Part shown: positions 1 through 39,674 of the stretch, in pieces | How the letters are laid out: every line of letters begins with the position of its first letter | Numbering within the stretch: the stretch's first letter is position 1 | DNA from: an uncultured virus (IMG/VR IMGVR_UViG_2061766007_004262) | Lineage: Duplodnaviria; Heunggongvirae; Uroviricota; Caudoviricetes | Length of the DNA stretch: 39,674 nucleotides | Virus record (IMG/VR): IMGVR_UViG_2061766007_004262 | Reading direction: 5' to 3' (one strand) | The notes under the pieces: generated by a model | Databases searched by the model: none | What the model was told of the DNA's origin: nothing | The model's input: only the letters and a program-made list of their open reading frames with translations | Position numbers and translations under genes: made by a program

Positions 1-27
1 AGCCTCCCTTTCCAAGGGGGTGAGCGG

Positions 28-197
28 ATGAGGCAGGTGCAGGAAGCACTCAAAAATATCGGCATACCCGTTTTCGCCGGGATCTGGCGCGCAACGTCGC
101 CGGACCAGAATCCGCCGGTTCAGTATGTGGTCTACTCGTCCACGACAACGGAAAACAGCCACCAGGACGATCACGTGACCTCGTTCAGGACATATGT
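28..197 (+). CDS. Phage tail completion/terminator-like protein, N-terminal fragment
   Basis: ORF MRQVQEALKNIGIPVFAG...PVQYVVYS after an RBS-like AAGGGGGTGA; cut by a gap; likely continues in fragment 1089-1218. Confidence 0.5.
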
Positions 198-207
198 NNN
201 NNNNNNN

Positions 208-411
208 TTGTTCGACAGTGAAAACGATAATGGTTTTACGCCTGCAGCTTACCAGGCCGACAGCACCGCGTCCAGCTATACTGCGCTGAAAGAGGACTTT
301 AATGCGCTCTTGGCGAAGCTTCGTGCATCCGGTCTTATGGAGGCAACCATGCCTGCCGAAACGCCTGCTCCCGAAGAGACACCTGTCCAGGGTGAAGGCG
401 GCGGTACCTGA
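208..411 (+). CDS. Phage head fibre-like protein, C-terminal fragment
   Basis: AAYQADSTA...LKEDFNALLAKLRASGLM resembles the head-fibre family; stop overlaps the connector start. Confidence 0.6.
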   Translation: MFDSENDNGFTPAAYQADSTASSYTALKEDFNALLAKLRASGLMEATMPAETPAPEETPVQGEGGGT

Positions 412-722
412 TGATCATTTCCCTTGCCGAGGCCAAAACACACCTGCGGATTGAGCACGATGAGGAGGATGAATACCTGACCGGACTCATCCTCCAGGCG
501 CAGGCCGCTGCCGAGGATTACTGCCGGGTATCCTTTGAGCCATACCTGAATGAGGATGGTGAGGAGATCGACGCGCCTGAGCCGGTGCGCCTGGCGCTGC
601 TGCTGTTCGTGGGGTTCTACTATGAAAACAGGGACATCCCGGATATGACCACCTACAAGGCCATGCGAATGGCGTTCGACAGTTTGCTCTACCCGTACCG
701 CGATCCCGAGAAAATGTTTTGA
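411..722 (+). CDS. Phage gp6-like head-tail connector protein
   Basis: ISLAEAKTHLRIEHDEEDEYL...LALLLFVGFYYENR is the HK97 gp6-family pattern. Confidence 0.9.
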   Translation: MIISLAEAKTHLRIEHDEEDEYLTGLILQAQAAAEDYCRVSFEPYLNEDGEEIDAPEPVRLALLLFVGFYYENRDIPDMTTYKAMRMAFDSLLYPYRDPEKMF

Positions 723-737
723 AAGGAGTGATCCTGC

Positions 738-865
738 TTGCGAGGGTATAAAAACTTTGAGAGCGATCCGCATCCCGGATCACTCCGGCACAGGATCGAG
801 ATCGGGTACACGGAAAACGCCATCAACGAAAACGGTTATCCACAGCCTGTGGATAAAGTCATATG
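738..865 (+). CDS. Phage head closure / head-tail adaptor, N-terminal fragment
   Basis: RBS AAAGGAG then TTG; PGSLRHRIEI...NENG motif; follows the connector; cut by a gap. Confidence 0.7.
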
Positions 866-875
866 NNNNNNNNNN

Positions 876-1080
876 CACCGATGTTCGGAAGAGGTACATT
901 CAGTTTCTGGGGTACGATTACAAGGTCGTACGAGGAAACAGCAGAAAGGGTTATATACCCCGAACGATACCCAACAGGAAGCGACTGAAACGCAAGATCG
1001 AGGAAATCCACACAAATATCGTCTCCATACCGGCGAACATAAACAGGGACGTAGTGATACAGAAAATCCATCTGATCAAN
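876..1080 (+). CDS. Group II intron reverse transcriptase/maturase, internal fragment
   Basis: TDVRKRYIQFLGYDYKV...RKRLKRKI resembles RT domain 7 (FLGY) running into domain X; isolated between gaps. Confidence 0.55.
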
Positions 1081-1088
1081 NNNNNNNN

Positions 1089-1218
1089 NGGTTTTACTAT
1101 TCTGGAGGAGTCAGATAAGGGGTATAACCAGCCGCAGTATGACACCGCCACCCGGCAGTACACTGTTCAATGGACGTGGGTCTTGTACCAGGAGAAAAGA
1201 TATGCCGCTGGAGATTAG
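1089..1218 (+). CDS. Phage tail completion-like protein, C-terminal fragment
   Basis: GFTILEESDKGYNQPQYDTATRQYTVQWTW; overlaps the start of the gp10-like gene. Confidence 0.5.
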
Positions 1219-1362
1219 GGGACTGGACGATCTGAGCAACGACCTGAGCGCCATGGCCGCTGCCTTTAGCGACGACGGACCCGTCATCAACAAAGCGCTG
1301 AAAGCCGGAGCCGTGCCCATCGAGGAGCAGATGAAAATGAACGCGTCCAGTGACCCGAAGAT
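1202..1362 (+). CDS. HK97 gp10-family tail component, allele fragment
   Basis: MPLEIRGLDDL, near-identical to the copy at 1375. Confidence 0.75.
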
Positions 1363-1374
1363 NNNNNNNNNNCT

Positions 1375-1769
1375 ATGCCGCTGGAGATTAGAGGGTTCGA
1401 TGAACTGAGCAATGACCTGAGTGCCATGGCCGCGGCCTTTAGCGACGACGGTCCAGTCATCAACAAAGCGCTGAAAGCCGGAGCTGTGCCCATCGAGGAG
1501 CAGATGAAAATGAACGCGTCCAGTGACCCGAAGATCATTACCGGGGACCTCTACTCGTCCATCCATACCCACGGAGTAAAACACAAAAGAGGCGGCTCCG
1601 GCAAACACATCACCATTGGCGTAAAGCACAGTGAAAGAGGCGCGTACTATTCAAACGCTGTCGAATTTGGCCACGGCGGACCGGCTCCGGCTCCCATGCA
1701 TCCCTTCGTCCGTCCAGCCTTTGACGTCCGCTATCCGGACGCCTGCGAAGAAATGAAGCGCGTGCTCAG
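1375..1769 (+). CDS. HK97 gp10-family tail component (nearly complete)
   Basis: EIRGFDEL...KALKAGA...TGDL...VEFGH...HPFVRPAFD. Confidence 0.85.
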
Positions 1770-1779
1770 NNNNNNNNNN

Positions 1780-2003
1780 CACCCACGGCGTAAAGCAAAA
1801 ACGCGGTGGCTCCGGCAAGCACATCACCATCGGCGTAAAGCACAGTGAAAAAGGCGCATTTTACGCAAACCCAATTGAGTTCGGCCATGGCGGACCGGCT
1901 CCCGCGCCGCCGCATCCCTTCGTACGTCCTGCCTTCGACGTCCGCTACCCGGACGCCTGTGAAGAAATGAAGCGCGTGCTCAGGGACGCGCTGAAACCGT
2001 AAT
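1780..2003 (+). CDS. HK97 gp10-family tail component, C-terminal allele fragment
   Basis: Variant copy of 1564-1769 ending RDALKP-stop. Confidence 0.75.
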
Positions 2004-2035
2004 ACAAACCAAAAATCCAAAGGAGAAAAACGATC

Positions 2036-2624
2036 ATGGCAAACAACAATCCTACCGCTTCCCCCAAAGTATCCTCCACGATCGGTCTCAAGAACGTGGT
2101 CATCGCGCCGCTCCTGACCGATACCGACGAGGGCCACACCTACGGCGATCTGCAGCTCGTTGCCGGCGCTATAGAGGCCAGCGTCACGCCTGACAACTCA
2201 GATCCTTCGATTCAATACGCGGACGACACCGAATTCGATACCCTGTACGCCGATCCCGAAATAAGCTTTAAGCTCAAGATGGCGGACATCCCCCTGACCA
2301 TCCAGGAGATGCTCTTCGCCAACGCGATCGACGACAACGGCGTGCTGATCCGCACCGCGCAGGACAAGCCNNNNNNNNNNNNNNNNNNNNNNNNNNNNNN
2401 NNNNNNNNNNNNNNNNNNNNNNNNNNNNNNNNNNNNNNNNNNNNNNNNNNNNNNNNNNNNNNNNNNNNNNNNNNNNNNNNNNNNNNNNNNNGGAGTTCAC
2501 CGCGATCAAGCGCACGCACGACGGCCGCTACCAGGCCGTAGCCGACGAAGGCGAAGGTTCCTTTACCGCTGAGAAGGCGGCGACCTTCCTGACCAGTGTG
2601 TACGAGCCTGTCTTCACGCCGTAA
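2036..2624 (+). CDS. Phage major tail protein (phi13-like), with internal gap
   Basis: RBS AAAGGAG; IGLKNVVIA...YADD motifs; C-terminus FLTSVYEPVFTP-stop after the gap. Confidence 0.85.
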
Positions 2625-2704
2625 TGACAACAGACAAACGACGATAGGGGACGCATGGATTTCTTCCGGCGTCCCCAATACTATCTCTTTAGGGAGGAAA
2701 CATC

Positions 2705-3073
2705 ATGATAACCTGTACCCTCGGAGAAAAAGCATACACGGTGGATTTCATCAGCGGGAGAGCTTTAAGGGAGATCGAACCCGCAACCAAAATGTACGCG
2801 CGCATCCAGCGCATGGCAAAGCAGGCCGCCGACGGTGAGGAGATCAGCGAGGACGAGAAAGTCAGCGTACCCGACGCGCTCGACGTGCTGGTCAAATGGT
2901 TCTGCGTCCTTTTCGGGAACCAGTTCAAACCGGATGATGTGTACGACCATTATCCCGCCGACCGGCTGATGGTGGACATCCCCATCGCCCTGATGGCTGT
3001 GCAGACGGCGACGACAGAGGCCCTGTCCGAATTCCCTATGAAGCCGACAGCGACGGAAACGAAGAGCGACTGA
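2705..3073 (+). CDS. Phage tail assembly chaperone (gpG-like)
   Basis: 122 aa between major tail and tape measure; RBS GGAGG; FGNQF motif. Confidence 0.75.
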   Translation: MITCTLGEKAYTVDFISGRALREIEPATKMYARIQRMAKQAADGEEISEDEKVSVPDALDVLVKWFCVLFGNQFKPDDVYDHYPADRLMVDIPIALMAVQTATTEALSEFPMKPTATETKSD

Positions 3074-3261
3074 CGCTGCCGGATTACATCTATGCTACTT
3101 ATAACGCCCTGCTTGAAAACGGCTGGCGTATGAAAGATATAGACGAAATGGATATGCCGGGTTATATACGCCTGCGAGCGTGGAACGCCCGGAAAGAAAA
3201 AAGAAAACAGGAGCCCAGGCCGAACACCATCGATCAGGTGTGGCCGGGGCTGAAACCGTGA
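3034..3261 (+). CDS. Tail assembly chaperone extension (gpT-like), -1 frame
   Basis: Open frame LTLPDYIYATYNALLENGWRMKDIDEMD...IDQVWPGLKP overlaps the gpG end in the -1 frame and has no RBS of its own; start coordinate approximate. Confidence 0.6.
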   Translation, partial: PYEADSDGNEERLTLPDYIYATYNALLENGWRMKDIDEMDMPGYIRLRAWNARKEKRKQEPRPNTIDQVWPGLKP

Positions 3262-3270
3262 TACATAAAG

Positions 3271-3298
3271 AACGGTGTCAGGATGATCTGGCACCGTT
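3271..3298 (-). terminator. Intrinsic terminator-like hairpin
   Basis: AACGGTGCCAG-6nt-CTGACACCGTT followed by CTTT on the minus strand. Confidence 0.55.
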
Positions 3299-3308
3299 AA
3301 TGGCAAAA

Positions 3309-3377
3309 GTAAAAGGATGATCCTACGTTTACCCGTACACCCAGCTAACAAGACGCCAGGAGGTCATCCTTATTACA
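3309..3377 (-). ncRNA. Candidate structured small RNA downstream of the DUF3800-like gene
   Basis: Closing stem AAGGATGACCT/AGGATCATCCTT encloses two small hairpins, directly after a sigma-70 promoter. Confidence 0.5.
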
Positions 3378-3382
3378 GCATT

Positions 3383-3411
3383 ATAATACCACACTTTGGG
3401 GTGTTTGTCAA
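3383..3411 (-). promoter_or_regulatory. Sigma-70/SigA promoter overlapping the DUF3800 stop codon
   Basis: TTGACA-17 bp-TATTAT with extended TG. Confidence 0.7.
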
Positions 3412-3983
3412 ACCTCTTTTATATGTTTTTCGATTAACGTGTAGAATTGGTCTTTCTGAGATGTTGCTTTATAGCGTCTCAATACGCTGCAGATATTATC
3501 TATGAACTGAAGCCCCGGTTCAGCCTGTGAATCACAGGACATGATTGCTTGAACATGTGAGAGCTTTGAAATCGCACGAACTATTTTTTCTTCGAACAAG
3601 ACTATATTGAATGTGTCGAAGATTATACTTATGTCATCTGTAATAGAAGCAACAATCCGGGAGAGAAGGGATATATAAGTATCCTCTTTGACAGCCTGAG
3701 AAAACTCCTTATTCTTCTTCACATATGAAGAGAATATGATAATTCCATCAAGCTGATCAATCTCCTCAAGCATTCTGAGCTTGATACGTTGAAAACTTTT
3801 ATCCAGAATGACGGACTTGAACTCCGTATAGACTTTTGCTTTATCTGAAGGAGAAAGACGAAAGTTGCTAATCCTGCGTTTAAAGTGCTTGTAAGCAGCG
3901 GTTGCGCTTTCTCTGGATTCTACTAAAAAACCGCCAACCAGAAAAAACTCATCTGTTTCTGTTTCATCGACAAATAGAAGCAT
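3408..3983 (-). CDS. DUF3800-like protein (moron, opposite strand)
   Basis: MLLFVDET N-terminus, EFKS, FD, and DS...GLQFIDNIC C-terminus; AT-rich; start placed at the ATG after GAGGAA. Confidence 0.7.
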   Translation of the reverse strand: MLLFVDETETDEFFLVGGFLVESRESATAAYKHFKRRISNFRLSPSDKAKVYTEFKSVILDKSFQRIKLRMLEEIDQLDGIIIFSSYVKKNKEFSQAVKEDTYISLLSRIVASITDDISIIFDTFNIVLFEEKIVRAISKLSHVQAIMSCDSQAEPGLQFIDNICSVLRRYKATSQKDQFYTLIEKHIKEV

Positions 3984-4077
3984 GCGTTTATTCCTCTCAG
4001 AAGGAATATTTCTGGAAAAAGTATACCATATTCCAGTTATAAAAACAACCAAAAGTTTGGAAGTTTGAGGTAATTTC

Positions 4078-7000
4078 ATGAGCGACGTAGTACGCGACCT
4101 TGTAGTGTCGCTGAGCCTTGACGCGGGCGAGTTCACCCGGAATATGCGCGCGATCAACGCATCTATCAAGGAGGCGGAGAGCTCTTTCCGTCTCGCTGGT
4201 GCTGGCGTGGATAAGTTTGGCTCGAGCCTGGGCGGGCAGCTGGCGAAGGCGCAGATGCTGGAGCAGACCTATATGCTCCAGAGCGCGGCGGTCCGGCAGT
4301 ACTCTGCTCACCTCTCCGAAGCCAACAACAAGATGCTGGCGACGGAAGGATATCTCGCCAAATACTCCTCGCGGCTGGCCGAGGCGAAAGCGCAGATGGC
4401 GCCGCTCAACGCGGAGATCGCCCGGCAGCATGCCGAGGTGGAACGCACCAACGCGGTCTATGCTTCTGTCGACGCAGCCTACCAGCAGAACATCACTTCC
4501 ATCAATTCCTTGCAGCAGTCCATGGTCTCCCTCGAACAGGAGATCGCCGCGACGGAAATGATGTACGAGCACAGTTTCGCCACCCTCGGCGCGGGCGATG
4601 ACCAGACGGAGGCGTACCGTACGAGGCTTGCTTCCCTGAACGCGGAATACGAAAAGCAGCGCGCCAGCCTGGCATCCCTGCAGTCGATGACGAAATCGCT
4701 GGCAACGGCACGCTCGTCCGCGGCGAATCAGGCGAACCGCGCCGCGCAGGCGGAGCAGAACCTGATCCAACAGAAAGCCGCCCTCGAAGCCGAAATCAAA
4801 AAACTGGAAGGCCAAGTCAAAGAAGAGACCCAGGCGTTGGAAAACAACCGTACCGCCGTCGTGCGCGCGCAGACGGAATTGAATAACGCCAAGGCGCGCT
4901 TGCGGGAAACGCAGGCTGAACTCAAGGCCACGCAGAAGCAGATCGCGCTCATGTCCTCGATGTGGACGCAGGCGGGCGCCGCGCTTACCTCTTTTTCCCA
5001 GAAATGCGTATCTCTCGGCAGGACGATGCAGCGTACCGGACGTACGATGCTGCGGTACCTGACTACACCTATCATGGGATTAGCTACGGCGTCGGTCAAA
5101 GCGCTCATCTCCTACGACAAAGCCTTCGCAAACGTGCGCCGCACGGTCAGCGCGACGGAAGAGCAATTTACGGAATTCTACGCGCAGATCGAGCAGATGA
5201 GTACGGTTGTGGCAACGTCCGCCGATGAGATCGCCGAGGTCGTCGCTACCGCCGGACAGCTGGGTATCCATACCGAAAACATTATGGACTTTACCCGGGC
5301 CATGATCGACCTGAGCGTGGCGTCCACAGACCTCGAGGCAAACGAGGCCGCTACTCAGCTGGCGAAGTTTGCCAATATCACCGGCATGAGCCACGACCAG
5401 TTCACAAACCTGTCGTCCGCTATCGTCGCCCTGGGCGTCAACTACGCCACGACCGAGAGCGAGATCGTCGAAATGAGCAAGCGTCTCGCCGCCGCCGGAA
5501 AACAGGTAGGCCTGTCCGAAGCACAGATCGTAGGCTTCGCTGCGGCACTGTCTTCCGTCGGCCTCGAGGCCCAGATGGGCGGCTCTACCTTCTCCAAGGC
5601 GCTGGTCAAAATGGAAGTTGCCGCCGCTACAGGCGGAGAAGCGCTCACCGACTTTGCCGGGGTCTGCGGGCTTACGGAAGAAGAGTTCAAGCGCATGTGG
5701 GCCGCCGATCCCGCCGAGGTATTCCAGCGCTTTATCGTGGGCCTGGCCCAGCTGGGCGACGAAGGCGCGAGCGCGATCGCTACACTGCAGGAGATCGGCA
5801 TCAGTGAGATCAGGCTGCGGGACACACTTTTGAGGGCAACCAACGCGACCGAGCTGTTTGCCAGCACGCAGAAAACGGCCGTGCAGGCCTGGAACGAAAA
5901 CACGATGCTGACGGAGTCCGCGGCAAAGAAATATGATACCCTTTCCGCGAAGCTGACCAACCTGAAGAACCGGGCGCTCGTCGCGGGCAGGCAGATCGCG
6001 CGGGACCTGGTGCCTACTTTGGAGAGCCTTATGGAAAAGGCCAACGGGCTCATCACTTCCTTTATGGGGCTGGATAAGAGCCAGCGGGAAAACATTATCA
6101 AATGGGCGGCCATAGCGGCCGCCATCGGGCCGGTCATACTCATAACCGGCACTTTGATTAAAAACATAGGCTATATCGCCGGAGCGCTCGGGAAACTGTT
6201 CACAGCGTTCGGCAAACTTTCTGCTGCCGTGACCATGGCGGGCGGCGGCGTAAAAGGCCTGCTTTCAGTCATAGGGCACTCGAAGATCGCCATGCTCGCG
6301 CTCACTGCAGCAGCGGTGTACGGAGCAGTTACTCTGTATGACTATGCCAGCGGCGCGAAAGCGGCACGCGAAGCTCTAAAGCAGCTGAACGAGACCGCTG
6401 AGGATTGGAAGAATAACTCTGCAGACACCTTTTACTCCGCTTCAAAAGGGCTTGAGACCTTCGGACTGACCGCCGAGGACTTCACCAAGGGTATCAGGAG
6501 CACCCGGAGCTGGATGAGCTCCCTGCAGTCCGAGTGGGCAGACGACACGATCGAGACGAAGGATACGATAGAAAGCTATGTATCCTCGTTTAAAACGATG
6601 ACGCAGTCAACCCGTTCGGCACTGTCCGAAATGGCTGACACCGCTTCTGATGCTGGGTTTGACAATCTGAATACCCAGATCAAGGCCGACATGGCCGAGC
6701 TCGATGCCTTGGATGCCAGGGTGGAAGAGCTGCTCACCAAGCGGCAGGAGTATTTCCTGACTGACGAGGATATAGCGGAACTGAACTCACTACTGCTGAA
6801 GCGCGAAGAGATCGAGATCAAATACCGCCTGTCCGAAGCGGATACCGACGGGTTCAGCAAGCTCGAGGCCGGTATCGACGCGGCGATCGCGAGAGCCGAG
6901 GCGACGGGACAGGAAGTCGGCGTAGACGTATACAAGGACGCCCTCGTCGCCGGCGCGGAAGGCATGCAGGCGGTAAACAAGGCGCTGGACGAACAGTACA

Positions 7001-7112
7001 ACGACCGCTACGCCCTGGTGCAGCTCATAAACGACGAAACGGAAAAAGAGACCGCACTGGCACAGCTGAACGCCTGGTACAACGACGAGCGCCTGGCAGC
7101 GGGCCGGGAATA
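4078..7112 (+). CDS. Phage tail tape measure protein (TP901-like), 3' end lost in a gap
   Basis: More than 1000 aa, Ala-rich coiled coil; LVVSLSLDAGEF start; AGQLGI, LAKFANIT and ATTESEIV core motifs. Confidence 0.92.
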
Positions 7113-7122
7113 NNNNNNNNNN

Positions 7123-7486
7123 ACCCGACGGAAGCATGCAATGGCAGTTGAACGACGAGCAGGCGCAGTCTGTCGGCGCCGGCATCTCCTACGCTGTGCA
7201 GGCTGACGGCGTGTTCTACGTAATAGGCTACTATTCATCCGTACTGACCGCAATATCTCCTGACGGCAGATTCCTCTGGGAATGCAGTTGCGACGACGAG
7301 AATATTTATTGGCCTTATTACATCGAACCGGTCAACGAAGGCATCTACGTATACTGGGACGGCGGCGTTGAAAGTACGGACAACACGCTGGTCTGGCGGG
7401 TGCTGTTCAGCTACGACGGCCAGTACGTAAGCACAGATCTGGTGAAAGATCCCCAATTGAACCAGGGCCTTACGCAGACGTATTAA
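7123..7486 (+). CDS. Hypothetical protein, C-terminal fragment (beta-propeller-like repeats)
   Basis: LTAISPDGRFLW and FSYDGQY repeats; separate fragment from the tape measure. Confidence 0.4.
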
Positions 7487-7575
7487 TCGGGAATTTTCAC
7501 GAGCAAAAACATTCGGGCGCGGCCGAGACAATGCGTTCGGCTGCGCCTCTCATTCTCTCAGAGCCGCTGCCGTTT

Positions 7576-8361
7576 TCATCTGATCAGTCCCCATTCAGCG
7601 AACTTTTCAAATCCACCTAAGGCTTCAATGTATCTGCGGGCAATGTCCACGATCACTTCGTAGGGCAGCCCGTCCACGGTTTCGTCGCCGATGGCGCAGG
7701 AAATTTCCACCGGTTCCTGCGTGATCTGTGCTTTTAGGAACGCATAGATGTTTACGCTCACGTCAGCCTTGGAAAGGTCCTTTCCGTGCAGCCCGCCGCC
7801 GGTGACGGAATCGCCCATGTCGCTGCCGAGCTTCCGGTTGACTGCGCCGGTATCCACATCTGTGCCGCCGATCCAGTCACCCAACGGGTTTACCCTGGCC
7901 TGCGGAAACAGATTCTTCAGGTCAGTGGTGGTCGCGTGGCTTTGGCAGAGGATCAAACGCTTGCCATCCAGAATGTATTTCCCGTCGTACGGGTAAATTC
8001 TGTACAGCTTCTTTGCAATTGCGGTTAACTGTTTCTGCTCATGCGTCGCCGGATAACCGCAAAAAATGCCGTTGTCGCCGCAGCGGATGCGCCCTTGCTG
8101 GTTGGCAGCGAGCTTTCCATCCTGCGGCAGCTGACGGAAGTTCACATACACGCTCCCGGCAATGCGCTGAACGGTCCGGCATACTTTTCTTTCAGACAGG
8201 GTTACCGAGCTTTCGCAGATGATGTTGCACACACCGTGCCCGATCAGCACCTCCACAGCGATGCGGGGATCAGGCGTAATGCTGTACGCTATGTCTACCA
8301 GAGCGCCGGCAATGCGGTCGGCGATTTTATCCGGGTGCGAGGGATTTACTTTTTCGTACAT
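7576..8361 (-). CDS. metK: Phage-type short S-adenosylmethionine synthetase (allele 1, 261 aa)
   Basis: EKVNPSHPDKIADRI, GDNG, DTGAVNRKL and GGGLHGKDLSKAD motifs. Confidence 0.85.
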   Translation of the reverse strand: MYEKVNPSHPDKIADRIAGALVDIAYSITPDPRIAVEVLIGHGVCNIICESSVTLSERKVCRTVQRIAGSVYVNFRQLPQDGKLAANQQGRIRCGDNGIFCGYPATHEQKQLTAIAKKLYRIYPYDGKYILDGKRLILCQSHATTTDLKNLFPQARVNPLGDWIGGTDVDTGAVNRKLGSDMGDSVTGGGLHGKDLSKADVSVNIYAFLKAQITQEPVEISCAIGDETVDGLPYEVIVDIARRYIEALGGFEKFAEWGLIR

Positions 8362-8383
8362 AACAACCTCCAGNNNNNNNNNN

Positions 8384-9067
8384 AATCTCATCTCCGATGG
8401 CACAGGAGATCTCCACGGGTTCTGCGGTGATCTGTGCTTTCAGCCAGGCATAGATGTTCACGCTCACGTCGGCTTTGGAGAGGTCTTTACCGTGCAGTCC
8501 ACCGCCGGTAACCGAATCGCCCATATCGCTGCCAAGCTTCCGGTTGACCGCGCCGGTATCTACATCCGTACCGCCTGTCCAGTCGCCCAAGGGATTAACC
8601 TCCGCTTCGGGATACATTTCTTCGATGTCTTCCGTTGCCGCGTTGCTCTGGCAGATGATCAGCCGTTTGCCGTCGAGAATGCATTTTCCATCGCAAAGGA
8701 ACGTATGATACAGCCTGCGGGCAATGCAGGCGAGCACCTTCTGCTCGCGGGTCACCGGGTAGCCACAGAATATACCGTTGTCGCCGCAGCGCAGTCGTCC
8801 TTTCTGATTGGCGGCGAGCTTTTCGTCCTGGGGCAGCTGACGAAGATTAACGTACACATTCCCGGCGATCCGTCGAACGGCTTTGTACACTTCCTTTTCC
8901 GGTAGCCTGACCGAAGTCTCGCAAATGATGTTGCACACGCCGTGGCCTATCAGCACCTCCACCGCGATGCGAGGGTCCGCCGCTTTTCTGTAAGCCAGGT
9001 CAACGAGTGCGCCAGCGATCCGGTCGGCAATTTTATCGGGGTGAGAGGGATTCACTTTCTCAAACAT
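8384..9067 (-). CDS. metK: Phage-type short S-adenosylmethionine synthetase (allele 2, 3' end in gap)
   Basis: Same motifs as allele 1; RBS GGAGG. Confidence 0.85.
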
Positions 9068-9085
9068 GCTGTTTCCTCCAAAGAG

Positions 9086-9168
9086 AAAAGGCCCCGCTTC
9101 TCAGCAAAGCCCTTTCCGTATTCTTCAACATGGTAGCATTGTACCACTACCTTAACTGCCATTAACTG
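9086..9168 (-). promoter_or_regulatory. Probable phage late promoter with downstream hairpin
   Basis: CAGTTAA direct repeat at 10 bp spacing, extended -10 TGG-TACAAT, then hairpin AAAGGGCTTTGCT/AGCGGGGCCTTTT. Confidence 0.5.
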
Positions 9169-9597
9169 TCAAACTGCCTTTCTTGTGTTAATTCCGCATG
9201 AATCTTCATCGGAGTCTACCCATATTTCTGTGCCTGACGCATACATCTTCTGACGAATAATCCTGAATTGCCGGGCGATCTCTTCCGGTATGGTATACAT
9301 GGTGTCTTCACGCTTCGCCGCCGTCCTGTAAGAAGCCATTTCTTCGAGGATATGATGTTTTGCTGCATACACATATTTGACTTCGGGAGAGCCGCTCAGC
9401 TGATAAGCTACGTAATACCTGTCGACCCAGAGTCTTCCGCTGTGATTGTCCAGAATGACAGGCTGCGGATATTTGCCGAACATCTCTCTGCGCAACACCC
9501 CATAATCAGGTTTTCGCAAACCGTACTTTCCAGCAACTGCCTTGGCGAGGTTATACACCTGGAGGCTGTTCAGCGACACTATTTCCCTGGTGCTCAT
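9169..9597 (-). CDS. Hypothetical phage protein
   Basis: 142 aa ORF overlapping the upstream stop; RBS GGGAGG. Confidence 0.6.
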   Translation of the reverse strand: MSTREIVSLNSLQVYNLAKAVAGKYGLRKPDYGVLRREMFGKYPQPVILDNHSGRLWVDRYYVAYQLSGSPEVKYVYAAKHHILEEMASYRTAAKREDTMYTIPEEIARQFRIIRQKMYASGTEIWVDSDEDSCGINTRKAV

Positions 9598-10148
9598 ACG
9601 GCGATCCTCCCTTGTGTTTTCAGTACCGTCTCAACCATAGAGAGGGCCGTCCTGTGAAGTCTGAACACATGAGTGCCGCTCATTTCCATCTTGCCGCAGA
9701 TATCGTCCCACGCGTTCATGCCCATGTACCGGAGGTTTAGGAGGGTCTGGCAATCTTTGTCCGCTACAAGATCAATGGTCTCCTGAATCTCCTTTCGCAC
9801 ATCCACGAGCTTATCGATCTGGGCGGTGAGCGCGGTTTCCGCTTCCATGATCCGGATAACCGCGTCCTCCATGGAGCCGACGTTGCGGCTGTGCGATACA
9901 ACTTCGGTCCCGTATGCGGCAGTCACACGTTTCGACAAGGCTTTCAAATGCTTGAGCTGATCGATCTTATTATTTATGTTCGTTTCAAGCCTGTAAGCCC
10001 GGTTCAGATACTCTTTCACGCTCATGGACGATCCTTTTATATCGTATCTACGGGGGCTACGCCTTTGTTTTTTCTCCTCACGCATGACGTTTGTAATTGC
10101 CTCTCCAGCGGTGGGATCAGGGTAGCCTTCACTGTTTTTGTAATACAC
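9594..10148 (-). CDS. Phage late transcription activator-like protein (DUF1492/RinA/ArpU-like)
   Basis: KEYL...LLNLRY...WDDIC...HVFRLHRTAL C-terminal HTH; N-terminal NSEGYPDPTAGEAI peptide; may start at the internal Met 10025. Confidence 0.7.
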   Translation of the reverse strand: MYYKNSEGYPDPTAGEAITNVMREEKKQRRSPRRYDIKGSSMSVKEYLNRAYRLETNINNKIDQLKHLKALSKRVTAAYGTEVVSHSRNVGSMEDAVIRIMEAETALTAQIDKLVDVRKEIQETIDLVADKDCQTLLNLRYMGMNAWDDICGKMEMSGTHVFRLHRTALSMVETVLKTQGRIAV

Positions 10149-10371
10149 TGTCAGCGCCTCCCTTGCTCTTGTCTTCGATGTAGACGATCAACGCCAGTCC
10201 CAGCTTCATTGCCAGCGGATGGTTGTTCCATTTTGAACCCACCATATCCGTCAGATCCTTCCCGGCGTTATACCAGAACTCCTCGCAGCCAGGGTCGTGG
10301 ATAGTGGGCGGGTTGTTATAGGTTTTCAGGTAATTCCAAAGATCCCTGAATATCTCTTTCTCGATCTCCAT
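10129..10371 (-). CDS. Hypothetical phage protein
   Basis: 80 aa, RBS GGAGG, coupled to the helicase stop. Confidence 0.6.
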   Translation of the reverse strand: MEIEKEIFRDLWNYLKTYNNPPTIHDPGCEEFWYNAGKDLTDMVGSKWNNHPLAMKLGLALIVYIEDKSKGGADSVLQKQ

Positions 10372-11735
10372 TATGCTTTTACCTCCGCTTTTACAGCGTT
10401 TATAAGTGCCTCTTGAATCCTGTCCTTCTCGGACAGCGCCTTTAGTACTTTTGAATCAACAGTGTCTTTCGTCACGATGTGCATTATCACGACTGTCTCA
10501 TCCTTTTGCCCCTGCCGGTACAGCCGCGCGTTCATCTGCTGGTACAACTCAAGCGACCAGGTAGGCGTGAACCAGCAGATGGTGCTGCCGCCTTCCTGCA
10601 GGTTAAGCCCGTGGCCGGTGGATGCTGGGTGCGCGAGTGCTACCTGTATCTGCTCGGCATTCCAACGCCGCATCGATGCTTCGGAATCAAGGCGTTCAAA
10701 AGCGATACCCAGTTTTGTCAACCGGCCGGCAATGCGGTCGTAATCGTGCTTAAACCAGTACGCTACCAGCAGCGGTTTCCCGTTCATACCTTCGATGATG
10801 TCTTCCAACGCGTCCAGTTTCCGGTCGTGAAGGTGTATAACGCTCCCGTCATCAGCGTAGATCGCTCCGCTGGACAACTGCAGGAGCTTGCCAGTAAGCA
10901 CAGCCGCATTGCTTGCGGTCACCTCGCCGTCTGGAAGAGACAGCATTAGTTCGCGCTTCATTTTCGCATACTGCCTTTTCTCAGGATAAGACATCTCGAC
11001 CTCATAATTCATAGTGATGAGCTCCGGCATCTTAAGCTGCAGGCCTGTTTTCATGCTGATCGTAATGTCGCCGATCCTGCGGTAAATCTCATCTTCCGCG
11101 CCGGGCAAAGGCCTGTAGCTGTACACGATCGGCCCGTTCATCCGCTCAGGCGTGAAAAACGCGTTTCGGTACTGTCCTATGAACCTGCCCAGCCTTTTGC
11201 CCATATCCAGCAATTTGAACTCTGCAAACAGATCCATAAGTCCGTTACTGCTGGGCGTGCCTGTCAGTCCCACAATGCGCTTCACGCGTGGACGCACTTT
11301 CATAAGGCTCTTGAATCGTTTAGCATGCCAGCTTTTGAAGGATGATAGCTCGTCGATTACTAGCATGTCGTAATCGAAGGGCAGACCGCTTTCTTCCACC
11401 AGCCACTGTATGTTTTCACGGTTGATGATGTAGATGTCGGCCTTTTGCCGCAGCGCTGCCCTGCGTTCTTCGGCTGTGCCAGCCGCGACCGACCAGGTCA
11501 GTTCCTTCAGGTGATCCCACTTCTGAATTTCCGCTGGCCAGGTGTTCTTCGCCACCCGCAGAGGCGCGATGATCAGCGGCTTGCGGATCTCAAACTCCTG
11601 GTACATGAGGCGCTCAATTGCGGTCAGCGTGATCGCCGTTTTCCCAAAACCCATATTCAGGAACAGCGCCGCCTGCTCGTGGGTCAGGATGTGCCTGATG
11701 GCAAATGTCTGATAATCGTGAGGCTTAAACATCAT
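10371..11735 (-). CDS. Phage SNF2-family helicase (allele 1)
   Basis: MGFGKT, DELS, LTGTP, GHGLNLQ and ARLYRQGQ motifs. Confidence 0.92.
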   Translation of the reverse strand: MMFKPHDYQTFAIRHILTHEQAALFLNMGFGKTAITLTAIERLMYQEFEIRKPLIIAPLRVAKNTWPAEIQKWDHLKELTWSVAAGTAEERRAALRQKADIYIINRENIQWLVEESGLPFDYDMLVIDELSSFKSWHAKRFKSLMKVRPRVKRIVGLTGTPSSNGLMDLFAEFKLLDMGKRLGRFIGQYRNAFFTPERMNGPIVYSYRPLPGAEDEIYRRIGDITISMKTGLQLKMPELITMNYEVEMSYPEKRQYAKMKRELMLSLPDGEVTASNAAVLTGKLLQLSSGAIYADDGSVIHLHDRKLDALEDIIEGMNGKPLLVAYWFKHDYDRIAGRLTKLGIAFERLDSEASMRRWNAEQIQVALAHPASTGHGLNLQEGGSTICWFTPTWSLELYQQMNARLYRQGQKDETVVIMHIVTKDTVDSKVLKALSEKDRIQEALINAVKAEVKA

Positions 11736-12019
11736 TTGGTATCATCTCCGATCTCATCCAGTATTCCGGCAACCATGGCCGGATCGTCCAGCACGTACAC
11801 CCGGAAACCCAAACGCCGCAGGAGACTGTGCCGTGACAGCTGCAGGGGACGCGGCTTTTTGCCGGGGGCCTTCACTTCCACAAAGGCCATGTGCCCGCCC
11901 GGGATAAGCATAATTCGGTCTGGCATGCCATCCATTCCCGGGCAGACCAGCTTGGGACAGATGCCACCCCGGGCTTTCACCGCGCGGACAAGTTTTTGCT
12001 CGATCTGCTTTTCTCGCAC
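11732..12019 (-). CDS. VRR-NUC domain nuclease (allele 1)
   Basis: EKQIE...GMPDR...FVEVKAPG..PRPLQ; GTG start after GAAGGAG. Confidence 0.9.
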   Translation of the reverse strand: MREKQIEQKLVRAVKARGGICPKLVCPGMDGMPDRIMLIPGGHMAFVEVKAPGKKPRPLQLSRHSLLRRLGFRVYVLDDPAMVAGILDEIGDDTK

Positions 12020-12237
12020 TGTACATACTCCTTCCAGCATTTCTCAAAGGCTTCCAGGCATTCATCACAAGCCCTGTGGCTCAGCAGGTGATCCAGTATG
12101 ATTCGGTGCCAGACATCAAACTTGCATGATCTGTTCCTGGGGAATCGTTCCTTATCTCTCTCCATATCACGGGCAAGATCACCCTCGTTGGTAAGTCTGG
12201 TTTTGTGTGTCCTCATCATGTATGTGTAAAAAGTCAT
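11977..12237 (-). CDS. YozE/SAM-like small protein
   Basis: TFYTYM...GDLARDM..D..FP...AFEKCWKEY pattern; RBS AGGAGG. Confidence 0.65.
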   Translation of the reverse strand: MTFYTYMMRTHKTRLTNEGDLARDMERDKERFPRNRSCKFDVWHRIILDHLLSHRACDECLEAFEKCWKEYVQCEKSRSSKNLSAR

Positions 12238-12324
12238 ATAGCTCCTCCTGTTTTTGTCTTGCGGTCTTATTTACCGTCTAACGCATGTCTCGCACAAACT
12301 CCCTTATTTTTCTGGGGGTTTTCA

Positions 12325-12550
12325 TTATTGTCAGGCTTGTCATTTTTGTCTTGGGATAAAGGGTATAAAACCCCGTTCTGTACTGAAAAAAACAAAAATA
12401 ATAATTTTTATCTTTTTTTGACTGTCTGTGTGTTATGACAAAAATGACAGGAACGTCCAAAGCCTCAAACCTCCTTAAAATACTGAGAATTTTGCGTGTT
12501 GATATGTCATTCGGTCTTAATGACACTTGCTATGTCAAACTGACAATAAT
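12325..12550. repeat. AT-rich region with clustered TGTCA/TGACA motifs, putative phage replication origin (allele 1)
   Basis: Several TGTCA/TGACA copies in both orientations around A/T tracts, at the 3' end of the primase-helicase gene. Confidence 0.5.
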
Positions 12551-15029
12551 AGCGTTCGACCCAGGGATTAACGAGATAGACAGGCATGGGCGGCCTGCCC
12601 TTTCCATAGTTAGCCGTGGTCGGGACAGCGGCGATATAGCCATAGTCCTCAAGGAAATCGAGCACGGGCTGTATATCCTCCACAGTCCTGAACGACTGGC
12701 AGTTGCGCATTGCCGTTCTGCGATTGAACTGCGTCAGCTCTTTGTCATGGATCATTTTGAGGATACGATGGGCATTCTGGAACATGGCGTTTTCGGGCAG
12801 TACGTTGAACACAGCCTGGGCGTGGTTAAGGAAGTACCTTCCCAGTCGGATGGCGTTCTTCATTGTCTGCTCATCAACCACAAGCGGCTCGGGCACATCG
12901 AGAAAGTCATGACAGCGTTCGACAGACGCCCTGCACAGCAGTCCCGCGATACGCAGTGTATTGCCGGCCAGCTTTCCGCACCAGTCGGCCATGTCTGCGT
13001 ATTCCTTCACGAGCTTGCCCTCGATCTCGTCCGAAAACACTTCAAGCAGCCTATCCGCCTCCGGAGAAAGCGTGATGAGCTCCGGCTTTTCCGAGTACTC
13101 ATCCTCCAGCAGGTTGAAGATGCGGTGCTCATAGGCTTCGTAGACGTCGGGCGGGACCGGCGTACTCCGGTACTGCCTTGAACCGACGATGGATTTGGGC
13201 ATGCTATAGAGAAACCTTGCGGTAAGGCCCCTGCCGCGGAAGGTTTCATTGCTGAGAACCCTTGATACGGCAGTGGGCTGTGCCATCATGAGGATCGTCA
13301 GAGAGGGGCGCATAATGCTCTCGCTTTCCCGTCCAATGCGGTCAACCCTTATGGGATCGCCCGAGTAGCTTTTGAGAAGCACATCAATGTTCGGCATTCT
13401 GCTGTACGCGCCAGCGAAGGTGTCGAACAGGCCCGCTTCGCTGGAAAGCACCGACATACGTCCGTCGTTCTCAGCCAGCATAGACACAAGTTTCTCCGGC
13501 GTGATGTCATCCGCGAACAGTCGAAGGGGCTTTCTTGCTACATACTCCGTCAGCTCTCTGGCGATCTTGTCCGCTTCGGACTGCTCTGCTTTGCCCTTTG
13601 CGATCTGTTCCTCAATCGCTTTTTGCCTGCGTTCAAGGATGCGCATGTGCATGCGGCTCGTTTCGACCGCCGCGGCGTTCTCCCGGTTATAACGGCTCTC
13701 GTAAGTACTGATCGGACTTACCGGCCCATGCTGCGCCGCGGACTTTCTTTCAGAAGGCGCGGCGACAACAACCTCATACAAGTGCGGCGGCTCCTTCCAG
13801 TCGGGCTTGGCCTGGATTTCATATTTTCCGTTCATGCTTGCTGAGACCGTGCTAAGAACGCTGCAGCCTACCATGTCTGGCGGCACCTGAATGCTTTCAG
13901 AGTAGGCGTTTACGTAGTCCGCCAGAACACGGGGCAGCGCGTCTACAGGAAATGCGGTAATAGTATGTTTGCCAAAGGGAATCGGCTCCTCCCATGAGGA
14001 GGACACTTCTTCGAAATCCTTCTGTGCCTGTTCGATCCTCTCAGCCTGCAGCATTTTGCTGACCGCTTCATCCTCTTCAGCCAATGCGCACATTTGCTGG
14101 AACGATCCCTCCTCATCACCGAACCGGTGCAGCCGGACAAGATCGAAGGCGTTAAGCAGTTTTCCGCCCGCCGGATCTGTCGCGTGATGGCTGTAGGCAA
14201 ACTTGTCATCATAGATCACGACGCCCGCTGTGCCTTCGCCGGGGATGTAATCATAGCGGCCTTCCTTCAGGGAAGGCGCGTATACGTCGGACAGATACTT
14301 TTCGATCACGTCGTGGATAGTGTAGGTGCGGCAGAATGCTCCGACGATACCGCTTTTGGTGAGCGGGTCTTCCTGTTTTCTGCCATCAGAGGCTCGCAGC
14401 GGCTTTTCCTTGCTGGCAGTCGGCAGCTTCGAAATATCCCGCCAGTCCGGATATGCAGCAAGGAAATCCATGGCGTTTAAGAAGGGGCCGTCAATTACCT
14501 CGCAGATATACTCACCATCAGATGGCGTCGACGGCCAGTACATCAGCTGGTTGACCTTGTAGGAACACACATCAAACTGATCGATGCCCCACTGGGCAGC
14601 ATAGTATCTGGCGACCGCGTTGTAGCAGTCCGGAGTGATGTCCTCCTCGAAGGGGATTACTATCCTGTACCTGGGGGCTTCGGGTGTGTGTCCGTGCGTG
14701 GTGTAGACCACAGCCGCGTATCTGCACTGGCTGAGAAACCTCTTCAGAAAACCTGTGTCCGCTGAATCTGAGTCGAGCGTAAGCAGTGACTGGCATATCA
14801 CATTCTTCGCCAAACGTCTTGCGTTCTTCAGATGCCCGCCGACGAAGCCGCCGATGTCTTTTATCTTCTCCTTCTCATCGCGGCTCATGGCGTGATACTG
14901 TTCGACCGTCTCGCGCGTTCGTATCGTGGACTTCAGCTTTTGACAGAGCTCTTCCCAGCTGATCGTGCTGTTCGTCCATTTAAGGGCGTCAGCGCTGCGG
15001 CCGAGAGCTATTTTCAGCTCACGCGTCAT
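12507..15029 (-). CDS. Primase-like N-terminal domain fused to a DUF3987/YfjI-like helicase domain (allele 1, 840 aa)
   Basis: KDIGGFVGG, LTLDSD, YTTHGH..PRYR and YSHHATDP; then FPVDALP, PSERKS, DDITPEKL, SSEAG, RGLTARFL; RBS GGAGG. Confidence 0.8.
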   Translation of the reverse strand: MTRELKIALGRSADALKWTNSTISWEELCQKLKSTIRTRETVEQYHAMSRDEKEKIKDIGGFVGGHLKNARRLAKNVICQSLLTLDSDSADTGFLKRFLSQCRYAAVVYTTHGHTPEAPRYRIVIPFEEDITPDCYNAVARYYAAQWGIDQFDVCSYKVNQLMYWPSTPSDGEYICEVIDGPFLNAMDFLAAYPDWRDISKLPTASKEKPLRASDGRKQEDPLTKSGIVGAFCRTYTIHDVIEKYLSDVYAPSLKEGRYDYIPGEGTAGVVIYDDKFAYSHHATDPAGGKLLNAFDLVRLHRFGDEEGSFQQMCALAEEDEAVSKMLQAERIEQAQKDFEEVSSSWEEPIPFGKHTITAFPVDALPRVLADYVNAYSESIQVPPDMVGCSVLSTVSASMNGKYEIQAKPDWKEPPHLYEVVVAAPSERKSAAQHGPVSPISTYESRYNRENAAAVETSRMHMRILERRQKAIEEQIAKGKAEQSEADKIARELTEYVARKPLRLFADDITPEKLVSMLAENDGRMSVLSSEAGLFDTFAGAYSRMPNIDVLLKSYSGDPIRVDRIGRESESIMRPSLTILMMAQPTAVSRVLSNETFRGRGLTARFLYSMPKSIVGSRQYRSTPVPPDVYEAYEHRIFNLLEDEYSEKPELITLSPEADRLLEVFSDEIEGKLVKEYADMADWCGKLAGNTLRIAGLLCRASVERCHDFLDVPEPLVVDEQTMKNAIRLGRYFLNHAQAVFNVLPENAMFQNAHRILKMIHDKELTQFNRRTAMRNCQSFRTVEDIQPVLDFLEDYGYIAAVPTTANYGKGRPPMPVYLVNPWVERYYCQFDIASVIKTE

Positions 15030-15112
15030 CTGACTGCACCTCCATTTCTTTTCAAATTCATGCGCAAATAGCTCCTTTCGTGTGATAGTAGAGGATGGAT
15101 TGGCCTCTCTAC

Positions 15113-15145
15113 CGGCTATGTAGCCATGCACACGATTTTTCCGGT
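15113..15145 (-). promoter_or_regulatory. Bipartite motif ACCGGAAA-N11-TGGCTACATAGCCG, leftward copy
   Basis: Inverted copy at 15245-15277 with identical spacing; lies upstream of the primase gene. Confidence 0.55.
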
Positions 15146-15244
15146 CAGCATGGAGATTTACTTTTGTTTCGTCAAACGACTTCCGATTTATAAAAACGGC
15201 GTCGCGGTACATGAACCGTGACGCCTGTATTTTTTTGATGGCAT

Positions 15245-15277
15245 ACCGGAAACTCGGCTTCTTTGGCTACATAGCCG
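15245..15277 (+). promoter_or_regulatory. Bipartite motif ACCGGAAA-N11-TGGCTACATAGCCG, rightward copy
   Basis: Matches 15113-15145; a related CATAGCC precedes the RBS at 18468. Confidence 0.55.
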
Positions 15278-15290
15278 ATGNNNNNNNNNN

Positions 15291-15846
15291 TCCGAGCCGT
15301 TTGCCCATATCCAGCAGCTTGAACTCCGCGAACAGATCCATAAGCCCGTTGCTGCTCGGTGTGCCCGTGAGCCCGACGATGCGTTTCACGCGGGGACGCA
15401 CCTTCATCAGGCTCTTGAACCGTTTAGCCTGCCAGCTTTTGAAGGAAGACAATTCGTCGATCACCAGCATGTCGTAGTCGAATGGAAGGCCGCTCTCTTC
15501 CACCAGCCACTGCACATTCTCGCGGTTGATGATGTAGATGTCGGCCTTTTGTCCGAGCGCCGCCTTGCGTTCCTCGGCCGTGCCCACTGCAACCGACCAG
15601 GTCAGGCCCCTAAGGTGATCCCACTTTTGAATCTCAGCGGGCCAGGTGTTCTTCGCCACCCGCAAAGGGGCGATGATCAGAGGCTTCCTTATCTCAAATT
15701 CCTGATACATCAGATGTTCGATCGCAGTCAGGGTGATTACGGTTTTGCCATCAACCCAAGCCCATATCCAGTAGCAGTGCAGCCTGCTCATGGTTCAGAA
15801 TATGCTTGATTGCATATGCCTGGTAATCGTGTGGTATGAACTTCAT
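15291..15846 (-). pseudogene. SNF2 helicase allele 2, N-terminal fragment with a 7-nt insert and stop in Walker A (pseudogene or recoded)
   Basis: MKFIPHDYQ...DMGLG-TGA-T-GGC-AAA-ACC; the downstream frame closely matches allele 1. Confidence 0.7.
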
Positions 15847-16181
15847 TGGGCATCACCTCCAATCTCATCCAGTATTCCGGCAACCTTCGCCGGATCGTCC
15901 AGCACGTACACCCTGAAGCCCAGCCGTTGCAGAAATCTGTGTCGTGACCACTGCAGGGGCCGCGGCCTTTTGCCGGGAGCTTTCACTTCCACAAAGGCAC
16001 AACGCCCACCAAACATCAAAACCAATCTGTCAGGCATGCCGTCGTAAGCAGGACTGACAAACTTCAAAGCGATGCCGCCGCGCTGCCGGGCTGCTCTCAC
16101 AAGGGTTTGTTCAACCTGTTTTTCCTGAAGCCCGGTGTTTTTGTCCCGTTTGTCCAGGCTATTCTGAATCTTCCGTTTCAC
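15843..16181 (-). CDS. VRR-NUC domain nuclease (allele 2)
   Basis: GMPDR...FVEVKAPG; GTG start after AGGAGG. Confidence 0.85.
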   Translation of the reverse strand: MKRKIQNSLDKRDKNTGLQEKQVEQTLVRAARQRGGIALKFVSPAYDGMPDRLVLMFGGRCAFVEVKAPGKRPRPLQWSRHRFLQRLGFRVYVLDDPAKVAGILDEIGGDAQ

Positions 16182-16362
16182 TGAAAACCTCCTGTTTTCA
16201 AGGGCTCTTGGACTTTTGTCCTTTTGTCCGAAGTTTATAATGGGGATATACACATTTACAGAATGAATGAATAAGTCTTTTTTGCCTTTATTAAGGGGAG
16301 TGTGACAATGTGACAAAAGTCCGGAATGCCTGTATTTTCAAGGGTTCTTTTGCCGTGACAAT
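16138..16362. repeat. Clustered TTTGTCC and GTGACAA motifs, putative origin (allele 2)
   Basis: Four TTTGTCC facing three GTGACAA around an AT-rich core; same position as in allele 1. Confidence 0.5.
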
Positions 16363-17939
16363 ACCGGAACTGTTTCGGACAGCTGCAACAAAACGGATGG
16401 ATTGACCGCATACTTCGGGAGTGGAGGTCTGCCGCCCGCGGGCATTCTGTCCGGCAAGCGGATGATGTAACCGTAGTCGTCCAGAAAATCCAGAACGGGT
16501 TGAATCTCCGCGGCCGTTTTGAACACGCGGCAGCAGCGCATGGCAACGCGGCGGTCAAACTCCGCGAGATGCTTTTCGCCGATCATCTGCAGAATCCGAC
16601 TTGCCTGCTTATGCATTGGTGCGGCAGGGATCACATCAAACACCGCCAGCGCATGACTCAGGAAGTACCGACCAAGCTTGATCGCGTTTGCCATCGTTTC
16701 ATCGGACACGATCAGCGGCTCGTTCACCGTCAGGAACTCGGGCGCACGGAACACACTTGCGCGGCAGAGGAGTCCCGCGATACGCAGTGTATTGCCGACA
16801 AGCTTGCCGACCCAGTCGGCTATCTCCGCATACTCCGTTTTAATCTTCGGCTCGATCTCCTCAGCGAAATCGGTCAGAAGGCGCGACGCCTCAGAAGACA
16901 GCGTGATCACTTCAGGCTTTTTTGGATATTCTTCCTCAAGCATATCAACCATCTTCCTTTCATATCGCGTATACACATCAGCCGGCACAGTTTCACTCTG
17001 GAATCTGCGTTTTCCCACTGATGAACTGGGCATGCAGTACAGAAAGCGGGCGGTCAGACCGCGTCCCCGGAAAGTCACGTTGCTCAGAACATCCGAGATC
17101 ACCTTTGGCTGGGTCATGAGCAATATCGTGAGCGTCGGGTGCATGACGCTTTCGCTCTCCCTACCGATACGGTCGACACGGATTGTGTCGCCGGAATAGC
17201 CTTTCAACATAACATCGATATTGACGTTGTGTGTATAGATGCCTGCTAGCGTATCGAAAATGCCGCCCTCACTGGAAACCAGCGCCGCCCGTCCGTTGTT
17301 TGAAGACATAGTGGATACAAGCTTTTCGGTCGTAATATCATCCACATACAGGCGTATGGGCTTTTCCTCCACAAATTCAGCGAGCTCCTGCGCAATGCGC
17401 TCAACCTCTCCGTTATCCGCATTGCCTTTGGCGGCTTTGTCTTCGATTGCCCGCATGCGTTTTTCCAGTATACGTCTGCTCATTTTGCAGCTTTCCACAC
17501 GCGCCGCGTTCTGAATGTTGTAGTTGACCTCGTAGTTGTCAAGAGGACTTGCCGTAGCGTGCAGTACCGCGGATTTTCTCTCGGAAGGCTCCGCGATAAT
17601 ATTCGCGTAGATATTCGGAGGTTCAATCCAATCGTCTTTTCCTTGGACAACGTACTTTCCTTGAAGGCACACCGACGTCAATGCCAGCACAGCCGTTCCC
17701 GCCATGTCTACAGCCGTCTGTGTGCTTTCCGCTACTGCTTGGACATAATCTCCCATGTCCTCGGGAAGGGCTTCTACGGGGAACGGCTCAAGATCGTATC
17801 TTCCGAAGGGAATCGGTTCCAGGGTCGATGAAACTGCCTCCTCGAAATCCTTCCGCGCTTCTTCGGTTCTCTCCGTCTGCAGCGTCCTACTGACCGCTTC
17901 ATCCTCTTCAGCCAATGCGCACATTTGCTGGAACGATCC
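16338..17939 (-). CDS. Primase-DUF3987 protein allele 2, C-terminal part
   Basis: FPVEALP, PSERKS, DDITTEKL and RGLTARFL; homologous to but diverged from allele 1. Confidence 0.8.
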   Translation of the reverse strand, partial: GSFQQMCALAEEDEAVSRTLQTERTEEARKDFEEAVSSTLEPIPFGRYDLEPFPVEALPEDMGDYVQAVAESTQTAVDMAGTAVLALTSVCLQGKYVVQGKDDWIEPPNIYANIIAEPSERKSAVLHATASPLDNYEVNYNIQNAARVESCKMSRRILEKRMRAIEDKAAKGNADNGEVERIAQELAEFVEEKPIRLYVDDITTEKLVSTMSSNNGRAALVSSEGGIFDTLAGIYTHNVNIDVMLKGYSGDTIRVDRIGRESESVMHPTLTILLMTQPKVISDVLSNVTFRGRGLTARFLYCMPSSSVGKRRFQSETVPADVYTRYERKMVDMLEEEYPKKPEVITLSSEASRLLTDFAEEIEPKIKTEYAEIADWVGKLVGNTLRIAGLLCRASVFRAPEFLTVNEPLIVSDETMANAIKLGRYFLSHALAVFDVIPAAPMHKQASRILQMIGEKHLAEFDRRVAMRCCRVFKTAAEIQPVLDFLDDYGYIIRLPDRMPAGGRPPLPKYAVNPSVLLQLSETVPVLSRQKNP

Positions 17940-18178
17940 NNNNNNNNNNNNNNNNNNNNNNNNNNNNNNNNNNNNNNNNNNNNNNNNNNNNNNNNNNNNN
18001 NNNNNNNNNNNNNNNNNNNNNNNNNNNNNNNNNNNNNNNNNNNNNNNNNNNNNNNNNNNNNNNNNNNNNNNNNNNNNNNNNNNNNNNNNNNNNNNNNNNN
18101 NNNNNNNNNNNNNNNNNNNNNNNNNNNNNNNNNNNNNNNNNNNNNNNNNNNNNNNNNNNNNNNNNNNNNNNNNNNNNN

Positions 18179-18446
18179 CGACACTGGACAACCTGAATGA
18201 AGTAGGAAAACAACTGGTCAGGTGCGGAGAAGAGTTGATACGGGCAGTGGCCCATGTGCAAGTCTGCTTCGCGCCTGATGAACAGGAAGCGCCTGACACA
18301 GGGAAGCGGGAAGAAGGCCCTGAACTAACAACATCGAAGACGTACACAAAAGAAGAGATCCGGGCGCTGCTGGCGGATCTCTCGCAGGCTGGCTTTCGAG
18401 AAGAAGCCAAAGCACTGGTCAAGAAGTACGCAAACGGCGGTAGCCT
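18179..18446 (+). CDS. Small phage replication-module protein, allele fragment
   Basis: Near-identical to 18605-18897. Confidence 0.6.
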
Positions 18447-18483
18447 NNNNNNNNNNCATAGCCAGTGAAAGGAGGTTCACGCG

Positions 18484-18651
18484 ATGGAGAACACGGCAAA
18501 TACAGCTGCCGAAGAGCAGGAGCTGATCGACGTGCTGATAGCAATCAGCGTCGTGGCAAAACGATTGGCAAGGAAACTGGAAAAACAGAGAAAGGAGTCA
18601 AATCATGAGCAAAATGAGCGAACTGGCAATGACACTGGACAACCTGAATGA
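18484..18651 (+). CDS. Small hypothetical phage protein (55 aa)
   Basis: RBS AAAGGAGG; MENTANTAAEEQELIDVLIAISVVAKRLARKL; not in the ORF track. Confidence 0.6.
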   Translation: MENTANTAAEEQELIDVLIAISVVAKRLARKLEKQRKESNHEQNERTGNDTGQPE

Positions 18652-18897
18652 AGTAGGAAAACAACTGGTCGGGTGCGGAGAAGAGTTGATACGGGCAGTG
18701 GCCCATGTGCAAGCCTGCTTCGCGCCCAACGAACAGGAAGCGCCTGACACAGGAAAGCAGGAAGAAGCCCCGGAAGTAACAACATCGAAGACGTACACAA
18801 AAGAAGAAATTCGGGCGCTGCTGGCGGATCTCTCGCAGGCTGGCTTCCGAGAAGAAGCCAAAGCACTGGTCAAGAAGTACGCAAACGGCGGTAGCCT
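18605..18897 (+). CDS. Small phage replication-module protein preceding DUF2800; C-terminus in fragment 19908-19971
   Basis: MSKMSEL...EEIRALLADLSQAG..EEAKALVKKY, then DIDPARYPAL. Confidence 0.65.
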
Positions 18898-18972
18898 NNN
18901 NNNNNNNNNNNNNNNNNNNNNNNNNNNNNNNNNNNNNNNNNNNNNNNNNNNNNNNNNNNNNNNNNNNNNNNN

Positions 18973-19897
18973 GATGGAGCAGCTGGCTGAAGCAAAGAAG
19001 CACTGCGCCGATCCCATCGTACTGGTGGAACAGCGGCTGGACTTCTCCCGCTGGGTGCCTGAAGGTTTCGGAACCGGGGATACCTGCATCGTGGCGGACG
19101 ATGTGCTTCACGTGATTGACCTGAAATACGGTGTAGGCATCCTGGTGAGCGCAGAACGCAATCCGCAAATGATGTGCTACACATTGGGCCTCCTGGAAGC
19201 CTTCGACGGAATCTATGATGTCCGCACGATAAGGATGAGCATCTTTCAGCCGAGACGGGAAAGTGTATCTACCTTCGAAATGAGCAAGGCTGACCTACTG
19301 AAGTGGGCAGAGACTGTTCTTCTACCAACAGCACAGTTAGCCTTCAAAGGCGAGGGCGAATTCCGCGCCGGGGAGCATTGCCAGTTCTGCAGTGTCAAAG
19401 CTACCTGCCGGAAACGGACGGAGTACAACCTGGAGATGGCCCGGTATGACTTTGAGGTTCCGTCCGAGCTCACCGATGATGAGATCGCATCGATTCTGCC
19501 CAGGATCGACGAGTTGATCGCGTGGGGCGGCGATGTGAAAGAATACGCGCTGCGGCAGGCGGTCTCAGGCACGCACTATCCCGGCTTCAAGGTTGTCGAG
19601 GGACGATCCGTCACCAAGTACACCGATGAAGAAGCCGCGGCCGCCNNNNNNNNNNTTCATGCCTGATCATGCTTTACTATCCGCTTCCTCCAGCCACCGC
19701 TGGCTGTCCTGTCCGCCCAGCGCTAAGCTCTGCGCGGCGCATCCTGATACCACATCGCCATATGCCCAGCAGGGTACGGAGGCGCACAGCCTTGCCGCTT
19801 ATAAGGTGATGAAGGCGCTTGGCATGGACGCAAAAGACCCGACCAGAAGCCTGGAGTTTTTCGATCAGGAGATGGCCGACTGCACGGATGCCTACTG
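18973..19897 (+). CDS. DUF2800 nuclease allele, two out-of-order fragments (18973-19645 and 19659-19897)
   Basis: Near-identical to parts of 19964-21097. Confidence 0.75.
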
Positions 19898-19963
19898 NNN
19901 NNNNNNNGACGGACATCGACCCGGCGCGCTATCCGGCCTTGGCGGAGGAGGCGCAAAAGTATC

Positions 19964-21097
19964 ATGCCTGATCATGCTTTACTATCCGCTTCCTCCAGCC
20001 ATCGCTGGCTGGCCTGCCCGCCCAGCGCAAAACTCTGCGCGGCGCATCCTGACAGAACATCGCCTTATGCCCAGCAGGGCACGGAAGCACACAGCCTTGC
20101 CGCTTATAAGGTGATGAAGGCTCTGGGCATGGACGCAAAAGACCTGACCGGGAGCCTGGAGTTTTTCGATCAGGAGATGGCCGACTGCACGGATGCCTAC
20201 TGCGCCTTTGTAATGGAGCAGCTGGCTGAAGCAAAGAAGCACTGCGCTGATCCCGTCGTACTGGTGGAACAGCGGCTGGACTTCTCCCGCTGGGTTCCGG
20301 AGGGTTTCGGTACCGGAGACGCCTGCATCGTGGCGGACGATGTTCTTCAGGTGATCGACCTTAAATACGGCGTCGGCATTCTGGTGAGCGCAGAACACAA
20401 CCCTCAGATGATGTGCTACGCGCTGGGGCTGCTCGAAGCCTATGACGGAATCTATGATGTCCGCACAATAAGGATGAGCATCTTTCAGCCGAGACGGGAA
20501 AATGAAACCAACTTCGAAATGAGCAAAGCTGACCTTCTGGGGTGGGCAGAGACTGTTCTTTTACCAACAGCACAGTTAGCCTTCAAAGGTGAGGGCGAAT
20601 TCCGCGCCGGGGAGCACTGTCAGTTCTGCAGTGTCAAAGCTACCTGCCGGAAACGGACGGAGTACAACCTGGAGATGGCCCGGTATGACTTTGAGGTTCC
20701 GTCCGAACTCACCAATGACGAGATCGCCGCAATCCTGCCCCGGATCGATGAGCTGATCGCGTGGGGCGGTGACGTGAAGGAGTATGCGCTGCGGCAGGCA
20801 GTCTCAGGCACGCACTATCCCGGCTTCAAGTTGGTCGAGGGACGATCCGTCACCAAATACACCGACGAAGAAGCCGCGGCAGCCGCGGTGAAAGCAGCAG
20901 GCGAAGACCCCTATGAAAGGAAGCTACTCGGCATCACAGCCATGAAGGCGCTTCTCGGAAGAAAACGATTCGACGAAATCTTGGGCGGGCTCACGTTCAA
21001 GCCGTCGGGAAAGCCAACCTTAGTACCTGAGTCGGACAAGCGTCCGGCCATGACTACAGCGAAAAACGATTTTGAGGAGGATACCATCCATGAGTAA
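19964..21097 (+). CDS. DUF2800-family PD-(D/E)XK (Cas4-like) phage nuclease
   Basis: HALLSASSSHRWLACPPS, GFGTGD, IDLKYG, NPQMMCY and C-x2-C-x5-C. Confidence 0.88.
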   Translation: MPDHALLSASSSHRWLACPPSAKLCAAHPDRTSPYAQQGTEAHSLAAYKVMKALGMDAKDLTGSLEFFDQEMADCTDAYCAFVMEQLAEAKKHCADPVVLVEQRLDFSRWVPEGFGTGDACIVADDVLQVIDLKYGVGILVSAEHNPQMMCYALGLLEAYDGIYDVRTIRMSIFQPRRENETNFEMSKADLLGWAETVLLPTAQLAFKGEGEFRAGEHCQFCSVKATCRKRTEYNLEMARYDFEVPSELTNDEIAAILPRIDELIAWGGDVKEYALRQAVSGTHYPGFKLVEGRSVTKYTDEEAAAAAVKAAGEDPYERKLLGITAMKALLGRKRFDEILGGLTFKPSGKPTLVPESDKRPAMTTAKNDFEEDTIHE

Positions 21098-21653
21098 GTT
21101 CGTAAATCCCTGCAAAGTAATAACCGGTCCCAACACCCGCTGGTCCTACGCAAACGTGTGGGAGGCCCGCTCCATAAACGGCGGGACACCCAAGTTCTCC
21201 ATCTCCCTGATCATTCCGAAAACGGATACCGCGACCATCGAGAAGATCAACAACGCTATACGCGCCGCGTACGAGGAAGGCCAGAGCAAGCTGAAAGGCA
21301 CCAGCAAGTACATGCCTGCGCTCGAGGACATAAAAATCCCGCTTCGCGATGGCGACAAGGAGCGCAAGGGCGATCCCACATATGCAGGGTGCATGTTCAT
21401 CAACGCCAACAGCAGCACCGCGCCTGGAATCGTGGACGCCGACCGTCAACCCATTCTCGAACGTTCCGAGGTGTACTCCGGCGTCTACGGCCGGGCCAGC
21501 ATCACGCTGTATGCCTTCAACAGCAACGGCAACCGCGGCATCGCCTGCGGCCTGAACAACCTGCAGAAGATCCGCGACGGTGAACCGCTGGGCAGCCGCA
21601 GCCGGGCTGAGGACGACTTCGATACCGACGATGATGACGATTTCCTGTCATAA
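21090..21653 (+). CDS. DUF2815-family phage ssDNA-binding protein
   Basis: RWSYANVWE, PLRDGD, VYSGVY, GIACGLNNLQK and acidic tail DDDDDFLS; RBS GAGGAGG. Confidence 0.9.
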   Translation: MSKFVNPCKVITGPNTRWSYANVWEARSINGGTPKFSISLIIPKTDTATIEKINNAIRAAYEEGQSKLKGTSKYMPALEDIKIPLRDGDKERKGDPTYAGCMFINANSSTAPGIVDADRQPILERSEVYSGVYGRASITLYAFNSNGNRGIACGLNNLQKIRDGEPLGSRSRAEDDFDTDDDDDFLS

Positions 21654-21710
21654 GAAAAACACCGGGCGGCAGGGTGATGAGCTCTGCTGCCCGGCGTATG
21701 TGAGGGTATT

Positions 21711-23693
21711 ATGAAAACAATCTCAATAGACATAGAGACCCGGAGCAGCCTGGATCTCGGAAAATGCGGGGTTTATAAGTATGTCGAAAGTCCTGATTTC
21801 GATATCCTGCTCTTCGGATACGCCATTGACGGCGGCGATGTACAGGTTGTCGACCTGGCTTGCGGCGAGCAGATTCCGGAGGAAGTGCTGCAGGCAATCG
21901 TCGACGAATCTGTTTTGAAATGGGCGTATAATGCGTCTTTCGAGAGAATCTGCATGTCGAGATGGCTAAGGAAAAACAGGCCTGATCTGTTTCGGAGCTA
22001 CGGCGTACCGGAGGACACCGTGGGCAACTATCTCGATCCGCGGTCGTGGCGTTGCTCCCTAGTATGGTCGGCTTATCTGGGCCTGCCTTTGTCGCTGCAG
22101 GGCGTCGGTGCTGTGTTGAAACTGAATAACCAAAAAATGACAGAGGGCAAAGCGCTCATCCGCTATTTCTGCATGCCCTGCAAGCCGACGAACACAAACG
22201 GCGGCAGGACATGGAATCTGCCGGAGCATGCGCCTGACAAATGGGCGGTGTTTAAAGAGTATAACAAGCGCGATGTTGAGGTGGAAATGGCAATACAGAA
22301 AAAACTGTCCGGGTTTCCCGTCCCGGATTCCGTTTGGGAGGAATACCATCTGTCCGAAGAAATAAACGACAGAGGAATCTTGCTTGACAGAGAAATGGTC
22401 AGACAGGCCATTGCCCTTGACGATTTATCCCGGGACGAACTCTCCACTGAGATGCAGCGACTGACGCAGATGGAGAATCCAAACTCGGTAGCGCAGATGA
22501 AACAGTGGCTGGCCGATCACGGGATGGAGGTGGAATCGCTGGACAAAAAGGCTATAAAAGAGCTATTGAAAACAGCGCCTCCCGAGCTAGCCAAGGCTCT
22601 GGAGCTCCGTCAGCAGCTTGCCCGGTCGAGCGTGAAAAAATACATCGCAATGGAAAACTGTGTCTGCGCTGACGGACGGTGCCGCGGCATGTTCCAGTTC
22701 TATGGTGCGAACCGCTCCGGGCGATGGGCAGGCAGGCTGGTTCAATTGCAAAATCTTCCCCAGAATCATATACCTGACCTTGCCTCTGCTCGAGAACTTG
22801 TGAAAGCCGGGGACTACGAAATGCTAAGGCTGCTGTACGAAGATGTGCCCGACACACTCAGCCAGCTGATCAGGACAGCCTTTGTGCCGAAATCTGGGTA
22901 CAAGTTTATCGTCAGCGACTTCAGCGCTATTGAAGCGAGAGTGATCGCGCATCTGGCCGGTGAGACGTGGCGCACAGAAGTGTTCCGCAAAAATGGAGAT
23001 ATTTACTGTGCCAGCGCCAGCGCAATGTTCGGCGTACCCGTGGAAAAGCACGGCGTAAACGGGCATCTGCGCCAGAAAGGAAAGATAGCGGAACTGGCGC
23101 TTGGCTACGGCGGCAGCGTCGGCGCTTTGAAAGCGATGGGTGCGCTGGATATGGGATTAAAGGAAGAGGAGCTCCAGCCGCTGGTCAACGCGTGGCGGCA
23201 ATCCAATCCAAACATCGTGGCGCTATGGTGGGATGTGGACGACGCGGTGAAGCAGGCGATCCGTGGACAGACGATGACAGAAACGCACGGCTTACAATTC
23301 GTTTATAAGAGCAGCATGCTGTTCATACAACTCCCGTCCGGCAGGCGGCTGGCTTATGTGAAGCCAAAAATCGGTGTAAACAAGTTCGGCGGTGAATCTG
23401 TCACCTACGAAGGCGTCGGCACTATGAAAAAATGGGAGCGGATCGAAAGCTATGGTCCGAAGTTCGTTGAAAACATCGTGCAGGCGACCAGCAGAGACAT
23501 CCTGTGCTATGCAATGCAGACGCTGAGCCACTGTTTCATCTGCGGACACATCCACGATGAACTAATTATTGAGGCTGGCACCGGTGTGTACCTGCAGGCA
23601 GTTTGTGAGCAGATGGGCCGCGTTCCACCGTGGATTTCAGGGGCAGTATTGAGGGCGGATGGATATGAGTGCGAGTTTTATAAGAAAGACTGA
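21711..23693 (+). CDS. Phage family A DNA polymerase
   Basis: Exonuclease DIET and YNASFE; SGRWAG, DFSAIEARV, RQKGKIAELALGYG and HIHDE. Confidence 0.93.
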   Translation: MKTISIDIETRSSLDLGKCGVYKYVESPDFDILLFGYAIDGGDVQVVDLACGEQIPEEVLQAIVDESVLKWAYNASFERICMSRWLRKNRPDLFRSYGVPEDTVGNYLDPRSWRCSLVWSAYLGLPLSLQGVGAVLKLNNQKMTEGKALIRYFCMPCKPTNTNGGRTWNLPEHAPDKWAVFKEYNKRDVEVEMAIQKKLSGFPVPDSVWEEYHLSEEINDRGILLDREMVRQAIALDDLSRDELSTEMQRLTQMENPNSVAQMKQWLADHGMEVESLDKKAIKELLKTAPPELAKALELRQQLARSSVKKYIAMENCVCADGRCRGMFQFYGANRSGRWAGRLVQLQNLPQNHIPDLASARELVKAGDYEMLRLLYEDVPDTLSQLIRTAFVPKSGYKFIVSDFSAIEARVIAHLAGETWRTEVFRKNGDIYCASASAMFGVPVEKHGVNGHLRQKGKIAELALGYGGSVGALKAMGALDMGLKEEELQPLVNAWRQSNPNIVALWWDVDDAVKQAIRGQTMTETHGLQFVYKSSMLFIQLPSGRRLAYVKPKIGVNKFGGESVTYEGVGTMKKWERIESYGPKFVENIVQATSRDILCYAMQTLSHCFICGHIHDELIIEAGTGVYLQAVCEQMGRVPPWISGAVLRADGYECEFYKKD

Positions 23694-23763
23694 GGCTAAA
23701 CTCAAAAGTCTGGTCTCTTATATTGGCGATTACCTGATAAAATGAGGAATCGGTAAAGCACTA

Positions 23764-23841
23764 TGGGGTGCAAGAGCGGATTCGAACCGCTGACCTCCGG
23801 GGCCACAACCCGGCGCTCTAATCAACTGAGCTACCTGCACC
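23764..23841 (-). tRNA. tRNA-His(GTG) with encoded G-1 and CCA
   Basis: Cloverleaf G-GTGCAGG/CTTGCAC-C-CCA; anticodon arm CCGGG-TTGTGGC-CCCGG; TTCGAAT. Confidence 0.93.
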
Positions 23842-23849
23842 ATAACCAG

Positions 23850-23922
23850 TGCGCCTTCGGAGGCTCGGACTCCGGACCCTCGCATTAAAAGTGCGATGCT
23901 CTTCCAACTGAGCTAAAGACGC
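23850..23922 (-). tRNA. tRNA-Lys(TTT), atypical T-loop
   Basis: GCGTCTT/AAGGCGC-A; arm TCGCA-CTTTTAA-TGCGA; T-loop TCCGAGC; no CCA. Confidence 0.85.
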
Positions 23923-23928
23923 ATATTC

Positions 23929-24002
23929 CAGTTCCGACGGGGCTCGAACCCACGATCTCCTGCGTGACAGGCAGGCGTGATAGCCAACTTCACTACGGAA
24001 CT
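23929..24002 (-). tRNA. tRNA-Asp(GTC)
   Basis: AGTTCCG/CGGAACT-G; arm CCTGC-CTGTCAC-GCAGG; TTCGAGC; no CCA. Confidence 0.9.
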
Positions 24003-24011
24003 ATACTGTAA

Positions 24012-24085
24012 TGGCCCCTGCCGGATTCGAACCGAGCATTGCCGCCTTGAAAGGGCGGTGACCTGACCTGTTAGTCGAAGGGGTC
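24012..24085 (-). tRNA. tRNA-Glu(TTC)
   Basis: GACCCCT/AGGGGCC-A with a 2:71 mismatch; arm CCGCC-CTTTCAA-GGCGG; TTCGAAT. Confidence 0.85.
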
Positions 24086-24117
24086 ATGTCAGCCCTGTTG
24101 CCAGAGCTGAGGTCTAT

Positions 24118-24375
24118 TCATGCGGTGATTCGGGTCTGTTGTGCATTCCTTTGAAAAATGAGAATGTCGTCAATCCGTACCCCGAAAACCACTGCGAGAA
24201 CCACGAGATTGTCTACCGTCGGCAAGGCCGTTCCGCGCTGCCACTTGTATATAGCCTGCGGAGTGGTAAAACCGAAAATGTCCTGAAGGTCTCTCACTGT
24301 CATACCCGCGTTTACTCGCAAGCGGGTTATGTTTATTCCGGTTGCGGTCATGTCTATGACCGGTATCTGATTCAT
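24118..24375 (-). CDS. XRE-family helix-turn-helix protein
   Basis: NITRLR...TVRDLQ...TPQAIYKWQRG..LP.VDNL..LA; RBS AGGAG. Confidence 0.88.
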   Translation of the reverse strand: MNQIPVIDMTATGINITRLRVNAGMTVRDLQDIFGFTTPQAIYKWQRGTALPTVDNLVVLAVVFGVRIDDILIFQRNAQQTRITA

Positions 24376-24420
24376 TTTATTTCCGCTCCTGTTCCGGCGA
24401 AGAGCCGGAAAGGAACCGGC

Positions 24421-25617
24421 TCAGTTCGCCTTAAAGTTGTATATAGGTTTCAATACTTCTATGATGTCTACACTCTCACTGATCACATCGATGATGTCTG
24501 CCAGCGACTTATAAGCCATAGGCGCTTCATCCAGAGTGGCCTCACTGACTGACGTGGTGTACACACCGGCCATCTCTCTGCGGTATTCCTCCATGTCAAG
24601 GCGTTCTTTTGCCGCAGTACGCGACATGATGCGCCCAGCACCGTGAGGAGCAGAGAAGTTCCAGTCTTCATTACCCTTTCCGATGGCAAGAATACTCCCG
24701 TCGCGCATGTTGATGGGGATCAGTACCTTTTCACCTTTATGAGCAGCGATGGCACCTTTTCTGAGAATCATTTCATTGGTATCGATGTAGTTGTGGATGG
24801 TATGGAATGCATCCACAGGCTCGATCCCAAGGAGACCTGTAATGATCTCCGCCATCCGTTCCCTGCTTCTACACGCAAATCTCTGGCATATTTCCACATC
24901 ATGGAGGTAGTCCTCCAGATATTTGCCGTATACGAAGCAGAGATCCTCCGGAATGGTCGCCTCGCGTCTGTCCCATTTCAACGCCTTCAGCGCGCCTTCG
25001 ATTTCCTTGCGCCGGCCTGCCGCTTTGTATTCGGCAATAAGGGCATCACGCTTTGCGAAATACTCCTCCTTGCCTTTGTTCAGGTCAATGGCGAGCTGCT
25101 GGTAATATTCCTCTACCTGTTTTCCCAAATTACGGGAGCCGGAATGAATGACCAGGTATTTTGTACCGTCGGCTGCCCGGTCGATCTCTATAAAATGGTT
25201 CCCGCCGCCGAGCGTACCAAGGCTGCGCTCCAGGCGCTTTGAGTCTTTCAAACCGCGGAAGCAACGAAGATCCGTTAGATCGAAGCGTTCCTGCCGTCCT
25301 TCCCAGACATTCATGCCGGAAGGAATATAGTGCGCAGCCGCATCCATCTGCTCCATATCGATTTCCCCGCGTCCCAGGTTGACCGTGTACATGCCGCAGC
25401 CGATGTCAACCCCCACTACATTCGGGACAGCTTTATCGGTGACCGTCATGGTTGTGCCGATAGTGCATCCTTTTCCTGCATGGACATCAGGCATAATCCG
25501 AATACGGCTTCCCACAGTGAATTCATAGTCGCACATCCTGCGGATCTGCTCAATTGCTTCGTCCTCAATGACACTGGCATAGCAGAGAGCGGTATTTACT
25601 TTTCCTTTTATCTCCAT
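24421..25617 (-). CDS. rtcB: RtcB RNA ligase (398 aa)
   Basis: PDVHAGKG, GVDIGCG, GTLGGGNHF, HSGSRNLG, HNY, HGAGR and DEAPMAYK; start placed at MEIKG, downstream of the terminator. Confidence 0.95.
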   Translation of the reverse strand: MEIKGKVNTALCYASVIEDEAIEQIRRMCDYEFTVGSRIRIMPDVHAGKGCTIGTTMTVTDKAVPNVVGVDIGCGMYTVNLGRGEIDMEQMDAAAHYIPSGMNVWEGRQERFDLTDLRCFRGLKDSKRLERSLGTLGGGNHFIEIDRAADGTKYLVIHSGSRNLGKQVEEYYQQLAIDLNKGKEEYFAKRDALIAEYKAAGRRKEIEGALKALKWDRREATIPEDLCFVYGKYLEDYLHDVEICQRFACRSRERMAEIITGLLGIEPVDAFHTIHNYIDTNEMILRKGAIAAHKGEKVLIPINMRDGSILAIGKGNEDWNFSAPHGAGRIMSRTAAKERLDMEEYRREMAGVYTTSVSEATLDEAPMAYKSLADIIDVISESVDIIEVLKPIYNFKAN

Positions 25618-25648
25618 CGTCTTTATCACTTCCCTGTGTTTGTACGTG

Positions 25649-25684
25649 AAAAAACCGCCTGCCTCATACAAGGCAAGCGGCTTT
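25649..25684 (-). terminator. Intrinsic terminator (attenuator) just upstream of rtcB
   Basis: GCCGCTTGCCTT-GTAT-GAGGCAGGCGGT then TTTTT. Confidence 0.85.
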
Positions 25685-25707
25685 GAGTCTATTTGATCCC
25701 GGCTTTT

Positions 25708-25830
25708 CTAAACCATGCAGCCATGCTTCTTTGCCTTATATGAGAGCGCGAAAAGACTATCCAGGTGTTCATCACTGGACAGGCATTCAGGGTGCTCTTT
25801 ATTTGGCATAACGAAGCAAACGGTAAGCAT
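25708..25830 (-). CDS. Putative 40-aa leader peptide of the rtcB operon
   Basis: RBS GAAAGGA; MLTVCFVMPNKEHPECLSSDEHLDSLFALSYKAKKHGCMV; lies between promoter and terminator and contains the antiterminator strand. Confidence 0.7.
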   Translation of the reverse strand: MLTVCFVMPNKEHPECLSSDEHLDSLFALSYKAKKHGCMV

Positions 25831-25871
25831 GTCTATTCCTTTCCGGGCGGTTGCCCTTTTGTTTTGCACAT

Positions 25872-25900
25872 ACTATAGCACTGATTTCCCGACTTGTAAA
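25872..25900 (-). promoter_or_regulatory. Sigma-70/SigA promoter of the leader-rtcB operon
   Basis: TTTACA-17 bp-TATAGT with extended TG. Confidence 0.75.
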
Positions 25901-25944
25901 TAAACCTGTAGTATAAAATCTGATTCTTAACTTTTTGATGCAAG

Positions 25945-26016
25945 TTAACCGATTTCCCAAATCACGGTCACTGTATCGGCAACTTCAATATCGTCCGGTT
26001 TGATGTCCATGTCATA
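25945..26016 (-). pseudogene. C-terminal remnant of a SIMPL/DUF541-like gene
   Basis: YDMDIKPDDIEVADTVTVIWEIG-stop resembles the SIMPL C-terminus; no upstream body. Confidence 0.45.
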
Positions 26017-26048
26017 AACGAGTATACAGGCAATCACACATAGAGTTT

Positions 26049-26819
26049 TCATGAATCCAATACTGAATATTTTATATCGTGACATATCTCCATCCACTTG
26101 TTGCTTAAATCATGATTCAGTCTTTCAAACAGTTTACTATCAAGCCTAACTTTGAAATATGCCTTAGATATTTCATACTCCAACGCGTATGTAAAAGCTG
26201 TGACCTCGTTTTCTTTGTTGCATATCCCAACAGAGATGAAAGACTTGTATAAAGCATCATAAAAGCTTGCTATCAAGTTTCGGAAGCGTAGTAGTTTAAT
26301 TGCATCTTCAATGAAATATACGGTTAGTGCAGACTGAACAATAATTATTAAAAGACTAGGATCATCAATCCAAAACATAGCAGAGAACATCACAATAACA
26401 CAAAGAATAGCTTTTATTGCCGCAGACGAAAGCATTTTAGATGCAATTTCCCTTGAAAAAAAAGCACTCTCCATACTGTTAGCGGCAAATTTCCCCATTG
26501 AAGGAGGCAATGTATTATTATAATAACCATCTGTCCTCAATTCGCTAAGTTGAACACTAAATGCATTCTCGATGTCATTCTTTCTACGTTCAGCCTCAGC
26601 ATTGTACCAAGAAAAGGAATCGTCTAATACTGTGAGAACTAAAAAAAGGAAAGCTGATATACCTTGGATAGAAGCACCTGCCTTTATAATTATATCCGCT
26701 TGGGGTAAAAATGGAAAGGCTATTCCGATAATAATATTAACCCAGAAAAACAACAGGGCCATTCTCTGCAATGCTTTTGATTGGTCATAGAATTTGCGAA
26801 TATCATCACGATTGCTCAT
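26049..26819 (-). CDS. SMODS-associated 4TM (S-4TM-like) CBASS membrane effector
   Basis: Two pairs of hydrophobic helices, AE.ERR and GYYNN motifs; 3 bp downstream of the nucleotidyltransferase. Confidence 0.7.
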   Translation of the reverse strand: MSNRDDIRKFYDQSKALQRMALLFFWVNIIIGIAFPFLPQADIIIKAGASIQGISAFLFLVLTVLDDSFSWYNAEAERRKNDIENAFSVQLSELRTDGYYNNTLPPSMGKFAANSMESAFFSREIASKMLSSAAIKAILCVIVMFSAMFWIDDPSLLIIIVQSALTVYFIEDAIKLLRFRNLIASFYDALYKSFISVGICNKENEVTAFTYALEYEISKAYFKVRLDSKLFERLNHDLSNKWMEICHDIKYSVLDS

Positions 26820-26822
26820 TTT

Positions 26823-27596
26823 TCATACCTCCGGAAAAGCTTTCTTTATCTCGGCATCTGCTGAAAAAGGCATATTACTCGCTTCATATTCCAGTGCTTT
26901 ATCTATATGATTGAGAGCAGACTGCACTCTAGTATAATCGGTTTTGTATTTGATTGCTTTCAGAGCACATTTTATGTAATCGACGTACATTGAGCATGAC
27001 CCATAAGCATACATTAAATCATTGGATACTGTTTCTTCTAGTAAGTATGATGCCATGTCTCGGTAGTTTTTATTCACGTTCCAGTGCTTTAGTAGGCGTA
27101 AAACAGGCTTAACTCTATATCTGTTGTTACGATTTGAAGAATTCACTGTGTCTTTAAGAGCATCTGGGTTAGTGTATTTCCATTCTGAAGCACCTTCAGG
27201 TATATAATATGATCCATGTTCTTTCTGCGCAGGAACCAACTCAAATTTGATGTGGTTTAGTTCGAGGACAATCGTTGGGCTTGATTGATATATTTCTGAG
27301 GAAGAATAGTAATGCTCCGCAAACTTCTTAAGTCGATTCAAATAAGTCTGAGGCTTATATCCATTCGCATTATCGAACACCACCATGATATCAACATCAG
27401 AATCATCATCAGATTTACGCGTTAGAATTGTATCTCTGTCATATGAACCAAATACTTTTTTTTCGATGATTTCTATGCCGAAGTAAAATGTGAGCCGCGA
27501 TTTGATGGTAGTAATAGAAGTCTCAATTCTATTTTCTTCGGAATCAACTACGCATAAATCAGTAGCGAGAGTTTGTAGATACGAATTAATACTCAT
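26823..27596 (-). CDS. SMODS/CD-NTase-family nucleotidyltransferase (CBASS cyclase)
   Basis: FGSYDRDT...SDVDIMVVF, FELVPA, W.YTNP, RLLKHWN and SYLLE. Confidence 0.85.
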   Translation of the reverse strand: MSINSYLQTLATDLCVVDSEENRIETSITTIKSRLTFYFGIEIIEKKVFGSYDRDTILTRKSDDDSDVDIMVVFDNANGYKPQTYLNRLKKFAEHYYSSSEIYQSSPTIVLELNHIKFELVPAQKEHGSYYIPEGASEWKYTNPDALKDTVNSSNRNNRYRVKPVLRLLKHWNVNKNYRDMASYLLEETVSNDLMYAYGSCSMYVDYIKCALKAIKYKTDYTRVQSALNHIDKALEYEASNMPFSADAEIKKAFPEV

Positions 27597-27690
27597 ACTA
27601 ATCCTCCGAGATCATAAACTTAGTACGTGAAAGTTCTATATCGTTTCCTTCTTCTCTCAACCTTTAGGCTGATGTTCGGAAGAGGATCGA

Positions 27691-28191
27691 TTAGCGTTTT
27701 GGAATTTTCGTGCTTTTGATCTTGATGCCCAAGGCAACCGCACCGAGAAGAAGTGCGCTACCTATAAACCAAGTGATGTATTTTGTCATGCCCGCGAGTA
27801 AGCCTTTATTTTTCGTGTCGAATGAAGCCATGTTGTCAGCTACATTTACCATCTTCTCCGCAAAGTAACGCCTGTCTGCAGGATCAAGCTTCTCATCCAA
27901 GGCAAGGCCACCAAGAGTGTTCAGCGTCTGCTTGTATCCTTCCATCACGTACCGGACGCTGTCACCATTTTCTCTGAGGATTGATTCGCACATTGTTTCG
28001 TAGTGGCTAACCAAGCTCATTGCACATCTTGTGAATTCAGGAAACTGTTCGATTATTCTGATGGCTACGTCCTTGTCCATCTCAGGTATCGCCGAAACAA
28101 ACTCAATCAGCTTATCCTTACTGAGATGGCGGAAGTCGGTGATGTTGAGATATTGTTTTACCTGTTCTGCTGTCAGCAGGCGATTCACCAT
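27691..28191 (-). CDS. Hypothetical protein with C-terminal membrane anchor
   Basis: 166 aa from the ATG 8 nt after GGAGG; ITWFIGSALLLGAVALGI plus a basic tail. Confidence 0.7.
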   Translation of the reverse strand: MVNRLLTAEQVKQYLNITDFRHLSKDKLIEFVSAIPEMDKDVAIRIIEQFPEFTRCAMSLVSHYETMCESILRENGDSVRYVMEGYKQTLNTLGGLALDEKLDPADRRYFAEKMVNVADNMASFDTKNKGLLAGMTKYITWFIGSALLLGAVALGIKIKSTKIPKR

Positions 28192-28224
28192 AGACATTAC
28201 CTCCGATACGTTATTGTGTCGGCA

Positions 28225-28253
28225 ATTATATATGATTGATAAACCGTTGTCAA
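28225..28253 (-). promoter_or_regulatory. Consensus sigma-70 promoter (leftward)
   Basis: TTGACA-17 bp-TATAAT. Confidence 0.85.
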
Positions 28254-28303
28254 TACATCAAATGTGTTAATTGGATAAAATATTCAAATTTTACACTAAG
28301 TGA

Positions 28304-28332
28304 TTGACAAACAGCAATAGATGTGATAATAT
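28304..28332 (+). promoter_or_regulatory. Sigma-70 promoter (rightward)
   Basis: TTGACA-17 bp-TAATAT with extended TG. Confidence 0.65.
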
Positions 28333-28370
28333 TTGAATACAATTTGGAATTTCAAGAGGAGAGGTGCCAT

Positions 28371-29798
28371 ATGAAGCCGCGTGAAGGGCATAAACTTCCG
28401 ACAGTTAGAATCACAAGAATCGAATTAGAAAATTTCAAGAGTGTTCGTCACGGTGAAATCGTTTTTAGTTGCGGGCGAAAGTTCGTTCCTCAAGATACAG
28501 AGTCAGACATCCTAGGCATCTATGGACAGAATGGCTCTGGCAAAACAGCCGTTATTGAAGCTATTGCTATTTTGAAACGTGCTATGAGTGGGGTGAAGAT
28601 TCCTGATCGTTATTCCGAATGCATTGCCGATGGCGCAGAGTATGCTCAGTTGTCTTTTACATTTGATTTTCAATATGATACCGTGGAAGCTTTTAGTCGA
28701 ACAGTCACATATAGCTTCAAAATCATGGCGATTGAGAACGACAACAAAGACGATAACGAATCACTAAGCCTTTCTTCTGTGACTTATCCAAAGAAAGTAA
28801 GACTCTTTGATGAAGTTATCAGTGCAGCTGGTCTTTTTGACGGAGAGATTCAGAAAAAGCAAGACATCCTGACAACATTTGATGGGAACTATCCAATAGG
28901 ACCAACAAGAAAAGTCTCACTTTATGTTGGGGCAGACAAAGATAGCTTTGCAGTAACCCTTGGTGTAAACAAAAAAACGGCAGAAATAAATGCAAAGTCG
29001 TTCATTTTTCTTGATGAGACTTTGAAACTGTTCAATGAGCAATCTGGGTACTCCGAATACTTTCAAATTCTTATTGAACTTAATCACTATGCTAAGTTCT
29101 ATTTGTATGCTGTTGACACACGCTTATCTGCTACTGCCCTGTCGGTTCCGCTCAACACTCGATTTGGCGTGTTGTTCTTGAATCTTCTGGGTACATCAGA
29201 GATGCCGAATGAGATATTTGATGATCTCACATTCTTTGTAAAGGGCATTAACACTGTTTTACCTACCATTGTCGCAGACATGGAACTTGTTCTGGAGCAT
29301 GAAGATTTTGCTTCGGAGAAGAGGCAGGGACAAGAAGTAAGCTTGTATTCGAAGAGGAAGGATACTATTATTCCTTTAAGAGATGAGTCTGCCGGTATAA
29401 TAAAACTAATCAGTGTCTTGTCCTTGATTATTTCTGCATTTAATGATCGTTCTATCACTGTGGCAGTCGATGAACTCGATGCAGGCATTTATGAGTATCT
29501 TCTTGGTGAGATTCTTTCTGGATTTGAAACTTATGGAAAAGGTCAGTTCATTTTTACTTCCCATAATCTGCGACCTTTAGAGGTTCTTAAGAAGGAAAAC
29601 CTGATTTTCACTTCTACTAATCCGAATAATCGCTATATTCGCCTGAAAGGAGTTGGAAAGACTAACAACCTCCGAAATCTCTATCTTAGAGAAATACTCG
29701 GCAATACTCAAGACGAGCAAATCTATGATGCGGCGAAGAAGCAGCGCATGATTGCTGCGTTTATGAAAGCGGGTGTTGGTCTTGGCGAGAAGAAATAA
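28371..29798 (+). CDS. ABC-type ATPase of the AAA_15/AAA_21 defence-associated class
   Basis: IELENFKS, Walker A GQNGSGKT, signature ESAG, Walker B VAVDELD, H-loop FTSHN; RBS GAGGT. Confidence 0.88.
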   Translation: MKPREGHKLPTVRITRIELENFKSVRHGEIVFSCGRKFVPQDTESDILGIYGQNGSGKTAVIEAIAILKRAMSGVKIPDRYSECIADGAEYAQLSFTFDFQYDTVEAFSRTVTYSFKIMAIENDNKDDNESLSLSSVTYPKKVRLFDEVISAAGLFDGEIQKKQDILTTFDGNYPIGPTRKVSLYVGADKDSFAVTLGVNKKTAEINAKSFIFLDETLKLFNEQSGYSEYFQILIELNHYAKFYLYAVDTRLSATALSVPLNTRFGVLFLNLLGTSEMPNEIFDDLTFFVKGINTVLPTIVADMELVLEHEDFASEKRQGQEVSLYSKRKDTIIPLRDESAGIIKLISVLSLIISAFNDRSITVAVDELDAGIYEYLLGEILSGFETYGKGQFIFTSHNLRPLEVLKKENLIFTSTNPNNRYIRLKGVGKTNNLRNLYLREILGNTQDEQIYDAAKKQRMIAAFMKAGVGLGEKK

Positions 29799-30325
29799 GC
29801 GAGAAAAGCTGGAACCGAATACTATCGTTTTCCTTGTAGAGGGTGATAGTGACAAAATTGCTCTGGAACTCCCTTTATCTGACTTGATTGATCAGAAACA
29901 TCCAGAGTATCATGTTCGCTTTCTTCTTCAGGAACGAAGAATAAGCCAAACAGGTGACGAAGTCGACGATTCAGACGATGACAGCGAAGAGTTAATAGAA
30001 GATGATTGCGAAGTAGAACCAGGCGGGGACATTACCACTAGTTCTTTTGTAACGCCGGAAAACATCGAAGTAAAAATCACAAACCGATTTATTATGCCTG
30101 CAGTCCGGAAAGAAGGGATATATCCCAAGCGAATCGCAAGGATCATCCACATTGTTGATCTTGACGGAGCATATCTCCCAGACACAAGCATAATACCCTT
30201 TTCATTTGAACGTCAAGCAAATGAACGCCCGTTTTATGATGGTGAGAGGGGTGTAATTGAAACATCAAATGTACCGGGTATTATAGGTCGCAATGACAGA
30301 AAAAGAAAGAATCTTGAATATCTAT
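29782..30325 (+). CDS. Toprim-fold partner protein, interrupted by an IS21-type end at 30326
   Basis: IVFLVEGDSD and HIVDLDG motifs; overlaps the ATPase stop. Confidence 0.7.
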
Positions 30326-30375
30326 TGCGTACGCCGTTGAAATTGAGCGTCAAAACCGGCGAATTTGAGCATCGA
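30326..30375 (+). mobile_element. IS21-type element left end inserted in the Toprim gene
   Basis: 50 nt identical to 30791-30840. Confidence 0.7.
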
Positions 30376-30385
30376 NNNNNNNNNN

Positions 30386-30609
30386 CTGTAAGAGCAGACG
30401 ACAATATCTACTGGATGGCGGAGGACGCCAGGATATTCAATTATATCTACCCAGCATGGGAAAAGGATGATTTCATCGCGTGGGCGCACAAGGAAAAACA
30501 CTCCTCATTCATTCCTATATCGACAGTTGACTGTGATTTCGTGAATTTGGCCTGTACCTCTGATGATATCGACAGCATCCGAGCTGCCTTTGAGGGTATT
30601 ATAGAATAA
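30386..30609 (+). CDS. Hypothetical protein, C-terminal fragment
   Basis: Open frame ending AFEGIIE-stop; separate fragment, not shown to belong to the Toprim gene. Confidence 0.4.
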
Positions 30610-30730
30610 CAACACGATGCATATAGTCTTGACGATGCTCTCCTCTTTTCTCTCTTCTCTCTTCACTGGAAAAGTCGCGTAGGGGAACGGAGAGAAGAGT
30701 AAAAAGTGAAAAGAGAAGAGTAAAGAGTAC

Positions 30731-30766
30731 AAAAAGAAAAAGCCGCCGAAGCGACTTTTTCTTTTT
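30731..30766. terminator. Bidirectional terminator-like hairpin
   Basis: AAAAGAAAAAGCCGC-CGAA-GCGACTTTTTCTTTT. Confidence 0.6.
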
Positions 30767-30790
30767 GGCTAAGGACTCTTATTTTGATAC

Positions 30791-31392
30791 TGCGTACGCC
30801 GTTGAAATTGAGCGTCAAAACCGGCGAATTTGAGCATCGATTCCGCAGAGATTGCGCAAGCTTTCCGCTGTAATTGGGCAGTGCTTCCGCGCAGGTTGAA
30901 TATGCGGTTTTGCATGCGGATTGCGCAATGCTCTCCAGTAGCACTCTCCCTGGAAAACCTTAAAGCGAAAAACCTCGGGTCNNNNNNNNNNGAGCCGGAA
31001 AGGTGCGTACGCCGTTGAAATTGAGCGTCAAAACCGGCGAATTTGAGCATCGANNNNNNNNNNATTGGAAATATTTATGTTGTCCCTGTTGGAAGAGTTC
31101 TGGCAGGGGCGTTTATTTACTAAGAACACGTTAAGCCACCCATATGTGTCTCCAGTAGCACTCTCCCTGGAAAACCTTAAAGCGAAAAACCTCGGGTCTG
31201 GGCAGAGCCCAGTGAGCCACAGGCTCTGAGAAGAGCAAATCGCTGTTGTTGGAAAGCTGCATAACCTCTCTCGATAGACTTTTTTCTATGCCTGATAGCG
31301 TTCCTAAACGTGCACGGAAGCTGCGCTCAATCCGCGCGGAAACGATGCTCAATTGGCCCGGTGGCGATGCTCAACCTCACGCGGAATACTCA
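30791..31392. mobile_element. Non-autonomous IS21-family element (about 385 bp when overlapping fragments are merged) with 5-bp target duplication
   Basis: TG...CA ends, imperfect IR (TGCGTA/TGAGTA) with repeated TTGAGC boxes, GATAC at 30786-30790 and 31393-31397; fragments overlap at 30932-30981 and 31149-31198. Confidence 0.72.
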
Positions 31393-31452
31393 GATACAAT
31401 TGCAACCCGGTTCCAGTCCTGTATCCTGCACCCGGTTGCATCNNNNNNNNNN

Positions 31453-32228
31453 GAAAGGTGCGTGTGCGGAAGAAGTACTTAAAGGATTCAGCGGAGTACT
31501 GGTCGCGGACGGATACAGCGGGTACAATGTAGTAAGCAAAGTCACCCGGGCAGGCTGCTGGGCGCACGCGAGACGGAAATGGCTGGAAGCGATGCCAAAG
31601 GACGCGACGAAAGAGAATTCCCTGGCTGTCAGGGGCCTCGAATACTGCTCAAGGCTGTTTGAACTGGAGCGGGAATACGAAGAATTGTCCGATGCTGAGC
31701 GCCGAAGACAGCGCCTGCTTCGTTCGAAGCCCATAGTAGATGAGTATTACGCCTGGCTCGGGACGATGTTCAAGCCAAGCGGNNNNNNNNNNGTAGCTTC
31801 GCTCAAAGCCAATAGTAGATGAGTATTACGCCTGGCTCGTGATGATGTTCAAGCCGAGCGGTAAACTGAGAGACGCTGTAACCTACGCCTTAAACCAGCG
31901 GAAGTATTTATGCACCTTTCTGGAACATGGCGAGATCGAGATCAGCAACAACCAGGTGGAGAACGCCATCCGCCCGATCGTCGTCGGCCGTAAGAACTGG
32001 CTGTTTGCCGACACCCCCGACGGGGCACGGGCAAGCACGGTCATATTCACTGTTTTGGAGACAGCCAAAGCGAATGGGCTGAACCCCGAAAAGTACATCG
32101 GTCATCTGCTGACAGTACTGCCGGAGCGTTTTGAGCATGATCCAAAACCGCAGATCGACGACCTGCTGCCCTGGGCTGATGGGCTGAGAGAACTCTGCCG
32201 GGCGTAGTGTGGATTATTTAGCGCTTAC
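31453..32228 (+). mobile_element. tnpC: IS66-family element: 3' part of the transposase and right end
   Basis: ADGYSGY, CWAHARRK, ISNNQVENAIRP...GRKNWLF, ETAKANGLNP and LLPW; terminus CGCTTAC. Confidence 0.9.
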
Positions 32229-32362
32229 TGAAAAACGGTGAGCACATCCCTCCTTACTTAATTATTTTAAGTAGTTGCAAGTTTACTCCGTGTGGGCGGC
32301 TGTGTCAATATAAAACTTAAAAAAACAAAAAAAGACAGTGCTGTCCGGTTGAAGTAAACTCG

Positions 32363-32548
32363 ATCTACGAGGCGGCGGACAAGGAGCAGCGCATCCTGAT
32401 CGCCACTTGGCGCATCAGCCTGGACACCCTGTATGCCTCCGAAAAGACCTTCCTCGGCCTGCTGTATGAAGGAAACGAGGAAACGATACAGGAACAGCTG
32501 ATGGAGCTGTATAAGGACGCGGTGCTCCAAACCTCCTGCCTCCATTGA
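32363..32548 (+). pseudogene. 5'-truncated hypothetical gene
   Basis: GC-rich frame IYEAADKEQRILIATW...TSCLH-stop begins abruptly after an AT-rich segment with no start codon. Confidence 0.4.
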
Positions 32549-32581
32549 CCAACCGAACCACCCCCGCCGGCNNNNNNNNNN

Positions 32582-34813
32582 CTGCAGCATGAAGCCCCAG
32601 GACGGGTATTTCTCCCGCGTCACGAGCTCGTAGGCCTCGTCCACATAGCCGAAGCGGGAAAGCACATCCAGCAGGTATTTCGTGCACAGGTTTCCGGTGG
32701 TAAATCGGTATCCACTGTTTACCACATCGTCCTTAAGCGCCCGGGCCGCGTCCGCGCGGTCAGATTCCGGGATCAGATCCAGCCAGAGCGCAAAAGCCTG
32801 ACAGGCCATCGAGCCGGTGGCGAAGGTCTTTGTTTCAGGCCGGTACCATTTTTGTTTCATCGCTTCCGCGATCTTTTCTGCGAGCCGATTATATTTTTCT
32901 TCGTCCTCCCGCCTGCCCAAAAGATGCGCGAATCCACTCAAAAGCGTACAGTTGTAATACGAATACCCGGTGGACATGAATTCGCCCGGCGTGACCGCGC
33001 TTTTTGCGTTTTCCCCGCTTACGCAGGCATAGGCGGGCCCCGCCCAGTCGCCGTAATAACTGTAGTTCACGATATATCCGTCGCTGTGATCCAGCAGGCA
33101 CTGTTCCCAGCGCGCGTAGTTTGAAAACTGCTCGCGTATCACGCTTTTATCCCCGCCGTGCAGCCAGGCCATGCGGCCCGCCACCAGAAAGCTGGAGCAC
33201 ACCGGGTCCGCCGGCCAGGCGCCGTACACTTTCGGCGCGGTGCAGGATATGGCGCCGTCCGGCTTCTGTCCGTCCGATATATCTCGGCAGATCTTTTTGA
33301 ACATCACAGCCGCATCGAAGTTGTACGGCGTCTCCTCAAAGCGCACAGTGGCGTCGTTCATCCAGCCCATCCTTTCGTCGCGCTGGGGGCAGTCTGTAAG
33401 GATGGAATGCATGTTGTCCTTTTCGGTTCGTACGACCATGTCCTGTATGGCGTTGATCACGGCGCTGCCGCAGCGGAACATGCCGGTGCTTTTCAGGTCT
33501 GTGTGCAGCGGGACCGCGCTCACTTCGCAATGGTACGGGTCCGCGCCTCCAAGCAGGATGTAGCGGAAACCGTGATAAGTGAACCGCGGCTGCCAGTGAT
33601 CAGGCACTCCGTTTTTGCCCTCCCGACCGGAGGCGGTGTATATATCTGTCGCCTTTGCGCCGCGCAGATTGTCGAAGTAAGGCGTGCCGTCCCCGCGCAG
33701 GCGTTCAAAATACCGAAGGGTGATCCTCTGTCCCTCTTTCGGGCAGCACGGAAAGCGCAGTCTGGCGACCCCCGCGATGTTTTTGCCGAAATCCAGTATC
33801 CAGCCTTCCCCAAGCCTCGATACCGAAACGGGTCTGATCTCCGCTTCCTCCCGGACCGGCGGTATCGTCATGAGCTTCATCGCGCCGCCCGGCGCCTTGA
33901 CCAGGTTCACACGTCCGTATTCGATATTTTCGATGCGCGCGTCGAAGGTCTCGCCGTCAAACAGGTGCGCGCNNNNNNNNNNCCGGCTGTATTTGATATT
34001 TTCGATGCGCGCGTCGAAGGTCTCGCCGTCAAACAGGTGCGCGCTCAGCGTGGGACCCTGCCCGCATTCCCAATCCGGCCCGGTCAGGATCTGCTCCCTC
34101 GTACCGTCTTCGTATTCTGCAAGCAGCATGGCGGACAGCTGAAGCGGTCCGAAGAAAACGGGGTCCTCCTTGATATACCTGCCGCTCACGAATCGCCAGC
34201 CCGCCGCCACGACCACATTCAACTCGTTTTCGCCCGGCTTTAAGCCGCCAAAACGCGGATACACCGCATACTGGCAGGACTTCGTGTAATCCGTATGCGC
34301 CGGATCGAGCCGGTTGTCGGGCAGGGGGATGCCGTTCACCGAAACGGAGAAATAGCCAAGGCCGCAGATATAAAGTGCCGCGCGTACCGGCTGCTTCTTA
34401 AGATAAAAGCGCTTGCGGAAATAAGCAGGCCTCAGGGGATCTGTCCAGCCCGGTGCGATCCAGTCCGCCGTCCAGCGAATGTCCCCGATAAAGAACGCCG
34501 CCCGGGCTTCTTCACTGGTATTTCCGTGATCGTCCCGTATGCGCAGGGTCCATTCGATCTCTTCGCCCTTCGGCAGGGGAACGCCGATGCTTACGCTCTG
34601 CTCGTCCGTTTCCGTCCAGCCGCTGTCGTACAGCACGCTTTCGCCTTTCTTCAACACCGCCCGGTACGCGCTCTGGCGCGAATCGTCAAGATCGCTCACC
34701 GCCGCCCAGGACAGCACGGTTTCCGGCCCCTCCGTTACCAGGCAGCGGTCCCGGGCCGTATCCAAAGAGCTGTGGTTCACACAAAGCTTCACAGGCGTAA
34801 AAATCGGAATCAT
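32582..34813 (-). CDS. Alpha-L-rhamnosidase (GH78), N-terminal and catalytic part, gapped
   Basis: ICGLGYF, LDFGKNIAG, FTYHGFRY, TDCPQRDERMGW, YGDW and YPSWGFM. Confidence 0.88.
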
Positions 34814-34826
34814 CCCCTTTTTCGGT

Positions 34827-35568
34827 GGTACTGCCAATAGTTTTGTGCAAATTTGTTCTTAAGCGCCTTGCCTGCTCAACACCAGGCCGGGCATCTNNNN
34901 NNNNNNNNNNNNNNNNNNNNNNNNNNNNNNNNNNNNNNNNNNNNNNNNNNNNNNNNNNNNNNNNNNNNNNNNNNNNNNNNNNNNNNNNNNNNNNNNNNNN
35001 NNNNNNNNNNNNNNNNNNNNNNNNNNNNNNNNNNNNNNNNNNNNNNNNNNNNNNNNNNNNNNNNNNNNNNNNNNNNNNNNNNNNNNNNNNNNNNNNNNNN
35101 NNNNNNNNNNNNNNNNNNNNNNNNNNNNNNNNNNNNNNNNNNNNNNNNNNNNNNNNNNNNNNNNNNNNNNNNNNNNNNNNNNNNNNNNNNNNNNNNNNNN
35201 NNNNNNNNNNNNNNNNNNNNNNNNNNNNNNNNNNNNNNNNNNNNNNNNNNNNNNNNNNNNNNNNNNNNNNNNNNNNNNNNNNNNNNNNNNNNNNNNNNNN
35301 NNNNNNNNNNNNNNNNNNNNNNNNNNNNNNNNNNNNNNNNNNNNNNNNNNNNNNNNNNNNNTTCAACCATCCCCAGTGCTTTATCCCCAACGACCAGCCT
35401 GATCCCCTTCAAACCGCGCTGTTTCAGCCAGATGAAGAAGCTCTTCCAGCTCTCCAGGTCTTCCTTTAGCCCTTCGGCTGCACCGATGATTTCCCGATAT
35501 CCGTCGCTGCCGACTCCGATCGCCACGAGGATGGAGACGTTCTCGTACTCCTCGCCCCAGCAGCGTTT
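34827..35568 (-). mobile_element. IS256-family element: right end and internal transposase fragment
   Basis: AIGV..DGYREIIG..EG..E...SW..F...LK.RGL.G..LVVGD; terminus TTTGCACAAAACTATTGGCAGTACC. Confidence 0.8.
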
Positions 35569-35578
35569 NNNNNNNNNN

Positions 35579-36678
35579 AGGGCGGCCGTACACCTGCTCG
35601 GTGAGGTAGCGCTCGTGCTCGGTCTGCAGATCGCAGCCCCAGTAGGGCTTATACTCGAACTCCTTGCCGCTGGACATCAGCTTTTCCACGGCCTCGGTGT
35701 AGGTGACGCGGGCAAAATCCGCGTCCCGCACCTGGGTGAGGCGCTCGATGAGCCCCTTGTCCACGCGCTCGTTCAAAAACGCCATTTCCTCCGGGCACTC
35801 GCTGAGCACGGCGGAGATGATGTATTTGATCATGTCCTCTTCCACGGCCAGGTCGTCGGAAAGCTCCGCGAAGGCCATTTCCGGCTCGATCATCCAGAAC
35901 TCGGCGGCGTGGCGTGCGGTATAGCTCTCCTCGGCGCGGAAGGTGGGGCCGAAGGTGTACACGTTGGAGAAGGCCAGGGCGAACACCTCGGCGTTCAGCT
36001 GGCCGGACACGGTGAGGGACACGGGCTTGCCGAAGAAGTCCTTGTCGAAATCCACCTGCCCGTCCGGCGTGCGGGGCGGATCTCCCGCGTCCAGCGTGGT
36101 CACGCGAAACATCTCGCCCGCGCCTTCGCAGTCACTGCCGGTGATCAGCGGGGTGTGCACGTATACAAAACCCCGGTCGTGGAAAAACCGGTGGATGGCC
36201 TGGGCCGCTACGGAGCGGATGCGGAACACCGCCTGGAACAGGTTGGCCCGGGGGCGCAGNNNNNNNNNNCGAAGCCCCGGTCGTGGAAAAAGCGGTGGAT
36301 GGCCTGGGCCGCCACGGAGCGGATGCGGAACACCGCCTGGAACAGGTTGGCCCGGGGGCGCAGNNNNNNNNNNGCCCGCGTCCAGCGTGGTCACGCGGAA
36401 CATCTCGCCCGCGCCCTCGCAGTCGCTGCCGGTGATCAGCGGCGTGTGCACATACAGATAGCCCTTATCGTGGAAGAAGCGGTGGATGGCCTGCGCGGCC
36501 ACGCTGCGCACGCGGAACGCGCACTGGAACAGGTTGGCGCGCGGGCGCAGATGCTGGATCGTGCGCAGGTATTCCAGCGTGTGGCGCTTTTTCTGCAGCG
36601 GGTAATCGGAGGGACTTTCGCCCACGACGGTCACGCTGTCGGCCTTGAGCTCAAAAGGCTGCTTCATCTCGGGCGTCA
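35579..36678 (-). CDS. asnS: Asparaginyl-tRNA synthetase, internal fragments of several alleles
   Basis: [32 protein letters not shown]...EFWMIEPE and [10 protein letters not shown]. Confidence 0.9.
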
Positions 36679-36754
36679 NNNNNNNNNNCTCGTTTCAAAA
36701 AATGATAATAAGCATCCTGATCATATGCCATTTTTTTCTGTAACCGATCTCTAT

Positions 36755-36921
36755 TCATTTTCTCCTTCTTCGCAGAATGAATGGTGCCCGCTCGCGCACG
36801 TTCGTTTCACGTTTCCGAACTCCACCTCCGCCTCCGCGCCGAAAGGCACGTCGATCTGAAGGTATTTCTTTCCTTCCTGCTGTACCCAGCGCAGGTTCAC
36901 ATATCCGCGCGGCGTATCCAG
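36755..36921 (-). CDS. GH78 C-terminal end, allele fragment
   Basis: Near-identical to 37780-37950. Confidence 0.7.
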
Positions 36922-36931
36922 NNNNNNNNNN

Positions 36932-37618
36932 CGGCATCTGATAGCGCATCATCGCTTTCAGCAGCCGGTTCAAAAAAGCAGTCAATTCTTCCTGAACGCA
37001 CGTGTTTCCCTGCTTACGGGCGGCGTCGATCACCCGCACCAGTCCCATAAGCGCCCAGCCGTTTCCCGTGGCCCAGCGTTTGCGGCGCACGAATCTTTCG
37101 TCCAGGCAGTCCACGATATGGAAAAACACGCCGCTTTCCTCATCGTACAAATGGCGTATATAGCCCCGGATCTGCTCTGAAGCCCAGTCCGTTTCGCCCA
37201 TGCAGGCCAGAAACGGCGGCACCATGTACATGCCGTCGATCCACAGCTGGAAGGGTGAAAAGCCCTCGTGATGCGTTTTCAGATTGTGGCAGATGATCCC
37301 GTCGGGTGTACGGGGCGCCGCGTTTTTCAGATATCCGAGCATTCTCCGGGCAGCGTTCAAAAGCGTTTCGTCCCCGGTACGCTCATATGCCCGCAGGCAA
37401 ACCTCCCCGTTTGAGGCCGGATCGGATACAGCAGAGCCGCCGCCCAGCATCGCCAGCCGCCCGTCCGCGTTCTGGCGCTTCACCGCGTCGTACGCCATGG
37501 GTATGAACAGATCGTCCCTGCCCGCTTCGTACAGCGCCTGGGCGCAAACGCCCTGCTCCCAGGGATAACGCTGCATGGCCAGCATGCATTTTACGGCTTT
37601 TTCGGCTGTTTCGGTCAT
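36932..37618 (-). CDS. GH88/GH105-family unsaturated glycoside hydrolase, 3' end in gap
   Basis: WEQG, QLWIDGMYMVPPFLA, SGVFFH and WATGNGW; RBS GGAGG. Confidence 0.85.
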
Positions 37619-37779
37619 ACGTCCCTCCGGGGTGTTTTTTGAACGGTATATCGATAATCGATTTCCTTGTTTGCGACTATTTTTTATTTATTTTCCGTAA
37701 TAGTCGCATTTTTCATATTCGCTTCCAAAAATGATAATAAGCATCCTGATCCTATGCTGGTTTTTTCTGTAACCGATCT

Positions 37780-38565
37780 CTATTCATTTCCTCCCTCTTC
37801 GCAGAATGAATGGTGTCCGCTCGCGCACATCCGTTTCACGTTTCCGAACTCCACCTCCGCCTCCGCGCCGAAAGGCACATCGATCTGAAGGTATTTCTTC
37901 CCTTCCTGCTGTACCCAGCGCAGGTTCACATATCCGCGCGGCGTATCCAGCGATGCCTGGCAACTCAAAAGCTTTTTGGGCAGCCTGGGGCAGACCTTAA
38001 AGCGCTTCCATCCGTCTTCAAGCGGTGTAAGCCCCGCCAAAGCGCTGTAAAACCACGTGCCCAGCGCGCCGTACATCGGGTGGCAGTAGCTGTTCATGCC
38101 GCCGTTGTCCTTGAGTTCGAAGCGTTCCCACACGGTGGTAGCCTCGTTTTGCAGCATGAAGCCCCAGGACGGGTATTCCTCCCGCGTCACGAGCTCGTAA
38201 GCCTCGTCCACATAGCCGAAGCGGGAAAGCACGTCCAGCAGGTATTTCGTGCACAGGTTACCAGTGGTAAATCGGTATCCGCTGTTTACCATATCGTCCT
38301 TAAGCGCCCGGGCCGCGTCCGCGCGGTCAGATTCCGGGATCANNNNNNNNNNCGTTTCTGGCCGGTACCATTTTTGTTTCATCGCTTCCGCGATCTTTTC
38401 CGCAAGCCGGATATATTTTTCCTCATCCTCCCGCCTGCCCAAAATATGCGCGAATCCACTCAAAAGCGTACAGTTGTAATACGAATACCCAGTGGACATG
38501 AATTCGCCCGGCGTTACCGCGCTTTTTGCGTTTTCCCCGCTTACGCAGGCATAGGCGGGCCCCGC
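37780..38565 (-). CDS. Alpha-L-rhamnosidase (GH78), C-terminal part, gapped
   Basis: ATTVWERF, MNSYCHPMYG and TPRG; overlaps 32582-33043 as an allele. Confidence 0.85.
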   Translation of the reverse strand, partial: AGPAYACVSGENAKSAVTPGEFMSTGYSYYNCTLLSGFAHILGRREDEEKYIRLAEKIAEAMKQKWYRPETXXXXIPESDRADAARALKDDMVNSGYRFTTGNLCTKYLLDVLSRFGYVDEAYELVTREEYPSWGFMLQNEATTVWERFELKDNGGMNSYCHPMYGALGTWFYSALAGLTPLEDGWKRFKVCPRLPKKLLSCQASLDTPRGYVNLRWVQQEGKKYLQIDVPFGAEAEVEFGNVKRMCASGHHSFCEEGGNE

Positions 38566-38575
38566 NNNNNNNNNN

Positions 38576-38924
38576 GAAGTTCCAGGCGTGGCTCTCGCTG
38601 ATGCCGAATCCGGAAAAGCCGTAAGCGTACCATACCACCGTGCCGGTGATGAGCATGTTGCATATCACAGGGAAGCTGACGGCCAGCCAGTACCTGGGGC
38701 TCTTCACCTCGGGCAGCTTATAGCCGGTCTTCATGGTGAGATACGCCGCTAGCAGCGTGGCCAGGGAACCGAAAATGATGTCCAGGATGTGGCCGCCGCC
38801 GATGATGTTGGCCACCAGGCAGCCCACGAACAGGCCGGGCACCGCCTCCGGAAAGATCAGGGGAAGCACGCACATGGCCTCCGANNNNNNNNNNNNNNNN
38901 NNNNNNNNNGTGATTCATCTTCAT
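38576..38924 (-). CDS. queT: QueT-family queuosine precursor transporter, fragmented
   Basis: SEAMCVLP...PGLFVGCLVANI...DIIFGSLATL; start MKMNH downstream of a preQ1 riboswitch. Confidence 0.85.
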
Positions 38925-38963
38925 GACATTGCTGACGGGCGCGGCGATGCGTTCCGGCCCGTG

Positions 38964-39008
38964 CTCCTCCTTAGTTTTGTTTATAGACAGGATGGTTTCG
39001 AACTGTCT
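38964..39008 (-). promoter_or_regulatory. preQ1-I riboswitch
   Basis: AGACAG-TTCGAAACCATC-CTGTCT-ATAAACAAAACTAA-GGAGG matches the class I architecture; upstream of queT. Confidence 0.88.
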
Positions 39009-39024
39009 GCCTCAAGGCTGGGTA

Positions 39025-39062
39025 AGTATAATATACGCGGGGCTTTCGGTCAAGCCCCGCGT
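39025..39062 (-). promoter_or_regulatory. queT promoter overlapping the hairpin after asnS
   Basis: TTGACC-17 bp-TATACT; the 11-bp stem ACGCGGGGCTT/AAGCCCCGCGT spans the -35. Confidence 0.7.
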
Positions 39063-39086
39063 GTGTCTTTCCTGTTGGGATTGTGT

Positions 39087-39227
39087 TTAGAATTCGGCAA
39101 ACCGCGTGGTGCGCGGGAAGGGCAGCACGTCGCGGATGTTGGCAACGCCCGTGAGGTACATCACCATGCGCTCAAAGCCCATGCCGAAGCCCGAATGCTT
39201 CACGCTGCCGTACTTGCGCAGTTCCAG
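39087..39227 (-). CDS. asnS: Asparaginyl-tRNA synthetase, C-terminal fragment
   Basis: [18 protein letters not shown]...[10 protein letters not shown]. Confidence 0.9.
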
Positions 39228-39237
39228 NNNNNNNNNN

Positions 39238-39339
39238 GATCCTCAGCTGGATCGCCCCGGACCCGAACGCCCAGATCAGGCGGGTCAGAAGCGCGTAGAC
39301 CGCCGCGATGACCGCGGCGCGGGTGATGTAGCGGGCAGT
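39238..39339 (-). CDS. queT: QueT N-terminal fragment
   Basis: TARYITRAAVIAAVYALLT...GAIQLRI fills the gap in 38576-38924. Confidence 0.7.
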
Positions 39340-39349
39340 NNNNNNNNNN

Positions 39350-39674
39350 GTACCACCAGTAGTCTTCCGGCTTCATGCCCAGCTCCTCGATGCGCCTGGT
39401 GAGCACGTCCAGCCTTTCTTCTCTCTGGCTGCCGCCGCACAGTTCGCCGATGCCGGGCACCAGCAGGTCTGCNNNNNNNNNNATACCACCAGTAGTCTTC
39501 CGGCTTCATGCCCAATTCCTCGATGCGCCTGGTGAGCACGTCCAGCCTTTCTTCCCTCTGGCTGCCGCCGCACAGTTCGCCGATGCCGGGCACCAGCAGG
39601 TCTGCCGCCGCCACGGTCTTGCCGTCCTCGTTCATGCGCATGTAAAAGGCCTTGATCTCCTTGGGATAATCCGT
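39350..39674 (-). CDS. asnS: Asparaginyl-tRNA synthetase, two allele fragments
   Basis: [12 protein letters not shown] and [19 protein letters not shown]. Confidence 0.9.

Follow-up and report, generated by a model that had tools for sequence, protein, structure and literature searches.

Transcription attenuators that work through a leader peptide are known from amino-acid operons (trp, his, leu, thr, ilv and pheA) and also from pheST. In Firmicutes, ribosome-mediated attenuators accompany resistance genes such as bmrCD (PMC4191407) and mef/mel (PMC4335068). In Pseudomonas aeruginosa, the leader peptide PA5471.1 controls armZ (PA5471), which encodes an RtcB-like RNA ligase, and the review that describes this system states that the attenuation mechanism of armZ still awaits confirmation (PMC12057347). 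RNA repair genes and tRNA genes are also linked to stress in other ways. RtcR and sigma-54 control rtcBA in Salmonella and E. coli (Hughes et al. 2020, PMC7790460), the L-array (trn operon) of Anabaena sp. PCC 7120 is induced together with rtcB by translational stress (Santamaria-Gomez et al. 2021, PMC8421152), and phage tRNAs counter tRNA-targeting defences (van den Berg et al. 2023, PMC10264068). A full-text search of the main texts of papers, largely from outside subscription journals, returned no leader-peptide attenuator before tRNA arrays and no codon-matched control of such an array; a Deinococcus paper that came up in the search is unrelated to leader control of rtcB.

Here, we analysed a 39,674-nucleotide stretch of DNA from an uncultured virus of the Caudoviricetes (IMG/VR IMGVR_UViG_2061766007_004262), hereafter the window, in which a short leader and a terminator precede rtcB. 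A first-pass annotation had read this leader as an attenuator of the trp/his type and knew of no described rtcB control of this kind. The second statement needs qualifying: leader-peptide control of the RtcB-like armZ has been published (PMC12057347). The first is supported by related loci, in which the ORF is kept, the helices covary and the leader codons track the tRNAs. We consider the element quite likely to be a transcription attenuator that depends on the ribosome and a leader peptide and senses when the tRNA species encoded by its own operon run short.

Results

The leader heads an operon of an RNA ligase, an HTH protein and tRNAs

The genes downstream of the leader are:

24421..25617, minus strand: rtcB, RNA 3'-phosphate/5'-OH ligase (Pfam RtcB PF01139, 2.4e-54; PHROG tRNA splicing ligase, 3.7e-124)
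24118..24375, minus strand: Xre-type HTH gene, 84-85 aa (Pfam HTH_3, 2.8e-08)
23764..24086, minus strand: tRNA array of Glu-UUC, Asp-GUC, Lys-UUU and His-GUG (ARAGORN; Rfam tRNA, 47-65 bits)

The RtcB product aligns to solved RtcB chains, including Pyrococcus RtcB, over three conserved stretches, which we take to be the metal-binding and histidine-containing catalytic motifs. Its gene is surrounded by the HTH gene, the tRNAs and CBASS genes, the CBASS cyclase and effector lying upstream of the leader on the same strand. Among the window proteins scanned (14 Pfam, 33 PHROGs), there was no RtcR, sigma-54 activator or RtcA.

No gene of the operon is more constant than the HTH gene, which is also the sole protein gene common to rtcB-bearing and rtcB-less operons. 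Homologues with 61-93% identity (37 distinct sequences) follow the leader or rtcB in other loci, and PHROGs group the protein with phage repressors and regulators. The array of the window holds four tRNAs; those of its relatives, on phage-like contigs, hold 15-21, and tRNA-Glu-UUC comes first in 29 of the 30 arrays behind main-family leaders. One leader (L176) is directly followed by a tRNA, 15 nt past its profile match. The leader heads a mobile operon made up of an optional rtcB, the HTH gene and a tRNA array, and many copies have no rtcB. The description of the element as an rtcB attenuator holds insofar as it precedes rtcB in the window, but it is not specific to rtcB.

A promoter, a short ORF and a terminator precede rtcB

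The leader contains the following features, from the promoter to the terminator:

25872..25917, minus strand: promoter and conserved box (the box merges into the -35; 17-nt spacer; TG-extended -10)
25837..25856, minus strand: small 5' hairpin, then RBS (25844-25837, purine-rich, 6 nt before the leader ATG)
25708..25830, minus strand: leader ORF of 40 codons plus stop (ATG at 25830, stop at 25710-25708)
25792..25820, minus strand: region 1, putative anti-antiterminator, pairing with region 2 in the MFE fold of the full leader
25759..25800, minus strand: candidate sensing codons 11-24, of which 8 of 14 are readable by the four tRNAs of the operon
25759..25780, minus strand: central hairpin within the ORF (fold and family alignment)
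25731..25744, minus strand: region 2, antiterminator strand (codons 29-33 and the first base of codon 34)
25649..25684, minus strand: intrinsic terminator, composed of regions 3 and 4 and the U run (15-bp stem and 4-nt loop at 25684-25651, U run to 25649)
25663..25676, minus strand: region 3, partner of region 2 (terminator 5' arm, loop and first three bases of the 3' arm)

A promoter scan places the -35 hexamer at 25900-25895 and the -10 hexamer at 25877-25872; the two match the consensus at 10 of 12 positions, and a TG precedes the -10. Promoter-like sites overall show no excess over chance in this 4-kb scan (8 found vs 6.4 +/- 2.4 in shuffles), and the scan lists none between the terminator and rtcB. 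The box, the -35 and the -10 recur in the upstream regions of related loci, and the conserved box abutting the -35 is a candidate operator. The promoter, RBS and 40-codon ORF reported on the minus strand by the first-pass annotation are all where it placed them, as judged from the sequence and the promoter scan. Its remark that the ORF was absent from the ORF track is correct for the start codon only: the frame is listed at 25708-25869 as 53 aa, from an upstream GTG and not from the ATG of the 40-codon ORF.

The terminator, which the same annotation had put about 30 nt before rtcB, ends in a U run that stops 31 nt short of the rtcB ATG (25617). Its fold of -23.8 kcal/mol (z -5.69) was equalled by none of 200 shuffles; a simple pattern scan did not list it on the minus strand. 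Positions 25744-25731 can pair with 25676-25663 over 14 bp, one of them G-U, which confirms the proposed helix that overlaps the 5' arm and loop of the terminator and excludes it. The best duplex between the ORF and the terminator arm has -19.8 kcal/mol, an energy equalled by 4 of 500 shuffled ORFs. The full leader folds at -77.7 kcal/mol (z -4.37), and 0 of 200 shuffles were as stable. Among Rfam families, including T-box, the four tRNAs are the only matches in 22000-28000 at E up to 1.

Folding at equilibrium with the ribosome footprint masked is noisy and yielded the complete classical pattern for 10 of 48 leaders. For the window leader, 11 antiterminator pairs still form in such folding when the ribosome is masked at the stop codon, and in a run with a shorter 5' end the antiterminator was predicted even without a ribosome.

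The ORF and its helices are conserved in a family of leaders

The leader profile matches 72 of 233 fetched loci at E<1e-20. The short ORF is preserved in 68 of 70 leaders at a length of 33-48 codons, with 57 distinct peptides and ATG start codons apart from one GTG; the other two frames are open to the same extent in 12 of 68 cases. In 56 of the 57 distinct leaders, the ORF has the same frame with respect to the antiterminator strand. Gaps within the ORF in alignment A1 are all multiples of three, bar a 1-nt gap in L132, where the frame shifts yet stays open and the bases of the antiterminator strand are kept while the frame over them differs. The variability shows no three-base periodicity (codon positions 1.145, 1.037 and 1.131).

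Homology to related loci sets in immediately before the -35, about 300 nt from the rtcB ATG, and excludes the upstream CBASS genes. Upstream neighbours differ among loci that share the conserved block, and the promoter-leader-terminator unit also precedes HTH-tRNA operons in other contexts. The hairpin/RBS block was found in 10 of 10 leaders retrieved via RtcB alone; its invariance in the metagenome loci is by construction, because the block was part of the search pattern.

We counted pairing across 31 sequences of the family. RNAalifold on a MAFFT alignment recovered only the terminator and the central hairpin, and the long-range helices were therefore specified by hand for the counts of pairing and covariation. 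The terminator is 98.5% paired, and the central hairpin 93.5%; in the latter, 3 of 4 pairs show two-sided changes. Pairing in the antiterminator helix stands at 94.9%, and 5 of its 14 pairs are altered on both sides in a compensatory manner, so the covariation sought in relatives is present. The structure containing the antiterminator is 95.0% paired, compared with 25-44% in slid controls of the same whole structure. The family helices between regions 1 and 2, 1a and 1b, are 71% and 78% paired, which suggests moderate support for this proposed pairing. Judged by energy alone, the antiterminator duplex of divergent viral leaders does not exceed chance, with shuffles matching it in 150/500 (L241), 90/500 (L249), 76/500 (L235) and 38/500 (L243) cases.

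Where is this leader found? It has no match in E. coli genomes and is absent from the phage and plasmid collections, which yielded only distant rtcB and tRNA matches. Searching viral contigs with RtcB alone gave 32 loci at 40-65% identity, none of them among the leader-profile matches, and a single match to the leader pattern in viral contigs (L233) was judged to be chance. Among 80 rtcB loci from the genome collection, the main-family leader is confined to those with RtcB of about 77-88% identity, and many rtcB genes of the set have no upstream terminator.

Leader codons match the tRNAs of the array

The leader of the window contains 12 Lys, Glu, His or Asp codons among 40, and 8 among the 14 of codons 11-24. 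These counts and the identities of the four downstream tRNAs (Glu, Asp, Lys and His) were given correctly by the first-pass annotation; the enrichment that it drew from them holds in part. Against a background K+E+H+D share of 20.5% (17 window proteins), 12 of 40 is not significant (p=0.10), and finding any 14-codon window with at least 8 such codons has p=0.024. All four array anticodons are covered by the leader; its rank against same-locus windows is modest, with a joint share of 0.034. The excess is weak in the window alone, and the case rests on its relatives.

Across the family, we scored leader codons 2-27 in 14 leader/array pairs, each with an array that ends within its locus. A decodable leader codon exists for 100 of 104 distinct array anticodons in frame, compared with 37 in the +1 frame and 58 in the +2 frame, and 149 of 364 codons are decodable in frame, compared with 49 and 78 in the other frames. 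When leaders and arrays were re-paired at random, mean coverage was 0.77 vs 0.98 observed, and 0 of 20000 shuffles reached the observed value. Leader codons thus co-vary with the tRNA set. These permutation p-values overstate independence because leader/array pairs share descent; the result also holds for nine lineage representatives, a partial cure. Leader coverage was matched by none of the 26-codon windows from long open frames of the same locus (0/439 for L051, 0/409 for L114 and 0/458 for L147).

Individual loci illustrate the match. In the divergent viral leader L241/L246, 15 consecutive codons use only Glu, His, Tyr and Leu; its array contains only Glu, His, Tyr and Leu tRNAs, and three Leu codons fit three Leu anticodons. 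Among three related viral leaders, Cys codons occur within codons 2-27 only in the two whose array has a tRNA-Cys. Aligned family positions hold Lys in 32 of 56 leaders, Glu in 40, Tyr/His in 49 and Glu/Asp in 46, and the conserved Glu is written as GAG in 21 leaders and as GAA in 19, so the meaning of the codon is kept and not the base. Loci without a tRNA array (L033, L048, L056, L057 and others) retain the same Lys-Glu-His/Tyr block, and leader codons therefore cannot merely mirror co-encoded tRNAs.

Tests by amino acid were mixed overall. We ranked leaders on each locus's own amino-acid set, and the number of others, out of 53, that equalled or exceeded the own leader was 0 for L036, 2 for the window, 3 for L162, 3 for L051, 6 for L114, 8 for L184, 21 for L158, 22 for L163 and 26 for L147. 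Presence/absence tests were significant for Trp, Asp, His, Gln and Leu and not significant for Cys, Lys, Tyr, Phe, Asn, Met, Arg and Ser.

Discussion

Across its relatives, the leader is written in the codons of the tRNAs of its operon, and it therefore probably switches the operon on when ribosomes run short of the tRNAs that read these codons. We infer that the leader is translated, in which direction the switch works and what triggers it. Transcription would begin at the conserved promoter, and the 40-codon leader would be translated. If the ribosome moves fast or never loads, the antiterminator strand would be covered or held by region 1, the terminator at 25684-25649 would form and transcription would halt 31 nt before rtcB. 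If the ribosome lingers in the first ~25 codons, it would mask region 1, the antiterminator would pair with the 5' arm of the terminator and RNA polymerase would read through into the operon. The slow-down would be set by the codons in these first ~25, which across the family are those read by the downstream-encoded tRNAs, and the device would thus report shortage of exactly those species. The response would consist of fresh copies of the short tRNAs and a ligase able to reseal cut ones, and the gated unit would be an operon for translation rescue, carried by the phage and encoding the RtcB ligase, the small HTH protein and spare tRNAs. Damage to tRNA is only one possible cause of the sensed shortage; cleavage, depletion or demand could act alike. 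Transcription-translation coupling is loose in at least some Firmicutes, and pausing may be needed for such a switch.

Could the leader respond to something other than these tRNAs? Any slowing of the ribosome, by antibiotics, ribosome damage or starvation, might cause read-through, with the codon identities uninformative. Such an attenuator would have the same architecture, it has published precedents in PA5471.1-armZ (PMC12057347) and in the antibiotic-sensing leaders of Firmicutes, and the Anabaena tRNA array and rtcB are described as induced by translation inhibitors (PMC8421152). Operons without tRNA genes keep the same codon block, and the enrichment in the window is weak. We nevertheless find this account rather unlikely, because the codon match is specific to the frame (100/104 vs 37 and 58) and to the locus (0/20000 shuffled pairings), and the L241/L246 leader is built almost solely of the four amino acids of its array. 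It is also not exclusive of the codon-matched reading, as a codon-matched leader would also answer general slowing.

The strong leader structure (z -4.37), the nucleotide-level conservation without codon periodicity and the retention of antiterminator bases in L132 despite its different frame would suit a structured RNA switch with a small molecule, a protein or a tRNA as its ligand and an incidental ORF. The ORF, start codon and RBS are, however, kept in 68 of 70 leaders with indels in frame, the codon match is confined to the ORF frame, and no Rfam family, including T-box, matches the leader (22000-28000, E up to 1), all of which make an RNA switch very unlikely. We give equally little credence to the proposal that the HTH regulator is the main output and that, through the leader, the state of host translation feeds into a phage decision such as induction or superinfection control, rtcB and the tRNAs being passengers. 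It draws on the HTH gene as the only one common to rtcB-bearing and rtcB-less operons (61-93% identity), on the conserved box abutting the -35 and on the PHROGs class of phage repressors and regulators, but it leaves the codon-anticodon match unexplained, and leader L176 is followed directly by a tRNA. Finally, the terminator might merely end the CBASS operon, whose cyclase and effector lie upstream on the same strand, with rtcB read from phage promoters and with promoter, ORF and complementarity due to chance, as promoter-like matches in the scan are not above chance. This is barely credible: the conserved block begins at the promoter while upstream neighbours vary by locus, the promoter-leader-terminator unit precedes HTH-tRNA operons elsewhere, and no promoter-like site lies between the terminator and rtcB.

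If the codon-matched attenuator operates as proposed, it would provide a concrete mechanism for silencing and switching on mobile tRNA arrays and RtcB. Published studies of how tRNA arrays and rtcB respond to translational stress leave the sensing step open, as far as the available text goes (PMC8421152). RNA repair and tRNA supply would be tied directly to the speed at which ribosomes read, leader codons would offer a sequence-only clue to which tRNAs a phage expects to lose, and the leaders would be natural parts for sensors of tRNA availability. These findings also bear on the long debate over why phages carry tRNAs. A broader idea, which we regard as plausible and hold only tentatively, is that phages and prophages carry the leader as a decoding test track that lists about one codon per downstream tRNA, on which the ribosome reads out attack on, or exhaustion of, host tRNAs and thereby makes the supply of tRNAs and RtcB self-limiting. 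The trigger might then be, for example, the anticodon nuclease of a defence system, and supply would stop once decoding is restored. Conditional tRNA supply and repair would in that case amount to a counter-defence module that is general and regulates itself, and would add a new class of cargo to attenuation.

How does this element compare with known systems? Like the amino-acid attenuators, it combines a short, presumably translated leader, an intrinsic terminator, an exclusive antiterminator, a putative upstream sequestering strand and codons tied to what the operon supplies. Unlike them, its cargo consists of tRNA genes, an RNA ligase and an HTH protein instead of biosynthetic enzymes, and its codons are mixed, about one per tRNA species (up to 17 of 18 anticodons), instead of a run of a single codon. 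Its leader of 33-48 codons has its stop downstream of the antiterminator strand, and the element resides on phage-like DNA of Clostridia. With PA5471.1-armZ, likened here by description, it shares a leader peptide and downstream terminators before an RtcB-like gene, and stalling-linked read-through has been proposed there (PMC12057347). However, that system answers ribosome-targeting drugs, and the available text describes neither codon-matched logic nor tRNA genes (PMC12057347). The bmrCD and mef/mel attenuators, as described, resemble it in leader ORF, alternative terminator and antiterminator folds, Gram-positive bacteria and mobile elements, but sense drug-stalled ribosomes, whereas the codon list here is matched to co-encoded tRNAs.

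Systems that share the cargo differ in their control. The Anabaena L-array is one of the supernumerary tRNA arrays that have spread horizontally, stay silent as long as translation is intact and have a co-regulated or neighbouring rtcB; its control lies in direct repeats over the -10 and start site and a presumed repressor, and the available text of that paper does not contain the words attenuat-, leader or terminator (PMC8421152). Here, by contrast, control would lie in a leader ORF and terminator, with rtcB within the same operon. The RtcR/sigma-54 system likewise switches on RNA repair genes in response to a tRNA-damage signal (PMC7790460), but its sensor is described as a protein that binds tRNA fragments, whereas we propose the translating ribosome. 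Lastly, phage-borne tRNA sets have been viewed, as here, as replacing cut or depleted host tRNAs; the work described there concerns the tRNAs themselves (PMC10264068), whereas the operon described here carries a putative sensing leader before its array.

Anatomy of the leader

The first-pass annotation described a promoter, a ribosome-binding site, a 40-codon ORF, a terminator and a 14-bp alternative helix on the minus strand ahead of rtcB, and each of these observations was confirmed. The features of the leader and operon are as follows.

25900-25895 and 25877-25872 (-): sigma-70-type promoter, -35 and TG-extended -10, 17-nt spacer, 10/12 consensus matches
25844-25837 (-): purine-rich ribosome-binding site, preceded by a small hairpin (sequence reading)
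25830 to 25710-25708 (-): leader ORF, 40 codons, ATG to stop (sequence reading)
25792-25820 (-): region 1, predicted to pair with region 2
25744-25731 (-): region 2, the antiterminator strand
25676-25663 (-): region 3, the partner of region 2 in the terminator
U run ending at 25649 (-): intrinsic terminator, 15-bp stem and 4-nt loop (folding)
ATG at 25617 (-): rtcB (Pfam 2.4e-54; PHROG 3.7e-124), its conserved stretches aligned to solved RtcB
Downstream of rtcB (-): Xre-type HTH gene, 85 aa
Downstream array: tRNA-Glu-UUC, Asp-GUC, Lys-UUU and His-GUG
Beyond the tRNAs, convergent: phage DNA polymerase gene

The terminator folds at -23.8 kcal/mol (z -5.69; equalled by 0/200 shuffles); a simple pattern scan for terminators missed this hairpin, and folding detected it. 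Its U run ends 31 nt before the rtcB ATG, and a promoter scan found no promoter-like sites between the two. The entire leader reaches -77.7 kcal/mol (z -4.37), a structure that 0/200 shuffles attain. The 14 nt of region 2, within the ORF, are complementary to region 3 with one G-U pair. Region 3 spans much of the terminator 5' arm, the loop and the first bases of the 3' arm, and the two helices are therefore mutually exclusive. By energy, the pairing of the ORF with the terminator arm was matched by just 4 of 500 shuffled ORFs. A conserved box at 25901-25917 (-) abuts the -35 and is also found in upstream regions of the family; the HTH protein encoded in the operon is a candidate to bind it. 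Read from the listing rather than counted, promoter and adjoining box recur across the leader family.

A conserved unit with a kept frame and covarying helices

An RtcB-based scan, limited to one genome per species, retained 80 loci from 218 relatives; these 80 come mostly from rumen and gut Clostridia MAGs, with a top RtcB identity of 88%. In BLAST, the region upstream of rtcB in the window matched five loci (L033, L052, L050, L051 and L057) over 335-346 nt at 66-77% identity, and four others in part (L056, L036, L055 and L048). Homology in each matched locus starts a short way upstream of the -35, some 300 nt ahead of the rtcB ATG; on sequence comparison, the leader block is a conserved unit beginning at the promoter. 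At least 120 stretches of metagenome contigs matched a two-block pattern. RtcB was matched in 30 of the 121 loci tested (the 120 pattern stretches listed and the viral locus L233), and among the matches listed its distance downstream from the pattern was 228-370 nt in 28 of the 30. A profile built from 31 aligned leaders matched 72/233 loci at E<1e-20.

Of 70 leaders, 68 retain an ORF 33-48 codons long that extends across the antiterminator strand (57 distinct peptides); it starts with ATG in all but one, which has GTG. Its frame relative to the antiterminator strand is common to 56/57 distinct leaders, the exception, L132, being shifted and still open. Alternative frames are open equally far in just 12/68 cases (both other frames of 34 distinct leaders). 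Alignment gaps within the ORF are of 3 or 6 bases, except for a single-base gap in L132, and those past the stop codon have many lengths. As a point against a translated ORF, its variability showed no three-base periodicity (mean entropies 1.145, 1.037 and 1.131), which argues that the peptide is not conserved as a protein. Leader peptides usually are not, and much of the leader's conservation lies at the RNA level.

Across the 31 aligned sequences, the antiterminator helix is 94.9% paired and both partners vary at 5 of the 14 base pairs, one of them occurring as G-C in 18, G-U in 7 and A-U in 6. Together with the central hairpin it is 95.0% paired; shifting the partners by 1-3 columns lowers this to 25-44%, and 0/500 shuffles reach the observed pairing or covariation score. 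In the same sequences the terminator is 98.5% paired, the central hairpin 93.5%, and the two helices between regions 1 and 2 are 71% and 78% paired. The pattern used for searching constrained part of region 2 but no position in region 3, so the antiterminator pairing was not built in.

Leader codons and array tRNAs

The annotation's counts of Lys, Glu, His and Asp codons are right: 12/40 overall and 8/14 in codons 11-24. These residues make up 20.5% of 17 window proteins, which leaves the whole-leader excess at p=0.10, and a 14-codon stretch with at least 8 such codons occurs in 2.4% of random 40-mers. The window by itself does not prove codon matching.

The match is apparent across relatives. 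We compared 14 leader/array pairs whose array ends inside the locus, nine from the main family and five divergent viral ones. Leader codons 2-27 contain at least one decodable codon for 100 of 104 distinct anticodons; of the four uncovered, L051 has one and L234 three. Coverage is 15/15 in L114, 17/18 in L051, 8/8 in L240, 7/7 in L147, L241 and L243, 6/6 in L235, 5/5 in L258, 4/4 in the window and 13/16 in L234. Shuffled pairings gave a mean coverage of 0.774 against the observed 0.983 (0/20000 reach it), and with nine lineage representatives 0.743 against 0.994 (again 0/20000); the 14 pairs share ancestry, so these shuffles overstate independence. The +1 and +2 frames of the same bases cover 37 and 58 of the 104 anticodons, and decodable codons number 149/364 in frame against 49 and 78 in the other frames. 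This frame-specific match, read from sequence, independently supports the reading frame.

Within loci, 26-codon windows of long open frames equalled the leader's coverage in 0/439 cases for L051, 0/409 for L114 and 0/458 for L147, and the decodable fraction of L241 in 0/413. The window's own leader is modestly unusual by this measure (joint share 0.034). The clearest single case is the L241/L246 leader, in which 15 consecutive codons are all Leu, Tyr, Glu or His; the array holds solely Glu, His, Tyr and Leu tRNAs, and three adjacent Leu codons fit three Leu anticodons. Among three related viral leaders, Cys codons occur in codons 2-27 of both whose arrays include tRNA-Cys and are absent from this stretch in the one whose array does not. 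The main family carries a block of Lys, Glu, His/Tyr, any residue and Glu/Asp (32, 40, 49 and 46 of 56 at the four fixed positions), whose first Glu alternates between GAG (21) and GAA (19). Loci lacking tRNA genes retain this block, which counts against simple matching, and amino-acid-level tests of leader against array gave mixed results.

Operon composition and neighbourhood

In many profile-matching leaders without rtcB, the terminator is followed directly by an 84-aa HTH gene and, behind it, a tRNA array, of 15 tRNAs in L114, 21 in L134, 17 in L119 and 7 in L147, L148 and L165; in L176 a tRNA begins 15 nt past the profile match. By gene content, the leader heads an operon in which rtcB is optional. 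The constant protein member is the HTH protein (37 distinct sequences, 61-93% identity), homologues of which also occur in loci with rtcB and no tRNAs. tRNA-Glu-UUC comes first in 29/30 arrays behind main-family leaders. Viral contigs scanned with an HTH profile yielded 25 loci, and tRNAs follow the HTH gene in 11, which places the module on phages. In L113 and L149, which have leader and terminator, neither an HTH gene nor a tRNA was found within ~2.4 kb downstream.

In two loci, a tRNA gene follows the terminator and precedes the first protein gene. In L038 (2885-2957) ARAGORN calls it Lys-UUU; in L236 (near 1284) the call is an odd Pro-AGG, and by eye the sequence resembles a Lys-type anticodon loop carrying an insertion. 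L238 has an unusual array set (Gly, Pro, Tyr, Ser, Leu, Arg, Lys and Thr), and at 5661-6000 a second ribosome-binding site and an ORF of 39 codons separate its terminator from the HTH gene, an arrangement that may represent tandem attenuators.

The window is phage-like, with head-tail adaptor, major tail, tape-measure, helicase, primase, exonuclease and SSB genes. Directly upstream of the leader on the same strand lies a low-GC (36-40%) CBASS pair at 26049-27596 (-), comprising an oligonucleotide cyclase (PADLOC 5.5e-84, Pfam SMODS) and a 4TM effector (1.1e-42). A 35-codon ORF at 25945-26052 (-) overlaps the effector stop through an ATGA junction; it has a hydrophobic, Cys-containing N-terminus and no family match. 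Further upstream, a 168-aa ORF (27691-28197, -) is without family matches. Beyond CBASS on the other strand, 28323-30609 (+) contains a 491-aa AAA ATPase (AbiLi 4.6e-30, AriA 6.3e-14), overlapped and followed by a 278-aa ORF without matches; this AbiL/AriA-like ATPase is a candidate second defence system near the tRNA/RtcB operon. Replication genes at 10371-21097 form near-duplicate sets (two each of phrog_62 helicase pieces, phrog_93 endonucleases, phrog_2373 helicase/primase and DUF2800 exonucleases), which may represent two neighbouring related elements, a duplication or an assembly join. Two adjacent ORFs at 31310-32207 (+) match successive parts of transposase family phrog_688 and look like a split or frameshifted transposase.

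Limits from folding

By energy, the best ORF-terminator duplex was no better than chance in 4/5 divergent viral leaders tested, being equalled by 150 of 500 shuffles in L241, 90 in L249, 76 in L235 and 38 in L243; L258 and the window stand out at 4/500 each. We also folded 48 leaders with masked ribosome footprints, at equilibrium and with automatic region calls; a real switch would be kinetic. Under these conditions the antiterminator did not form in the absence of a ribosome in 36/48, formed at 70% or more of the stall positions (codons 5-17) in 22/48, and did not form with a ribosome on region 2 in 48/48 by our cut-offs. Just 10/48 combine all three. The window passes the cut-offs for all three in equilibrium folding, with up to 7 antiterminator pairs remaining when a ribosome covers region 2 and 11 allowed when it sits at the stop codon. 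Folding from a shorter 5' end predicted the antiterminator with no ribosome present.

A proposed mechanism and its relation to known systems

The first-pass reading of the leader as an attenuator is supported by the observed anatomy, conservation, covariation and codon match across relatives, not by the window alone: homologous loci keep the short ORF, the antiterminator helix covaries, and leader codons co-vary with the tRNA set. We infer that the leader is translated, and likewise the direction of the switch and its trigger. A ribosome lingering in roughly the first 25 codons would mask region 1, freeing region 2 to capture the emerging terminator 5' arm, and transcription would continue through rtcB, the HTH gene and the tRNAs. 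A ribosome running on would cover region 2 while the terminator is made, and transcription would stop; it would also stop if no ribosome were loaded and region 1 held region 2. With its sensing stretch composed of the codons that the operon's tRNAs read, the leader would respond to the decoding rate for those species, and new tRNAs would restore that rate and shut the operon off. RtcB would add repair if the shortage stems from cleavage that leaves joinable ends. Sequence comparison thus supports control of a mobile tRNA and RtcB operon by leader-peptide attenuation, a reading that merits experimental testing.

Classical amino-acid attenuators follow the same logic. Compared with them, the cargo here is different, the codon list is mixed and the stop codon lies downstream of the antiterminator strand. 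No publication describing tRNA arrays under the control of a leader-peptide attenuator came up in a full-text literature search, with most subscription journals outside its reach. Translational stress in Anabaena induces rtcB together with a tRNA array gained by horizontal transfer, via promoter repeats, and attenuation does not figure in that account (PMC8421152). The first-pass belief that no such control of rtcB had been described needs correction. In P. aeruginosa, armZ, listed in a 2025 review as an RtcB-like RNA ligase, is preceded by the leader peptide PA5471.1 and downstream terminators (PMC12057347), and PA5471.1-armZ responds to drug-stalled ribosomes (PMC12057347).
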